DNA of 64,000 nt from Candidatus Melainabacteria bacterium 17Bon1m (lineage in GTDB: Bacteria; Cyanobacteriota; Vampirovibrionia; Obscuribacterales; Obscuribacteraceae), in assembly GCA_032128875.1 (NCBI GenBank), contig JAVLKG010000009.1, positions 96,001 through 160,000 of the forward strand, in the 5' to 3' direction. Position 1 is the first letter of the stretch, and every line of letters begins with the position of its first letter. This document shows, piece by piece, positions 1 through 64,000 of this stretch. Position numbers and translations under genes: made by a program. The notes under the pieces were generated by a model. That model had not been told where the DNA came from, made no database searches, and was given only the letters and a program-made list of their open reading frames with translations.

Positions 1-799
1 CGACAATCTCTTCTAAAGAGCCGTCGCCGTGGCTGGCAACGAGGCATTGCGGGACGAAGCGCACTTGCAGCCCCAGCGCTTTGACACTGGTCGTTAAGGA
101 GAGATCATCATCGGCTGCGCGGTCCCAGCTTTCGGCGACTCGCGCCTGCTTGAAAGTGTCACGTTTGATAGCCATCGCCCCGCCCCAGGCAAAGGCATAT
201 TTCTCGCTGCCCATCTCCCAGGCCGTGACGCGGTTCCACATGGAGCGCAGCACGGAGGGCAAATCGCCTTTGAATGGTATGTAAAAACGATATCCAGTTG
301 TTGCACCCACACCGGGTTGCGACAGGGGGGCGACCAGATAGCGCAGCATATTGTTGCGGGCAATAACGTCCGAATCCACGAATACGATTGCTTCTGTGCG
401 ATCGCTGATGACCTGAAGTGCTGCCAGCTGGTTATTGATTTTCTGTCCGCGTTGGCTATTGACGCCGGCTACGACGATTTTTGTCTCGACTAAGTCGATG
501 GTCTTACGTATCTCTTCTATCGCCCCGTAAGCCGGGTCGTCAGCCGAAGCGACCGTGAAGATCACTTCAAACTGCGCCTTTCCATCTTTCACATAGTCCT
601 GGTCGAGCAGTTTGCGCAGGTTGTCTTTGAAGCCCGGATCAAGTCCTTTGCACGGCAGAATCACCGATATAGGCGGCAGGTAGTCGGCCGGCGGCTTGTC
701 GATTTCTTTCAGGACATAGCTGAAAAGCTGATTGAAAGCCTTTGTCTGGACAACGAGCGCGACAACGGTGATAAGGCAAAGGATGACGACTAAGATCAT
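1..799 (-). CDS. Glycosyltransferase family 2/21 (ceramide glucosyltransferase/HpnI-like), 3' end outside the window
   Basis: My translation of the minus strand from ATG at 799: MILVVILCLITVVALVV (TM)...ISVILPCKGLD...KINNQL...VFVDSDV (DxD)...AWGGAMAI...ADDDLSL; the frame stays open to the window edge. Confidence 0.85.
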   Translation of the reverse strand, partial: MILVVILCLITVVALVVQTKAFNQLFSYVLKEIDKPPADYLPPISVILPCKGLDPGFKDNLRKLLDQDYVKDGKAQFEVIFTVASADDPAYGAIEEIRKTIDLVETKIVVAGVNSQRGQKINNQLAALQVISDRTEAIVFVDSDVIARNNMLRYLVAPLSQPGVGATTGYRFYIPFKGDLPSVLRSMWNRVTAWEMGSEKYAFAWGGAMAIKRDTFKQARVAESWDRAADDDLSLTTSVKALGLQVRFVPQCLVASHGDGSLEEIV

Positions 800-822
800 G
801 ATGCTGGACTAGACCGGTCTTT

Positions 823-847
823 GTGGGGACGACGCAAGGCGTCGCCC
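823..847 (+). repeat. REP-like palindrome (GTGG-foot variant)
   Basis: gtggggacgacgcaaggcgtcgccc matches the dispersed family consensus. Confidence 0.6.
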
Positions 848-942
848 GATTTGATCATCCAGGTAATGCGGCCCATCACCTGTTTTAAATAACCGAGCAA
901 GTATAGTGCTAGACTTGCCCTGCTTTCCAGCCGGTGGCAGTC

Positions 943-2625
943 ATGTTTCGTCCACTTTTGTATAAAACGTTCTACACGCTCGGCAAGCGGGAAGTCGCAA
1001 GATTTGACCGCGACTCTCAAGCTGTCGATGCAACCCAAAGCCGCCACCTGCTTGATATTATCCAGCGCAATGCGGCAAGCGCTTTCGGCAAGAAGCACGG
1101 TTTCAGCAGCATTCAGTCGGTCAGTGACTTTCAAAATGCAGTGGCAATTAATGATTATGATTCGCTAAGCGAATACGTCAATCGCGCCGCAGCAGGAGAG
1201 AAGAGTCAGCTCACAGTCGAAGATCCTTTCATGTTTGCGACGACCAGCGGTACCGCAGGCGAGCGCAAAATGATTCCCGTCACGAGATCCTACATAAAGG
1301 AATTTCGCCGTGCGTCTGTGGTTTCGGGTTTCAATCTACTAAAGAGCCATCCGAATCTTACTAAGGGAATTGCTCTGTCGGTTTTTTCCCCGGCAGAAGA
1401 AGGACGTACCGAGGGAGGCATTCCTTACGGCGCCATTTCCGGCCGCCTATATATGGAAGAGCCAAAACTAATCAAACGATTCATTTCGCCGATCCCCTAC
1501 GAAGTGTTTATCATCAAACATTATGAAAGCCGCTACTACGCGCTTTTGCGTCTGGCTTTGGCCTTGCCGGTGACGGTTATATATACACTCAATCCCAGTA
1601 CGATAGTCATGCTGGGCAAGCGATTGAAAATCTATGGCGAGCAACTTGTGCGTGATATCGCAGATGGTGCTATCAATCCGCCGCAGGCATTGCCGCATCA
1701 AGTTATGGAAGCCATCAAACCGTTTCTCAAGCCTAATCCCAAGCGTGCGGCCGAACTGGCAAAACTCCTGGAGCAAGACAAGTTTGACGCACAGAGTATT
1801 TGGCCAGATCTGTCATTGATATCGTGCTGGACCAAGGCCGCGGCATCGTTTTACCTACAGGACCTGCCGGCATACTTTGGTTCGACTCCCGTAGCTGACA
1901 TTACATATGGTGCCAGCGAAGGAAGAGGAACCGTCAATCTGGGCGAGGGGCGGCAGGCGCTTTCCATTCGTTCTCACTTTTTCGAATTCGTCGCAGTCGA
2001 CGATTGGGAAGCCGGCAATAAGAAAGCTCTGCTGTGCCACGAGCTGGAAGTCGGGCGCGAGTACTACATTCTCTTCACCACGTCGGGTGGACTCTATCGC
2101 TATCACATCAACGACATCGTCAAAGTGGTCGGCTGGTACAACCGCACCCCATTAATCGAGTTTCTCCATAAAGGCGGCAATATTTCTTCGTTTACCGGGG
2201 AGAAGCTTACCGAATCGCAAGTGACCGAAGCTATGCTCGCGGCTCAAAAGGAGCTGAGCTTCAGGGCGCGTTTCTTCACTCTCATCCCTGTTTTTCGTCC
2301 AGAGCCTCATTACGAGCTTTATTTGGAGTTCGATGGTCCGGCCGTATCTGACGAAACGGCACTGGCGAAGGCTTTTGACCGCCATTTGAGTCGCCTCAAT
2401 ATCGAATACGAGGCGAAAAGAGAATCCCATCGACTGACTGACATTAAGGTAGTCAGGCTTCCGGCCGAATCATATGAGCGCCTGCGCAAAGAACTGGTCG
2501 GTCAAGGAGTGCCCGATGCCCAGATCAAAGTTAGCCACTTGAACCCGAAGGACCAGATCCGGCAAATGATTCAGGGGTTTGAAGAACTCGGCTCAACGGC
2601 TGTAAGCCCCATGGGCTCACATTAA
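943..2625 (+). CDS. GH3 auxin-responsive family acyl-acid amido synthetase-like protein
   Basis: Motifs TTSGTAGERKMIP, YGASEG, GGLYRYHINDIVKV, GEKLTE; alternative GTG start at 934. Confidence 0.9.
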   Translation: MFRPLLYKTFYTLGKREVARFDRDSQAVDATQSRHLLDIIQRNAASAFGKKHGFSSIQSVSDFQNAVAINDYDSLSEYVNRAAAGEKSQLTVEDPFMFATTSGTAGERKMIPVTRSYIKEFRRASVVSGFNLLKSHPNLTKGIALSVFSPAEEGRTEGGIPYGAISGRLYMEEPKLIKRFISPIPYEVFIIKHYESRYYALLRLALALPVTVIYTLNPSTIVMLGKRLKIYGEQLVRDIADGAINPPQALPHQVMEAIKPFLKPNPKRAAELAKLLEQDKFDAQSIWPDLSLISCWTKAAASFYLQDLPAYFGSTPVADITYGASEGRGTVNLGEGRQALSIRSHFFEFVAVDDWEAGNKKALLCHELEVGREYYILFTTSGGLYRYHINDIVKVVGWYNRTPLIEFLHKGGNISSFTGEKLTESQVTEAMLAAQKELSFRARFFTLIPVFRPEPHYELYLEFDGPAVSDETALAKAFDRHLSRLNIEYEAKRESHRLTDIKVVRLPAESYERLRKELVGQGVPDAQIKVSHLNPKDQIRQMIQGFEELGSTAVSPMGSH

Positions 2626-2730
2626 TCGCACTTAAGTATCCAACCTCCTAAGTAGTTTTCCCAGTGACTTGTCAGGTGGAGTACTTAATAATGATCATGC
2701 TTGGGCTTCCGTATAAGAAATTGAATACCT

Positions 2731-4638
2731 ATGAAACGAGTATCCGACTTGGAATCAAAGGAAACTCTCGGGGATACAGATATTGCATCCTCGGAAACAA
2801 AGGTTGTGGGCCTTTTTAAATCGCGTTCGACTCAAGAGCCGATCACAGAATGCTCTCCGCCGCCACTCTTCTCTTCACCGCCTCCTGGTAGTGAGCCTGA
2901 AGTTCAGTCAGGTTCGCCCCCCGGCAAGGCCGTGGGAAATTTCCTGCTGTGGCGAGCGAAGGGACTGCCCCCACTGACCACGGGCGACGAATTGCCGGAC
3001 GACACGGTCTATGTCGGTCCGCTCAATAAATTGCCGAGTCGCTCGGATTCGTCCGATTCGATTCGCGAAATCGACCCTGATTTTCTTGCTGCCGAAATCA
3101 AGGCGAAGCGCAAAGAGAAAGCTAAAGAAAGAATTGCCGGCTTGTCGTCGAATTTGACGCCTGCCACCACAGATAGTGACCAACCCGAAGACCAAAAGAG
3201 TTGGCGTCAAGCCCTTGCTGGGGGTGTTTCCTCACGCAGAGCGGCGGCGCGCTGGTGGACATTGTCGGAGGAAAACGCTCGCTATCTTTCGAGCGACCCG
3301 GAAGTCTCGGTCCGTGAAGCTGTTGCCGGCAACCCGAGTTGCCCTCCAGAAGCTCTAGGGCGACTTGCGCAGGATCGCGTGGTCAATATTCGCAGGATGG
3401 TTGCTTCGAATCTGAGTACGACACCTGAGCTATTGGTTCTCCTCGCCTATGACGTGGAATCAGCGGTTCGATTGGAAGTGGCGAAACATCCACTCTCGCC
3501 GCCGCCTGCTTTGCATACGCTGGCAGCAGATTCAGATGCGTCAATTCGAGAAGCTATAGCCATGCATCCGATGGCCGATGTGCATTTGTTGAATGCTCTG
3601 GCATCCGATGACAGTTTGCGCGTCAGGCGCGCTGTGGCGATGAACGCTTCTTTGCCGAAGAACGCAGCCGAAAAGCTTTCTCAAGACAATGAAGTGAGCG
3701 TCAAACAACTTTTGTCGTCTAATGCAACGGTCGATCAGGACACTCTGTATCGTTTGACCTTTGAAAAGGATCTATACGTCCGGCGCAACCTGGCTGACAA
3801 TCCGGGTTTGGCACCTGAGGCTTTGAACAGGCTGAGCGATGATGCCGATCGTTTGATCAAAATTATGCTCATTCTCAATCCTTCTCGAACGCCGCATATA
3901 GTCGACAAATTGTCGAGAGATAGCGACCAAGACATTCGCATATTGTGCGCTCGCTGCGAAGATGCATCTGCTGAAGTGCTCGAGGCGCTAAGCTCGGATA
4001 CGAGCATGGAAGTGCGATTGTGGGTGGCGCGAAATTTTTCGACGCCGCTAAAGACTCTGGAAAAACTCGCTAAAGATCCGCATGTGGAAGTTCGTCAGGC
4101 AGTCGCGGACAATCGCGCAGTCTGGGAATCCGCCGCAACGCGCAGTGCGGTGCTCGGGTACTTAAGCGGAGACAAGTCGGTGTTTGTGCGTCGCGTGAAG
4201 CGAAGCCGCTCACCGCTGGCTGAGGAGATGCTCAATAATCTTTGCGATGACAGCAATAAATTTGTGCGCATGGTTGTAGCGCAAGACACAAATGCATCCG
4301 ATGATGCGCTGACAAAGCTTGCATCTGACGAGCTTGTCGATGTCAGAATGCGGGTCGCTGCCAATCACGGCGCGTCACCGAAAACGCTGGCTCGACTGGC
4401 GCAGGATAAGGAGTTTCGCGTGAGAGTGCAAGTTGCTGCAAACAATTATGCACCGATGGTGGCACTGCGAATTCTAGCGAAAGACGCTGATCCGTATATT
4501 CGACTTGTGGCGGCAGACAATCGCTGCATTCCTGACGATTCGCTCGAAGCACTCTGCCTCGATTATGATCGCTGGGTGCGCAAAGCGGCGCGCGCCGAAT
4601 TCGATCGCCGCGTTCAGTTACGCAGTCAGATTATTTAG
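2731..4638 (+). CDS. Leucine-rich-repeat-variant (LRV)/HEAT-like repeat protein with disordered N-terminus
   Basis: Many ~24-aa repeats of the form L..LA.D....VR..VA.N. Confidence 0.85.
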   Translation: MKRVSDLESKETLGDTDIASSETKVVGLFKSRSTQEPITECSPPPLFSSPPPGSEPEVQSGSPPGKAVGNFLLWRAKGLPPLTTGDELPDDTVYVGPLNKLPSRSDSSDSIREIDPDFLAAEIKAKRKEKAKERIAGLSSNLTPATTDSDQPEDQKSWRQALAGGVSSRRAAARWWTLSEENARYLSSDPEVSVREAVAGNPSCPPEALGRLAQDRVVNIRRMVASNLSTTPELLVLLAYDVESAVRLEVAKHPLSPPPALHTLAADSDASIREAIAMHPMADVHLLNALASDDSLRVRRAVAMNASLPKNAAEKLSQDNEVSVKQLLSSNATVDQDTLYRLTFEKDLYVRRNLADNPGLAPEALNRLSDDADRLIKIMLILNPSRTPHIVDKLSRDSDQDIRILCARCEDASAEVLEALSSDTSMEVRLWVARNFSTPLKTLEKLAKDPHVEVRQAVADNRAVWESAATRSAVLGYLSGDKSVFVRRVKRSRSPLAEEMLNNLCDDSNKFVRMVVAQDTNASDDALTKLASDELVDVRMRVAANHGASPKTLARLAQDKEFRVRVQVAANNYAPMVALRILAKDADPYIRLVAADNRCIPDDSLEALCLDYDRWVRKAARAEFDRRVQLRSQII

Positions 4639-4643
4639 CGCAG

Positions 4644-4756
4644 CGTGTGGTCGCATTGCATGCGACCAAAAGTATTCATCGGTCGACGCATGGCGTCGAG
4701 CCTACACTAAAAGCGCAGTTCCACCGAAAAGGGCGTGTGCAACACGCTCCCACGAT
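4644..4756. repeat. Cluster of three REP-like palindromes between convergent genes
   Basis: tggtcgca-ttgca-tgcgacca (4648-4668), ggtcgacgcatggcgtcgagcctac (4681-4705), gggcgtgtgcaacacgctcccacgat (4731-4756). Confidence 0.75.
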
Positions 4757-4761
4757 CTTTA

Positions 4762-5880
4762 TTAGCTTTGCAGACCCAGTACGTTCTTGATGCCGTACGC
4801 GATTATGTTCGGATTGTTCTTCAAGCGGCGGCGGCAGTATGGACCAGCCACTTTATCTTTGCCGTATGGCAAATACATGCGAACAATCGCGCCGGTTTGA
4901 GCAAGTTGTAATGCGTGCTTCTCGTCTTCGCCGGTAAGTCCGATCGACAGTTCGCTAAAGTAAGAACCGTTGACCAACGCATCTTGCAGCTTTGCCCGCG
5001 GGACGCCGAGCAAGAATTGAAACTCGAATTGAGATGACTTCAACTTGAGCGGCAACACCACTTTGTTGACAAAGTTGTCGACGCACTTAGTGTCGTGTGA
5101 GGCGAGTTCTAAATAGACGCCTTGATGCGCCAATTCGCGGCTGTAGCGCACTGCCAGTTCTTTCATGATTGGCTTTTCTGTGTGCGCAATTGCGGCCGGT
5201 TCTTGATAGATGCCTATGACCATGCGCACGCGCATGCCTTCTTCAAAGCGCGCGATATCCTTTTCCGTACGGAACATGCGCGATTGAATTACCGTGCCGA
5301 GGTTCTTATATCCGGCTTTATACAGAGCGAAGTAAGACTCGAGATGGAAATTAGTCCAACGATGATCTTCTGCTTCCAGCGTCATGTCGACGCCACGTTG
5401 GAATGCGTAGTCGACGATTTTGTTGATGCGATCGAACGCGGCTTCCAAAGCTTTTTCGCTTTCTTTGCCCGGCGCCGGTGGCATCGTGCTGAACATGGAT
5501 GGTTTGAATGAGATGGTCATGCGCTCGCGGCGGTTCGTCGCGTGCAGTTGGTTGGCGTTTACTTCGTCAACCAGGCTCATGTAGGTGGTGACGTAGCGCT
5601 CGCAGTCTTCGACTGTCGTGGCATCTTCACCAAGAATGTCGAGGGTGCCCGTGAATTTGCGGGACTTATAGATTTCGTGCGCTTTCTTGATAGCGTCTGC
5701 GGATGTTTGACCAGCCAGATATGGCTTTGCCAGGAACATAACCAGAGGCAATGGGATGGTGTCGAATAACGACTTCTTTTGATTAATGGCTGGGGTTACC
5801 GGTTGAGTAGTATGCAAGTTTAAGTGTAAGTCTGAGCCCGATACGAGTTTTTCTGGTCTTACAGGCAATTTTACTGTCAT
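4762..5880 (-). CDS. Monofunctional proline dehydrogenase
   Basis: AKPYLAG, TLDILGE, ISFKPS, TLEAED, GTVIQS, LASHD, FEFQFLLGV, YLPYG...YCRRRL..NP; ATG at 5880 preferred over 5985. Confidence 0.88.
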   Translation of the reverse strand: MTVKLPVRPEKLVSGSDLHLNLHTTQPVTPAINQKKSLFDTIPLPLVMFLAKPYLAGQTSADAIKKAHEIYKSRKFTGTLDILGEDATTVEDCERYVTTYMSLVDEVNANQLHATNRRERMTISFKPSMFSTMPPAPGKESEKALEAAFDRINKIVDYAFQRGVDMTLEAEDHRWTNFHLESYFALYKAGYKNLGTVIQSRMFRTEKDIARFEEGMRVRMVIGIYQEPAAIAHTEKPIMKELAVRYSRELAHQGVYLELASHDTKCVDNFVNKVVLPLKLKSSQFEFQFLLGVPRAKLQDALVNGSYFSELSIGLTGEDEKHALQLAQTGAIVRMYLPYGKDKVAGPYCRRRLKNNPNIIAYGIKNVLGLQS

Positions 5881-6144
5881 AGGTTTTCCGGGCGCTCCTA
5901 ATTTGAAGAGGCGACAAAGGTGAAAACGGCATACGGGCTTGGGCTGGCGAATTTTTTCAACCCGTGTGAAGAGGTGAATGAACACGCCGTCCGAGAATTA
6001 TAGGATCTCAAGTAGTCTTTCTGTGGTTATGTATCAAAAGAGTTTATTTATTGATCAGTTAATGAGTTTGATTCGAGCCAAAGAATTACCAGTCCTTAGA
6101 CCGGGTGGCGGAAAAACCTCACGGGCGCCGGAAAAGCTCAAAAA

Positions 6145-7425
6145 TTAGTTGGACGTGTCTATCCCGGCAAACGGCCCATAGACCGAAAGCATAGGCACCC
6201 GTCTGGCTTGAGCGGCTAACAAGTTGTCCAAATCGTCCGGCAGACGTGTGAGCTGAATCAAATAGTTGTTCTCATTGCCGATCTGTCCGCGCGGGAAAAA
6301 TATAGCGCCGCGGCAGCCTGTCCCTGATAAAGCACCCACCTGCACGCGACCGGACGGCAAATAGCGCACCGAATAGGTCGGACCTTTCAAGCGATCGGTC
6401 TTGTGCTTCTTATATAGGAGTTGCGCCAGAGATATGATCTGCGAGTCTTGGCTGACGAGAAATTGCGGAATGACCGCCAGGATTATGTCCGCCTTGCCGG
6501 TCCGTCCTTTTGAGCCGACTATGATTTCAACTCCATCGGCGTCAGGTACGAATTTTGCCCAGGTGTACGCTACATCTTTTGCATCGGTTTCTCGAGGGCG
6601 TTTGAAGGCCTGCTCGAAAGCGAAGAAGTCATCGCCAAGTCCAGCGACATTAGTTTGAGCAAGAAGGCGGCTCAGCCCCGTTCGATTGATGGTTGTCGGC
6701 GTTTTCGGAGGAGCCGGTCTGTCCGGTGCTCTGTCTGGCTTGAGAGAACCCGCAGTGGCGACCAGAGGTTTGACTGGTTCTCTGCGTGTTTCTTTTGTTT
6801 CCTTCGTCTCTTTGGGACGCTTGGACGGCTCATTCTGCGCAGCCGTTTGCCGCGAAATAATCCTGCGCCCCTGGTCGTTGCGCAGTTTTTCCATGGCCTC
6901 TTCGTCAGTCATCGTGATGCGATCGATACGCGTCACGACCAAATCCTGAGTCGCGTCGTCATTGCTGGTTCCGGCACGGCACATCACTTTGCACTCGATG
7001 CGCGGCCATTGATCCTTATCAATTGGAAGCTCGTAGGGAGTGGGTCCACGCAGTTTGATGAACTTCTGCTGGTTGCGGTGAAACTCTCCATCCCACTCGT
7101 CACGAGCCACTTGCGTGTAGCCGTTGCGAAGATCCAGAAAGCGTCCTTGAAACCGAATAAGCACTCCACTCAAGTCTCGGCTGCTGGAGTTTTCAATCAA
7201 AAGACCGACAGCCGGATGATAACCAGTCGCGTCGTGCGACCACCACGTCAAAACAGATTGCGGGCTCAGGCGCGCCACGCGCTGCTCTGCGTAGCCATCA
7301 TCGGAGCCACCGTAAGAAAATGCCTTCTGTCCTTCAGGAGCAACAGAAGCAAAGAAGCCAGTTAGTACCGAAAGTGAAAGAGCGACTAAGCTATGGAATC
7401 GCTTATTATGGCTAGGTTTGCGCAT
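6145..7425 (-). CDS. Hypothetical exported protein
   Basis: Long ORF; basic N-terminus plus hydrophobic stretch (signal peptide-like) from ATG 7425; central Pro/Lys-rich linker; start uncertain (up to 7491). Confidence 0.65.
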   Translation of the reverse strand: MRKPSHNKRFHSLVALSLSVLTGFFASVAPEGQKAFSYGGSDDGYAEQRVARLSPQSVLTWWSHDATGYHPAVGLLIENSSSRDLSGVLIRFQGRFLDLRNGYTQVARDEWDGEFHRNQQKFIKLRGPTPYELPIDKDQWPRIECKVMCRAGTSNDDATQDLVVTRIDRITMTDEEAMEKLRNDQGRRIISRQTAAQNEPSKRPKETKETKETRREPVKPLVATAGSLKPDRAPDRPAPPKTPTTINRTGLSRLLAQTNVAGLGDDFFAFEQAFKRPRETDAKDVAYTWAKFVPDADGVEIIVGSKGRTGKADIILAVIPQFLVSQDSQIISLAQLLYKKHKTDRLKGPTYSVRYLPSGRVQVGALSGTGCRGAIFFPRGQIGNENNYLIQLTRLPDDLDNLLAAQARRVPMLSVYGPFAGIDTSN

Positions 7426-7548
7426 TTTTGATGTGTGCGATTGCGCACTGAGCATGTGGGCAAAAACTCCTGGACGCTGGCTGGAATCCAACCGAGTCTA
7501 TTGTGGCACACACTGAAGGGGCGGTGCTACGCAGGGGTTGTCACAAGT

Positions 7549-9177
7549 TCAGGCGGCAGCGATTTCTTGCAATGAAAGGGCTTTTCTAACTTGCGAAGCG
7601 CTGTCAATTCTCATCTCGGTGTCCTGGTAAGTCAGGCGTTCGACGAGTGAATTGAGCGTCGAGGAAATATGAGGACTTACAGACTTGGGCGAGCAAACCG
7701 TGAGCGGCTCCGGGTCTTGTCCCGTGAGAATGAAGTGCAGCAGCGCTCCCATTGAGTAAAAATCGCTCGCCGGCTCGGGGCGACCTCTAACTTGCTCGGG
7801 AGCCATATAAGGCGGTTTACCGACGCACATGGCATTGTCATTGAAATTTGGGACTTTAGCCAGATTGAAGTCGATTAACTTCAAGTTGCCGCTGTCATCA
7901 ATAATCAAATTGTCGGGTGTGAAATCTCGGTGCACTACTTGCGGTGCATGACCATGCAAATACTCAAGGATGGAACACATTTGCGTTGCAAGTTCTATAG
8001 CTCTCGATTCTTTGATTGGACCATTCGATGTAACGAACTCTCTGAGCGATGTGCCTGATACATGTTCGATCACTAGATAGCCACGAAAATCTTCAATGAA
8101 TGCGTCAACAACTCTGACTATCTGCCTGTGATTCAGTGACTTGAGCAACAGCGCTTCATGTTGAATTCGGGCGACTAATTCGCTCAGCAGCGCCGGGTTT
8201 TCAAATCCTGGAAGAATGAATTCTTTGAGAACCACGGTTTCGACGGCGCCATTATTTCCTTCGTTCAAAACCTTGTCGCACAAATATTGTACAGTCGCCA
8301 AATAGGCTGTTCCTTGCCCGCCTGATCCCAGTTTTTTCACAACCTGAAATCTCTCGCTGGCCAGAGATGCGCCGCGAGTCAGCTCGCCATCCCGCTTGCG
8401 GAGCTGCCGCTGATGCAGTGTGTCCATCCAGATGTCTGCATAACTTGTCGATTCAAGGAAGAAATTCTTTTCTTCAAGTTCGTTCGAGAGCGCATTGGGC
8501 GCGTGGCGTTTTATCATGGCAATTAAATTTGTCCGCAGTCTCTCATCGTTGAGGCAGCCTGCATCAAGTTCTATCTTCTTACCGTCGGTCGTTGCGAATG
8601 CAAGCAATTGCTCCTCTTTTCCATCAACAATGTTTCTTTTGATCGAAACCATCGCCAGTTCATACCATCTGATTGTTTTTTCGAAGGTGAAGACATTCAA
8701 CCAATTCTTTCTGACGATGATCGAATATTGGCTGATGCGCGCGGATGTTTGACCGTTTTTGATAAAACGCAATTTGAATACTTTGATCGCAGCAACAAAA
8801 GTCACCAGGATCGCAAAACACAGAATGGCTGCTTGCGGACCAGTAAACCAATAGGTCACGACCTCTGCAATGACTAAAAGGTTTATGAAGACGCTGGTTA
8901 TTACAAGAGCGAACCCAGTGATGGGACCTGGTGAGTGTCCATAACCTTTAGGTGTCAAAAGAGACATGATGAAGAAAATCTGAGCGCATGCAAACAAAAC
9001 ACCGCACATAAGCATCAAGACATTTCCCAAATACGGCAGTACTTTGCGCTGCCAAACATGCGTGAGGACAGCCATTGATTTATTCTCGTGCAGAGTAATA
9101 GCCAGCTCGCGTGGGGCTGACTGCTCGACAGTGTAGAGAGTTTCATTCGCGTTATCGCTTGACTGATTTTGCTTCAC
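7549..9177 (-). CDS. Membrane-anchored Hanks-type Ser/Thr protein kinase
   Basis: N-terminal TM helices; GSGGQG, VVLKE, HRDFTPDN, LIDFN, YMAPE; GTG at 9177 overlaps the upstream stop (GTGA). Confidence 0.9.
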   Translation of the reverse strand: MKQNQSSDNANETLYTVEQSAPRELAITLHENKSMAVLTHVWQRKVLPYLGNVLMLMCGVLFACAQIFFIMSLLTPKGYGHSPGPITGFALVITSVFINLLVIAEVVTYWFTGPQAAILCFAILVTFVAAIKVFKLRFIKNGQTSARISQYSIIVRKNWLNVFTFEKTIRWYELAMVSIKRNIVDGKEEQLLAFATTDGKKIELDAGCLNDERLRTNLIAMIKRHAPNALSNELEEKNFFLESTSYADIWMDTLHQRQLRKRDGELTRGASLASERFQVVKKLGSGGQGTAYLATVQYLCDKVLNEGNNGAVETVVLKEFILPGFENPALLSELVARIQHEALLLKSLNHRQIVRVVDAFIEDFRGYLVIEHVSGTSLREFVTSNGPIKESRAIELATQMCSILEYLHGHAPQVVHRDFTPDNLIIDDSGNLKLIDFNLAKVPNFNDNAMCVGKPPYMAPEQVRGRPEPASDFYSMGALLHFILTGQDPEPLTVCSPKSVSPHISSTLNSLVERLTYQDTEMRIDSASQVRKALSLQEIAAA

Positions 9178-10610
9178 ACTTCGCCTTCTCTGTAATAGCC
9201 AAGCATTTCGATGGTGCGCAAAGCTTGCTCGACCGACGGTCTTTCCTCTGAATGCTGGCTGGTCATCTGCATGATCAAATCGTTCATGTTGTCTGTGATT
9301 TGTGTGTTCAATAATTTTGGACAAGATTGCGTCAATGCTACCGGCTCTTTTCCGGTAAGCAGAAAGTGTGCCGTGCAGCCTAGCGAATAAATGTCGCTCT
9401 TCAATTCAGCTTTGCCCCGAAATTGCTCAGGCGCAATGTAGCCTTGCTTGCCTACTACTGTTCCTGTTGCGGTGCCGATAAACTCATTTGCCGCACCGAA
9501 ATCAATCAAAGCCAAAGTACCTTTCGGTCTAAAAACAATATTTTCAGGAGTCAGATCTCTGTGCACTACGGGTGGTGATTGTTCTTCCAAGTACCGCAAA
9601 ATTTCCAGAAGCTGACGCATCCATTGCGCAACTCTTCTTTCGGAAATAAAACCGCGCCGCGCAACCAGCCTGCGCAAGTCTTCACCCTGAATGTATTGCA
9701 AGGTCATGTAATGACGACCGTCTTCGACGAAGTGGTCGTAAATTCTTGCGATGTCCTGATGATTCAGTTTGGAAAGCAGCGCCGCTTCTTTTTTGAACAT
9801 TGCCAATGCTTTCGTTCTTGCGTCTTCGCTCAAACTATCCGCAACGACAAACTCTTTCAAAACAACAGGAGATCCATCCTGTTTCCTGGCCAGATATATT
9901 GCCGCCGAGCCGCCATAAGAGAGCGCTTTCTCGATTATGATTCCGGCGTTCAAGATTCGTCCCGGAAGCAGTGGAACATAAGTCGTCGCTCGATAACGCA
10001 GAGTCATTTCTGATTCCCAGAGCGAAGTGAAAGTGGAAATATCAATTGGAAATTTGGCTGCGTTTTCTGGGTTTCCCAGATCTTCCTTGTCTCTTTCGTC
10101 TGTCGGCGCTAACGTGCGAGACGCGATGAGCAGCTTATTCAGGTCGTCCTCAGACATTTCATCAGCTTCAAAAACCACAAAATTACCGTCGTGGAAATTT
10201 AGTTTTAGGCAGACGTTTTGCCCATCTCTTTTTATGAGCACTGACTTCTTCAATTCGCTCCACATTCTATTGCGGTGGCAGTAAAACTGAACACACAGTG
10301 AAAGCGGCAGCACGAGACCTTGCCGAGATACGATAATGCGATCGTCTAAGAAAATGAGCAACAGCAGGCAGCCGGCGAGTATCGTTGCAATCGGTGCTAC
10401 CACCCGTGAAGCAAGAGTGAGCAGAGCTTCCTCTATCGACCAGAAGGCATGGGCGGTAGGCAGGGCTTGGACCAATGTCAGAACAAAAGGACCGAGGCAA
10501 GCAAAAATCCACACGACGGGGATTGCGCACCAGATTACTGCGCTGGCTTTGAGCACGCGAACCAGGGTTCTGCTCACCGATGTCGAGTAGCGAATAGAAA
10601 CAGTCTGCAC
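9174..10610 (-). CDS. Membrane-anchored Hanks-type Ser/Thr protein kinase
   Basis: Two TM helices; SYGGSA, VVLKE, HRDLTPEN, LIDFG, YIAPE, SDIYSLG. Confidence 0.9.
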   Translation of the reverse strand: MQTVSIRYSTSVSRTLVRVLKASAVIWCAIPVVWIFACLGPFVLTLVQALPTAHAFWSIEEALLTLASRVVAPIATILAGCLLLLIFLDDRIIVSRQGLVLPLSLCVQFYCHRNRMWSELKKSVLIKRDGQNVCLKLNFHDGNFVVFEADEMSEDDLNKLLIASRTLAPTDERDKEDLGNPENAAKFPIDISTFTSLWESEMTLRYRATTYVPLLPGRILNAGIIIEKALSYGGSAAIYLARKQDGSPVVLKEFVVADSLSEDARTKALAMFKKEAALLSKLNHQDIARIYDHFVEDGRHYMTLQYIQGEDLRRLVARRGFISERRVAQWMRQLLEILRYLEEQSPPVVHRDLTPENIVFRPKGTLALIDFGAANEFIGTATGTVVGKQGYIAPEQFRGKAELKSDIYSLGCTAHFLLTGKEPVALTQSCPKLLNTQITDNMNDLIMQMTSQHSEERPSVEQALRTIEMLGYYREGEV

Positions 10611-10668
10611 GGAAGAACCCCCACAGGAGGACCGCCTTCAGGCTTATAACGAGACTTGCAATCAGTCA

Positions 10669-10721
10669 AAAATGGCTCACCCGATTGTGCTGGAAACAGC
10701 CAACCGGGTAAAGCGGGTTTT
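10669..10721 (-). terminator. Possible intrinsic terminator after the SPFH gene
   Basis: Imperfect stem (gctttacccggttg...caatcgggtgagc) followed by a T-run on the minus strand. Confidence 0.4.
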
Positions 10722-10741
10722 GCCTAGTTTTTTTAAGTCGA

Positions 10742-11587
10742 CTAAACTCTTTCTTTCGTCTCGTCAGTTACTTGGATGCTTTCGCCCTTGGACTTAAGCG
10801 CTTGGGCGGCGGCGGGCAAGAAGTGCATCGCTTTCTCGACCACCCCAGGGTTCTTGCCTAAATTGCCCATCAACTCTATAGGTATAGGGAAGATTAGAGT
10901 GCTGTTCTTCTCCGCCGAAACCTCAACCATGGTCTGTAACTGCCTGAGCTGCATGGCGCCCGGCTGGCTGGCTATGACGGCTGCTGCTTGAGCAAGTTTT
11001 TCTGCCGCCTGCAATTCGCCTTCTGCTGCGACAACTTTGGCGCGGCGTTCTCTTTCCGCCTCTGCTTGCCGTGCCATTGCTCGCTGCATCTGCTGCGGGA
11101 TTTCGACGTCTTTGATTTCGACTGCGTTGACTTTGATGCCCCAACCTTCTGTCTGGCGGTCGATTATCGACTGAAGTTTGGCGTTGATTTTGTCGCGCTC
11201 TGTGAGAATGTCGTCCAGCTCATACTGCCCGATGACGCTGCGCAAGGTGGTTTGCGCCACCTGGCTTGTCGCTGCCATGGCGTCTTCGATTTTGGTGACT
11301 GCTTTTCTGGAATCGATAATTTGGTAGAAGCAAACGGCGGCGATTTTGACCGAGATGTTGTCGCGAGTGATGGCTTCCTGCATGGGAATCGACATCGTGA
11401 CAATCCTGAGGTCGACCTTCTGCGAACGCTCTATTAAAGGAACGACGAAAGCGACGCCCGGTCCGCGCTCACCGGTGACTCTTCCGAGTCTGAAAACGAC
11501 CAGCCTGTCGTATTCATTGACGAACTTGATAGATGAAAAAGCCAGCAAGAGTCCGAAGAATAAAAGGAACCCGCCTATCTCAAACAT
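10742..11587 (-). CDS. SPFH/band 7 (slipin/stomatin-like) membrane protein
   Basis: VVFRLGR...GPG, VDLRIVT, AQTTLRSVIG, AMARQAEAERERRAK; AAGGAG RBS. Confidence 0.95.
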   Translation of the reverse strand: MFEIGGFLLFFGLLLAFSSIKFVNEYDRLVVFRLGRVTGERGPGVAFVVPLIERSQKVDLRIVTMSIPMQEAITRDNISVKIAAVCFYQIIDSRKAVTKIEDAMAATSQVAQTTLRSVIGQYELDDILTERDKINAKLQSIIDRQTEGWGIKVNAVEIKDVEIPQQMQRAMARQAEAERERRAKVVAAEGELQAAEKLAQAAAVIASQPGAMQLRQLQTMVEVSAEKNSTLIFPIPIELMGNLGKNPGVVEKAMHFLPAAAQALKSKGESIQVTDETKERV

Positions 11588-11870
11588 TCTTTGCTCCTTA
11601 CTGCTACTGCAGCGTGACGTTCTTCGATTAACCCATTAAAGCTGTCGAGTGAATACCGGACTTCCTAGCCCTTTCTTCCATCGTTTAACCATGGTGAATC
11701 TCAGGGAAATTACTGTACAAGACCGGTATCTCCTTCAGATAGCATAAGAAAGCACGCTAAGCGAGCAAGTCTGACGCCAAATTTGGTCGAAAAACACCAA
11801 ATAATCGCCAACATTAAATGTAGGCTGGCGCCTGGAAGCCCACGGGTTAGTAATTCGAGGAGAGCGGCGC

Positions 11871-14800
11871 ATGGTTTGGACCTCAGAGTATCCGGAAGGC
11901 AGGGCTGGATCTAAATCCGGCGGTGGCTCGGGGGCGAAAACAGGAAACGGCGGGTCAGGCGCGTCAAATACCTCCGGAGCGTCAGGTTCCTCCGGCTCCT
12001 CGGGCTCCTCTGGCTCCTCAGGTTCTTCAAGTTCCTCCGGCTCCTCCGTCTCAAGCAAGGCGGGGACGGCTGTAGTAACTAAGGATTCAGGTTCCAAAGG
12101 AAAGAGTGCGGGGGCGAACTCTGGAAGTTCAAGCGGTAAAAATTCAAGCCCTGACTCGAGTTCAAAACCCAACGTAAATCCGATCTCCGGCGGAAATTCA
12201 AAAGAAAAGCCGAAAGGCAAACCGCCCGGAAAACCAGGCGTGTTTTTGCTTCTCGCCGGTGTTGTTTTGCCATTCTCGGCAATTGTATTTGAACTTACCA
12301 CGCACCTTTGCGCCAAAAGTTTCTTCGATCCGTTTCCCACGCCTGCGCACGTCTTGTTGTTTGCGCTCATTCCTGTTTCCAACCTCCTTGTCTGGGTTGC
12401 TTCTCGCCGCAATTTGTCGGACCTGCTTGGGGTATTGACGCTCGGCACCGGAATGTCTATGGGTGTGGCGATCCTCTATTCGCTTATGTTTTTGCCGATT
12501 GTGCCACTGTCTGTAGTGGCGATACTTTGGTGTGGCTTCGGCTTGCTGGCGCTATCTCCTCTCCTTGCCGTACCTGCCGTTTGGAAAGCCAGCAAGTACG
12601 CGATTCACTTGTCAGAGAATCAGAAGACCTATTTTGATGGGCATCAGTTGGAGCACATTGGACACCTGATCATATTGTGCACAGTTGTGGCAGTCGAATT
12701 GCCATCAACAATGACGCGTATGCACATCGGCGAAGCTGCTCATTCTGCAAAGCCTGCGATGGCAATTGACTGGTTGCGCCAATGGGGCAATCAGGAAGTT
12801 ATGTTGCGCGCTTGCTATGAGCGCTCCGGTCGGGCGACGGACATACTCGGGTCGCTATATGAAGTAAAAAATCCGACTAGCGTCGAGGAAGCACGCGCGA
12901 TTTTCTACAAAGTCACTGGCAAACCTTTTAATAGTGTACCGTTGCCGGCGGCTTTGCGCGCGACGCGGCAGAATCAAGGCTTGCTTTCAGACAATGAAAA
13001 TGAAGAGCCGAATGTAGAGGATGAATTCGATCGCGACCCTGACATTGCCGGCGAAGCTGTGAGCGGTGTCGCGCGCGGTTTGAGTATGAACGAGTCTAAG
13101 CTGTCCGGGCATATCGACGGTAACCTGTGCATCGCAAACATTATGTGGAATGTCACTTTTGGAAACACGTCCAAGTACGATCGTGAGGTTCGCTCAAAGA
13201 TTCTTTTGCCACCAGGCGCGGTGGTCACGAATGCATTTTTGATTGTGGATGGAACAGAGCGAGAAGCGACTGTGATGGGCCGAAGCCTTGCACGCAGAAA
13301 ATATCGCGCCGCTGTAGCCGACAAGAAAGACCCGTTGCTTGTAAGCACCTGCGGTGCAGACCGTGTGTTGCTGCAGTTGTTTCCCGTCGCTCCCGAAAGC
13401 AAGATTGGTGTGCGCTTGCACATCATTGCACCGCTGGCGGTGACCGCGATGGATAAGGCTGAACTGGCTTTGCCAACTTTCGAAGAGAGAAACTTCCAAG
13501 TTGAAATCCCAACTAATATTAGTTTGAAATCGCAAGAACAGCTTCTATCGTCAGTCAAGACCCTGCATCTCGATAAGTTTGATCAAACAAAGGTGCTTCA
13601 GGGTGACATCACCACTCCTGAGCTAGCGAGATTTGGTGCTGTGGTTGTTGCTGAAAGAAATCCCAACATCACACACATTCAAGGCTTGCATGATGGAGCT
13701 TTGATAGGTGAGGACATACGGAAGATCAACTATCCGCGCCCGACTAAGTTGTTTGTCGTTATAGATGGTTCCAACGGCATGTCGCCGCACATGGATGCTG
13801 TCCTGAAGAAGTTGAAGCAACTTCCTAGCGATATGGATGTCAAAATAAGTTATGTTCGAGATGGTCTACTTCCGGCATTGGAAGTTAGCGCTGGCGATGC
13901 TAAAGCGCTCGACAGCGCGGTTTCTTCCATCGCGAAAATACCCTGCGCCGGTGGGCAAGACAACCTGTCTGATTTGAGAACCGCGCTGAAGGAGGCCGCG
14001 AATACTAATGCTTCAGCGGTTCTTTGGGTTCACTCGGCGCAACCTCTTCCTGGAAAGCTTGGAAAAGAATGGGAACTCTTCGTTCGTCAATCGCCTAGGC
14101 CATTACTTTATGATTTTGCTGTCGCCGCCGGTCCCAATGAAATTCTTTCAGGGCTGTACAACTGCCCAGGGCTCGTTCGTGTCAATCGCGGCAGCTATGT
14201 TGAATCTGATATGCACCAGCTTTTTGACACATGGCAAAACGCTTCCCCCTCAACTGCTGTCGGCGGAATTCAGTATGTTCGCAAGAGTCTGGCGAATCTC
14301 GATGTTGAAAAAGGCGCCCTTAAGCCAGCCGAAACAGCTCTTGCGAAGCTAGTAGCCTTTGACGAAATTTCGAGAATTCAAACAGTCCACAGCAATCATC
14401 GTTGCAAGGCTGCTCGCAAAGCCGTGGCAATTTCGAATGCGTATCATCTGGTCACTTCCTTCTCCAGCGCGATAATCACAGAGCCAATTCCTGTGCGAAG
14501 AACGCACGCGCAAAACATTGAGCCGCCTAAGTTCAGCCTGATCAATCCCCAACCCACATTAGGTCATTTAGGCCCTTCGCCCCGGAGAGGACCGGTTTTC
14601 GGTCATTTTGATGGCAGTCGCCTTCAAGGTAAGTCATTGCGAGTGGATTCTGCTCCAGGTAGTGATGTGTTCTTATCGCGCGGCAATGAAGGACAATATT
14701 CTTCCAGCGTTCAGGCCAACACCGGCTCTCAAACCCGCCAGGAGTTAGACGCCGCTCGCCCTGTTTTGCAAGGCGCGACCAACGGTACGATCAATCCGGA

Positions 14801-15215
14801 ATCTATGTCTGCACCAATGTCTGCACCAATGGCTCCTGCCGCTGCGTTGAAAGAGGCTTCGGCTGATTACAAATTCGAAAGTAAGGCAGAAGAAATGTCT
14901 TCGTACAATTCTAGCGAGCGAGCACTTGCGAAAGAAGACTCACGTGCGGATTTCTCGAAGTCCAAAGTGTTGTTTGCGGAGAAGAAGCAAATCGCATCGA
15001 GAGACAAAGATGTGAGTGACTTCAATGACGACGAAGCCGGCGGCGACGAAGGAGTTGTAGATGAATTTGCACAATCTACAGCTGGTGAAGCCAACTCTAG
15101 CGCATTGTCACCGGTCGTTCCTGAATCAGACACTTACATTCTGTTCGGAGTCGGCATGCTCATTCTCGGGTACGCACTTCAAACCAGGAAGAAAGTGAGT
15201 ATTAAGAAGGCATGA
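11871..15215 (+). CDS. Polytopic membrane protein with VIT domain, vWA-like region and C-terminal VPE-CTERM (PEP-CTERM-like) sorting signal
   Basis: Ser/Gly-rich N-terminus; several TM helices; VIT-like EVRSKILLPPGAVVT...KDPLLV...LLQLFPV; VVIDGS; C-terminal VPESDT + TM + RKKVSIKKA. Confidence 0.85.
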   Translation: MVWTSEYPEGRAGSKSGGGSGAKTGNGGSGASNTSGASGSSGSSGSSGSSGSSSSSGSSVSSKAGTAVVTKDSGSKGKSAGANSGSSSGKNSSPDSSSKPNVNPISGGNSKEKPKGKPPGKPGVFLLLAGVVLPFSAIVFELTTHLCAKSFFDPFPTPAHVLLFALIPVSNLLVWVASRRNLSDLLGVLTLGTGMSMGVAILYSLMFLPIVPLSVVAILWCGFGLLALSPLLAVPAVWKASKYAIHLSENQKTYFDGHQLEHIGHLIILCTVVAVELPSTMTRMHIGEAAHSAKPAMAIDWLRQWGNQEVMLRACYERSGRATDILGSLYEVKNPTSVEEARAIFYKVTGKPFNSVPLPAALRATRQNQGLLSDNENEEPNVEDEFDRDPDIAGEAVSGVARGLSMNESKLSGHIDGNLCIANIMWNVTFGNTSKYDREVRSKILLPPGAVVTNAFLIVDGTEREATVMGRSLARRKYRAAVADKKDPLLVSTCGADRVLLQLFPVAPESKIGVRLHIIAPLAVTAMDKAELALPTFEERNFQVEIPTNISLKSQEQLLSSVKTLHLDKFDQTKVLQGDITTPELARFGAVVVAERNPNITHIQGLHDGALIGEDIRKINYPRPTKLFVVIDGSNGMSPHMDAVLKKLKQLPSDMDVKISYVRDGLLPALEVSAGDAKALDSAVSSIAKIPCAGGQDNLSDLRTALKEAANTNASAVLWVHSAQPLPGKLGKEWELFVRQSPRPLLYDFAVAAGPNEILSGLYNCPGLVRVNRGSYVESDMHQLFDTWQNASPSTAVGGIQYVRKSLANLDVEKGALKPAETALAKLVAFDEISRIQTVHSNHRCKAARKAVAISNAYHLVTSFSSAIITEPIPVRRTHAQNIEPPKFSLINPQPTLGHLGPSPRRGPVFGHFDGSRLQGKSLRVDSAPGSDVFLSRGNEGQYSSSVQANTGSQTRQELDAARPVLQGATNGTINPESMSAPMSAPMAPAAALKEASADYKFESKAEEMSSYNSSERALAKEDSRADFSKSKVLFAEKKQIASRDKDVSDFNDDEAGGDEGVVDEFAQSTAGEANSSALSPVVPESDTYILFGVGMLILGYALQTRKKVSIKKA

Positions 15216-16711
15216 TAATTCCAGGCTTAATGGCGCTCTGCTTTTGCGTCTTCTGGCCTGTCACAGCATGGTATGTCGAGAGACTTTTGGATAAGTCGGA
15301 TGAGCCATTGGGCGTGGTTAGTTTGATTGCCTTTATCGCAATCTTGCTTACTCGTCACGGTTCGAGAAAAGCGCACGCTGAGCTACATATACCTGTTGTA
15401 GCGATAGCCTGTTTTCTTCTTTATGCCATTACTTGGCCGATTGCCCCAAACCTTCTGAGCGCTCTCATTGCGGTGGTCGCGGTCGGTTGTTTGATTAACG
15501 CGCAAGGAGGTAAATTCAGGCTTGGTCTCGGCAGTTGGCTGTTGCTTTTATTTTCTCTGCCGATTGTTTCTTCCCTCAACTTTTACAGCGGCTATCCTCT
15601 GCGTTTGGTTGTTGGAAAAATTGCTGCGCCACTTATTTCGATGGTTGGCTTTCCAACCATCGCTGATGGGACCGCCCTCATTTGGAACAGTCAAATGATC
15701 CAGATAGACGCACCATGCAGCGGAATAAAGATGCTCTGGTTTGCGCTCTTCATCGGAGCGGTGCTTACTTCCATTATGGAGTTGAGTCTCTTGCAGAGTG
15801 TAATGGTTCTCTCGTCCGCCGTCCTTGCTGCGCTCTTGGGAAATGTTTTGCGAATCACATCACTGTTCTTTATCGAGGCAAAGATTTTGCCTATTGATCC
15901 ATTGCAAGAGCAGTTTGTCCACCAGGCTGTTGGTGCCGTAGCTTTTGCAATTGCGGCTGGAGGAACAGTTCTGATTGCGAAAGTGATTTCGAAGAGAAGC
16001 GCGCGCGAGTCGGTTTCGGAACAAACCGATGGGAAGCCCGCCAACGGAACAGTTCCGGATTTTGCGAAGACTGTTGTCGAACTTGAGGAGAATGCACATG
16101 CGTCGATGAGAGAGAAACCGCTGTTAAATGCGCGCTCGGTGGCGTTCCTGATCTCTGCACTAATCGCATCCTTTACTCCATTGGCGTTTTCGCGAACACT
16201 AGATAACTCTGTTGCGACTCGCGACTTTCCTGGCTGGCCTCATCGATATAAAGGCTCCAACATCGAGCCGGTCGTGCCTAGCAAAGCTGATATCGCTTTC
16301 TACCAGGAGTTTCCAGGAAAAATTCAATGTTTCTCTCTTGGAGCAAAACGAGTAATCATGCGCTGGGTCGCGAAGCCGACTCGCCAACTGCATCCATCGT
16401 CTGATTGCTTTCGCGGCGTTGGTTATGACATTACCTGGCAGCCACTCATTACTGAGAAGGACGGCAGCAGGTGGTCATCTTTTATCGCTAGAAAAGGTGA
16501 GCATTCATTTGTGGTTAAGGAGCGAATCTATGACGGGCGCGGTGAAAACTGGACCGACATCTCCTCCTGGTACTGGGCTGCGCTACTAGGAAAAACACAC
16601 GGACCATGGTGGTCAGCTGTTGAAATTAGTCCTATATCCGGTGCTGTAGCTATTCCTGCAACCGCTCCCGGGACCTTCGGCGCGGGCGCTGGAGAACCTT
16701 CCTCAGAGTAG
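15212..16711 (+). CDS. Exosortase/archaeosortase family transpeptidase with C-terminal EpsI-like extension
   Basis: Catalytic Cys (IDAPCSG), Arg (GNVLRI), His (FVHQAVG); C-terminal HPSSDCFRGVGY; ATGA overlap with the upstream target gene. Confidence 0.9.
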   Translation: MIIPGLMALCFCVFWPVTAWYVERLLDKSDEPLGVVSLIAFIAILLTRHGSRKAHAELHIPVVAIACFLLYAITWPIAPNLLSALIAVVAVGCLINAQGGKFRLGLGSWLLLLFSLPIVSSLNFYSGYPLRLVVGKIAAPLISMVGFPTIADGTALIWNSQMIQIDAPCSGIKMLWFALFIGAVLTSIMELSLLQSVMVLSSAVLAALLGNVLRITSLFFIEAKILPIDPLQEQFVHQAVGAVAFAIAAGGTVLIAKVISKRSARESVSEQTDGKPANGTVPDFAKTVVELEENAHASMREKPLLNARSVAFLISALIASFTPLAFSRTLDNSVATRDFPGWPHRYKGSNIEPVVPSKADIAFYQEFPGKIQCFSLGAKRVIMRWVAKPTRQLHPSSDCFRGVGYDITWQPLITEKDGSRWSSFIARKGEHSFVVKERIYDGRGENWTDISSWYWAALLGKTHGPWWSAVEISPISGAVAIPATAPGTFGAGAGEPSSE

Positions 16712-17051
16712 AACGATTTTGCTTATATAAAAGGTTGGAGTTTTTTGTGAGGACGAACATGCCAAATTTGCCCAGCAAGTATAAAAACCCCTAGGTAAAC
16801 CCTATATCTCTTCCCGAAATAAAACTTCATAATTCCATAACCTGCCGTATTTCAACGGATTACGGAATGCTAGGCGGCGAAATCGAGGGTGCTTCCACTA
16901 GTGAAAACCCGTGTTGTCGCTCCCTACCGGTTTTGGCAAAATGACAGAGTAAGGCAACGAAAGATTTTTCCAACTGAATAGCGCTGTTGCGCTCCCAGCG
17001 CACCTTTAAGGTGTGGCATCGCTGTGCAAAATTAATAGGAGATCCAGAAAA

Positions 17052-17720
17052 ATGAACGGCAACGTAAAACCTCTTTTCACCAAGTCCACCGGTAAGAGCC
17101 ACTTGAGTCTCGTCGGACCAGAGAAGAAGTTTTCTGAGATGACAGATGAAGAACTCATCCTCGCCTGTCAGGCAGACAGAAAAGGTGCAATTGATGTGCT
17201 CCTGAAGCGCCACCAATCCACCCTTACTGCTATGGTTCGCAAGCGTTTTCCTGAACTGCATGATCTCTCTGACGTTGTTCAAGAAGCTCAAATCAGAATG
17301 TGGAAATCAATTGGACAACTCCGCAGCGCCGGCGCCTTCAAAGGCTGGCTTAGCCAGATTGTCACCAACCTTTGCTATGACGAACTGAGAAGAAAAGTTC
17401 GCAACCAAGATTTGGTATCGCTCGACGAAACCTACGAGTCGGAAGATGGCAACAAAATGGAACGCTTCGTTGCTGACACGAAGCACCAACCAGACACCGA
17501 TCTGCAACGCAAAGAACTTGTTGCAGCTCTCGAAAGCGCACTGGAAAAGATTCCGCAAGAGTTCAGACAATCAGTCCTGCTGCGCGAAGTTGATGGTTTG
17601 TCCTACGAAGAAATTGCAGCCATCACCAACGTTGAATTGGGCACGGTCAAGTCACGCATCTCGCGTGCTCGCACCAAAATCCAAAAACAAATGAGCGGCT
17701 ACTTGAAAGAAGTTGCCTAA
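17052..17720 (+). CDS. ECF (sigma-70 group 4) RNA polymerase sigma factor
   Basis: DVVQEAQIRMWKSI, FKGWLSQIVTNLCYD, LREVDGLSYEEIA...GTVKSRISRAR; AGGAG RBS before ATG 17052. Confidence 0.95.
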   Translation: MNGNVKPLFTKSTGKSHLSLVGPEKKFSEMTDEELILACQADRKGAIDVLLKRHQSTLTAMVRKRFPELHDLSDVVQEAQIRMWKSIGQLRSAGAFKGWLSQIVTNLCYDELRRKVRNQDLVSLDETYESEDGNKMERFVADTKHQPDTDLQRKELVAALESALEKIPQEFRQSVLLREVDGLSYEEIAAITNVELGTVKSRISRARTKIQKQMSGYLKEVA

Positions 17721-17761
17721 GATAGAACATAGGTTTTTTCCAGAGCAGAGATGCTGTGGAG

Positions 17762-17800
17762 AAAAAGAGAGAGCAAATGCGAAAGCGTTTGCTCTCTTTG
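17762..17800 (+). terminator. Intrinsic terminator hairpin after the sigma gene
   Basis: agagagcaaatgc-GAAA-gcgtttgctctct 13-bp stem followed by a short T tract. Confidence 0.75.
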
Positions 17801-18167
17801 TCATGCATCGAACCATCGCTTCGCCGTGCCGAAACTTACCACCTCGCCCGCATAGGGACCTGAGCTGTTGTTTGAAGATCTTGCAACGAATTTAGAAGTC
17901 GCAAATGAGTGATTCCGCAGGTCGGAAATTAGTAACTGCGTGACTCTTTGAGCGCTCACTGAGCCGATTTGCCCACCACAAACCGTTGTCAAGTGATTGT
18001 TCTCTAATTGGAGATATATAGACCTTTTGGTACTCTTTTAGTCTGGGATTTGGGCTGTGACTGGATTCTGACTCGCCATCAGGACCTTCTTCAGACTTTC
18101 ATCCGCTGTGCAAGCCGTGGCTTGTATTGCTAACTTTGGGCAACTCGGAATCAGGAGATGTGCATAT

Positions 18168-21100
18168 ATGCAAACCAACAACGACTCGAAGCTTTGGAAC
18201 CGCCGTTCAATCTTCGGGAGAGTTTACGTTTCGCTTACGGTGCCGATGTTGCTTGCGTCAAATTTGACAACAGCAGCTCTGGCGAATGACGGAAAGGGTG
18301 CAGCCTGGCAACAATTTCGACTTGATAATCCAGATCTGCGTGGAAAGGAACTCAACAGTGCGTTCAAAGATCACTGGCAGGACGTTCGCGATGTGCACGG
18401 TAACGACGGAGCGAACGCTGCATCTCAAAATGCAGTCAATCAAGCAATTAACAACGCTGCTTCCAACGTAGCTGCCGGTGCCGCATCGCATTTGAACGTA
18501 CATGACTTTGCCACTAAAGCCGAGTTCAAAGCCTACAAAGAGTCGCTCAAACAGCAAAACATTGCACACCAGATAAATCAATCAATTCAGCAGATTGATG
18601 GTCAGCAAGTTCTGAAGGTCAACGGTGGCTTCAACCTCGATCTAACTTCCGCGGTTGAAACCATTACGCTAGGCAACAATCTTTTTAAAGAACAGTCGTC
18701 GGTCAACATCAATGTTGGCGGCGAAAGTAAGACTGTTCAAGCTGGATCAAAAGTGACTGCTGCCGAGTACGTCGCAGCAAAACAAGCTCTGGTTGCGGGT
18801 GGGCAAACAGTCACACTAGATGGAGATGGACGAGCAACCGGTGGTTCTGTAGATCTTTCAGCTCTGACTAGCGGCAACGGCAAAATGAAAGTCGATGATC
18901 TAGTCGTTCCTGTTTCCGTTGTCGCCTCCGGTGATTTCGGCAGAGGCGGAGACGTTCGCATCAAAGGCGATCTGATCAACTCAGGCTCCATAAACGCGTT
19001 TTCTTCGAGCGGCAATGTGAATGCAATAATCCGAGCCGACAACATAACCAACAATATCGGCGCAGATATTACCTCAACAGCCAGCGATTTGACTTTGCAA
19101 GCTGACAAAGCGCTCAAGAATTTTGGCACTATCAATGCAACCGGCAACTTGACTCTTTCGGCAGAAAAATCGCTGACCAATTCTGGCACAGTTTCCGCTG
19201 CAGGAAATCTCAACATTCAAGCTGCGAATGTCACAAATACAGGCACTCTTGCATCGACAGATGCCAATGTGAATTTTGGGACAACGGGTGCAGACAACCT
19301 TCTAGTGAACAATTATGGTGGCACCATTGCAGCTCTAAATGGTGCGATCAATCTGCGTGATGCTGCTTATGAAGGCCTTAAAGATACCACCGTTGTTGGT
19401 GGAGACTTGCTATCTCAAGAGGTGAATGTTTACACCGGAGGCGGCACGGCAAATGTTTATGTCAACGAGCTTACAGGTGTAGTTAACTCGAGTGGCAGCG
19501 CTGCTCACGTTAGTGCTAATACCGACACACTAACCATCGGAGAGCAGTGTCTGACAGGTGATCCAACTTACTTCAACACTGGCAATATAAGTATCGCCGG
19601 CAACATTATAGTTGGCGAGGATCTGGCGATTATCGCCGGACGCAACATAATCCAGACTGCAGCAAACCTGACGATTCGTGCTGTTGATTCTAACGGAGAT
19701 GGTCGGGACATCATAATAGTGGCGGGAGCCAATGTCACCGGTACTGGTTCGCAATATCCCGGAGCTGCAACCACAGCTAGCTTTTCCGGCGGGTCCGCGC
19801 AGGGTGGACAGGTCCTACTTTCTCAAGGGGGCTTGGTCGATGCGTCAGGCAATGTACCCGGCTCTAAGGCCGGAAACATCACGATTGCTGCCTACAGTGA
19901 CGGTATTTCCAATGATCCCGGCAAGATCATTATGTCAAATTGGGATATTAAGGCTAATGGAAATGGTACTGCTGCTGGTGACACGAATGGCAACATCAGT
20001 CTCATCTCCGGCTCCATTGATCTTGCAACAATCTCAGTTCGAAACCTACAGAATACCGGCGGAACGGGGTCTGGCACTATTTCTCTAGTGTCGGCTGCAC
20101 CCACGTTTGATGTTGGATCTGCGATGACTTTTGGTGCCAACGGAAACGTTACGTCAGGCAATAAGCTTGTTGCTGGTACTGTCGGAAATGGAGTAGGAGT
20201 AATTCAAGTCAGCGACATAGATTCATCTGGCGATGTTTTCGTATTGTCTAATGGAGCTGTTCAAGCGGGAAGTATCAAAGCGACCAATTCTAGCACCGTG
20301 ACTTTGAGAGCGAATACTTTAAATAATACTGTTTCTGTCGGTCTCATCGACGTCTCATCAAACCAAGCAGGCGTTGATGCGGGCTCTGTCGTTATTAATG
20401 CCGCTCGTGTCAATGTCAACATCATTAACCTTAGTGGTGCAGGAGGCAGAAGTGCAGGCACTTTGGTTGCTGAGTTAAACAGTGCAAATACTGTCACTTT
20501 GAATGGCAGCATGGGCGTCAATTACATCGGGCAAATCTTATCAAATCCGGGAAGTGGAGATGGTGCAATTGTCGACGTCACGAACAATGGCACCGGCGGC
20601 ATTCGTGTAGCCAATGTAATCGTGTTAGCTGCTGGTGTTTCAAGGACCACAGGCTCTCTTAAATTGACCGCTCCGAATGGAAATTTGGATTTGTCCGCTT
20701 ATACCAATGGTATTAACGTCAGCGGATCTGCACTCAACGGAGGTAATGCTGGCGACGTTTCATTAATCTATGATTCTTTGACTGTGAACCCGGCGGTCGC
20801 TTTTGCTGTGAGCGCCAACGCGGGATTTAATGGCACCGCGGGGACCATCAATATTGAGAGAACTGGCACGGGTACTGTTTCAATAGGGACAACCGCTGGT
20901 AATTTCAATTTGTCAGCGACGGGATCGGGCGGCACTATCAATGCAAGTGCCGGTGGATTGCTTACTGCTACGGGCTCGGCACTGTCCGCCGATAACATAA
21001 ATCTTGAGTCTGGAACTGGTGGCGTATTTGGTATGAATCTTGCGGGAGCATTCACAGGCAAGAACATGTCTCTGCGCAGCCCGAACTCAATATTCAACAC

Positions 21101-24100
21101 CGCAGGCACAACTCTAAACTTCACTGGGAATCTCTCGCTCATCACTCCTTCGGTGACGTTTAATGGTGCCACCTACACTGCTCAAAATCTTTCGATAGAC
21201 AGTCTGTCTGCAACTGGCAGTGATTTAGCTCTTTCAGGTGGAGCTGCCGCAACGCTAAACGCCAATTTGATCAATATCGGCGCGGTGGATACGCTCTCCT
21301 TCTCAGGCAACTTCCTTTATAACGGACAAACCATTTTGAGTGGTCAGTCTATCTCTGCTACCGGTTCAACTCAGACCATGCAAAACGGCAACACTGGTTA
21401 CATAGTGACGCCTAATCTTAATGGTGGCACTTTCAATGGAACTTGGGTCTCTACTGCAACACCACTCTCCGGCATTTCGGTAGTAAATAATCCAGGCTCA
21501 GTAGTAATGAGCGGAGACATAGTTATTGCAGGTAACTTCGCAATCGTCGCCTCTGGTAATGTCGACCTGACGGGTGCGAGTATCAATTTGAGCGGGCCTA
21601 CTGCTGGTAGCCTCTCGATATTCGCAGGCTACAACAGCAACATTGTGACCAATGGAACTCAAACTCCCACCGACCAAACGATCAATAACCTCACTGCAAG
21701 TACCGATGGTGGTTCTGTAATTGGTGGAGCAAACATCAATGTGAGCGGCACCGGTAGTGGTGGTCATGCCGGTAGTGTGACCGTAGTTGCTAGAAAGGGT
21801 TCGATAGATCTCGGTGACATCCTGGCGACTGGAGACTTAAATGACGGCTTTGTCAAATTGATAGGAGAGACAGGCGTCACCGTCGGTGACATAAATACCA
21901 CCGCTTCTGGAGGTCTCGGCGGCGGCGTCTCGATATCGGTAGGGCAGGCAGGTCTTGCCGGCGTTAGCATAACGAATGGTGCGTTGAGCGGCACTGTTTT
22001 TACAGCCATCGTTACTTCAGGGAATATCAAAACCGGCGCGATAACCGCGGGTATACGAAATTTGGTTCTAAATGGAGCGTTTGGTGCCAATGACAAAATC
22101 GAAGTCGAATCGCTGAACGCGCAATTTTTGGACGTTAATACCGTTGCCGGCAGCACCACTTTTGGTGTGTCAAACGTACAAAATGTTTCGGGCTCTGGTG
22201 GAGGAAGCTTCAAGCTCGTAAACACTGGTGACGTTGCATTTTCTGTGGCAAACAACTCCTGGGATGTTGATGTTACCAGCACAAACGGTGCTCTCAGTTT
22301 CAACAGCGTTTCATTCAATAGCTTGAAAGCGACGTCGTTTGGAGATATGTACTTCTACAATCCAAGCAGTACTCCAAGTGTGTCTACAAATGCTGACTTA
22401 ACTACTACGGGCTCAGGCAGTATATTTGGCGTGTTCAATGTTGGCGTCGGCGGAACGTTGAAGATGGTATCTGCAAATGACATTGGGGATTCCAATAATG
22501 AATTCACTACCGGTGCAGGGTCAATTGATGCTTACGCAGCAAACAATGCTTTTCTCAATGTGACAAATAGTGCAGTTAACTTTACTGGTGGTGGTGCAGG
22601 ATACTTATTCAGAATAGGTACAACTGCGACAGATGCCGTTTTGACCACGAGCTCCAGCGGAATCAACGCGCCAACAGTAGTTTTTCTGCCATCTGCTGCT
22701 GCGTCAATTGGAACCTCATCCAATTTCTTTAAGGTCAACAATAATGGTGCTGGTGTTAATGTTCAGCTAAGTGCACAAAATGGCAGTGCTGATGAAACTG
22801 ACGTGTTTGTTGAGTATTTGGGAAATTCGATTTTGAGCTATACAACTTCTGACGGAGGCAATACCAGTCTGCGCACGCCAGATGCGAACGCTCAGGTTTT
22901 ATTGAATGGCACAGTAACTGGTGTTGCTGGGAATCTAGACATTACGACAAATTATCTGACTATTGATACCAGAGTCCAAGCCGATGGAAATATTTCAATC
23001 CAAAGCAATGCAGGTTCAGGGCTCATCGTTGAGAGTTTGGCGCCAACCACGTCATTCAATTCGGACGGTACAATTGAAATCCGTGCCAATACAGGGACAT
23101 TGACTCTCACTGGTTCTCAAATTCGTTATTACTCTTCGGTTGATCTTTTTGGCGAGACAGTCCTAGTAGATTCAGTTCAGGTTGCACAGGCACCATCTCG
23201 CATATTTACGGGCAACCTGATCATAGGTGGAGGCGGCGCTCTCGTTACCTACAACGATCCACCACAACCCGGCGATACGTGGACTCTCATCAATGGTGGC
23301 ACATATGCAAATGGTACCGGCGATATCACTCTGACCGGACCGCTAAACTTTGGCGACCTTGCGATCATTGCTGCAGGCAACATCACAATAAATGGTGACA
23401 TTGATCTTTCAGGAAGTCAGGGCGGCGATTTGACCATGTTCGCTGGATACAATTTCACGCCAAGCCCTAGCACAACCACATTTGATCCACTCGGCACATA
23501 CACAGACTTTACGCCAAACGCCAATGGTGGCTCAATCACTGTAACCGGCAACATCAACACAACTGCCACCAATGGTAATGGTGGTAATGTGATTGCAGTC
23601 GCAAACAACGGCGCTATATCACTTCAAAATATTGACACCACCGCCACCGGTGGCACCGCAGGAAAAGTTCTCTTAATTGGTGGTACCGGTGTAACCCTTA
23701 ACAACGTAAACGCTGATGGTGCTTCTTCGACTACTATAGCCGTAGCGGACGCGCAGTTGTTTCCGCAAGGATCCACACCGTTCCAAATCCAAGGCGGGGT
23801 TGTTGTTGGTGACGTCGGAGTGGGAGCACTGCGCAATGGCACGATTAGCGTAAATGACGTGAACGTTGGTACGACTCAATATTCAAGCTTGAAATTTCAA
23901 ACAGCCGAGACTGGAACAGTAAATATTGGTGGTTCCATTACATCTAACCAAATTGAAATCCAAAGCGGCAATCTGACTGTTGCCGGTTCGCAACTGAGCA
24001 CAGCAGGAAGCGCTGGCTCCTTGCGTATAAATGTAAGTACGGCATCTCCGCTAGCGATGTCAGCTTTAGGGCTCGGTAATGACAACGGCGGGCAAATCGA

Positions 24101-26690
24101 CTTCACACTCAGATCTACCAACGCTGTTACCCTCGGGCTATCAGGACAATACACCTTTGATGTGAGTTCCCAAGGCACCGGAAATGGTGGCATTGTGCAA
24201 GGCACATTCGGAGGCGACGTGACATTGGCAGCTGGGTCAGTAGTAGCTAATGGTACCGGCGGCACTTCCGTCGGTATACAAAGTGATGGCAATATTACAG
24301 TCAATGCCGCCGCATTCAGTGTTAGAAATCAAAACGGAAATGGCTCTGGCATTGGATTGTCAGCCGGACGAGATGGTACTGGAGTACTGACGCTTAACGA
24401 CCTGGCCTTCTTCCAGGAAGCAAATGGAAACGGCACGGATTCAAACGGTGGATCTTTATCACTAGTAGGAAACGGCATTGTCACTCCAGGTATTGGAAAC
24501 TCTGTAAACAACCCGCTCGTTCTTACTGCGGCAGGAACAGGCAACGGTAACGGTGGGAGCGTTAGCTATGTCAACTCGTCTTCCACGCCCATATTTGTCG
24601 GCACACCCCCAAAAGCACCAAAGGGAAACTCGATCTTTATCGAAGTAGAGGCCTCTGCTGGTGATGCTGTTGGCAGTACTGGACGCGGTGGCTCTGCCAT
24701 CATACGTAGTGGCGGCAATTTGACTGTTAGCAACACTTCGCTCATAAATATTGCTCGCGGTGAGAACGGCACTATCGGTTCCAGCTATAACCTCGGTGCC
24801 GGTTTTGGAGATGGCAAGGGACAGCTCATAGTCAATGGAAGTCTTTCAACTAATGGAAACCAGGGCGATATCACTCTTGAGTCTGACAGCAAGACTGCAT
24901 TCGTGCTAAATGGTAGTAATGTCAAAAATGGCATCACGGGAACATTAGATGCTGGCAACGGAATCATCGAAATTATCAACTCAAGCGGCGGCATAGTTGT
25001 CCAGACAAACAGCGCAATTGCTGCCGCCAACGTCTTGGAGCTGACTTCCCTCGGCACGAAGGGCAAGATCACAGCCGCAAGTGATGTAACTCTTGATGTA
25101 CGTGAGATTCATTTCGAAACTCTCGGAGGGGCGATCGGCAGTAAGAATTCACCGATCAATGTCGAATCAGATTTTGTTAGAGCAATAACCGCTGGAAAGG
25201 GTTCTGTTTTCATAAACAACCTTAACCTCGGAGACTCTGGTTTCTTCGGGCGGTCCGGTGGCTCTCTGACGCTGACCACTGCCGGTTCTGTCGAGCTAGA
25301 CGGATTTACAACACAGAAAGGAAACATTCTGGTTGTGACTAACGGAAGCACGTTGTCTGTTTCGAACGACTCAGAAATTACGGCAAACAATGGTTCATTA
25401 ACCTTGCAGAATGCAAATGTCGCTGGACAGATTCAAATTGGAGACGGTGCTACGGTTGAAACGCAGCAGAAGGGGGGTAATACCATTCTTGCAGTTGGTG
25501 CGGTTCCAAAGCGAGGAACAAATCCAGTCTCAGCCGACGGCATTTACAACAATATAAATGTAAATGTAGAAGGTAAGAAAGGCATCGCATATTTCGGAGG
25601 TCCGCCGAATGCAGTCGTTGCAACCACGACGGCGAACGTCAATGCGATAAACAAAAGCGTCATATTCTCAGGACCTTCTGGTTCGATCGTCCTTGGCGAT
25701 GGCGCGACAGTCACGGCCGATCCACCCGTCAAGGCAAGTGCCCCTTTGGTGCAATCCTCATTCTCACTCGAGAACTCGTCCATCACTTCGGACCTTTCGG
25801 TTCTATCTATGAGTCCAACGAATCAGGCTCAAGCAGCCAGTAACGAAACTCTCATGACTGCAAGCAGTCAGAATGTGGTCAACACTAGGGATTCGCAACT
25901 TACGTCTCTCGGCTCATTGTCGAATGAATTGGTCACACACAATGCGGCCATCCAGAATGCCAGTCAGCTCGCTTACAATGCGTCGTTACAAACTCCGAAT
26001 CAAATCGCAACCAATAGCGCCTCGCTACCTTTTGTCGATGACGACGATTCATATATTGTTGGTAGCATGGGACGCGGGGGTATGACAGAGGCAGCAATTT
26101 GCAGCGATAGCGAATTTGTCGGTAAGCAACTTGGACTCATGTCTGGTGTGAAAACGATCGGACACAGCGAGCGTGTTGAACTGAAGAGAGGCGTTGTTCT
26201 GTTCGTTCCCTCGAAGGCAACAGCGGTTGAGACACCCAACGGAATCGTGCACATAAGCGCGAATTCTGTAACACTTGTATCGACTTCAGAAGCTGGTTTG
26301 TCCGTATACGATTTGGACGATCAGCATAAAGGATCTGTACGCGTTGAATCGAATGGTCACAACGTAGTTCTTTCGCCAGGGCGACACGTAATGATCACCA
26401 AGCATCACACTGCTGAGTTCGCTCAAATAAATGCTGTCGAAACCATCTCGCACCGTAATGTTCAAAGCACAATTAAGAATGGACATAGAGCCCATACATC
26501 TGAGTTCTCTGTACTTTCGGCGATGGATTCGGTTTCTCCCTTGAAAGCACTTGCTTCGTCGAAGCATGCGGATGCGAAGCATGTCACTGATCGCATGATT
26601 AAGACAACCGCAATCATGTTGCATCTCGGTGGAAGTGGTGGGCAGTATCAGCACTACTTCAAACCACGCCTGACCGCTTACGGACAGTAA
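18168..26690 (+). CDS. Giant (2841 aa) exported hemagglutinin/adhesin-like beta-repeat protein
   Basis: Signal peptide-like N-terminus ending AALA; G/N/T/S-rich beta-helix-like composition; AGGAG RBS before ATG 18168; globular C-terminal domain. Confidence 0.8.
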   Translation: MQTNNDSKLWNRRSIFGRVYVSLTVPMLLASNLTTAALANDGKGAAWQQFRLDNPDLRGKELNSAFKDHWQDVRDVHGNDGANAASQNAVNQAINNAASNVAAGAASHLNVHDFATKAEFKAYKESLKQQNIAHQINQSIQQIDGQQVLKVNGGFNLDLTSAVETITLGNNLFKEQSSVNINVGGESKTVQAGSKVTAAEYVAAKQALVAGGQTVTLDGDGRATGGSVDLSALTSGNGKMKVDDLVVPVSVVASGDFGRGGDVRIKGDLINSGSINAFSSSGNVNAIIRADNITNNIGADITSTASDLTLQADKALKNFGTINATGNLTLSAEKSLTNSGTVSAAGNLNIQAANVTNTGTLASTDANVNFGTTGADNLLVNNYGGTIAALNGAINLRDAAYEGLKDTTVVGGDLLSQEVNVYTGGGTANVYVNELTGVVNSSGSAAHVSANTDTLTIGEQCLTGDPTYFNTGNISIAGNIIVGEDLAIIAGRNIIQTAANLTIRAVDSNGDGRDIIIVAGANVTGTGSQYPGAATTASFSGGSAQGGQVLLSQGGLVDASGNVPGSKAGNITIAAYSDGISNDPGKIIMSNWDIKANGNGTAAGDTNGNISLISGSIDLATISVRNLQNTGGTGSGTISLVSAAPTFDVGSAMTFGANGNVTSGNKLVAGTVGNGVGVIQVSDIDSSGDVFVLSNGAVQAGSIKATNSSTVTLRANTLNNTVSVGLIDVSSNQAGVDAGSVVINAARVNVNIINLSGAGGRSAGTLVAELNSANTVTLNGSMGVNYIGQILSNPGSGDGAIVDVTNNGTGGIRVANVIVLAAGVSRTTGSLKLTAPNGNLDLSAYTNGINVSGSALNGGNAGDVSLIYDSLTVNPAVAFAVSANAGFNGTAGTINIERTGTGTVSIGTTAGNFNLSATGSGGTINASAGGLLTATGSALSADNINLESGTGGVFGMNLAGAFTGKNMSLRSPNSIFNTAGTTLNFTGNLSLITPSVTFNGATYTAQNLSIDSLSATGSDLALSGGAAATLNANLINIGAVDTLSFSGNFLYNGQTILSGQSISATGSTQTMQNGNTGYIVTPNLNGGTFNGTWVSTATPLSGISVVNNPGSVVMSGDIVIAGNFAIVASGNVDLTGASINLSGPTAGSLSIFAGYNSNIVTNGTQTPTDQTINNLTASTDGGSVIGGANINVSGTGSGGHAGSVTVVARKGSIDLGDILATGDLNDGFVKLIGETGVTVGDINTTASGGLGGGVSISVGQAGLAGVSITNGALSGTVFTAIVTSGNIKTGAITAGIRNLVLNGAFGANDKIEVESLNAQFLDVNTVAGSTTFGVSNVQNVSGSGGGSFKLVNTGDVAFSVANNSWDVDVTSTNGALSFNSVSFNSLKATSFGDMYFYNPSSTPSVSTNADLTTTGSGSIFGVFNVGVGGTLKMVSANDIGDSNNEFTTGAGSIDAYAANNAFLNVTNSAVNFTGGGAGYLFRIGTTATDAVLTTSSSGINAPTVVFLPSAAASIGTSSNFFKVNNNGAGVNVQLSAQNGSADETDVFVEYLGNSILSYTTSDGGNTSLRTPDANAQVLLNGTVTGVAGNLDITTNYLTIDTRVQADGNISIQSNAGSGLIVESLAPTTSFNSDGTIEIRANTGTLTLTGSQIRYYSSVDLFGETVLVDSVQVAQAPSRIFTGNLIIGGGGALVTYNDPPQPGDTWTLINGGTYANGTGDITLTGPLNFGDLAIIAAGNITINGDIDLSGSQGGDLTMFAGYNFTPSPSTTTFDPLGTYTDFTPNANGGSITVTGNINTTATNGNGGNVIAVANNGAISLQNIDTTATGGTAGKVLLIGGTGVTLNNVNADGASSTTIAVADAQLFPQGSTPFQIQGGVVVGDVGVGALRNGTISVNDVNVGTTQYSSLKFQTAETGTVNIGGSITSNQIEIQSGNLTVAGSQLSTAGSAGSLRINVSTASPLAMSALGLGNDNGGQIDFTLRSTNAVTLGLSGQYTFDVSSQGTGNGGIVQGTFGGDVTLAAGSVVANGTGGTSVGIQSDGNITVNAAAFSVRNQNGNGSGIGLSAGRDGTGVLTLNDLAFFQEANGNGTDSNGGSLSLVGNGIVTPGIGNSVNNPLVLTAAGTGNGNGGSVSYVNSSSTPIFVGTPPKAPKGNSIFIEVEASAGDAVGSTGRGGSAIIRSGGNLTVSNTSLINIARGENGTIGSSYNLGAGFGDGKGQLIVNGSLSTNGNQGDITLESDSKTAFVLNGSNVKNGITGTLDAGNGIIEIINSSGGIVVQTNSAIAAANVLELTSLGTKGKITAASDVTLDVREIHFETLGGAIGSKNSPINVESDFVRAITAGKGSVFINNLNLGDSGFFGRSGGSLTLTTAGSVELDGFTTQKGNILVVTNGSTLSVSNDSEITANNGSLTLQNANVAGQIQIGDGATVETQQKGGNTILAVGAVPKRGTNPVSADGIYNNINVNVEGKKGIAYFGGPPNAVVATTTANVNAINKSVIFSGPSGSIVLGDGATVTADPPVKASAPLVQSSFSLENSSITSDLSVLSMSPTNQAQAASNETLMTASSQNVVNTRDSQLTSLGSLSNELVTHNAAIQNASQLAYNASLQTPNQIATNSASLPFVDDDDSYIVGSMGRGGMTEAAICSDSEFVGKQLGLMSGVKTIGHSERVELKRGVVLFVPSKATAVETPNGIVHISANSVTLVSTSEAGLSVYDLDDQHKGSVRVESNGHNVVLSPGRHVMITKHHTAEFAQINAVETISHRNVQSTIKNGHRAHTSEFSVLSAMDSVSPLKALASSKHADAKHVTDRMIKTTAIMLHLGGSGGQYQHYFKPRLTAYGQ

Positions 26691-26705
26691 TTTTCAATCT
26701 CTGCT

Positions 26706-26735
26706 GTAGGAGCGCGTGCAACGCGCCCCCACGAT
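26706..26735. repeat. REP-like palindrome
   Basis: gtaggagcgcgtgcaacgcgcccccacgat. Confidence 0.7.
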
Positions 26736-26738
26736 AAA

Positions 26739-26921
26739 CTATTTGCTTCTGCGAACAGCAAGTCTTCTTTTGTTCGGTACAACAAGATCGCCGAGCATTC
26801 TTGCTGCGAAATAGGCCGCAATTGCACCGGGGTTGCGTTTGACTTTCTGCTTCATCAGTTTGACGCTCGCTTGAGCCGTCTGAGTAATGATGTAATAAAT
26901 AACTTTGCCTTTAAATCTCAT
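26739..26921 (-). CDS. Small basic hypothetical protein (60 aa)
   Basis: ATG preceded closely by AGGGA; fills an otherwise empty gap; no family recognised. Confidence 0.4.
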   Translation of the reverse strand: MRFKGKVIYYIITQTAQASVKLMKQKVKRNPGAIAAYFAARMLGDLVVPNKRRLAVRRSK

Positions 26922-27187
26922 GATTCCCTGATTCCGTAGTTCCTAAAGTTGTCGCCACCAAGCGGACTCCCCTTGCGAGCCCTATAATTGGGCGCATACC
27001 GCGCCACTCCTTTCTTTCGCACCTGGAAAGACTTAGAACTGTCTTTCCGGTTCCTTTCCAAGCTGGTTCAGCCAACAGGTTTTACAGAAGTGCAGTGCAA
27101 AGCTAACAACAATGACTATTTGAAAAAGCCGTTACCTTCCCCAACTTTCGGGAACTTCCAATGAGAGCAAAGGTCCTTACAACAGCC

Positions 27188-27952
27188 CTATACTTTCGCC
27201 ATTCCGGCGGCTCGCCAGAGATACCATGATGCCACTGATCGGTAGGGCTGCCATTTTTCGCCAAATTCTAGCAGCGCTTTTGGTGTTGGCAGATCTGCAG
27301 TTTTATACGTATATGCAAAACCTTTGCGCACACCGTAATCGGTTGAAGGCAAGATATTCAACCGTCCTAATTTGAAAATCAAAAGCATCTCGACTGTCCA
27401 AGGACCGATGCCACGAATGGCGCTGAGTCGTTTAATCAGCTCTTCATCGCTGAGTTGATGCATTTCTTCCAGCGATGGGACTTGACCCTCCATCATCTTT
27501 AGAGACAGATCTTTTATGGCTGCTGTTTTAGCGCGCGATAAACCCGCTGAACGGAGCAGCTCGTCTGACACTTCCAAAAATCGATGGGGTTCTGGGTAGG
27601 TGACAGCGCCGACAAGTGGAGCCGCCGCAATCTTCACTTCTTTAATTTCCTTCTTTGGTCTGTTTCTCGGCAAAGCCTTTTTTACTTCTTTTGCGGCAGC
27701 CTCTTTCAAGCCGTCGTCTAAGAATAAATTTTTGACGCGCTGCGCAATGGTGGCAGCGGCTTTGCCCGTCAACTGCTGATAGATAATTGCCTCGGCGAGC
27801 GATGCAAATGGACTATGCATTTCGTCGAGTTTGAGTGCGCAAGGCCCAACTTGATCGATTATCTTGCCTAATTTCTTGTCGCGCTTTTGAATGTGCTCGG
27901 TGGCAACTATCAGTTCTTCTTCAAAAGGCGTGAGCTTTTTCTTTGGTGCCAT
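27188..27952 (-). CDS. alkA: DNA-3-methyladenine glycosylase II (AlkA family, HhH-GPD)
   Basis: AIIYQQLTGKAA, AGLSRAK, IRGIGPWTVEMLLIF, DYGVRKG, WQPYRSVASWYLW. Confidence 0.9.
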   Translation of the reverse strand: MAPKKKLTPFEEELIVATEHIQKRDKKLGKIIDQVGPCALKLDEMHSPFASLAEAIIYQQLTGKAAATIAQRVKNLFLDDGLKEAAAKEVKKALPRNRPKKEIKEVKIAAAPLVGAVTYPEPHRFLEVSDELLRSAGLSRAKTAAIKDLSLKMMEGQVPSLEEMHQLSDEELIKRLSAIRGIGPWTVEMLLIFKLGRLNILPSTDYGVRKGFAYTYKTADLPTPKALLEFGEKWQPYRSVASWYLWRAAGMAKV

Positions 27953-27960
27953 GTCGCTTC

Positions 27961-28312
27961 CGGTCTACCTGTCGTTCTTCGCGTGCCAACTGTTTGCACT
28001 GTCAGCTGTTTTCCGAAATCATACGACGGTTTGAAACAGCGGTGTGCCACCCAGTGTAAGTCGGACATTCGAGAAGTCTTGAGTGTTTCCTTGTAGATGC
28101 TTGCACATGCGCCTGGTAATCATGACGACTTCAAGCGGCGGTTCTGTTTTCTTTGCGGAGGGAAACATCTTCATGATGCGGGTCTCTGTCGGCCCGGCAT
28201 CAGAGTCAGGAAGGAGGTGTCCACAAATGCCATTCTTTGTCCACGCAATCGCGGCCAAGCCTAGATCGGTGTCGAATAAGTGGTAGTGAATCTCTTCGGA
28301 GAAGTCTGTCAT
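27961..28312 (-). pseudogene. ogt: Truncated methylated-DNA-protein-cysteine methyltransferase (ogt-like)
   Basis: N-terminal Ogt-like domain (LFDTDLGLAAIAWT...HLQG...TPLFQTVV) ends in TGA at 28019; no PCHR motif in any frame before alkA. Confidence 0.7.
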
Positions 28313-28331
28313 TGCATAACCTCCGGTAAGG

Positions 28332-29660
28332 TCAGGCGCTCATGTCGTGCGTGTCTGCGTCGTACAACAACCAACCTTTGCGATTGCTGAATGTCTGCCA
28401 ATCGTAGGCAGTTGTATAAGTCATTCGCTTATTGGTTTTTCTTCGGTAAGCTTCGGTTGCAATTCTGGTCAAGGCGATAAACTCGACGTCCTTTGGCATT
28501 TCCTTTGGATTTTTGAGGACATCGTCGTAAGGCTCTTTGCCATTGGCGATCGCGCAGCAGCGCACACCGAGGAACCAGTCTTTCGAGAAATGGCTTTTGT
28601 TGCCATCAAAGGCTTCCTCTCCGATTTCTCTTGCATATGGTTCGCCATCGAGCGCGAAAAGTTTTTCAGAAAGAATATCTTGGAATTGCATAACGTCTTG
28701 TGTCGACATCGAGGCTAGCTCCTCGACTGCGGGTTCGATGACTTTCTCATCGTCACCTAATTGATCCCAGTCGAGCAATCCAATTATTTCCCAGAATTTG
28801 TTTTCATCCAGCGTTTGACTCGGCGCCGAAAAGTCTAGTATCGGGAAGTCTTCGGAGAGCTTGCGAATTGTCTCCGCATCTTCTTTCACATCGAGTGACC
28901 CGAAGAGTTCTTCGTCGCTCATGTCTTCCATGCTCTTAGGCGGCAACCATTTGATGCGACAACCTGGAAGTTTTCCTTTGAGTGAATCGACGCCCTCTTT
29001 TGTAACCTTCGTGTTGAACAAATAGACACGAATCAAAGACTTGAGCTGTTCGAGCGCGTGCAAACCACCGTCGGAGATTTTCGTTCCGGACAGTCCAAGT
29101 TGCACCAAATCCGGAGGCAATGTCAGACCAGCTAGACCATTGTCATCAATGTCTGTAGAACTCAACCAGAGCTCTCGCAGGTTTTTCAGTTTGGAAAGTA
29201 TCTGCAGACCGTCGTCACTGATGCGGCTGTGGCTGAGACCAAGCGATGTCAGATTGGAGAGAAGCGCGATGTGAGTCATCCCACGATCGCTTACATCTGT
29301 GGACGTCAATTCTAAAACTCTCAAGCCTGAAAGCTTTTCAACATGGAGCAAGCTGAGGTCGGAGAGGTCAGAGTGAGAAAGGTCAAGGGTATGGAAATCG
29401 TCCGGACGCATCTCGGCTATGGGAGCCAGCGAAGAGCCTCTCGGGCTGACCTTGAGCTTCAACTTTGTGTCCGCCGGGATTTTGACGGCGCCGCGAGCCT
29501 CATCCAACACTTCCCACTTGATGGGGTTGTTTTCCGGTGAGACTACAAGCCCGCGAACCACGGTCAGAAGCTCCCACTCCTCTGGCTGGCTTTTCGGTGC
29601 GACGAAAAGCGTTCCAATAGAGCGGCGATGGGGGAAGCGAATTATGCGTTCTTCTGTCAT
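28332..29660 (-). CDS. Leucine-rich repeat protein fused to a C-terminal DUF4240-like domain
   Basis: L..L.L..T.ISD.GL repeats; LDENKFWEII...FSKDWFLGVRCCAIANGKE.Y..VLKNP. Confidence 0.8.
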   Translation of the reverse strand: MTEERIIRFPHRRSIGTLFVAPKSQPEEWELLTVVRGLVVSPENNPIKWEVLDEARGAVKIPADTKLKLKVSPRGSSLAPIAEMRPDDFHTLDLSHSDLSDLSLLHVEKLSGLRVLELTSTDVSDRGMTHIALLSNLTSLGLSHSRISDDGLQILSKLKNLRELWLSSTDIDDNGLAGLTLPPDLVQLGLSGTKISDGGLHALEQLKSLIRVYLFNTKVTKEGVDSLKGKLPGCRIKWLPPKSMEDMSDEELFGSLDVKEDAETIRKLSEDFPILDFSAPSQTLDENKFWEIIGLLDWDQLGDDEKVIEPAVEELASMSTQDVMQFQDILSEKLFALDGEPYAREIGEEAFDGNKSHFSKDWFLGVRCCAIANGKEPYDDVLKNPKEMPKDVEFIALTRIATEAYRRKTNKRMTYTTAYDWQTFSNRKGWLLYDADTHDMSA

Positions 29661-29898
29661 TGATAAATTATCCGATATGTTGGCGCAAAAAACTTTGCAA
29701 GAAGAATGTGTTTCTCAAAATTCTGTTTCAAAGTAGGTTTTGCCGCCCACGGGCTTGCACTTGAATTCATCAGCTCTTAGTAAATGTCGTCTAAGAAAAG
29801 AGCCAAGTGCTATGCTACCTCTCTAGTGCGCAACATTCTATTACTGCGCAGGCGACTTGTGGCATAGCCACCGCCGGCCAGAGAAAGGGAGACTTCAG

Positions 29899-30360
29899 AT
29901 GGATGAGATTGACGCCCAAGGAAGGCAGTTGCTGATCGACCGCCCTTTGTTGACGCGTGGACGGCTAAGCGTCTATCGCGAGTCTGAAGGGGCTGATCAC
30001 TGGTTTCCCCGGCTCAACGTCACTCTAAAGCGTTCAGGGACGGACGATGTGCTTTGGCAATGGACTACGCACACCTTACCGATCGACTACGAAGAGCCAC
30101 CGCCGTACGGTGATGAGGTTCTTCTCGAGAAGTATTTTGAATTGAGCGCGCCAATCCGCTCACCCCGCGGGCTGGAAGCCGTTTTCTCGCTTGGACCCGG
30201 TGAGTCGAAGCGCGGCTCTGTAACCCAATTTTCAGCGGCCCTTTATCTTTATCCGAATTCTTTCGAAGATAGAGGCGTGCAGGTTGGTGTGCTTGATTTC
30301 ACGCAAGGGCTGACCACAGGCGGCGTTCCGCTGTTCTTCCGCGTCAATTTTCCCTGGTAA
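29899..30360 (+). CDS. Hypothetical protein
   Basis: ORF with AGGGAG RBS before ATG 29899; no family recognised. Confidence 0.65.
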   Translation: MDEIDAQGRQLLIDRPLLTRGRLSVYRESEGADHWFPRLNVTLKRSGTDDVLWQWTTHTLPIDYEEPPPYGDEVLLEKYFELSAPIRSPRGLEAVFSLGPGESKRGSVTQFSAALYLYPNSFEDRGVQVGVLDFTQGLTTGGVPLFFRVNFPW

Positions 30361-30367
30361 CCTTGAC

Positions 30368-30411
30368 GGGCGATTCAATATCGCCCTGGCGACGCGCGGC
30401 GTCAGCCCTAC
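30368..30411. repeat. Two REP-like palindromes
   Basis: gggcgattcaatatcgccc and ggcgacgcgcggcgtcagccctac. Confidence 0.6.
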
Positions 30412-30449
30412 GCAGAGGGTGGTTTAGAGTGCTGTCATGTTTAGTAAAT

Positions 30450-30522
30450 TGCGTCCGGTGCGACTCGAACGCACGACCAATCGGTTAAAAGCCGAGTGCT
30501 CTACCGGCTGAGCTACGGACGC
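30450..30522 (-). tRNA. tRNA-Lys (anticodon TTT), CCA not encoded
   Basis: Reverse complement GCGTCCGTAGCTCAGCCGGTAGAGCACTCGGCTTTTAACCGATTGGTCGTGCGTTCGAGTCGCACCGGACGCA folds as a cloverleaf with TTCGA in the T-loop. Confidence 0.97.
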
Positions 30523-30624
30523 ATAGCAGGCGAAGATTCATCCTATCAATCACGCAGACCGCGTGTCAAGAACACTGAATTTCCCCCATTCACATATCAT
30601 GCAACAAGAATGGAGAATTGCTAG

Positions 30625-33618
30625 TTGAAAAGGCTGTTGAACAGCATCGGAGAACAGGCTGGGCGGCTGCCCACGGCAAAGTTCTTTGGTCTGTTAAGAC
30701 AGCCGAACATTTTTCCCATCTTGCTGTTTGCCCTCGCATTAAGCATTAGAGCCTTCTACGTTTTGCACTGCGAGCACCTCGTTTGTGAATTTGGTGACGC
30801 TTATTACTACCTGACGACCGGCGCTGCTCTGGCAAAAGTCTTGTCGACTGCCACTGATTGGGCTGGGCTTTTCCAGCAGATCACCTCCTCTACGCCGATT
30901 TCTCCTGAGGATGGAGGCACTTTTACATCTTCCCAGCTGCCTGTTCGTTTGATGTTGGACGGTCCTATATATCCGGCATATCTTGCGGTGCTGGCTTCTA
31001 TCTTTGGGTTTGCCAGCCAGGCAAAAATGCAGTTCAACAACTATGCGACTCAAATTGCGCTGGCAAACGCATGTATAGATTCTTTCAGTTGCCTGCTGCT
31101 TTATTTTCTAGGCAGTCGGGCTTTCGGCAGAAGAGTCGGAGCGATGGCAGCACTGCTGTTCGTCTTCTATCCCGCAGCATCAATAAATTTGTCCAGAGCT
31201 TACAGCGAAACTTTTTCGTACTTCCTGCTGCTTTCCTTGATGTCCACAGCTGTTATGGCGCGAGTAGAGAAGTTGCGCATCGCTGCACTTTGCGGAATTG
31301 CGTTGCAATTTGGATTTCTCTTTGCTTGCGTAACTTTGGTGCGACCAATTTTTGTGCTTGTTGTTGCATCAATTGTCGCATCGCTTGTGCTTTGTGACGT
31401 TATCTGCAAAACCAATGGCAATTCAAAGTGGTATCAGAGTTGGTTTGGAAAACGCCGCCTTGCCGCTCTTGTTTTGTCCGTGATTGGCGCACTGATTATT
31501 TTTATTCCCTGGAGTCAGATAACTGGGAAGTCTCTCGGACAGCCGACTTTCCTTCTCAGCAGAGCACCGGCATACAATCTTTTTGTCGGCAATCAAGTTA
31601 TGACAGACGGGTGGAAAACTTGGCCCATCGTACCTGGATACTCGGGCGACACAAAAGTCGTAATGAACGGCATCCTCGAAAACTTCCTCAGACAGCCATT
31701 CGAGATGGTCGCTTTGGAGCTGAAAAAGGTGCCTCGGCTCTGGGCTGGAGGCTGGAACGAGTTTCGCTATCCGTTTTTCGGTTTGAGTGTCGAGGGGCAA
31801 AACATCTGGCATGGACTGCTTTTACTCCTGGCATTTATAGGTGTTTGCCTGACCGCAGCAAGAATTCGCTCCGAGCGTCCATTGGTTATGACTTTCGTGG
31901 GCTTGTCGTCGTTTGCAATAATCTGCGTCCATTTTTTCTATGTAGGATTTGAACCTATTTCCAGATACGGTTTGACGGCAATGCCTTTCGTCTGCCTCTT
32001 TGCCGCTGTCTCAATAGTTGCTTTACTGCGGCAACAGGCGATTTTTCAACTTGCACTATTAATGATTGGTGGTGCTGGCTTCATAGGATTATTGGAAAGC
32101 AAAATCAGTTTTGCACCCACGATCTTGCAAAATTTTCCAGCGATGCGAATTGGTACCGCACGTATCGTGGAAGAAGTCGTAGTACTAGCCGTTTGGTTCT
32201 TTTTGGCGCAAATTAGCATTCGCGTAATTACTGCTGCCAAAGGTTCAGCGCTCATACCGCAGTCCAAAAATCTTGTTATTGGCTGCTTCGCCTTAGCAGG
32301 ATTGAGTTGGTTTGCGGCTGCTCACTTTGATCGCAGCAATGGAGAGTGGTTTTGCGATGTACGTACTCAGGTGCAGACAATTTCGCAAGATGCTGCAGTC
32401 CCTCCCGCGGCAGAGTTAGCGTCTTGGCTTAGTGAGACGAAAGGCGCAAACTGCCTGGACCCGAAGAACACTGTTTTTGTACTCTTTGATTGTGAGCACG
32501 ATATGGGGCAGCCGGCTGTTGCCATCAATGTCAACCGTGTTACTTGGCGTACCGTCGCATTGCCTTGGAATCAAGTGCTTGGAAAAGAAGGCGATATCTC
32601 TACCATTATGAATATGCAAGGAAGCGCGATGACCAAAGATTGGCGAAGCTTTCGCCAATGGTGGGCGATTCCTATTCCCCGCGGTCTTCTAAAGCCGGGA
32701 GCCGCAAACGAGATTGCCATAAATTTTGAATTTGCTGAAGCAACACCGCCGGTTCGTGTGTTCGGCGACTACTTCCCTACTGAAGATACTGAAACGCTCA
32801 ATCTGCCTTCCTTCGATTTCTTTTCCTGGACACGCGGGTTTGCTACCTACGATACGCGAGACACTCGCGTCTACACATTGATACCTGGTTTGGCGAAAGT
32901 GACGAACCCTGCGCTCTGGTTTGTTCGCACCACAGAAACGAAGGATCTTTCCACTGAGCCTGGTCTGCAGACTGGAGCCTATCGAATTCGCTTTGCTATA
33001 CCGCGCGCACCGGCAACACAAGCGTCAGCGACAAAGGAGCCCGCAAAGCCTGAGCAATCAGAAGGAAAGTCTGAGCAATCAGAACCGCCAAAAACTGAGA
33101 AGCTAGACTCTCTAAAACCTGAGCAATTTGAAGAGTTTGCACCTGTCTCACTTGCGAAGCGACTCGATGAGGTCACTATAGATGGTGGCAACCCACTTTC
33201 ATATCAGGTGTTTAAGGAGAGTCAAAAACTGCCCACCAATATTCACAAAGGCGCAATTATCGACTTTGGGTGTTTGATCAAATCCGATCGAAAACGGCAA
33301 GGTGGACCGATTTCGGTAATCCTCGAAGGAACAAACGACAAGGGTGAGTTGGAGAAATACAACTTTCCCTGGCAACCAACAGCGGTAAGCTATGACGTTG
33401 GTTATCGTCGTTTTCACGCTTCGTACATCATTCCTGATCGAATACTTGGATTAAAGAACCCTGCCGTCAGAGTGGTGGTTTCTCCCTTTCCTATCGACGA
33501 ACTTGTGTTGAACAAGAAAAAGGCGATACACGAAGTGCTTATCGTTAAGGATGCGAATCTGACTCTCTATTCGCCCTTACCGCTGCCATCCAATAATCCC
33601 GATTGGATGATTTTCTAG
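30625..33618 (+). CDS. Large polytopic GT-C fold (ArnT/PMT-like) glycosyltransferase with extracytoplasmic C-terminal domain
   Basis: GDAYYY, PIYPAYLA, AYSETF, TLVRP motifs; more than 10 TM helices; TTG start uncertain. Confidence 0.75.
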   Translation: MKRLLNSIGEQAGRLPTAKFFGLLRQPNIFPILLFALALSIRAFYVLHCEHLVCEFGDAYYYLTTGAALAKVLSTATDWAGLFQQITSSTPISPEDGGTFTSSQLPVRLMLDGPIYPAYLAVLASIFGFASQAKMQFNNYATQIALANACIDSFSCLLLYFLGSRAFGRRVGAMAALLFVFYPAASINLSRAYSETFSYFLLLSLMSTAVMARVEKLRIAALCGIALQFGFLFACVTLVRPIFVLVVASIVASLVLCDVICKTNGNSKWYQSWFGKRRLAALVLSVIGALIIFIPWSQITGKSLGQPTFLLSRAPAYNLFVGNQVMTDGWKTWPIVPGYSGDTKVVMNGILENFLRQPFEMVALELKKVPRLWAGGWNEFRYPFFGLSVEGQNIWHGLLLLLAFIGVCLTAARIRSERPLVMTFVGLSSFAIICVHFFYVGFEPISRYGLTAMPFVCLFAAVSIVALLRQQAIFQLALLMIGGAGFIGLLESKISFAPTILQNFPAMRIGTARIVEEVVVLAVWFFLAQISIRVITAAKGSALIPQSKNLVIGCFALAGLSWFAAAHFDRSNGEWFCDVRTQVQTISQDAAVPPAAELASWLSETKGANCLDPKNTVFVLFDCEHDMGQPAVAINVNRVTWRTVALPWNQVLGKEGDISTIMNMQGSAMTKDWRSFRQWWAIPIPRGLLKPGAANEIAINFEFAEATPPVRVFGDYFPTEDTETLNLPSFDFFSWTRGFATYDTRDTRVYTLIPGLAKVTNPALWFVRTTETKDLSTEPGLQTGAYRIRFAIPRAPATQASATKEPAKPEQSEGKSEQSEPPKTEKLDSLKPEQFEEFAPVSLAKRLDEVTIDGGNPLSYQVFKESQKLPTNIHKGAIIDFGCLIKSDRKRQGGPISVILEGTNDKGELEKYNFPWQPTAVSYDVGYRRFHASYIIPDRILGLKNPAVRVVVSPFPIDELVLNKKKAIHEVLIVKDANLTLYSPLPLPSNNPDWMIF

Positions 33619-35129
33619 TTATTGTTTTGTTCTTTGTCGTCGACTAAAGCCTTGAAGAACGGCTGACCTTGCTCTGCGACATACTTGTGACCATGCGCAG
33701 TCAGGTGCATGAAGTAGAAAATTTTGTCTGCTTCTTTCTTTGGCATCTTATCTATGGGAGCTTGCAGGTCGAGGAATGGTATTCCATGAGATTCACAGAA
33801 AGGCTTGATGGCTGCGATTTCCTTATCGTAGGTCAGGTCCATAACACCGATGTTGTCGGCTGTCTCTGTGAGTGCCAGCTTGCTCGGAGAAATGGCGACT
33901 GCAAATTTTGCGCCCTTCGCCTGGCATGCTTTGTTCATGTCTTCAAAGAGTGAATTCACCGTCTTGTGCATCAAATTGAAGTACACGGTCTTTCTTTTCT
34001 CTTCCGCTTCTTTTTCTTCTGCGGCACGTTTTTCTTCTTCTGTCCGTGCCTTAGCAACTGGGAATTCGTTCAATGACGGAACATTGATGATGCTTGAATT
34101 GACTGACGGATTCATCGCGTCGGCATTGCCATGTTTTACAACTGGCTTGGCGGCTTTGCTTTTCGCTACAGTTTTTTGGTCTTCGAAAAACTGAATCTTG
34201 AACGACGACGATTTCGAGTCTAGCTTCAAGGCTTTTACAGCCTCAGCCATTACTGTTTTCGGAGTGAGCTCAGTGATTGCCTTGATGTTAGCCTGAACTG
34301 TTTTTACCGGGTTGGTGAAGAAGCCATTGACCGCTCTATAAATAGGATCATTGAAGCTCGCTTGAGTTTCCCAAGCCGAGATCAATCCCCATATGCGGCT
34401 GTTTTCTCTTATCCAACTAATTGAGGTAAGGAATTTGCCGCGCGGTGATTTCATCCACGCCTTTACTGATTGGTTGTCGATAGTGAGCGGTTGGTTCGGC
34501 AAATGAAGAGCGTAGGGACGAACGTTTGTAATCGTTTGATCCGGCGGTGACCAATTTTCGAAAAGATCTCTGTGGCTATAGAAAACAACGACAGCATCCG
34601 GGCTGTAATCCAAAACCTTGCCCTTCAGTTGGAGGTCTTCTTGTGCGGTCGAATAGCCGGAATTGCCGAAATTGAGGATCTGCACATCCTTACCGCTTGC
34701 ACTTTTCTTGATTGTTTTTTCGAGCAATTGACCGAATGTTTCTTCCAGCGGAACTTGCAGCGCTTCTACCATCGAGTCGCCCAGGAGCGCGATGCGGTAT
34801 ACGCCTGCTGGTTTTTGAATTGTAAGTCCGGGCTCTCGCATGCCATCGGGTCCGAAGTAACTCACGGCATAGCCTTCAGAGCGCCAGGTAACGCGCTTGT
34901 TGTTCATGTGCACGAAACCGTATTTCGGATCGAGCCTGTAAATTTCTTCTTCCCCTAGCTTTGCTTGCGATAAGGTGAATTCGACCAGAAGAATTGCGGC
35001 GATTTGCCAGGCGATGATTGAGAGTGCCAAGGCGACTCCTTTGGTCAGCTTCGAGCGGAAATTGCCTGAAGGTGGCGTCTTTTCCACACTCGTCTGTTTT
35101 TCAATTTTTGGCGGTGCTGCAGTAGTCAT
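33615..35129 (-). CDS. SGNH/GDSL hydrolase-fold protein (AlgJ/AlgX/PatB-like O-acetyltransferase partner)
   Basis: N-terminal TM; RIALLGDSM, NFGNSGYST, MHLTAHGH. Confidence 0.8.
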   Translation of the reverse strand: MTTAAPPKIEKQTSVEKTPPSGNFRSKLTKGVALALSIIAWQIAAILLVEFTLSQAKLGEEEIYRLDPKYGFVHMNNKRVTWRSEGYAVSYFGPDGMREPGLTIQKPAGVYRIALLGDSMVEALQVPLEETFGQLLEKTIKKSASGKDVQILNFGNSGYSTAQEDLQLKGKVLDYSPDAVVVFYSHRDLFENWSPPDQTITNVRPYALHLPNQPLTIDNQSVKAWMKSPRGKFLTSISWIRENSRIWGLISAWETQASFNDPIYRAVNGFFTNPVKTVQANIKAITELTPKTVMAEAVKALKLDSKSSSFKIQFFEDQKTVAKSKAAKPVVKHGNADAMNPSVNSSIINVPSLNEFPVAKARTEEEKRAAEEKEAEEKRKTVYFNLMHKTVNSLFEDMNKACQAKGAKFAVAISPSKLALTETADNIGVMDLTYDKEIAAIKPFCESHGIPFLDLQAPIDKMPKKEADKIFYFMHLTAHGHKYVAEQGQPFFKALVDDKEQNNN

Positions 35130-35138
35130 TTTGCCCCA

Positions 35139-36662
35139 CTAAAATTGGAAATACACAAAAGGAACCGCCTCGGTCGGTCGCGCAGCGAACATCAGTAAGC
35201 ATGCGGCTGTCCAAGATGCAAACCGAACCGGCCAATCGAATGTTTTTCCGTCTTGCGAAAGTCCCAAAGTCTTGGCTACAGACATGAGAAATTCCGATTT
35301 AGATACTTTGTCAGTCAATAACCAGAAAGCAAAGTACAAGCAGGCGATGTAGATTACACCTGACTTTTCGACGGTGGAGTAGAGCGTGCATGGCCCGTGG
35401 AAGTTGAGCATGCTGGTGAGCATATTCATTGCATGCGGCATATCAGGCGCACGGAAAACTGCATAAGTAATGATGATAAATAGAACCACAGCGCTATGGG
35501 AGAGGAGAATGCCAGGCTTCGATTCACACAGAGCGTTAAGCGTTGGAGATTTTTTGAGCAGCCCTTTCCATTCGCGATTTACGCACAAACCAATGCCTTG
35601 CGCTGCGCCGAAAACAATGTAATGCCAGCTAGCTCCGTGCCAGACACCGCAAGCGACCATTGTGATGAAGAGGTTTCGCCACTGCAAAAGCATGCCGGTG
35701 CGATTGCCGCCCAACGGAATATAGATGTAATCCCTGAGCCAGCTTCCGAGTGTCATATGCCATCTGCGCCAGAAATCAGCCAGATCGCGTGACAGATAGG
35801 GGAGGTTGAAGTTTTCCGGGAGCCTGATGCCGAGCAGTAATGCCGAGCCTCTGCCTATGTCCGTATAGCCGGAGAAGTCACAATACACTTGAATGAAAAA
35901 GCCGACAGCGGCAATCCATGCGTCAGGCGCAGAGAGTAGCTGCGTTGTGCTGAAGGGCGCTGCCACGACGTAACCCAGCGGATCAGCGATAGCAACCTTT
36001 TTGAATAGTCCCTGAACGATAAGTCTCGAAGCTTCGACAAACTGATCTTTATCGAGCGGCGTAGGGGTGCGCAGCGTCTCGGTAAACTGCTTGTATCGTT
36101 TGATGGGACCAGCGATTTGAGACGGGAAAAATGAAGCGAATGCGGCGAATTCCATAAAGGAACGCATGGGTTTGTCGCCGCGATAAACATCAACGATGTA
36201 ATGGACGAATTCAAATATAAAGAATGAAATGCCGAGTGGAAGAATGACGCTGTAGACAGGAGCGTCCCAGGGATTGGCCGCGGCGACTTTGAAGATGGGG
36301 AACGCATTCATCTGGGTGATGAACAGGTTGTATGCATTGACCACTTGCTCCATGATCCAGCTTGCGTACTTGTAGTAAACAAGCAAGCCGACGTTGAGCA
36401 GAACACCAAGAGCAAAAACGCTATTGTGCAGCAGCGATTTGTTTGCGCCGTCCACCGGGCGAGTTTTATCAATCGCAAAGGCAATGCCAAAATTGAAGGC
36501 CGTCAGAGCAAAAAGAAGCAGACCATAAATCGGCAACCAGCTCATGTAGAAGAAATAGCTGGAAAGCACGACAATTGCCAGTCGTGCACCGCCCGTAGTG
36601 CGCCAGTAAAGGAAGACAACTATGGGCAGGAAGATAACGTATTGGAGGCTGCTAAAAATCAA
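35139..36662 (-). CDS. MBOAT family O-acyltransferase (AlgI/DltB/PatA-like)
   Basis: LPLGISFFIF, FFPSQIAGPI, YCDFSGYTDI, ENFNLPY, FWRRWHMTL, GVWHGA, ends FVYFQF. Confidence 0.95.
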   Translation of the reverse strand: MIFSSLQYVIFLPIVVFLYWRTTGGARLAIVVLSSYFFYMSWLPIYGLLLFALTAFNFGIAFAIDKTRPVDGANKSLLHNSVFALGVLLNVGLLVYYKYASWIMEQVVNAYNLFITQMNAFPIFKVAAANPWDAPVYSVILPLGISFFIFEFVHYIVDVYRGDKPMRSFMEFAAFASFFPSQIAGPIKRYKQFTETLRTPTPLDKDQFVEASRLIVQGLFKKVAIADPLGYVVAAPFSTTQLLSAPDAWIAAVGFFIQVYCDFSGYTDIGRGSALLLGIRLPENFNLPYLSRDLADFWRRWHMTLGSWLRDYIYIPLGGNRTGMLLQWRNLFITMVACGVWHGASWHYIVFGAAQGIGLCVNREWKGLLKKSPTLNALCESKPGILLSHSAVVLFIIITYAVFRAPDMPHAMNMLTSMLNFHGPCTLYSTVEKSGVIYIACLYFAFWLLTDKVSKSEFLMSVAKTLGLSQDGKTFDWPVRFASWTAACLLMFAARPTEAVPFVYFQF

Positions 36663-36665
36663 AGG

Positions 36666-36698
36666 CTTGATCCTTGATCCCTGATCCTTGATCCCTGA
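36666..36698. repeat. Tandem heptamer C(T/C)TGATC x4.5
   Basis: cttgatc cttgatc cctgatc cttgatc cctga. Confidence 0.8.
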
Positions 36699-36838
36699 CT
36701 ACTCGGCTATCGGCTCGAAGCTCAAACCAGTTGAGGCTGTAGGAGGTCGGCAAACGAGCTCAGGTAAGTATACAAGTGGGGCTTCTGCCGTGTATGCCAA
36801 GTCCTTAATCTTTGACTTTGAAACCTCCATTTACAAGC

Positions 36839-36949
36839 GTAGGAGCGATGCCATGCATTGCCCCGACTAAGGGCGTTTTCGCAGGATTGGTTGAAGTTGT
36901 TTGGCCTATCGCTGAGGTAGATCCGGGCGACGTATGGCGTCACCCCTAC
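36839..36949. repeat. Inverted pair of REP-like palindromes (REPIN-like doublet)
   Basis: gtaggagcgatgccatgcattgcccc (36839-36864) and gggcgacgtatggcgtcacccctac (36925-36949). Confidence 0.7.
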
Positions 36950-37136
36950 AGTGATTCGATGCGATTAGATATTGCTTATTCTGCAAGAAAAACTTATCGA
37001 TATTTCGCCTGTATATCGACTGAGATCGAGTAAGACTCTGACTCTGGCTACTCGCGCTTGAAATCTCGGAGGATCTTCCGTATCTTCGACTAGGGCAAGA
37101 ATTTCGCCTTGATTAGCAACCATTAATCACGACGGC

Positions 37137-37166
37137 TTGACCATATTATTAATAGATTAGTAGTAT
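37137..37166 (+). promoter_or_regulatory. Putative sigma-70 promoter of the pyrimidine catabolism operon
   Basis: TTGACC-18 bp AT-rich spacer-TAGTAT. Confidence 0.55.
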
Positions 37167-37171
37167 CTTCA

Positions 37172-37345
37172 CACTACAAATAGATACCCGTCAGATCGAC
37201 GTAGTTGGCATCCGGTTCAACAACCATTTGGTGCTTACCAATCTTTCCTGGCGGGGGAATTTTGTTTGCTGAGAGTAGCTGCAATGCAGCTTCGGGCGAA
37301 ATTCTCCATAAGTTTGTAGCGGTGCCACTTACGTAGATACGGCCA
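37172..37345 (+). ncRNA. Structured leader RNA candidate (riboswitch/attenuator or independent ncRNA)
   Basis: Nested stems 37188-37212/37321-37342 and 37254-37268/37293-37307 plus three small hairpins; G-U pairs favour the + strand. Confidence 0.55.
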
Positions 37346-37368
37346 TCATTTTCAACTGGAGGTTGCCT

Positions 37369-38679
37369 GTGCCTTCCCATCTAAGCCGCGAAGAGCTAAA
37401 GAAGAAGCGTGATAAGTACATCATTCCGTCCGTCAAGCAGCTGTATGCTGACGCGCCCAATTTCGTGCGCGGCGAGAAGCAATTTCTCTATGACGAGAAG
37501 GGCAAAGAATACCTCGACATGTTCGCCGGTATCGTTACTGTCAGCGTCGGGCATTGCCATCCGAAAGTTGTCGAAAGAACAGTTGAACAAGTAAAAACTC
37601 TCCAGCACACATCGACTTCATTTATGACTGAGCCGATGGTTGAGTTGGCGGAAAAATTGGCTGACATAACACCAGGCAATCTTTCCAAATCATTTATCAC
37701 CAATTCCGGTACGGAAGCGAACGAAGCCGCAATTAAGCTGGCAAGACTTTCCTCCGGCAGACATGAAGTGATTGCTCTCGAGCATTCGTATCACGGCGAA
37801 TCGCACCTCGCCAACGCGCTTACAGGCAACCATAACTATCGCCCGCAGTTGCAGCCTGCAGCCGGCATCTTCTTTGCCGCTAATGCCTACTGCTATCGCT
37901 GCCCATTCCAGAAGCATCCGACAAGCTGCCATCTGGAATGCGCAAAAGATGTAGAGCGTGTGATTCAAACTCAGACTTCAGGCAAGCCGGCGGTGATGAT
38001 TGCCGAACCTATTCAAGGCGTCGGCGGAGCCATCACACCGCCAGATGAATACTTCAAAGAAGTGAAGAAGATTCTGGAAAATTATGGCGTTTTGTTTATC
38101 TCTGACGAAGTACAAACCGGCTTCGGTCGCACGGGCAAGCACATGTTCGGTATTTCAAACTGGGGTGTGCAACCCGACTTCATCACCATGGCAAAAGGTC
38201 TGGGCAACGGCTTCCCCATCGGTGCGTTTATCACCACACCTGAAATTGCAGAAGCCAACCAAAGACCTCAAATCAACACCTTTGGCGGCAACCCTGTATC
38301 GGCAGCCACCGCTTCGGCAGTCATCGACGTGATCAAAGAAGAGAAGATCATGGAGAACGCTAAGGCAATGGGCGAATACCTTTTCGAAGGTCTACATGAC
38401 CTCAAGAAAGATTTCCCGTTTATGGCCGACATTCGTGGCAAGGGCTTGATGGTTGGCATCGAAATTGCTGACGAGAACAAAAACCAAATGGTTGCTGAAA
38501 CACAAAAGATCGTTGAAGCTGCTAAAGATGACGGCGTAATCCTTGGAAAAGGCGGACTTTGGGGCAACGTCATTCGACTGAAGCCACCAATGATCATCAA
38601 CAAGGGTGACATCGATACCACACTGAAAACCATGCGCAAAGCGATGGAATCAGTGAAGAAAGTTGCAGTCACGAAATAG
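37369..38679 (+). CDS. Class III PLP aminotransferase, probably beta-alanine aminotransferase (PydD-like)
   Basis: YLDMFAGI, NSGTEANE, SYHG, AEPIQGVGG, ISDEVQTGFGRTG, TMAKGLGNG, NTFGGNP; GGAGG RBS then GTG 37369; substrate inferred from operon context. Confidence 0.88.
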   Translation: MPSHLSREELKKKRDKYIIPSVKQLYADAPNFVRGEKQFLYDEKGKEYLDMFAGIVTVSVGHCHPKVVERTVEQVKTLQHTSTSFMTEPMVELAEKLADITPGNLSKSFITNSGTEANEAAIKLARLSSGRHEVIALEHSYHGESHLANALTGNHNYRPQLQPAAGIFFAANAYCYRCPFQKHPTSCHLECAKDVERVIQTQTSGKPAVMIAEPIQGVGGAITPPDEYFKEVKKILENYGVLFISDEVQTGFGRTGKHMFGISNWGVQPDFITMAKGLGNGFPIGAFITTPEIAEANQRPQINTFGGNPVSAATASAVIDVIKEEKIMENAKAMGEYLFEGLHDLKKDFPFMADIRGKGLMVGIEIADENKNQMVAETQKIVEAAKDDGVILGKGGLWGNVIRLKPPMIINKGDIDTTLKTMRKAMESVKKVAVTK

Positions 38680-38689
38680 CCGAGTAAGT

Positions 38690-38785
38690 GTAGGGGCGAC
38701 GCATGTCTATCGCCCTGTCCTGAGTGTAGGGGCGACGCCATCCGTCTCCCAGTCCAAAGTGTAGGGGCGATGCCATGCATCGCCC
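38690..38785 (+). repeat. Three tandem REP-like palindromes (~35-bp period)
   Basis: gtaggggcga... copies at 38690, 38726 and 38761. Confidence 0.85.
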
Positions 38786-38810
38786 GGTGCAAAATCCAAG
38801 AGGAAAGAAA

Positions 38811-39698
38811 ATGTCGAATACTGTACGTTGCGGTTTGATTCAAACAAAGAACGCAATCGTCGCGCCCAATGGTGGCACCGACGCAAAGACAATCGAGAAA
38901 ATCAAAGACGCCATGTTGGAGAAGACTCTCAAGCTGACCAAAGAAGCGCATGAGAAGGGCGTCAAGATTCTCTGCTTCCAAGAACTGTTCAACGGACCAT
39001 ACTTCTGCGCAGAACAACAACCCTGCTGGTACGACCTGGCTGAAGCTGTTCCTGATGGTCCGACCATCAAGAAATTACAAGGTCTCGCAAAAGAGTACTC
39101 GATGGTTCTGGTTGTTCCTGTTTACGAGAAAGAACAAACCGGCGTCTATTACAACACTGCTGCAGTGATTGATGCCGATGGAAAGTATCTCGGTAAGTAC
39201 CGCAAGACGCATATTCCGCAAGTCAACCCCGGCTTCTGGGAGAAGTTCTACTTCCGTCCAGGCAACCTGGGATATCCGGTTTTCCAAACTCAATACGCAA
39301 CAATCGGTGTGTACATCTGCTACGACCGCCACTTCCCGGAGGGCGCACGCGCTCTGGGGTTGGCTGGTGCAGAAATCGTATTCAATCCGTCGGCTACCGT
39401 TGCAGGTTTGTCCGAATACCTGTGGAAGTTGGAGCAACCGGCACATGCTGCTGCCAATGGCTATTTCGTCGGCGCCATCAACCGCGTCGGCACAGAAGAG
39501 CCATGGAATATCGGAGAATTCTACGGACAAAGTTATTTCTGCAACCCGCGCGGACAGATCGTTGCGCAAGCATCGCGTGATAAGGAAGAGCTGTTAGTTT
39601 CCGATTTGAATCTCGACGAGATCAAAGAAGTTCGCAATACGTGGCAGTTCTACCGCGACCGCAGACCGGAAACATACGAACCCCTGGTCAAACTCTAA
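38811..39698 (+). CDS. Beta-ureidopropionase (nitrilase-superfamily N-carbamoyl-beta-alanine amidohydrolase)
   Basis: CFQELF, KYRKTHIP, FWEKFYF, ICYDRHFPE (E-K-C triad); next to preTA. Confidence 0.88.
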   Translation: MSNTVRCGLIQTKNAIVAPNGGTDAKTIEKIKDAMLEKTLKLTKEAHEKGVKILCFQELFNGPYFCAEQQPCWYDLAEAVPDGPTIKKLQGLAKEYSMVLVVPVYEKEQTGVYYNTAAVIDADGKYLGKYRKTHIPQVNPGFWEKFYFRPGNLGYPVFQTQYATIGVYICYDRHFPEGARALGLAGAEIVFNPSATVAGLSEYLWKLEQPAHAAANGYFVGAINRVGTEEPWNIGEFYGQSYFCNPRGQIVAQASRDKEELLVSDLNLDEIKEVRNTWQFYRDRRPETYEPLVKL

Positions 39699-39700
39699 GT

Positions 39701-39869
39701 ATCGTGGGGGCGCGTTGCACGCGCCCTCTATACGCGGGGGCGTGTTCCACACGCCCTCTATTGTAGGGTCGACGCCATGCGTCGACCGGTCCGAAAAAAG
39801 GAAATCGTGGGGGCGTATTGCATGCGCCCAACAGAATGAGAAGCGTAGGTGCGATGCCATGCATCGCCC
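39701..39869 (+). repeat. Five REP-like palindromes
   Basis: Copies at about 39701, 39733, 39763, 39804 and 39845, of two subtypes. Confidence 0.85.
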
Positions 39870-39969
39870 GGTATGAAGAGTCCAAAAGGTATCCCAGCAA
39901 TTAAGAACGTGCCGACGACATTCGTTGCGTCAGCTCACAAAGTTAAGTCACTGCAAAAGAGAGCAAGCA

Positions 39970-41454
39970 ATGGCCGAACATTACAAACCAGTAAAGTACA
40001 AAGCGTGGGAAATGAATCTGGAAGAGCGCTTCCAGGAAGTTTTTCCGCCTTTGTCAGAAAGAGAGGCGGTTTTGGAAGCTAACCGCTGCTTATATTGCTA
40101 CGATGCACCTTGCATGGTGGCATGCCCAACCCACATCGATATTCCAACGTTCATTCGCAAAATTTCAACCGGTAACGTAACCGGCTCCGCCCGCACCATT
40201 ATGGAAGCCAACCTGATGGGTGCGTCCTGCGCCAGAGTTTGTCCGGTGCAAGAATTGTGCGAAGGTGCATGTGTTTTAGAGCATGACGAAAAACCGATCA
40301 TGATCGGACGATTACAGCGATATGCGATGGATTATGCCGACGAGAAGAAAATCAAATTCTTCAATAAGGGCAAATCCCTCGGCAAGAAAGTCGCTGTTGT
40401 CGGCGCCGGACCAGCAGGTCTTACCTGCGCAGGCGAACTCGCGAAGATGGGCTTCGAAGTCACTTGCTACGAAAGAAAAATGTGGCCGGGCGGCTTGAGT
40501 ACTTACGGCATTGTTGTCTTCCGTGAGCCAGTCGAAGTCGCACGCGCAGAAGCTAAGAAGATCGAAGACCTCGGCGTCACGATGAAGACAGGCGTGACAA
40601 TCGGGGAAGATATTCAGTTTGATCAACTGCTGAAAGATAACGACGCTGTATTTGTCAGCATCGGGCTGGGCAGTGTTCCCAACATGGACATTCCCGGTGA
40701 AGATCTCGATGGCGTTGTAGACGGATTGGAATTCATCGAAGAAACAAAAGTCAAACCGCTTTCCGATATCAAATATGGAAACCGCATTTGCGTAATTGGC
40801 GCCGGCAACACAGCGATCGACTGCGCGACTATTGCCAGACGTTTGGGCTCCGAGCGCGTGACCATGATCTATCGCCGCTCCGAGGCTGAGATGCCTGCAT
40901 ATCACTTCGAATATCAGTTCGCACTTGGCGAAGGTGTCAGCTTTAGTTTTCTCACCCAACCTGTTGAAGTGCTCTCGAACAACGGCAAGGTTGATGGACT
41001 GAAGTGCGTGCGCATGGACCTCGGCGAACCTGATGAATCGGGCAGGCGTGTTGCCGTTCCGGTTCCAAATTCAGAATTCGTTGTGCCATGCGACATGGTC
41101 ATTAAAGCCATTGGTCAGCTCAAGCACACACCATTCATCGCCAAACTTGGCGAGTACGGAATCAAAACCGTAAAAGGCTACATTGCAGTCGACGGAAAAA
41201 CCAACCGCACCGCGCACGAGAAAATCTTCGCAGGTGGCGATTGCATTCGCAGCAAGGGCGAGGCTTCTACCGTCATGGCTACACAGGACGGAAAGATTGC
41301 TGCTCGCGCTATCTACGAGCAATTGACCGGCAACCGCATTCCCGAAGGCACTCTCAAGAAGTCAACCGACATGACTATTGAGCCTGCGATGGAGAAGGGC
41401 TATGCATTGCATGAGCATAAGCCACGCGTCCATGCGACTGCGCCGACCAAGTAA
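39970..41454 (+). CDS. preT: NAD-dependent dihydropyrimidine dehydrogenase subunit PreT
   Basis: EANRCLYCYDAPCMVACPTHIDIP, CARVCP...LCEGAC, GAGPAG, GAGNTAID; directly upstream of preA. Confidence 0.92.
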   Translation: MAEHYKPVKYKAWEMNLEERFQEVFPPLSEREAVLEANRCLYCYDAPCMVACPTHIDIPTFIRKISTGNVTGSARTIMEANLMGASCARVCPVQELCEGACVLEHDEKPIMIGRLQRYAMDYADEKKIKFFNKGKSLGKKVAVVGAGPAGLTCAGELAKMGFEVTCYERKMWPGGLSTYGIVVFREPVEVARAEAKKIEDLGVTMKTGVTIGEDIQFDQLLKDNDAVFVSIGLGSVPNMDIPGEDLDGVVDGLEFIEETKVKPLSDIKYGNRICVIGAGNTAIDCATIARRLGSERVTMIYRRSEAEMPAYHFEYQFALGEGVSFSFLTQPVEVLSNNGKVDGLKCVRMDLGEPDESGRRVAVPVPNSEFVVPCDMVIKAIGQLKHTPFIAKLGEYGIKTVKGYIAVDGKTNRTAHEKIFAGGDCIRSKGEASTVMATQDGKIAARAIYEQLTGNRIPEGTLKKSTDMTIEPAMEKGYALHEHKPRVHATAPTK

Positions 41455-41461
41455 TACAGCC

Positions 41462-41486
41462 GGGCGGCGCGTGGCGTCGCCCATAC
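41462..41486 (-). repeat. REP-like palindrome in the preT-preA gap
   Basis: gggcggcgcgtggcgtcgcccatac. Confidence 0.6.
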
Positions 41487-41498
41487 AGGAGTTTACAA

Positions 41499-42836
41499 AT
41501 GGCTGATCTTTCGATCAATTTCAATGGCATCAAATCTCCCAATCCATTTTGGTTGGCCTCGGCACCACCGTCCAATTCTGGCTATCAGGTTCAAAAGGCT
41601 TTTGAAGCAGGCTGGGGTGGAGCTGTATGGAAGACTGTCGGCGCGCCGGTTATGAATGTGTGCAACCGATATGGAACCATCGACTATAAAGGTCGAAAAA
41701 TTATTGGTTTGAACAACGTAGAACTGATTTCCGATCGTCCTCTCGACGTCAACTTGAAAGAGATGCGCGAGACGAAGAAAAACTTTCCTGACCACGCAGT
41801 GATCGCTTCGGTCATGGTCGAGTCGAAGAAAGAAGCCTGGCAAGAAATCATCAAGCGCATCGAAGATACCGGTGTTGACGGCTTCGAACTAAACTTCGGC
41901 TGCCCTCACGGCATGTCTGAGCGCGGTATGGGTTCTGCTATGGGGCAAGTTCCTGAATACACTTGCATGGTCACTGAGTGGGTAATGGAAGTTGCCACCA
42001 AGCCTGTAATTGTAAAACTGACTCCGAACGTCACAGACATCGTGCATCCCGCAAGAGCTGCTGTAAAAGCGAATGCGTCTGCAATTTCGCTAATCAACAC
42101 CATCAACAGCATCATGGGTGTTGATCTCGATACTTTCGAAATTCGACCAAACGTCGGCGGCAAAGGGGGGCACGGTGGATACGCCGGACCTGCGGTTAAG
42201 CCAATCGCGCTTCACTTGCTCTCGTCGGTCGCGTCGGACGAAGAAGTTCGCAAAGCCGGCATTCCGATTTCAGGAATGGGCGGTGTTGAAACATGGCAGG
42301 ACGCCGTTGAATTCATGTTGCTCGGCTCGACCAGTGTGCAAGTCTGCACCGCAGTTATGCACTTCGGCTTCCGTGTCGTGGAAGACATGATCGATGGTAT
42401 GTCTAACTGGATGGATGAACGCGGGTTCAAGACCTGCACCGATTTCATAGGTGCATCGCTGCCTCGCATCAGCAGTTTTGGCGATTTCGATTTGGGCTTC
42501 CAATCAGTAGCTCGCATCGATCACAATAAGTGCATTCAGTGCAATTTGTGCTTCATTGCTTGCAATGACACTGCTCACCAGTGCATCGACTTGAAAGACA
42601 TGAAGTTGACCGACGAAGTAACCGAAAGACTTTGGCCGGTTGTGCGTGAAGAAGACTGCGTCGGATGCGCTCTTTGCGCCAGTGTCTGCCCCGTTGATGA
42701 TTGCATTACGATGACTGAAATCGATACAGGCAGACCGCATATCACGTGGAATCAACTCATCAAGGAAAAACCGGAAGTCCTGCAGTGGGACAAAATGGTC
42801 GAATACCGCGAGAAGAACCACATTCACATTCATTAG
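41499..42836 (+). CDS. preA: NAD-dependent dihydropyrimidine dehydrogenase subunit PreA
   Basis: SPNPFWLASAPP, GLNNVELISDR, ELNFGCPHGMSERGMG, two C-terminal 4Fe-4S motifs. Confidence 0.96.
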   Translation: MADLSINFNGIKSPNPFWLASAPPSNSGYQVQKAFEAGWGGAVWKTVGAPVMNVCNRYGTIDYKGRKIIGLNNVELISDRPLDVNLKEMRETKKNFPDHAVIASVMVESKKEAWQEIIKRIEDTGVDGFELNFGCPHGMSERGMGSAMGQVPEYTCMVTEWVMEVATKPVIVKLTPNVTDIVHPARAAVKANASAISLINTINSIMGVDLDTFEIRPNVGGKGGHGGYAGPAVKPIALHLLSSVASDEEVRKAGIPISGMGGVETWQDAVEFMLLGSTSVQVCTAVMHFGFRVVEDMIDGMSNWMDERGFKTCTDFIGASLPRISSFGDFDLGFQSVARIDHNKCIQCNLCFIACNDTAHQCIDLKDMKLTDEVTERLWPVVREEDCVGCALCASVCPVDDCITMTEIDTGRPHITWNQLIKEKPEVLQWDKMVEYREKNHIHIH

Positions 42837-42844
42837 GGTTGTGC

Positions 42845-43411
42845 ATGCGGCTCAACCTCTTTCGTGAACAAGCACGTAGCAAATATTTGTTGCTGCCCAT
42901 CATTTTCATGATGGCATTTTGCCCGTCTGCATCTTTTGCAGAAGGTGAGTTGCCATCGAGAACTTCGGAGGAGGCGGCTAAGCGCGGGTTGCTAATAAGA
43001 AAGCTTTTCCCAATGCCTGATGTTTTTGATTGGGAAAATCATGAGGTGAGTTTCAAGGAATGTTGGTACGAAAAGCCAGCCCCTGGTGGCTATCACAATC
43101 TGCTTTGTTTTCGACTAGTCGTTGATCAAAGCACCACACAAGAACTTGAAATTCAGAAGAGTTCTGATCGCTCGATGGAGTTTCGCGAGGAAGGCTCCAA
43201 AGGAAAAATATTGCTGACAGGAACTCATATAAATTATCCGTTGCGTAATTTCAAAATCAAACAAATTCGCAAGGGCATGGGTGAGATCATGCACTGGATT
43301 GAAATCAAAGAACCTGATACTAAGCAGTTAAAGCTGCGGATTTACACCATGAATCACAAAACTGATCTAACAAATAGATCTAACGTGGTTTTGACTTTTG
43401 ATGATCTTTAA
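42845..43411 (+). CDS. Hypothetical exported protein
   Basis: Signal peptide-like LLLPIIFMMAFCPSASFA; no family recognised. Confidence 0.6.
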   Translation: MRLNLFREQARSKYLLLPIIFMMAFCPSASFAEGELPSRTSEEAAKRGLLIRKLFPMPDVFDWENHEVSFKECWYEKPAPGGYHNLLCFRLVVDQSTTQELEIQKSSDRSMEFREEGSKGKILLTGTHINYPLRNFKIKQIRKGMGEIMHWIEIKEPDTKQLKLRIYTMNHKTDLTNRSNVVLTFDDL

Positions 43412-43424
43412 AAGGACGTGAGCA

Positions 43425-44795
43425 GTGAAAAAAGTACTGGCTTTCCTGTCTACGTTGCTTAGCGGTATCTTCTTAGGATCTTGTAGCTCCGGAGTAGATG
43501 AGATGGTTGATCCTGACAGGACGGCCCGGGAAAGCGAAAACGGGTCTGAGATCAAAGTTGCAGTAACACTTCCAATGGCAAGCTGCGCAATTCCCGTCAA
43601 AGAAACAAATTCGGATGTCGAAAAAGACCTTGCTATAGCGATAGAAAAGCATGCTCCGAGCTCGTTGAAGACATTGACGCTAGAGATGCTGGAATCTCCT
43701 CTAATGAAGGTCGAAGTTTGGCCAAAGGAAAGAATTCCTTCAGAACTTTTGAGTCTGCTTGAATATACAGGTTCCACAGCTGAAGAAAAGAAGACTGTTC
43801 GCGAGGCAAAAAAATTTATCGTCATCCATGCTATTGGTAGACCGGGTTGGCCACCATTGCACGAATTTGGCATTAGGACTGCGGCAGCATCGCTTGCGTT
43901 GGAACTAAAAAGTACAGTCTTAGATTTGTATATGCCAGCTTTTGTACATCTCGATCAAGCTTTTGAAACTTTACCGCCTAAAGAAGACCCACCGAAATTA
44001 TCCAGCTGGCTTAAAGTCCTTACGTCTTCGGGAGAAAAGGGAATTTGGCTGACATCACGAGGTTTGGCGAGAGTCGGATTGCCCGAGTTGCAGTCAATTG
44101 ACGTTCCTCCCCAAATAGAAAATTCTTTGACTTATGTGATGACAGGATTGGCGTGGAAGATCATTAAAACTGCACAGGTTGCATTGCATCAAGATACAAA
44201 AGAACTTTCCCTGTCAAACGTGATTGAGGTCACTGACAAAGATATTGATGAAGCGTTTGGCAAGAAGGTCACAACAAAAACAGATACTGCAGCTAGCTTT
44301 CACTTGAAGATAAAGAAGGGAAGCGACGGGGCGGACTACCTAACTATTGTTAAGCCCGGCGGAGATAAGCGAACCAATGGTGTTTACCTCGCTGACCAGA
44401 TGCGTCAATTGATGGGCGCTTCCTCTGAGCCTCTAATTGAAACAACAAAGACGGATGAAATGGAAAAAGCAATGGCACTTGCGGTTGCCGAGTTGCCGAT
44501 GATTCGTGAGCGCTTTATCAGTGGCAGACTGCCCAATAATGGAAAATTGATATTGAAATTCAAAGTTACTCGGGGCGCAGATAGAGAGTATCTCTGGGCT
44601 TCAGTGACCGCGTGGAAGGAACTCGATAAAATCGACTGTTATTGCGGCAATGATTCTCGATTTGATCCCAAGCTCCGAGCCGGTAAGCAATTGACCCTAA
44701 GTCTTGATTCAATTGTCGATTGGGCTGTGATGGTTAATGATGACATTGTCGAAGGCGCTTACACCAATAAAGTTTTGGAGCAAGAGAAAAAGTGA
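43425..44795 (+). CDS. Lipoprotein with C-terminal DUF2314 (YegJ-like) domain
   Basis: Lipobox LGSC; EYLW...GND...IVDW......EGAYTNKVL. Confidence 0.75.
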   Translation: MKKVLAFLSTLLSGIFLGSCSSGVDEMVDPDRTARESENGSEIKVAVTLPMASCAIPVKETNSDVEKDLAIAIEKHAPSSLKTLTLEMLESPLMKVEVWPKERIPSELLSLLEYTGSTAEEKKTVREAKKFIVIHAIGRPGWPPLHEFGIRTAAASLALELKSTVLDLYMPAFVHLDQAFETLPPKEDPPKLSSWLKVLTSSGEKGIWLTSRGLARVGLPELQSIDVPPQIENSLTYVMTGLAWKIIKTAQVALHQDTKELSLSNVIEVTDKDIDEAFGKKVTTKTDTAASFHLKIKKGSDGADYLTIVKPGGDKRTNGVYLADQMRQLMGASSEPLIETTKTDEMEKAMALAVAELPMIRERFISGRLPNNGKLILKFKVTRGADREYLWASVTAWKELDKIDCYCGNDSRFDPKLRAGKQLTLSLDSIVDWAVMVNDDIVEGAYTNKVLEQEKK

Positions 44796-44808
44796 TTGGA
44801 CTAAGAAA

Positions 44809-44844
44809 TGAGTTCATCCGTTGCTTTCGCATAGAATGAACTCA
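44809..44844. terminator. Hairpin between convergent genes
   Basis: tgagttcat ... atgaactca inverted repeat. Confidence 0.4.
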
Positions 44845-44893
44845 CTCGCCGTTATAACTTAAGTCCTACGGATTAGCCACTAAGCAGTAGCAA

Positions 44894-45511
44894 CTACGCT
44901 GTCACTGCTTGAAACAATTGGTCAATCGTGGCTTTGGCTGCAGCTTCTGTTGCTGCTTTGGTTTCTGGGTCTTTGCCGTAAGCCTTAACGAAAGTGATAT
45001 CGGTGATTCCAATGAAGCCCAAAACTCCACGCAAATATGGTTCGACAAAATCCATACCCTTCAATGGTTCCTGCGAATAGTCGCCAGCGCTAGCGGTGAC
45101 TACCACCACTTTTTTGCTTTTCAGTAAGCCCTGTGGTTTACCACCTTCGAATGTGAAGGTTCGTCCCGGACGCACGATTGCGTCGATATAAGCTTTCAGT
45201 ATCGCTGGAATGGAGAAGTTGTACATTGGTGCGCCGATTACATAAGTGTCGGCCTCAAGCAATTCCTTCATAAGCTCATCCGGCAACGATAGCAAAAGTT
45301 TCTGCGCTGCTGTGAGTTTATCCTCAGGCGTATTCATCGCAAAAATTAGTGATTCTGTAGCGAAAGGAACATTGGTTTCACTCAAATTGCGATTGATGAT
45401 TTTGCCGTTAGGATGTGCTTCTTGCCATTTGTGAGCGTAATGAGAGGTTAGTCCTCTTGTTACGGAAGTGTCGCTCAATCCACTAGAGTCTATGCGCAAT
45501 AATGTAGACAT
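44894..45511 (-). CDS. azoR: FMN-dependent NADH-azoreductase
   Basis: LLRIDSS...SVTR, APMYNFSIPAILKAYID, GRTF, YLRGVLGFIGITD; GAGG RBS before ATG 45511. Confidence 0.92.
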   Translation of the reverse strand: MSTLLRIDSSGLSDTSVTRGLTSHYAHKWQEAHPNGKIINRNLSETNVPFATESLIFAMNTPEDKLTAAQKLLLSLPDELMKELLEADTYVIGAPMYNFSIPAILKAYIDAIVRPGRTFTFEGGKPQGLLKSKKVVVVTASAGDYSQEPLKGMDFVEPYLRGVLGFIGITDITFVKAYGKDPETKAATEAAAKATIDQLFQAVTA

Positions 45512-45644
45512 TTTGATTTCCTCAAGTCGCCAAATATTTGAACAGTCGCGTGAAGTTGTGGCGGACTCGAAGTCCGTCCTTCTGCTTCTAAAACCCATTA
45601 GATGCTTCTGCTTTTCGCTGTTCGCTGCTATGATGGTACTTGCA

Positions 45645-45662
45645 ATAGACCAAACGGTCTAT
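45645..45662. promoter_or_regulatory. Palindromic operator candidate in the azoR/AraC divergent region
   Basis: atagacc-aaac-ggtctat. Confidence 0.4.
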
Positions 45663-45719
45663 GCGCTTTCGTTCGGTTTTTATGTCTAGTCGTTCAAAAG
45701 TTGGCTCGATGGTGAATTT

Positions 45720-46658
45720 ATGGACTGTTTGTCCGATGCACTAAACAGAATACGTTTTAAGAGCTATATACATTGCAATAGCGAATTTACTGCACCGTGG
45801 GGTTTGCGCATGCCTGGATTTCAGGGACATGCTGCCTTTCTCGTTATGTTGCGGGGCGGTTGTGTGGTGTCGTTTGAAGATTCGAAAGACACGTATTCTT
45901 TGGCCGCCGGTGAAGTGATGCTGTTGCCGCGTGGCTCTGGCTGTGTAATTCAAGATAATGCAACTAGCGCCGTTTCTGATTTTTTTGATGTAAAACCTGG
46001 CCCGGGTCCAAGGGGAGAAATTTGGCATCATGGTGGAGGTGGTGCTCTCACATCCATTTTGATGGGATGTTTCGAGTTTGACATGCGTGTCAAGAATCCA
46101 CTAGTGGAGAGCCTTCCGGGGGTTATGTACCTTAAGGCAGAACAACTGCAATCCGAGCCGTGGTTGGATACAACAATGCGTTTTCTTGCGTCTGAGACAG
46201 CAAGCAATCGTCCTGGCTCAGACATACTGGTCGGACGTTTGACTGATATGCTTTTCATTCAAATAGTTAGAGCCTTTATGACTCAACACAAAGACTGCGC
46301 CGGCTCTACGGGCTGGTTGAAAGGCCTAGCCGATCCAGAGATTGGTGCTGCACTCCGCTTGATTCATGAGAAACCATCGGCACCATGGACAGTGGCTACT
46401 TTGGCCAAGGAAGTTGGAATGTCTAGAACAACTTTTGCAGTAAAGTTTGCAAACCTCATGACGTCGACACCAATGGACTACCTCACCTCATGGCGCATGC
46501 AAGAGGCTGTGAGCTTAATGGAGCAAGGTGAGGAGAGTGTTTCCGCTATTGCTTCCGCAGTCGGGTATACATCTGAGGCTGCCTTCGCGAAAGCATTTAA
46601 ACGTGAGATCGGGGCGGCACCTGGCGCTTTTAGACGAAATGTTTTGACGCGTGCGTAA
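45720..46658 (+). CDS. AraC family transcriptional regulator with cupin sensor domain (RclR-like)
   Basis: APWG, LADPEIGAAL..IH..P...WTV..LA..VGMSR, VGYTSEAAFAKAFKR; divergent from azoR. Confidence 0.92.
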   Translation: MDCLSDALNRIRFKSYIHCNSEFTAPWGLRMPGFQGHAAFLVMLRGGCVVSFEDSKDTYSLAAGEVMLLPRGSGCVIQDNATSAVSDFFDVKPGPGPRGEIWHHGGGGALTSILMGCFEFDMRVKNPLVESLPGVMYLKAEQLQSEPWLDTTMRFLASETASNRPGSDILVGRLTDMLFIQIVRAFMTQHKDCAGSTGWLKGLADPEIGAALRLIHEKPSAPWTVATLAKEVGMSRTTFAVKFANLMTSTPMDYLTSWRMQEAVSLMEQGEESVSAIASAVGYTSEAAFAKAFKREIGAAPGAFRRNVLTRA

Positions 46659-46876
46659 GGTTCGCTTTACAGCTCGCCGTTTTCGTAGTGAGCGGACTGT
46701 CATGTTAATGCGCTGTCTGCGCTATAACATTCTCTTTCTACCCCATGGTGGAATTACCATTGATCTCGGGCGCGCGTAGATATATCTTCTACGCAGGAAA
46801 CATCCTCCGTCGCCATTCTTAACCCTTCAAATTGCCGGACAAGTGGGCTGCCGGCGAACCTCAGGACGTGCCGAAA

Positions 46877-47302
46877 ATGTTGAATTTCATTCTCAGTATC
46901 TTCTCGATCACTACCAATAGAGCCGCAATGCCGTTGCTTGCAGCTTTTGGAATCTTCATCACAGCCTGCATTCCAAGCATTGCGGCAGACGCTTTCACGG
47001 CAGGCTGCAATCAGTACAAGCTCGGTAAATTCCCTCTGGCCAAGGCTTTCTTCGTCAAAGCAGTACAAGATGAGCCGACCAGCATCGCAGCGCACTACCA
47101 GCTTGCGAATACCTACTTCCAGCTTGGCGAGTACGACAATTCAATTTTTCAGTACAACGCTTGTCTAAAACTCAATCCAGACATCAGAATGCGGTCCTTT
47201 TGCGTGGGAGCCCTGGCGCAGATTTACAACTTGAAGCGCTCCAGCGCTAACAAAGTGGCTTCCAGCAATACGTCGTCAGCATCGACAGTCAAACAGTATT
47301 AG
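46877..47302 (+). CDS. Small exported TPR protein
   Basis: Hydrophobic N-terminus; AHYQLANTYFQLGEYDNSIFQYNACLKLNP TPR; start uncertain. Confidence 0.7.
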   Translation: MLNFILSIFSITTNRAAMPLLAAFGIFITACIPSIAADAFTAGCNQYKLGKFPLAKAFFVKAVQDEPTSIAAHYQLANTYFQLGEYDNSIFQYNACLKLNPDIRMRSFCVGALAQIYNLKRSSANKVASSNTSSASTVKQY

Positions 47303-47490
47303 GTTAGGTCGCCAGTCCGGCGCTGATGTTGCCAGATGGAATCGGATTAAGTCCCAAGCCCTCCGTTTGTCCGCCGTCAAGAGCTGTCTGTTATAATTAG
47401 CTGACCCGAGCGTCAATGAATTCTGGCTAATCTATTTATATAGCCGAACTTTGCTGGCTCATCGGCTCTTATGCAGTGATAGCGCAGAGT

Positions 47491-48207
47491 ATGTCGGACC
47501 TTACCTTAAACCAAAGCGCAGATGTTTCTACCGACCTGATTTCAGTTCGGATGCGCAAACCTGTGGGCCGACCGAAGGACGAAGATCTGCCGGCGCGTCG
47601 CAGGCAGGAGATTTTAGAGGCTGCAGGATTTTTCTTTGCGCGTCTCGGTTACCCTAACTCCGATTTGAAGCTGCTTGCCGAAGAGCTGGGTGTTGCAAAA
47701 GGCACTCTGTATCGGTATTTCCCGAGCAAGAAAGACCTGTTTCTCGCCACCGTCGATAATTGCATGCAGCAACTTAGCGAACAAGTGACTATTGCTACGG
47801 CACAGGTCAAAGCTCCCCAGCACCGTGTGGCGCATGCGCTGCGAGCATATTTTCGTTTCTTCGATGCGCACCCCTATGTGGTCGAGTTGATCGTACAAGA
47901 GCGCGCCGAGTTTAAAGATAGACCTCTACCAGCGCCTCTGGACAAGGATAATGGTGGTATCTGGCGACAGCACTTCAAAGATCTGGTTGCGTCGGGCAGC
48001 CTGCGTGAGGTGTCTGAAGATAGGCTGGTAGAGACGATGAGCAGCCTGCTATACGGAGTGATTTTCAACAAGTACGTCAGTGGTTCTAGCGACACACTAG
48101 AATCAAAAACTGAGGACGTGCTCGACATTGTTTTCAACGGTCTGATGAAAGAGAAAAATTGGGGCAGTCAAAAAGGAAGCCATGGAAGTGAAATCGACAG
48201 TCAATGA
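47491..48207 (+). CDS. TetR/AcrR family transcriptional regulator
   Basis: RRQEILEAA...LAEELGVAKGTLYRYFPSKKDLF. Confidence 0.93.
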   Translation: MSDLTLNQSADVSTDLISVRMRKPVGRPKDEDLPARRRQEILEAAGFFFARLGYPNSDLKLLAEELGVAKGTLYRYFPSKKDLFLATVDNCMQQLSEQVTIATAQVKAPQHRVAHALRAYFRFFDAHPYVVELIVQERAEFKDRPLPAPLDKDNGGIWRQHFKDLVASGSLREVSEDRLVETMSSLLYGVIFNKYVSGSSDTLESKTEDVLDIVFNGLMKEKNWGSQKGSHGSEIDSQ

Positions 48208-49633
48208 GACCGGCTCTGTGAGCCAGCCGCAAGCGAAGCCGCCTTCCGACGGTGCGGGCGCCCACACACAGTCTCAACCTTTTTATAAGAGTCGCAAGAC
48301 GATTATTCTCTCGCTAGTGGCGATCCTTGCTTGTGCAGGTGTGGTGATGTTCAACCAGGCGCACAATGGACAAGAGGCAAAGACACAAGCGCCCGAGCCA
48401 GTAATCACAGTCACGACAGAGAAGGTTGCTCCTCATCTGATGAAGGGAGTTGTCCAGGTCAACGGAACTGTTTGGGCTTGGGATCCGCTCACAATCGGGT
48501 CGGAAGTAAATGGACTGAGAATCGAATCGATTGCGGTTGATGACGGAGACAAGGTAAAACGAGGGCAGGTTCTTGCTCGCCTCAATGCATCGGTTTTGAA
48601 CGCGCAATTGGCGGAAGAGAAAGCAAAGCTGGCAGCGCAGCATGCAACTTTGAAGAGAACCATTCAGCCTAACCGTCCCGAAGATCTGGTCAGCTTGCAA
48701 GCTGCCGTTTATCAAGGCGAATCTGCAGTCGCTGAAGCCGAAACCATGCTGGTCAAGGCTAAAGCAAACTTGTCCAATGCGCAGCACAATGCAGAACGCT
48801 ATCGCGGATTGGTGACGCAGGGTGCAGTAAGCCAGCTCGAAGCCGACCAAAAAGACACGGAAGCAAAAACAGCAGATGCCGAGACTCGCAACGCAGAGCA
48901 AAAGGTGCGGACCGCGAAATTCCAGCTAGAGCAAGCGAAACAGCGTTTGATCATGGGGCAGCAAGGCGGGCGCAAAGAAGACGTAGACATATCGCGTGCG
49001 ACGGTCGCTCAGATGCAAGCGAATGTGCAGAGGCTTGAAGCGCTGGTTGCGCAGTCTGTCATCAAGGCTCCGTCCGATGGATTTATCTTGCGTCGTGATG
49101 CCCACCTTGGCGAAATCACAGCAGTTGGCAAAGCGCTTTTCCTGATGGTCAGAGACAACCGATTGGAGCTTCGTGCGCAGGTTGCTGAAGTGGATTTGCC
49201 GCTTATTCATCCAGGGCAGAAAGTTGAAGTGACTGACTCGACCGCCTCAAACTATAAAGTTCAGGGCACAGTGCGGGAAGTCAGTCCGATGATTGATCAG
49301 GACATGCGGTTAGGAACCGTGCGCATAGACCTGCCGGTTTCGGAAGGAAAGCAAACCCATATTTTCAAGCCAGGTAATTTCGCCCATGCGACCATTGATA
49401 TTGGCGATCGAACACCGCTTGCGGTGCCGAGTTCTGCGATACTAAGTCGAGAGAATAAGAGTTTTGTCTACGTTGTAAATCCGGATAACACTGTCTCGAC
49501 TCGCAATGTGAAAACCGGTGAGAGAGCGGCGGGGCATGCGGAAATCTTGTCGGGCCTCAACGCCGGGGAAACTGTAGTAGTGCGTGGTGCCGGTTTTTTG
49601 AAAAACGGTGATTTGGTCAGGGTAAGTCAGTAA
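48182..49633 (+). CDS. RND efflux periplasmic adaptor (membrane fusion protein)
   Basis: TM anchor, GDKVKRGQVLARL, long coiled coil, IKAPSDG, LSGLNAGETVV. Confidence 0.93.
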   Translation: MEVKSTVNETGSVSQPQAKPPSDGAGAHTQSQPFYKSRKTIILSLVAILACAGVVMFNQAHNGQEAKTQAPEPVITVTTEKVAPHLMKGVVQVNGTVWAWDPLTIGSEVNGLRIESIAVDDGDKVKRGQVLARLNASVLNAQLAEEKAKLAAQHATLKRTIQPNRPEDLVSLQAAVYQGESAVAEAETMLVKAKANLSNAQHNAERYRGLVTQGAVSQLEADQKDTEAKTADAETRNAEQKVRTAKFQLEQAKQRLIMGQQGGRKEDVDISRATVAQMQANVQRLEALVAQSVIKAPSDGFILRRDAHLGEITAVGKALFLMVRDNRLELRAQVAEVDLPLIHPGQKVEVTDSTASNYKVQGTVREVSPMIDQDMRLGTVRIDLPVSEGKQTHIFKPGNFAHATIDIGDRTPLAVPSSAILSRENKSFVYVVNPDNTVSTRNVKTGERAAGHAEILSGLNAGETVVVRGAGFLKNGDLVRVSQ

Positions 49634-49639
49634 AACACA

Positions 49640-52600
49640 ATGAACTGGAATCTCTCAACCTGGTCTATCAAAAATCCAGTACCCGTCCTGGTTCTTTTCC
49701 TTGTGCTCATGGTCATGGGCTCGCTGGCTTTTGTTGCGCTCGGCATCGACGAAAACCCAAACATCGATGTGCCTGTGGCGTCCGTCACTGTCACGCAAAT
49801 GGGCGCTGCGCCGTCTGAGTTGGAAACGCAAGTTACTAGAAAAATCGAAGACGCTGTTTCTGGGATCGGCAATGTCAAACACATCATGTCGACCGTCAAC
49901 ACGGGCGCTTCAACGACAAGCATCGAGTTTGTCCTGGGCACCAACACAGACCGTGCCGTCAACGATGTGCGCGACGCCATCGCTAAGATCAAACAGGATC
50001 TACCGGACGCAATTGACGAACCTATCATTCAGCGCGTCGACTTTGTAGGTGGTCCTTTCGTCAGTTATACGGTCGCCAGCCCAACTCTTACACCTACCGA
50101 GATTAGTTGGCTCGTCGACAATGACATAGGCAGAGCGCTGCTTTCGGTGCCTGGCGTCGGTCAGGTTCAGCGTGCCGGGGGTGTCGACCGTGAGATTAGA
50201 GTCGACCTTGATCCGACTCGATTGGAGGCTGTCGGTGTAACAGCTGACATGGTCAATGCGCAAATTCGAGCGCTCAACATCGACCTTCCCGGTGGCCGAG
50301 GAGAGATTGGCAGAGCAGAGCAATCGATAAGAACTCTCGGCAGCGCTCACACTTTGGAGCGCTTGAGCGAGACGGAAATTCTGCTTCCGCAAGGCAGGCA
50401 TGCGCGTCTCGATACTTTAGGTAAGGTTACCGACAGCGCGTCGGAAACGCGTCAAATGGCTATTATGGACGGCAAGCAGGTCGTCGTCTTTTCCATTGTT
50501 CGCAGTACAGGTAGCAATCTCGTCGATGTGGAAAAGGCTGTTGACAAGCGGATGACGGAGTTGCGGAAGTCGCTGCCTAAAGACATCCAGATCAATAAAA
50601 TTCGCACCAATGGTAAGTACGTGAAAGAAGCATATGACGCTTCTCTCGACTCACTGATAGTCGGCGCGCTTTTGGCCGTTGCCGTCATCTATATCTTTCT
50701 GAAAGACTGGCGTGCCACCTTTATTTCGGGCTTGGCAATTCCACTTTCTGTCGTTCCTACATTTGCTGTCATGCAATGGGCAGGTTTTACGTTAAACGGC
50801 ATGTCGCTGCTTGGCTTGGCGCTGGTAATCGGGATTCTTGTTGATGATGCGATCGTTGAGATTGAGAATATCGTTCGCCACTTGAAGATGGGCAAGCCGC
50901 CTTTGAAGGCGGCAATCGAAGCCGCCGAAGAAATCGGAATGGCGGTTATCGCTACTACCATGACTGTCATAGTTGTTTTCGTGCCGGTTGCATTTATGGG
51001 CGGCATTCCTGGCCAATTTTTCAAGCAGTTTGGTCTGACTGTGACTGTAGCTGTTCTATTTTCATTGCTCGTTGCCCGAATGGTGACACCGATGATGGCA
51101 GCTTACGGCATGAAGGATATGCCGGAGCACAAGGGACGCGGCAGGCTCATGCGTCTCTACGAGAAGATGCTCATTTGGGCTCTGAATCGCCGACTCATCA
51201 CCGTTATTGCTTCGATTGTTCTCTTTGTTGTGAGTATCGCGCTCTTCAAGTCGATGCCTACTTCGCTTATCAGCAACGTCGATAGAGGCGAGTGCCTCAT
51301 CAACGTAGAGTTGCCACCCGGAGCAGTGCTTTCTGATACGGAGCGCGCATGTGATCAGTTGACCAAGATTGTCTCCAAGCATAAGGAAGCTAAAGCTGTG
51401 GTTGCCTTTATCGGCACGCCGACTGCGTCTCGCCGTAGTTCTGCGGGCAATCAGGGCGAAGTAAACAAAGCCAGCATTTACATTACGATGGTGCCTAAAG
51501 ACCATCGCAAGATCTCACAGCAAGATTTCGAGGAGTTGTTGCGTAAGGAAATCAAAGTGGTGCCTGGTGTGCGCCTGACTTTCTCGCGCTCGTCTGGTAT
51601 GACTGGAAAGCCTGTCCGTATAGCTTTGACCAGTAACGACTCAGCCGAGTTGGAAAAGACCGCGGAGACTCTCATTGACGAGATGCGCCCTATCAAAGGA
51701 TTGAGCGATGTCACATCCAGTGCTTCGCTGCTCCGTCCTGAGATCCTGGTCAAACCTGATTTCGAGCGTGCCGCTCGTGTTGGTGTTTCTGTTATGTCAA
51801 TTGCAAGAACAGCGCTGATCGCAACATTGGGTGACTCTGATGCAAATCTTGCAAAATTCGATCTGAAAGACAGACAGATCAATATTCGAGTTCAGCTCGA
51901 TCCTCAGTATCGCAATGACATGGCGACCATCGGCAACCTGAAAGTTCAGGGTAATAATGGACGTCTCGTTCCTCTAAAGAGTGTGGCGGCTGTCGAGTTC
52001 GGTAGTGGACCTTCACAGATAGATAGATATGACCGTGAGCGCCAGGTCACGGTGGAAGCCAGCCTTGATTCGAAACTGACCTTGGGTGAGGCGCTCAAGA
52101 AAGTTCACCAGTTGCCTGCATTCAAAAACATGTCGAAGTCCATTCACGAGCAACCACTCGGTGACGTTGAAATTCAGCGCGATGTATTCAACGGATTTGG
52201 AACAGCTATTGGAGCCGCCGTCTTGCTCATTTACGCTGTGCTTGTGATTCTCTTCGGTGGTTTTTTGCACCCGCTCACTATCATGATGTCGCTGCCCCTC
52301 TCCTTGTGCGGCGCACTGATTGGGCTTGTGATGTTCAATCAATCCATTGGTCTTTATGCCTTAATCGGCATAACCATGCTCATGGGCTTGGTAACTAAAA
52401 ACGCTATTTTGTTGGTCGAGTACGCGATTGTCTCCATGCAGAATGGACTGCCGCGGCGTGAAGCCTTAATTACGGCGGGCGAGACGCGGATGCGACCAAT
52501 CTTCATGACTACAATCGCGATGATTGCAGGTATGCTGCCAATCGCATTCGGTATCGGAGCCGGTTCTGAAGCTCGGGCGCCAATGGCTATTTCAGTCGTT

Positions 52601-52783
52601 GGCGGTTTGATCACTTCCACCTTGCTGACACTGCTCGTAATACCTGTGGTGTTTACTTATATCGATGATTTCCAAACTTGGTTAATGCGCGTCTTGCCTC
52701 ATTCCCTGAAAGGGCCCTCGGCGCACGCGGTCGGACAAGTAACGTCCGGCAAAAAGGATGCGGAGAAGCATACAGTTGTTTGA
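49640..52783 (+). CDS. RND efflux permease (AcrB/AcrD/AcrF family)
   Basis: 1047 aa; GILVDDAIVEIEN, VTKNAILLVE, RMRPIFMTT. Confidence 0.96.
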   Translation: MNWNLSTWSIKNPVPVLVLFLVLMVMGSLAFVALGIDENPNIDVPVASVTVTQMGAAPSELETQVTRKIEDAVSGIGNVKHIMSTVNTGASTTSIEFVLGTNTDRAVNDVRDAIAKIKQDLPDAIDEPIIQRVDFVGGPFVSYTVASPTLTPTEISWLVDNDIGRALLSVPGVGQVQRAGGVDREIRVDLDPTRLEAVGVTADMVNAQIRALNIDLPGGRGEIGRAEQSIRTLGSAHTLERLSETEILLPQGRHARLDTLGKVTDSASETRQMAIMDGKQVVVFSIVRSTGSNLVDVEKAVDKRMTELRKSLPKDIQINKIRTNGKYVKEAYDASLDSLIVGALLAVAVIYIFLKDWRATFISGLAIPLSVVPTFAVMQWAGFTLNGMSLLGLALVIGILVDDAIVEIENIVRHLKMGKPPLKAAIEAAEEIGMAVIATTMTVIVVFVPVAFMGGIPGQFFKQFGLTVTVAVLFSLLVARMVTPMMAAYGMKDMPEHKGRGRLMRLYEKMLIWALNRRLITVIASIVLFVVSIALFKSMPTSLISNVDRGECLINVELPPGAVLSDTERACDQLTKIVSKHKEAKAVVAFIGTPTASRRSSAGNQGEVNKASIYITMVPKDHRKISQQDFEELLRKEIKVVPGVRLTFSRSSGMTGKPVRIALTSNDSAELEKTAETLIDEMRPIKGLSDVTSSASLLRPEILVKPDFERAARVGVSVMSIARTALIATLGDSDANLAKFDLKDRQINIRVQLDPQYRNDMATIGNLKVQGNNGRLVPLKSVAAVEFGSGPSQIDRYDRERQVTVEASLDSKLTLGEALKKVHQLPAFKNMSKSIHEQPLGDVEIQRDVFNGFGTAIGAAVLLIYAVLVILFGGFLHPLTIMMSLPLSLCGALIGLVMFNQSIGLYALIGITMLMGLVTKNAILLVEYAIVSMQNGLPRREALITAGETRMRPIFMTTIAMIAGMLPIAFGIGAGSEARAPMAISVVGGLITSTLLTLLVIPVVFTYIDDFQTWLMRVLPHSLKGPSAHAVGQVTSGKKDAEKHTVV

Positions 52784-53690
52784 GAAGTTCAAATTCGTCG
52801 TTTTACTGCAAATTCTTGTGTTTGCATTTCTAATTGCTCAGAGTGCATTTGCCTCTCGCAGCAATGACAATTCTGCTTCTCGTGCAACTGGCAATGCGGC
52901 AGCAGCCGTAAAGATCCAGCCTAAAGTGAAAGGACCGGAGCAGGTGTTTTCTGCCAAAGGCATGAAAGGCACAGAGGGTCTTGTGCTGAAGCAGGAGTAT
53001 CGATTCATCGGTAAATGTACGACATATTTTTCGCCATTGGGAATTGCTGTCGAGTCAAATAGTCTCTCTATTCTGTTCAATGCAAAAACGCAGAATCTGT
53101 GCGTTTACAGCGATGACACGAAGAAATTTTACTCTTGCGATCCGGAAACATGGAAGAAAAAGTCCAAAGTCATGTTCCAAACACCAAATTACCACCCGAA
53201 GATGACTCCCTGGAAATTCTTGAAAAATGAGAGTATCTGCGGGCTGGAATGTAAGGCGTTCAGGCGTACTTCATTCTCGACGAACTTCACCAACGAAGAC
53301 ACGATTTGGGTCACTCACGATATCAAATTGACTCCTGACGCTCGTTCGTTGCTGTATTCACTTTTGAAAGTTACCGACTCCGTACCTGATGGCGTGCCGC
53401 TCAGGCACTCACTTGCATCCAAGCACAAGCCGATAGTCGATAAGAAGGCCGACTTTCTTGGACGGCACCGTGTCCGAAAAGTAAAGGATACTGACCACGT
53501 CGATTACGAGACGTATTCTATTCAGAAGATCAAAATCCCCGTGAGCAAGTACATAATGCCTTCCGGCTACAAGAGAGCGGAAAGCGAAATGGAAGTCTTC
53601 TTCAGCACAGACGATGCCATGGGCGATCTTGATGTTCCTGATTTCAGCATGGAAAAAGGCACTAAGAATTTGCAGCAAAAGTTCAAATAG
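52758..53690 (+). CDS. Exported hypothetical protein, paralogue of 56146..57123
   Basis: Signal peptide ending AFA; blocks shared with 56146..57123 (ETW.KK, PWK....E.I.GL.C, YK....EM.V). Confidence 0.75.
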   Translation: MRRSIQLFEKFKFVVLLQILVFAFLIAQSAFASRSNDNSASRATGNAAAAVKIQPKVKGPEQVFSAKGMKGTEGLVLKQEYRFIGKCTTYFSPLGIAVESNSLSILFNAKTQNLCVYSDDTKKFYSCDPETWKKKSKVMFQTPNYHPKMTPWKFLKNESICGLECKAFRRTSFSTNFTNEDTIWVTHDIKLTPDARSLLYSLLKVTDSVPDGVPLRHSLASKHKPIVDKKADFLGRHRVRKVKDTDHVDYETYSIQKIKIPVSKYIMPSGYKRAESEMEVFFSTDDAMGDLDVPDFSMEKGTKNLQQKFK

Positions 53691-56031
53691 ATTTTGTTGC
53701 CACCGGCGGTGGTGCATGATACAAAATCAGCCAGCAGCCGATCCGCTGTTTTATAGCGTCTAAATAGTCGCCCCGGCTCCAAAGCGCGTCCGCGTACTTC
53801 ATTATCAAATAAGTTCTTCTCGGGTTGTCTTCGCCTATTGCTGCTGCCAGCTCCGAGTTGGCATCTTTCAGGTATTGGAATGATTTTTCCTTATCTCCAG
53901 TTCCGGCAAAAATATTTGAAATTTTCAGGTCGCACAGAGCTACATTCTGCCCGTGTTCATCGAGATTTTCTCTCCACTTGGCCTTGGCCGACTTGTAGAG
54001 TTTGTAGGCGTAACCGAACGATTGCTGTGTGTTGTAGGGAACAATCAAATCTGCATAGCGTGCGGCGGTGATGGGATAGCGCGGCGAGTCATCAAATTTT
54101 CCCCACCGTTCAAAGGCGCCTTGATAGCTCTCCTCGGCGCGGTCCTTTTGTCCCATGAAGTTGTAGCAGTCGGCTAACATTGATTCTGCGTCGCCTTTCG
54201 ACTGCACGCTCACAGGCCACTCGCTGCTGTCTAACGCGCCTCTTAAAGACTTCTCGGCGTCTGCGTATTGCTTTAGTTCGTATTGAACTTTGCCCGTGTA
54301 GAAAAGCAGATTTGGATAGTTGCTGGAGTACTCGCTTATGTATTTCCTTGTGTAAACAGTTGCCTTAGACAGTCCACGGAGCGCATCTTCGAGTCGACCC
54401 GCTCTTTCAAGTGCCAGTGCCGTTTTTGTTAGAGTCGATACGAGTTTGCCTGGCGTAATGGCACCCTCTTCGACCAGCCGTGTGCCTTTGTTCATGTAAA
54501 GTTCCATCTGCGAACAGGCAAGAGCCATTCTATTTTCCGCATCGTTGACCGGTGGTTTCGGCCCTATCCAATCGAGTATTGTTGCGCTCAACCAGGGAGA
54601 ATTGGTGGTTAAATCCAGGAATGACATAGTCAACCAGGCTGCCGTTATCACCATCAGCGATACTACAATTCCGGTGACACCTAATACCTTTTCTCTGGTA
54701 GTCAGCTTAAGTCTCTTTGACCAGAGAAGCGAAAACTTCGCTTGTGCCTGATTGAGCGCGCTCTTATCGCGGGACATATAAAGCTGTGTAAGACCGTTCC
54801 TTAGCAGCCTCATTGATTGAATACGTTCGTCGCGTTTTGGCTCGAGGCATTTGAATACGATTGCTTCAAGCTCTGCTGGAATATTGGAATTCGGCACGAC
54901 AGACTTGAAATGTGCTGGTGTCTCCGAAATGTGCTTATGCAAAATTTGCAGGGTTGACTCGCCAGTGTGCGGTGGATTGCCCGTAAGCGCCTCATACATC
55001 AAGCAACCCATTGAGTAAACATCAGACCGCTCGTCAAGCTCTCCACCCAAGCATTGCTCAGGGCTCATGTAGTGCGGAGAGCCAAAAACGTCACCTGTCT
55101 GAGTCAATTTTGCTTGCGTATGCCCATCTTGCGTTAGCACCTTGGCGATGCCGAAGTCCACGAGCTTTGCGATTTCTGCCTCATCTCCGTCGTGCGAAAG
55201 TATGACGTTGCTTGGTTTCAAATCGCGGTGAATGACGCCCTTTTCGTGCGCGTGCGTCAGCGCTGCCGTCAATTGAACGAAAATATTCAGAGCTTCCGTG
55301 TATTCGAGCCTGCCTTTCTCTTTGATGAAGGCGGAAAGCGAGCGACCTTCAAGGAGGTCCATTGCCATAAAAGGCAGCCCACTCTCAGTGGCACCGACGT
55401 TGTACACCTTAACTATGTTGGGGTGGTCGAGGTGGCTGGCGGCAGTTGCTTCTTGTTGAAACCTTTGCACGCTGAGCGGATCAGCAGAGAGGTGTGGCAT
55501 CAACACCTTAAGTGCGACAAACTTTTTGAGCCGTCGATCGCGAGCCTTGAAGACAACGCTCATGCCACCCTTGCCGATGTTTTCCGTTACCTCATAGCGC
55601 TCTTCAACAACCTGACCAAGTAGCTCTAGGCGGGGATCTACAAGCGATGCAGGCGTTCTGAGAGCAGCTGGATTTCCTGACAGCTCGATTGTTCTGGTTG
55701 AATCATTTGGCGCGTAAGAGTTAAGCGGCAGCTCTTCTTCGTCGAGTTTTAGGTCGTTGTCCTCGAGTTTTAAGCTTGACGTATCTTCCTCGGACGCAGA
55801 CGCAGAGTTTCCGTTAACCGACTTGCCATTTATCGACTTGCCATTTATCGACTTGCCATTGGTAGCATCTTTGCCAGTGAGTTCTTTATTTGAATTCGGA
55901 GCGTCAGAGAGGGGCGTGCCATCCTGCGGGCAAAAACGCATGTCTGCAGGATACCCAGCTTCGCAGGTTGGGCACTGCTTTGCGAGTACGTTTTTGCCTT
56001 CCGCTCCTAGCGCTGTTGGCTCGTCCGACAG
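53683..56031 (-). CDS. Transmembrane Ser/Thr kinase with N-terminal Zn-ribbon and C-terminal TPR-like domain
   Basis: CPTC...CPQD ribbon, GKGGMS, VALK, HRDLKPSN, DFG, YMSPE, one TM, TPR-like helices; start probably CTG at 56031 (ORF-track ATG 55941 cuts the ribbon). Confidence 0.9.
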   Translation of the reverse strand: MSDEPTALGAEGKNVLAKQCPTCEAGYPADMRFCPQDGTPLSDAPNSNKELTGKDATNGKSINGKSINGKSVNGNSASASEEDTSSLKLEDNDLKLDEEELPLNSYAPNDSTRTIELSGNPAALRTPASLVDPRLELLGQVVEERYEVTENIGKGGMSVVFKARDRRLKKFVALKVLMPHLSADPLSVQRFQQEATAASHLDHPNIVKVYNVGATESGLPFMAMDLLEGRSLSAFIKEKGRLEYTEALNIFVQLTAALTHAHEKGVIHRDLKPSNVILSHDGDEAEIAKLVDFGIAKVLTQDGHTQAKLTQTGDVFGSPHYMSPEQCLGGELDERSDVYSMGCLMYEALTGNPPHTGESTLQILHKHISETPAHFKSVVPNSNIPAELEAIVFKCLEPKRDERIQSMRLLRNGLTQLYMSRDKSALNQAQAKFSLLWSKRLKLTTREKVLGVTGIVVSLMVITAAWLTMSFLDLTTNSPWLSATILDWIGPKPPVNDAENRMALACSQMELYMNKGTRLVEEGAITPGKLVSTLTKTALALERAGRLEDALRGLSKATVYTRKYISEYSSNYPNLLFYTGKVQYELKQYADAEKSLRGALDSSEWPVSVQSKGDAESMLADCYNFMGQKDRAEESYQGAFERWGKFDDSPRYPITAARYADLIVPYNTQQSFGYAYKLYKSAKAKWRENLDEHGQNVALCDLKISNIFAGTGDKEKSFQYLKDANSELAAAIGEDNPRRTYLIMKYADALWSRGDYLDAIKQRIGCWLILYHAPPPVATKSI

Positions 56032-56145
56032 ATTTTGGTTCCCCTGAAGATCTCAGTTTCTACATTCCCCCTTTACGATCTTCTATCTCTCAGAACGTAG
56101 TATGATGCCAGGCGGGCTAGTTTTTAGGAGCTTTTTTTCGAGACA

Positions 56146-57123
56146 ATGCGCCGCCAGTTTTTCACATTTATCAGTTTTTCTCTGCTGGTATTGCCTTTCT
56201 TGGCGACCAGCCAGGCGCAAGCTGCCGCACCGGAGAAAAACGCTGTCGCGGCGAAGACAACCGTACCGGCAAAAGTATCAGGTTCTACCGGCACGACCGC
56301 CGCTAAAACTACCTCTACAACCCCTGGTAAAACCCCCGCTAACACATCCGCACCCGCAGGCAAGAAAGAGACCGAAAAGCAAGCTGCTGCGGGTGGACCG
56401 CCCGCGCCCGGTTGGGAGCTGCAACAGTGGCATCGGATGGCGGGTCGCATCAGGTTGGTTTCAACCAAGTATGGTGGGAAGTTCGAAACCACTCACTACA
56501 CTCTTCTGAAGCCTCTGCCCGGCGACAAAATGTATTTCTTAAATCAGCAAACCAAGCGCTATGTTAACTACACAGCCGAGACCTGGCGCAAGAAATTCAA
56601 CTTCTATCACAAGGATCCGGGACGCTCAAAAGACTCAGGATTCACAGAATTTTCTCCTTGGAAACGGTTGGGTGATGAAAAGATTGCTGGCTTAAAGTGC
56701 GGGCGTTTTTCTCGCATGCGCACTAACAACCTGCCGGCGCCCAATGACAAGACTTACACTGAAGAATGGTCTTTCTGCAAAGAGCTGACTGTTCCGCCTG
56801 CACTGATTGAGCTCTACAAAAAGACGCTCTATTTGCAATATGACGCCAAGCTTGGATTTCCAATGCGCGTTCGAGAAATTCGCGAATGGAATGGCAAACA
56901 TGCCAAGAAAGTGGAACTCAGTTACGACACTCTCAAATACAACAAAGGCAGCTTCCCTCAGTCATTCTTCGAGATGGGCAAAGACTATAAGCAAGTCAAG
57001 GACGAGATGTCTGTGCTCATGGATGAGGGTGGGGACATGCTGGGCGGCGATGCAATGGGTGCAGACGGCTCGATGGGCGGTCTAGAAATGAACGAAGAGT
57101 TGAAGCGCAGACTGGGCAAGTAA
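56146..57123 (+). CDS. Exported hypothetical protein, paralogue of 52758..53690
   Basis: Signal peptide ending AQA; Ala/Thr/Lys-rich linker; shared sequence blocks. Confidence 0.78.
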   Translation: MRRQFFTFISFSLLVLPFLATSQAQAAAPEKNAVAAKTTVPAKVSGSTGTTAAKTTSTTPGKTPANTSAPAGKKETEKQAAAGGPPAPGWELQQWHRMAGRIRLVSTKYGGKFETTHYTLLKPLPGDKMYFLNQQTKRYVNYTAETWRKKFNFYHKDPGRSKDSGFTEFSPWKRLGDEKIAGLKCGRFSRMRTNNLPAPNDKTYTEEWSFCKELTVPPALIELYKKTLYLQYDAKLGFPMRVREIREWNGKHAKKVELSYDTLKYNKGSFPQSFFEMGKDYKQVKDEMSVLMDEGGDMLGGDAMGADGSMGGLEMNEELKRRLGK

Positions 57124-57125
57124 CA

Positions 57126-59570
57126 CTATCTTTCGACTTTCGGAACTTGCCTTGAATAGTCCATCTTGAGCAAAATTGCGTGAAGCGGATCGCCTTGCTT
57201 CCACATGTAATCTGCGTATTTCTTTTCGGTGATGCAGGTAATCAGCAGAGAGCCGTTAGACTTCAGCGCCTTCAGCGCCGCTTCGTAACTGGCTTTTGGA
57301 TCTTCCTTGAGAGTTTCTTGAATCTGGGCCACTTTTAAGTATGCAAGAGCCTCATTATCAGCCGATTTGAGAGCACCCCATCGGGCAGCAGCATCGGTGT
57401 AGTAGTCCTTGGCTTTGGGCAAAACTTCGCCTTTTACCAGGCAGTCGCCAGCATGACTCATCAAAAGAGCATAGCCTTCCGTACCCTGAAACTGCCGTGC
57501 TTCCTCAACGTATTGCCCAACTGTGAGCGGAGTCATGTTTGCCCACTCGAGCGCTTCTCCATGAGTCGAGGCCAAAAAGTGCCTGTAAGCGCTAATCGCA
57601 TCGGAAAATTGTCCGATGTAATAATAGGATTCTCCGGTTTGAACGATGCAGTTCATGATGTTTGATGCCTTTTCGCCGTATACAAAACTGCCGGCGCGTT
57701 GCATGTATATGGTGTATTCTCGCGCGGCAAATGCGTAATCTCTGGCGTTGAAGCACGCCTCTGCGTACTGCCGACGCAGAGCCATTGAAGGCAAGCACAC
57801 TTCGCCGTTGATCAGTTTGCTGCATTCGAGCGCTAACGAAAACGCCTTTTCGGCTTCTTCCCAGCGATTGCACTTTGCCATATCATTGCCCCAACTGACC
57901 ATTCGCTCCAGGGTGTCAGCGTCGATTGATTGCGGAGAATTTCTCAAAACTCCTTCGCAATGAGCAACGTCATTTTGATAAATGGAAAGCGCCCACTGAC
58001 CGACCTTGCCCGGTCTGGGTGGTGGTGGCGTTTTCCATGTCACAGTTTGCTTGAAGACTTCGGATTCATCGGCGAAAGCGTATTGCGAAACCAGATATGC
58101 ACAAGCCGCGAAAAGTGCTACCAGCGAGACAGCCAGAGCACCGAACATAATGAATTCGCTCTTCTTGCGCGGTCTTCTCTTTAGTACGAATAATTCCCAG
58201 CTCGTAACTATACGTCCGAGGAATGAGCTTTTGCGATAGAAAAATATCTTCTTAAGCTCTTCATGTACGGCTTGCATGCTCGCTGGCCGCGCAGCCGGTT
58301 CTTTCGCCAAGGATTTGAATATGAGGGCTTCCAAGCGCTGCGGAACGCTGATGCCGAGCTTCAGACTTTTGAAGTCTTTGGGAACTTCATTCATGTGGCG
58401 GTATAGAACTTCCAGCATATTATTGCCGGTGTGAGGCGGCGTGCCGCAAAGCGTCTCGTACATGAGGCAGCCCATCGAATAGATGTCTGCCTTGGCATCG
58501 AGCTTTTCGCCTTTGCACTGCTCTGGACTCATGTAGAGTGGGCTGCCAAAAACATCTCCAGTCTGAGTGAGACTGACGGCATCGCGGCCTTCGTGCGGAA
58601 GTAATTTCGCGATCCCGAAGTCGACGATTTTGCAAACGTCTGACTCGCCGTTTTGCTCACACAAAAGGACGTTGCTTGGCTTCAAGTCTCTATGGACAAT
58701 GCCTTTCTGGTGAGCGTGGCTAAGAGCTGATGCCAATTGAATGAAAATGTTCAACGCTCGATCCACTGGCAGATGTTTCTCTTTTTTGATTAGAGATGCC
58801 AGAGAGCTGCCCTCAATCAAATCCATTACCAGAAATGGTTGACCGCTTTCTGTTTCACCGTAGTTGTGAATGCTAACAACATTAGGGTGGTTCAAAGAGC
58901 TGGCGGAATGCGCTTCTTGCTGAAATCGAGCCATGCTATGCGACTGAAGCATAAGGTGCGGAAGTAGCATTTTCAGTGCGATGAATTTATCAAGCTTCAG
59001 ATCCTTCGCTTTCAACACGACACTCATGCCACCATATCCGATGGCGCTAACAATCTTGTATTGGTTGTTTACTACTGTCCCAATCAGCTTGTTAGCGGCT
59101 TCTCGCGCAAAGGTTGCCGGAGCGCTGCCGTCTGATGATTCCAGGTCCCCTTCTTGGGTTTGCCAATCTTCTGTTCCGAAAGCATCTTCGAGAACTTTTG
59201 TTTTTGTTTCCTCCTGCGTGTCTAATGCTTTCTGCTGAGCGAATGCTTTGCCGGAGTTGCCATTCTTTCCCTTCTCACCATTTTTGTCAGTGTCAGACTT
59301 GCGGGTAAGTGGTTCTTCGTGCAGAATCTGCGCCATTAGAGAACCGGCTGACAGCGCCAGCGGCGACTCATCAGCGGGTTTCATTGCCGCTATTTCTTTT
59401 GGGAGCGCTTTGGTGTTTGCCGCATTGAACTTCTTTTTCTTTACCTTCTCTGGTGGCGGAGCTACCAGGCGTGTTCCGTCATTTGGACAAATTTTGGTCG
59501 CAGACGAAAAGCTCTGCCCACATTCGCTGCAGGTGTTTTCCACAGTAATACTGCCGGGGTCTTCTACCAA
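57126..59570 (-). CDS. Transmembrane Ser/Thr kinase with N-terminal Zn-ribbon and C-terminal TPR-like domain
   Basis: CSEC...CPND, GYGGMS, IALK, HRDLKPSN, DFG, YMSPE, TM, TPR-like; start uncertain (59666, 59570 or 59543). Confidence 0.9.
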   Translation of the reverse strand: MVEDPGSITVENTCSECGQSFSSATKICPNDGTRLVAPPPEKVKKKKFNAANTKALPKEIAAMKPADESPLALSAGSLMAQILHEEPLTRKSDTDKNGEKGKNGNSGKAFAQQKALDTQEETKTKVLEDAFGTEDWQTQEGDLESSDGSAPATFAREAANKLIGTVVNNQYKIVSAIGYGGMSVVLKAKDLKLDKFIALKMLLPHLMLQSHSMARFQQEAHSASSLNHPNVVSIHNYGETESGQPFLVMDLIEGSSLASLIKKEKHLPVDRALNIFIQLASALSHAHQKGIVHRDLKPSNVLLCEQNGESDVCKIVDFGIAKLLPHEGRDAVSLTQTGDVFGSPLYMSPEQCKGEKLDAKADIYSMGCLMYETLCGTPPHTGNNMLEVLYRHMNEVPKDFKSLKLGISVPQRLEALIFKSLAKEPAARPASMQAVHEELKKIFFYRKSSFLGRIVTSWELFVLKRRPRKKSEFIMFGALAVSLVALFAACAYLVSQYAFADESEVFKQTVTWKTPPPPRPGKVGQWALSIYQNDVAHCEGVLRNSPQSIDADTLERMVSWGNDMAKCNRWEEAEKAFSLALECSKLINGEVCLPSMALRRQYAEACFNARDYAFAAREYTIYMQRAGSFVYGEKASNIMNCIVQTGESYYYIGQFSDAISAYRHFLASTHGEALEWANMTPLTVGQYVEEARQFQGTEGYALLMSHAGDCLVKGEVLPKAKDYYTDAAARWGALKSADNEALAYLKVAQIQETLKEDPKASYEAALKALKSNGSLLITCITEKKYADYMWKQGDPLHAILLKMDYSRQVPKVER

Positions 59571-59761
59571 AGTTTCAAACCAAATTTCGGACCAAAATAA
59601 AGTGGCGGAATGTAGTTTATCGGCCGCAAAGGAGCGGACGCTATCACTTGGATATCTTGCCCGCAATCCCAGGCTAATTAATCATCAGCTCTGATTTCAT
59701 ATAAGCCATGCGATTATTGTTTAGAGTAATTCTTGAATAGAGCCAGATTGAACTCTCGGAC

Positions 59762-60871
59762 ATGGAGGAGAAAGTGGACGGTCATACGGACAGGCGCCAA
59801 GAGGCTATATCTGTGCCGTTCTTCTACCGCTGGCTACGGTCTCTTGTCTTTGAGATGGACCCCGAAGAAGCTCACACGCTAGCCGTTCAGCTTGCTCCTG
59901 TGGCAGCTGCGATGAGCCCAGGAGCGTTTCAAGACCCATGCCTGGCGACCACGGTTGCTGGGGTTAAATTTGCGAACCCTGTGGGGCTGGCGGCTGGTTT
60001 TGACAAGAATGGTCGCTTGACCAACTGCCTTTCGAGGTTTGGATTCGGATTTGCGGAGATAGGCTCCATAACTGCGCAGTCCACCAATGGAAATCCCAAA
60101 CCCCGTCTTTTCCGTCTGGTGGACGACGAAGCCGTGATCAACCGCCTCGGACTCAACGGTGACGGCGCTTCTGTGGTGGCTCAAAGACTTGAAGGAGCTG
60201 GCTTTTCGCTGCCCGTTGGCGTCAACATTGCTAAGACCAATCTTCCCACAATCAAGGGTGAGAAAGGCGTTGAGGATATGTTGCAGTCATTTGAATGCAT
60301 TAGAAATCTCCCGCTCGCCTTTGTAACTTTGAACGCTAGTTGCCCGAACACACACGAAGGCATTATGCAGGAGAGTGAAGAGCTCGATCAGATGCTGGCA
60401 GGCGTGCAGAGATTGAATGAGCGAAAACTGCCTGTTCTTCTAAAGCTGTCGCCGGACAGCACAGACGAATTGCTGGAAAAATTTGTAGACAGTGCGTGTA
60501 AGTATGGCATCAGAGGCTACGTTTTGGGCAACACCACGACCAAACGAGACGGATTGAGTACTGCACCCAGCACAGTTGCCGCGATGGGCAATGGCGGGTT
60601 GAGCGGAAAACCGCTTAAACAGAAAGCTCTAGAACTCGTGAAGCGTGTTTATAAGATCAAACGCAAAGAGCAAGACATTATTGGCTGTGGCGGAATCTCC
60701 AGCGGAGCCGATGCATTTGATTTCATCGCTCATGGTGCTAATGCTGTCGAGCTATACACAGGGCTGATTTACGGTGGGCCTGATTTGCCTTGCAGAATCA
60801 ACAGACAGTTGGCGCAACTTCTGAAGGCAAAAAATCTTACGGTGGAAACCGCTGTGGGTACCAAGGATTAG
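59762..60871 (+). CDS. pyrD: Quinone-dependent (class 2) dihydroorotate dehydrogenase
   Basis: DPEEAH, NPVGLAAGFDKN, GNPKPRLFRL, INRLGLN, KLSPD, GGLSGKPL; alternative GTG start at 59813. Confidence 0.95.
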   Translation: MEEKVDGHTDRRQEAISVPFFYRWLRSLVFEMDPEEAHTLAVQLAPVAAAMSPGAFQDPCLATTVAGVKFANPVGLAAGFDKNGRLTNCLSRFGFGFAEIGSITAQSTNGNPKPRLFRLVDDEAVINRLGLNGDGASVVAQRLEGAGFSLPVGVNIAKTNLPTIKGEKGVEDMLQSFECIRNLPLAFVTLNASCPNTHEGIMQESEELDQMLAGVQRLNERKLPVLLKLSPDSTDELLEKFVDSACKYGIRGYVLGNTTTKRDGLSTAPSTVAAMGNGGLSGKPLKQKALELVKRVYKIKRKEQDIIGCGGISSGADAFDFIAHGANAVELYTGLIYGGPDLPCRINRQLAQLLKAKNLTVETAVGTKD

Positions 60872-61044
60872 GGGATTGAAAACAGTAGGGGTTGAAGCAG
60901 TAGGGGTTGAAAACAGTAGGGGCGGCGCATGCGGCTCCCTGCCAGGGCGGCGCATGCGCCGCCCCTACTAGGTATGAAGCGCCGCCCCTACTAGGTATGA
61001 AGCGCCGCCCGTACTAGGTATGAAGCGCCGCCCGTACTAGGTAT
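60869..61044. repeat. REP doublet flanked by tandem amplifications of its ends
   Basis: taggggttgaa(a)acag-like x3, inverted gggcggcgcatgcg pair, then the 23-mer gcgccgccc(c/g)tactaggtatgaa x~4 (60956-61044). Confidence 0.9.
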
Positions 61045-61078
61045 AAGCCCACTTCTATGAGATTAGAAAACGAGCAAC

Positions 61079-62161
61079 TTACGCAGATATTGTTTCTGCA
61101 GAAGTCGGCTCGGCACCTTCTGTAGTGTCATCTGCATTGAGAGGCTTGAGATAAAACTCTTGCGCAAGAAATTGCAATGCCGCAGCACACGGAACAGCTA
61201 TTAATGCGCCAGGCAAGCCAAGTAGCGTTGCTCCAATCAGTATGGAAAACAAAACCAGAAGCGGGTGCAACTCGACTTGTTTGCCAAGCAACTGCGGAAC
61301 GATGAAATTACTTTCAAGCCATTGTTCTAAAGCGAAGAGAAGAAAAACAAAAACTGCAAGCAGTTCTGATTGGTTGAAGGCAACCACCAGGGACAATACC
61401 ATCGCAATTGCCGAGCCAACGAATGGTACAAGATTGAAAAGCCCAGCCAGAGCGCCAAGAACCAGCGAGTATTCTACCTTTAGAAGAGTCAGCCCTGTGC
61501 CCAGAAAAAGAGCTACGGCGATGCTCACTAGCATCTGCCCTCTCACGTATCCACCCATGCGAGCACCCAGTGGACGAATTAGTCCGCCGATTCGAGCGCG
61601 GTTGGCTCGAGGCACCCAGAGTAAAAGTTTTTGCCAGATGTCGTTTGCCTCAACTACAAAATAGGATGTCAGAAAGAGCACAAGCAGTGCGTTAGCGAGC
61701 GCTCCCATAAGCCCGGCAGTCAGACTGAGCGTATGCTTTGCCACGTTAGGCGCAAACTGTTTTAGCCGCTCCGGATCGATCTTCATATGATCGCCATCGG
61801 ACCCTACGTACTCCGTCAAAAATGGAAACTTCGCAGTCAGCCCTTGGATGTATTTGGGAATACTGTCATACAGCGCTAATGCTTGCTCTTTCATCGGCGG
61901 GAAAAGTAAGTAAGCAACCGCCGAGTAGATCAAACCAGTGAGTATGAAAATCGAGATGACTGTGACCGCACGTGGAATCTTCTTTTTCTCTAGCCACTCT
62001 GCGACGGGAGCAATTGCGGATGCTAGTGTGATTGCCATGAGCAAGCAGACGACCATGATGCGTAGCTCAAAAATCAGCCAGCAAATGAAAGCCCCAAGAA
62101 ATAGATAAAAGACGCCAAGCGCAGCTCGTAATCCCGGACGGTGTCTAGGAAATTTTGTCAT
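61079..62161 (-). CDS. AI-2E family transporter (PerM/TqsA-like)
   Basis: GGYVRGQ, LVPFVG, QWLESNFIVPQLLG...LHP, GLPGALIAVP. Confidence 0.92.
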   Translation of the reverse strand: MTKFPRHRPGLRAALGVFYLFLGAFICWLIFELRIMVVCLLMAITLASAIAPVAEWLEKKKIPRAVTVISIFILTGLIYSAVAYLLFPPMKEQALALYDSIPKYIQGLTAKFPFLTEYVGSDGDHMKIDPERLKQFAPNVAKHTLSLTAGLMGALANALLVLFLTSYFVVEANDIWQKLLLWVPRANRARIGGLIRPLGARMGGYVRGQMLVSIAVALFLGTGLTLLKVEYSLVLGALAGLFNLVPFVGSAIAMVLSLVVAFNQSELLAVFVFLLFALEQWLESNFIVPQLLGKQVELHPLLVLFSILIGATLLGLPGALIAVPCAAALQFLAQEFYLKPLNADDTTEGAEPTSAETISA

Positions 62162-62164
62162 GCG

Positions 62165-64000
62165 TCAATTCACCTTTAGAATTCGGCTGGGCAGTCCAAT
62201 CATGTTTCCAGTTCTGTCAAGAGCAACCACGACGATGTGACGGGTCTTCCCGTCATTGTAGACCTCTGGCGGTATGTTGAAGTTGCCCTCAGTTTGCTGA
62301 AAATGAAGCCAACTTTGCACATTTCCAGTAAGTGATGGTTCTTGCGAAACAAGTTTTTTCTCTTGCGGTGTTACTTGCAAATTACGATATTTTTTCAGCG
62401 CATTTGCATCCGACAGATTGTCGAACACTGTGTTTGGCTGGGATATCAAAACCAGCAATGCCGCAGCGTCTCTCACATTTTTGACGTTGAACCGGTATTG
62501 GTTTTGCCCAGAAACTTTCAAGAGATCCGGAACACATTCGGGCAGTGAAATCCCCTCAATAGACTGCACGTCAACGTAATAAGGGGAGTTCTGAAGTGCG
62601 ATTCCGACGCCTTCTACGGGACCACCAAGCTGCCATTCTTTATTGTCAAGCAAAGGGCATTCGTAGATGTTGTCACCGGTTCTAACAATCGGCGCTGTCT
62701 TTTCGCCGGAGAGCACGGTGTTTTTTTGCTTCCACTTAAAGCGAACCAAATGAAGCAGTCTATCAATCGGTTGATTTGCTTCCACTGTCATTTTGATCCT
62801 AACGAGCGGCGTGTAGAGTGGATTGATCTCCTTAATTGGTTTGAAAACCTGAAGTCCTTCGCTCGCCGGATACAAACGCATGCTATTGACTTGTGTCACC
62901 ACCTGCGGTTGCTCTTTGCAGAAGACAAACCATTGTTTGCCGTCAGTAATTTTGGTGGCAGCAGGACTAATGTTGCAGTCCTTTATGCCATTGAAGGAGC
63001 AGCTGAATCCGGTGTTTGCTGATGAATCAGTTGAGCCGTTCAATGGATGCAGCTTGAGGTCTGATTCACTGAAGTAGAGCAGCTGAGGAGATTGGTTGTT
63101 TTTCGCAACTTCATTCGGCAAGTTAGTGTCTTGTGCCTTAAAATCGAAATTGTTGCCTTCGTCGCTCACTGAAAACGGTGGTGTTATCATCGTTTTGAAA
63201 TATTGCGGTCGCGCCAAGACTGGAGCGCCGTGAAAGTCTGACGGCAAATTGAGAAGGGCGAACCTTCTTTCTGGGTTTTGCTGATGGAGCGTTGACACTT
63301 CCTGTCTCAGCTTCTTGAGCATCTCGCCAGCGCCAGAGAAGGCTGTCATATTACTATGAGAGAGCGCGCAGAAGACGACAAGCGTAAATGCAAGAAAGCC
63401 GACTCCGACGGTTGCAGATAGTTTTGTCGATATTTTATCGATGGAGTCTTCGCTCGGTACAAACGCGAAAGCTAGAGCCAATGCCAATGGCGCCGAAGAG
63501 AGAAAGAACAGCCGTGCACCGCTCAGATTGTTGGCAATGTTCCAAATTTGGAAAGTTGGCAATAGTGAAATAGCGCCAAACAGAAAGAAAGCAACGAAAT
63601 AACGAGTCAATAAAGGCGTCGCCAGGCATCTGAGACCAGCAAACACGGCTGCCGCGATATAGGTAGTAAAGCCTATCGTCATGAGTCTTTTGCTAGTTGG
63701 CAGAATTTCTTCGTTGACCGGAATCATTACTTTCAGAAGCGCCGCTCTGTTTGCAAAGTTAGCAAATAAGGTATCGAGCCCTACTATTGCTCCACCTGCT
63801 CCACCTGACCCATAACCTCCAATTGCACTTCCCAGTACGATTGTTCTTATCAACGCAAACGCGCCGAGAGTGAGCCAAAGAAGCCAAAGGGTGCGCTGTT
63901 CGAGCGGTGAAGGGATGCGGAAGAACCTCGCCCATGGTTTTTGATTGCTTGCGATGTTCGCGTTATCTGGAATCAAAAACGCAAATACTGTTGCAACCGC
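62165..64000 (-). CDS. Polytopic membrane protein, probably GT-C glycosyltransferase-like; 5' end outside the window
   Basis: Frame is open to 64000 (AVATVFAFLIPD...); several TM helices, ARLFFLSS, large soluble C-terminal domain. Confidence 0.6.
   Translation of the reverse strand, partial: AVATVFAFLIPDNANIASNQKPWARFFRIPSPLEQRTLWLLWLTLGAFALIRTIVLGSAIGGYGSGGAGGAIVGLDTLFANFANRAALLKVMIPVNEEILPTSKRLMTIGFTTYIAAAVFAGLRCLATPLLTRYFVAFFLFGAISLLPTFQIWNIANNLSGARLFFLSSAPLALALAFAFVPSEDSIDKISTKLSATVGVGFLAFTLVVFCALSHSNMTAFSGAGEMLKKLRQEVSTLHQQNPERRFALLNLPSDFHGAPVLARPQYFKTMITPPFSVSDEGNNFDFKAQDTNLPNEVAKNNQSPQLLYFSESDLKLHPLNGSTDSSANTGFSCSFNGIKDCNISPAATKITDGKQWFVFCKEQPQVVTQVNSMRLYPASEGLQVFKPIKEINPLYTPLVRIKMTVEANQPIDRLLHLVRFKWKQKNTVLSGEKTAPIVRTGDNIYECPLLDNKEWQLGGPVEGVGIALQNSPYYVDVQSIEGISLPECVPDLLKVSGQNQYRFNVKNVRDAAALLVLISQPNTVFDNLSDANALKKYRNLQVTPQEKKLVSQEPSLTGNVQSWLHFQQTEGNFNIPPEVYNDGKTRHIVVVALDRTGNMIGLPSRILKVN

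Follow-up and report, generated by a model that had tools for sequence, protein, structure and literature searches.

Positions 37110-37371 (+) are best read as the control region of an operon, carried by uncultivated Obscuribacteraceae bacteria, that encodes an aminotransferase, a carbamoyl amidase, PreT and PreA, and we propose that this region is built in three layers: a promoter controlled by a transcription factor, a leader element that acts at the RNA level, and a disposable 3' filler. We put the probability of this three-layer model at about 0.5. According to the model, a dedicated factor would bind a site lying 10 bp ahead of the -35 element and activate a sigma-70-type promoter, and the upstream site together with the conserved promoter spacer would constitute the operon's own signature throughout the Obscuribacteraceae. 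The first ~95 nt of the transcript would fold as a hairpin (P0-P3) that carries GGCAUC on the sense strand and closes before a U-rich run, and this leader would set the amount of transcription or translation reaching the operon, either as a terminator/attenuator or as a platform for a trans-acting factor, more probably a protein than a metabolite. The next ~80 nt would be filler that evolution can dispense with.

The window, by which we mean the whole 64-kb stretch of DNA analysed here, carries downstream of this region genes for a class-III aminotransferase (whose Pfam Aminotran_3 match begins at residue 33), a CN-hydrolase, a PreT-like protein and PreA, the last of which scored 651 bits with NF006183, whose cut-off is 335. 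These families fit an earlier annotation of the operon as one for pyrimidine degradation, a pathway name that follows the abstract of PMC7332683. A dihydropyrimidinase gene sits elsewhere, on contig C5 (TIGR02033, 635 bits), and its upstream region has nothing in common with the leader (shuffles reach a local score of 18.5 ± 2.5, the real pair 23). Unlike the leader, the spacers within the operon show no conservation. We know of no work on gene regulation in the non-photosynthetic cyanobacterial relatives (Obscuribacterales, Melainabacteria), and to our knowledge neither an RNA nor a protein regulator of pyrimidine catabolism has been described in them. Literature listings and abstracts on riboswitches, pyrimidine catabolism and Melainabacteria include no paper on such a leader.

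Table 1. Features of the control region. Counts of invariant columns refer to 12 copies from the genus; the covariation test of the nested fold described in the text used 14.
Feature	Position	Strand	Remarks
Upstream site TGATTAGCAACCATTAATCA, putative transcription-factor site	37110..37129	+	18/21 columns invariant
Sigma-70-type promoter, TTGACC-N18-TAGTAT	37137..37166	+	promoter scan, 9/12 matches
-35 element TTGACC	37137-42	+	18-nt spacer to -10
-10 element TAGTAT	37161-66	+	
Conserved spacer block ATTATTAATAGATTAGTAG	37145-37163	+	18/21 columns invariant
Leader block 1, ACTACAAATAGATACCCGTC	37173..37192	+	19/20 columns invariant; single copy in genome
Leader block 2, GACGTAGTTGGCATCCGG	37198..37215	+	10/18 columns invariant; mean pairwise identity 0.86
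GGCATC motif (5' strand of P2)	37207-37212	+	within leader block 2
Long irregular predicted hairpin	37177..37268	+	P0-P3 and U-rich run
P0	37177-84 with 37261-68	+	
P1	37187-94 with 37248-55	+	8 bp, 6 G-C
P2	37207-12 with 37230-35	+	
P3	37214-17 with 37222-25	+	
U-rich run	37260-67	+	
Nested fold: outer stem	37199-212 with 37321-34	+	13/14 pairs
Nested fold: small hairpins	37214-25; 37228-41	+	
Nested fold: 15-bp stem	37254-68 with 37293-307	+	5 G-U pairs
Nested fold: cap hairpin	37277-91	+	
Pseudoknot partners, CTACAAAT complementary to GTTTGTAG	37174-81; 37312-19	+	
Variable, dispensable 3' segment	37269..37345	+	mean pairwise identity 0.59; single copy, not a repeat
Shine-Dalgarno GGAGG and GTG start, aminotransferase	37358-62; 37369-71	+	15/17 ungapped columns invariant

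A promoter signature ahead of the operon

The promoter proposed in the sequence-only reading of this DNA was recovered by the scan and is, on comparative grounds, real in the phylogenetic sense: TTGACN-N16-18-TA(G/C)(T/C)AT occurs in every genus examined, its -35 and -10 elements are conserved at orthologous positions with a spacing of 16-18 nt, and the promoter block is matched in other genera by nhmmer (E about 1e-7). The upstream site, which ends 7 nt ahead of the -35 element and is also kept in genera other than the window's, admits two readings: a direct repeat, ATTA-N5-CATTAA, positioned exactly 10 bp upstream of -35, or a dyad, TGATTA-N8-TAATCA. Searched as a single pattern, the repeat followed by a fixed 10-nt gap and TTGAC turned up in 39 of the 104 family genomes, which represent 11 of 37 genera, with one occurrence in each genome, and a reversed control pattern gave 0 matches. 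An aminotransferase ortholog lies 165-340 nt downstream of the signature in 29 of 30 fetched loci; the 30th is truncated by a contig end, and in all 29 assessable loci the signature precedes the aminotransferase operon.

In our reading, a dedicated transcription factor most likely binds this signature. By its position the presumed factor would be an activator, because the site is centred near -53 (near -64 in copies with an 11-bp insertion). That insertion is found in 5 of 13 genus copies, in which the -35 element has been lost; it rebuilds the -10 element at an unchanged distance from the leader, preserves the final three -10 bases and the spacing to ACTAC, and shifts the upstream site by one helical turn. 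A regulon search of the genome with 20-mers, the ATTA-N5-CATTA...TTGAC pattern and blastn-short found no locus besides this one. A 15-nt match on contig C2 was rejected as a second site and is ascribed to chance because it lies inside a coding region. The signature is a clean regulatory site with a single target and could serve as bait for its factor.

The statement that no regulator flanks the operon was roughly right; the two nearest regulator genes, an AraC/RclR-like gene and a TetR gene, lie 2.9 and 4.6 kb past preA. We rejected the AraC gene (45720-46658) as a dedicated regulator, since it resembles RclR and has a flavodoxin-like gene as its partner, and the TetR gene (47476-48207) as RutR, since it scored 35.9 bits against a cut-off of 368. 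The TetR gene stands beside an HlyD efflux gene. The ORFs at 42746-43411 and 43425-44795 matched no family, save for a weak DUF2314 match. No CAT_RBD protein was found in the 93%-complete genome, with the control positive in four genomes, and a search for ANTAR gave no match but carries no weight, its control likewise matching in no genome. Among the candidates checked, no transcription factor or RNA-binding regulator for this operon was identified. In E. coli, uracil-responsive control of pyrimidine catabolism is exerted by RutR, a member of the TetR family. The present region resembles that system in its putative dedicated operator beside a pyrimidine-catabolic promoter and its single target per genome, and differs from it in that no regulator gene is adjacent and the site, ATTA-N5-CATTAA, lies upstream of -35.

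The conserved leader and its predicted hairpin

Downstream of the promoter the leader is, judging from its alignment, under strong selection, and to this extent the earlier proposal of a leader ahead of the operon is supported. The ~95 nt from 37173 to 37268 are nearly invariant in the genus, whereas neighbouring synonymous sites are saturated (11 of 157 fourfold-degenerate sites invariant in the adjacent gene, mean identity 0.49). Leader block 1, which lies at or just past the presumed transcription start, supplies P0 and P1 with their 5' strands. A covariance model of the 5' domain detected one locus in each of the 13 genus genomes and none in 91 genomes of 36 other genera (104 family genomes searched), and nhmmer with the same domain found no match in the orthologous loci of other genera. 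Beyond the genus, sharing of the leader is limited to the short GGCAUC motif.

The sequence folds readily in a common way. P1-P2-P3 is the minimum free energy (MFE) structure in all 12 variants folded (z from -1.1 to -3.5), and the hairpin including P0 reaches -28.3 kcal/mol (z = -2.20; 3 of 200 shuffles equally stable); the small 5' hairpin by itself (37171-37207) has -3.8 kcal/mol (z = -0.2). Variation is confined to loops and the stems are constant, with one P1 pair broken (U-C) in copies L008 and L014 and one P2 pair broken in L011 and L012. The pairing statistics are at the level of shuffles (92.8% of cells paired versus 93.1%, with 0 double changes), the variation being too small for a firm negative. 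An RNA structure is hence compatible with the data but unproven, because most pairs never vary and no compensatory change occurs.

This pattern leaves room for a different reading, in which the blocks downstream of -10 act as DNA, forming an operator or roadblock array for the presumed upstream factor or a different one, and the RNA folds are incidental. We consider it unlikely, though deserving of serious weight: the blocks are nucleotide-invariant without covariation, the conserved elements further upstream are clearly DNA-level, the insertion of 11 bp corresponds to one helical turn, a palindromic GGATATCC is present at +10 in several genera, and the window's genus shows GGTATCT at +22 on the opposite strand. 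Several observations nevertheless point to RNA. GGCATC is strand-specific: of 19 family leader types, 11 have it on the sense strand and one on the antisense strand (the best 6-mer in 200 shuffles averaged 5.2, with a maximum of 7), and its distance from -10 ranges over ~30 nt, from +10 to +41. Conserved sequence reaches about +95, farther than is usual for operators; indels of 1 nt and of 2-3 nt between small inverted repeats fall in loops; and the 3' strand of P2 shows only transitions that preserve pairing (GGUGCU; GAUGCU in L010; GAUGUU in L209, the neighbouring genus).

If the leader acts as RNA, attenuation would be one route. UUUUGUUUG begins 4 nt past the end of P1 and pairs with an A-rich 5' flank; the U-run is absent from the outgroup copy L013. 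With an attenuator defined as a G+C-rich stem followed by a U-run within 0-2 nt, on the sense strand between transcription start and start codon, a scan of this genome's leader detected no strict intrinsic terminator on its sense strand. Of 28 family leaders, 8 have a strict terminator-like site on the sense strand and 3 have one on the antisense strand, against 3.1 ± 1.6 in shuffles; L240 is an example of a leader with such a site. A lenient test for a hairpin plus a U-rich stretch (21 of 26 sense, 2 of 26 antisense) is not counted as evidence because it mainly reflects the T-rich sense strand. Four runs labelled as RNA-Seq were also set aside as transcript evidence: they behave like DNA, with single contigs of 7.9-9.3 kb spanning both divergent genes and longest records of 72-156 kb.

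A more specific version of RNA-level control seems doubtful to us, namely that the ~95-nt hairpin with GGCAUC is a cis-regulatory sensor specific to the Obscuribacteraceae, working either as a metabolite-binding riboswitch or as the site where an RNA-binding antiterminator of an undescribed kind attaches, which would gate a leader terminator in response to a signal of pyrimidine catabolism such as uracil, dihydrouracil, N-carbamoyl-beta-alanine or beta-alanine. With its ~95 nt the leader offers a well-defined object for probing. Should it respond to a pyrimidine catabolite, a missing kind of nucleobase-responsive RNA would be supplied; should it serve just as a protein operator or as a hairpin that stabilises the transcript, the result would be ordinary.

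Attenuation through a leader peptide translated from TTG 37205 (M-A-S-G...) is very improbable. An NTG-GCA-TCN start does occur in three genera (TTG here, GTG in L209, ATG in L210) and the frame is open for at least 21 codons in 10 of 14 genus copies, but no Shine-Dalgarno sequence precedes TTG 37205, the start reads TTC or TTT in 3 of the 14 copies, and AGG replaces it in many genera. The frame itself runs from 4 to 55 codons, with three copies continuing into the gene, and the frame of the conserved GGTGCTT differs among copies; third codon positions vary no more than first and second ones, whereas true synonymous sites are saturated. The conserved start and preserved frame that such a mechanism requires are thus both lacking.

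Known RNA families and comparable leaders

Covariance models from Rfam 15, including those for the TPP, glycine, lysine, cobalamin, purine/xanthine, ykkC and PyrR-binding elements, matched only tRNA at the gathering threshold across the entire window, and only tRNA in eleven orthologous loci; at E <= 10, positions 36650-37450 gave a single chance match to a snoRNA (15.4 bits). These searches agree with the earlier judgement, made by eye, that the leader matches no TPP, glycine, lysine, cobalamin or PyrR consensus. Riboswitches in general possess covarying aptamer helices and a core that usually extends beyond one genus, often at several loci. Here, the helices show no covariation and the 5' domain is found in 13 of 104 genomes, all of one genus and with one locus each. 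On the sequences compared, which lack compensatory changes, a new riboswitch at this leader is possible but unlikely. Purine and xanthine riboswitch classes sense nucleobases ahead of catabolic or salvage genes, and the leader is like them in its position before a nucleobase operon and in its compact domain of 70-95 nt with highly conserved unpaired nucleotides, but unlike them in having no Rfam match and no helix covariation and in being confined to one genus.

Protein-dependent antitermination or attenuation in leaders is exemplified by PyrR on Bacillus pyr leaders and by BglG/SacY on RAT hairpins. As in those systems, we find a predicted leader hairpin of a metabolic operon, beside a hairpin-plus-U-run, and its conservation shows in the sequence more than in covariation. 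Unlike in those systems, neither the Rfam PyrR-site model nor any other matches here, the 93%-complete genome has no CAT_RBD protein, its leader lacks a strict terminator, and the operon is catabolic rather than biosynthetic.

The nested fold and the variable 3' segment

The sequence-only reading had described a highly structured, nested ~195-nt leader and proposed it as a candidate riboswitch or protein-bound leader; in the riboswitch version, the fold and a pseudoknot would switch upon binding a pyrimidine catabolite. Direct reading of the sequence confirmed the coordinates of every element, and the MFE structure of 37170-37371 (+), at -59.0 kcal/mol, reproduces the nesting with its outer stem, long inner stem and cap. 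The stability of this fold, by contrast, is within chance (shuffles -53.7 ± 4.1, z = -1.29, with 18 of 200 at least as stable; z = -0.72 on the minus strand). In this genome the conserved hairpin fold is just 1.1 kcal/mol less stable than the MFE, which would supply an alternative conformer. The equilibrium ensemble gives the outer stem a probability of ~0.95 and P1 one of ~0.05, a point against the three-layer model. The MFE structure, the nearby conformer and the failure of any known family to match are the points in favour of the proposed switch, which we nonetheless regard as highly improbable and which comparison of the sequences has already largely refuted.

The segment at 37269..37345 holds the 3' strands of the 15-bp and outer stems, the cap hairpin and a pseudoknot partner, and the 3' strands are missing from 5 of 14 genus copies, with several distinct deletion boundaries, and weakened in L008, L013 and L014. 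Across the 14 copies, 78.0% of cells in the nested fold are paired versus 77.6% in shuffles, 120 of 500 shuffles pair equally well, and four pairs show double changes where 4.8 are expected; in L008 and L014, changes in the outer stem disrupt its pairing. Covariation in relatives was among the checks suggested for the fold, and it appears neither there nor in the conserved hairpin. The nested fold, its G-U-rich stem, cap and pseudoknot find no support as the functional unit. The suggested alternative of a 6S-like or other stand-alone RNA cotranscribed with the operon has negligible probability: 6S RNA is a conserved ~180-nt rod with a central bubble, and here only the fold in this genome speaks for such an RNA, whereas neither 6S nor any other Rfam model matches even at E <= 10, the fold is not conserved, and the element, present in one copy, invariably sits immediately ahead of the operon.

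The nested fold is mostly a lineage-specific accident, and it illustrates that a convincing nested fold in a single genome can be one. It exists in this genome because the 3' segment happens to be an imperfect inverted copy of the conserved leader.

Promoter signature and purifying selection

Our comparisons point to a genuine, previously undescribed control region, in which a family-wide dedicated promoter signature precedes a genus-specific leader hairpin of ~95 nt that carries a family-wide GGCAUC motif. The promoter TTGACC-N18-TAGTAT claimed by the sequence-only reading was also picked up by a promoter scan, and its arrangement (ATTA-N5-CATTAA, exactly 10 nt, TTGAC(N), a 16-18-nt spacer, TA(G/C)(T/C)AT) is kept in other genera of the family, upstream of the same aminotransferase gene, again with the MBOAT gene as divergent neighbour and with a conserved core, TTAAYA..TTAG, inside the promoter spacer. 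ATTA-N5-CATTAA-N10-TTGAC occurs exactly once per genome in 39 of the family's 104 genomes, spread over 11 of 37 genera; its reversed control has no match among the 104, and an aminotransferase ortholog starts 165-340 nt 3' of it in 29 of 30 fetched loci, the remaining one being truncated by a contig end. Judged by this distribution the string is a dedicated, single-target signature and, standing in front of one operon, is best explained as a predicted specific transcription factor site adjoining a sigma-70-type promoter; no factor for it was identified among candidate regulator genes near the operon. In the alignment, TTGACC is gone from 5 of 13 genus copies, where an 11-bp insertion restores the -10 (TAA+TAT replacing TAG+TAT), leaves the distance to the leader unchanged and moves the upstream site round by one turn of the helix, a geometry that argues for a preserved transcript start and an upstream site that would act from one helix face.

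These elements prove real and under strong purifying selection when set beside the adjacent aminotransferase gene, available in full for 12 genus copies (L006 and L014, cut by contig ends, were excluded). Only 11 of 157 fourfold-degenerate sites in that gene are invariant, with a mean pairwise identity of 0.49; the invariant columns number 18/21 in the upstream site, 18/21 in the promoter spacer block and 19/20 in the first leader block, each of which is single copy in the genome. Both intra-operon spacers are unconserved and filled with REP-like palindromes in varying number.

The nested fold and the conserved hairpin

The elements of the proposed ~195-nt nested leader RNA, including five G-U pairs in the 15-bp stem and the complementarity of CTACAAAT and GTTTGTAG, are all present at the coordinates claimed, and the fold is real in this genome, but it is neither stable beyond chance nor the conserved unit. 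The minimum free energy (MFE) of 37170-37371 (+) is -59.0 kcal/mol, in a structure that includes the outer stem, long inner stem and cap; shuffles average -53.7 +/- 4.1 and 18 of 200 fold at least as well (z = -1.29; minus strand, z = -0.72), so its stability is ordinary. The leader occurs in 13/13 genus genomes (12/12 relatives and the window's own; 14 copies, two from one genome, G009); blastn does not detect it in any of 48 genomes from other genera. Alignment divides its ~200 nt into a nearly invariant part, the promoter and first ~95 nt of leader, and a variable 3' half: 37269-37345, which holds the 3' strands of the 15-bp and outer stems, the cap hairpin and the pseudoknot partner, is missing from 5 of 14 copies (L007, L009, L010, L011, L012), their deletions having several distinct boundaries. 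In L008 and L014 the 5' strand is unaltered and changes in the 3' strand disrupt outer-stem pairing. Across the 14 copies, 78.0% of cells are paired; column shuffles average 77.6%, with 120 of 500 reaching the observed value, and both sides changed in 4 pairs against 4.8 expected. With its 3' half missing or variable and no excess of pairing, the nested fold belongs, on this alignment, to a subclade of closely related genomes and is not a conserved functional unit.

Coordinates of features in the control region (P1-P3, helices of the conserved hairpin)
Feature	Position	Strand	Basis
Upstream site	37110-37129
Promoter TTGACC-N18-TAGTAT	37137-37166	+
Hairpin core, 70-75 nt	37182-37256		fold of 12 variants
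P1	37187-94 with 37248-55	+	fold of 12 variants
P2	37207-12 with 37230-35	+	fold of 12 variants
P3	37214-17 with 37222-25	+	fold of 12 variants
Outer stem	37199-212 with 37321-34
Small hairpins	37214-25; 37228-41
15-bp stem	37254-68 with 37293-307
Cap hairpin	37277-91
GGAGG	37358-62	+
GTG	37369-71	+

The core gives the same long hairpin in 12/12 variants folded (z -1.1 to -3.5), taken from 14 copies because L002 equals L001 in the core and L006 differs from L004 at the last base alone. Folded with its flanks it gains a further helix, P0, in which the A-rich 5' stretch pairs with a U-rich run; with P0 the hairpin reaches -28.3 kcal/mol (z = -2.2; 3/200 shuffles as stable). In the window it lies 1.1 kcal/mol above the MFE, and the equilibrium ensemble favours the outer stem (probability about 0.95) over P1 of the conserved hairpin (about 0.05). 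Paired cells amount to 92.8% versus 93.1% in shuffles with 0 pairs changed on both sides, RNAalifold gives 13 pairs with 0 compensatory, and a local-hairpins model does no better in the covariation test; with the pairs mostly invariant, the structure stands neither proven nor excluded on these data. Searched with its own covariance model, the 5' domain is present in 13/13 genus genomes and 0/91 genomes from 36 other genera.

RNA-level and DNA-level readings

We favour, at a probability of about 0.5, factor-controlled initiation combined with an RNA-level leader element: a factor would control initiation at the promoter, and the leader hairpin would act downstream of it as RNA. In a set of 19 leaders, each distinct type represented once and the final 15 nt before the start codon removed, the 6-mer shared by the most types is GGCATC, in 11/19 sense and 1/19 antisense (best 6-mer in 200 shuffles: mean 5.2, maximum 7), and a looser form lies +10 to +41 after the -10 in 15/19. 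In the genus and its nearest genus (L209) it forms the 5' strand of a predicted helix, P2, whose opposite strand (GGUGCU, GAUGCU or GAUGUU) differs by pairing-preserving transitions only, and in both genera a U-rich run marks the end of the long hairpin around it. Strict terminator-like sites occur in 8/28 leaders sense and 3/28 antisense (shuffles 3.1 +/- 1.6, maximum 7), with one clear case in the family leader L240 and none in the window's own leader. The strand bias, the P2 transitions and these sites hint at an RNA-level role for the leader.

Because it is the sequence that is conserved and compensatory changes number 0, a DNA-only reading of the conserved leader blocks as an operator array stays a serious rival, if an unlikely one. 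The boldest reading, that the leader is a genuinely new riboswitch or the target of an antiterminator, we consider quite improbable. No Rfam 15 family matches the leader region at gathering score; at E <= 10, 36650-37450 gives just a chance 15-bit snoRNA match, and orthologous loci in other species and genera, eleven in all, give tRNA alone. A leader peptide from TTG 37205 is disfavoured by an unconserved open frame: 3/14 copies lack the start, the length varies between 4 and 55 codons, the frame shifts and third codon positions are as invariant as others. The suggested 6S-like RNA found no support.

Operon and genomic surroundings

The downstream genes encode a class-III aminotransferase, CN-hydrolase, PreT-like protein and PreA (NF006183, 651 bits vs cut-off 335), and fit the assigned reductive pyrimidine degradation, a pathway name that appears in PMC7332683. 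A dihydropyrimidinase that would complete the pathway lies away from the operon in the window's genome (contig C5:361265-362620, minus; TIGR02033, 635 bits), and no similarity to the leader was detectable in its upstream region.

The divergent neighbour conserved across genera (L033, L035, L038, L041, L106) encodes an MBOAT acyltransferase and is found here with a GDSL-like gene at 33615-36662 (minus); in other genera the shared intergenic region contains extra conserved motifs, AGTATACAAGCG and TCATTAATGT, which may belong to the MBOAT promoter. Elsewhere in the window lie a 2860-aa ORF (18108-26690, +) and a 997-aa ORF (30625-33618, +), the latter with no Pfam match. The tandem REP-like palindromes (core GTAGGGGCGAYGCCATGCRTCGCCC) occupy operon spacers at 38680-38774 and 39699-39924; copy number varies among genus species, and the genome holds ~100 short-form cores.

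G009 carries two different leader versions, L006 (contig C467) and L014 (C412), each at a contig end; L006, without TTGACC and without the 11-bp insertion, joins an upstream part from one subgroup to a leader from another, and the pair looks like a strain mixture or chimeric assembly. Four runs recorded as transcriptomic RNA-Seq (X1-X4), compared with 36000-38500, contain contigs with sequence identical to that of this genome and maximum lengths of 72-156 kb. In this they resemble DNA libraries, and the assembly may have been built from them. In genus g48, leaders (L224, L225, L226, L227 and relatives) are 220-290 nt long with two or three AGGCAU-type blocks, among them AGGCAUAUCCGGGUUCUAUACAG at the 5' end and AGGCAUCACAnnCAGUAUCA ~25 nt before the Shine-Dalgarno; their middle is highly variable, and one hairpin covaries (CGCC/GGCG vs CACC/GGUG).
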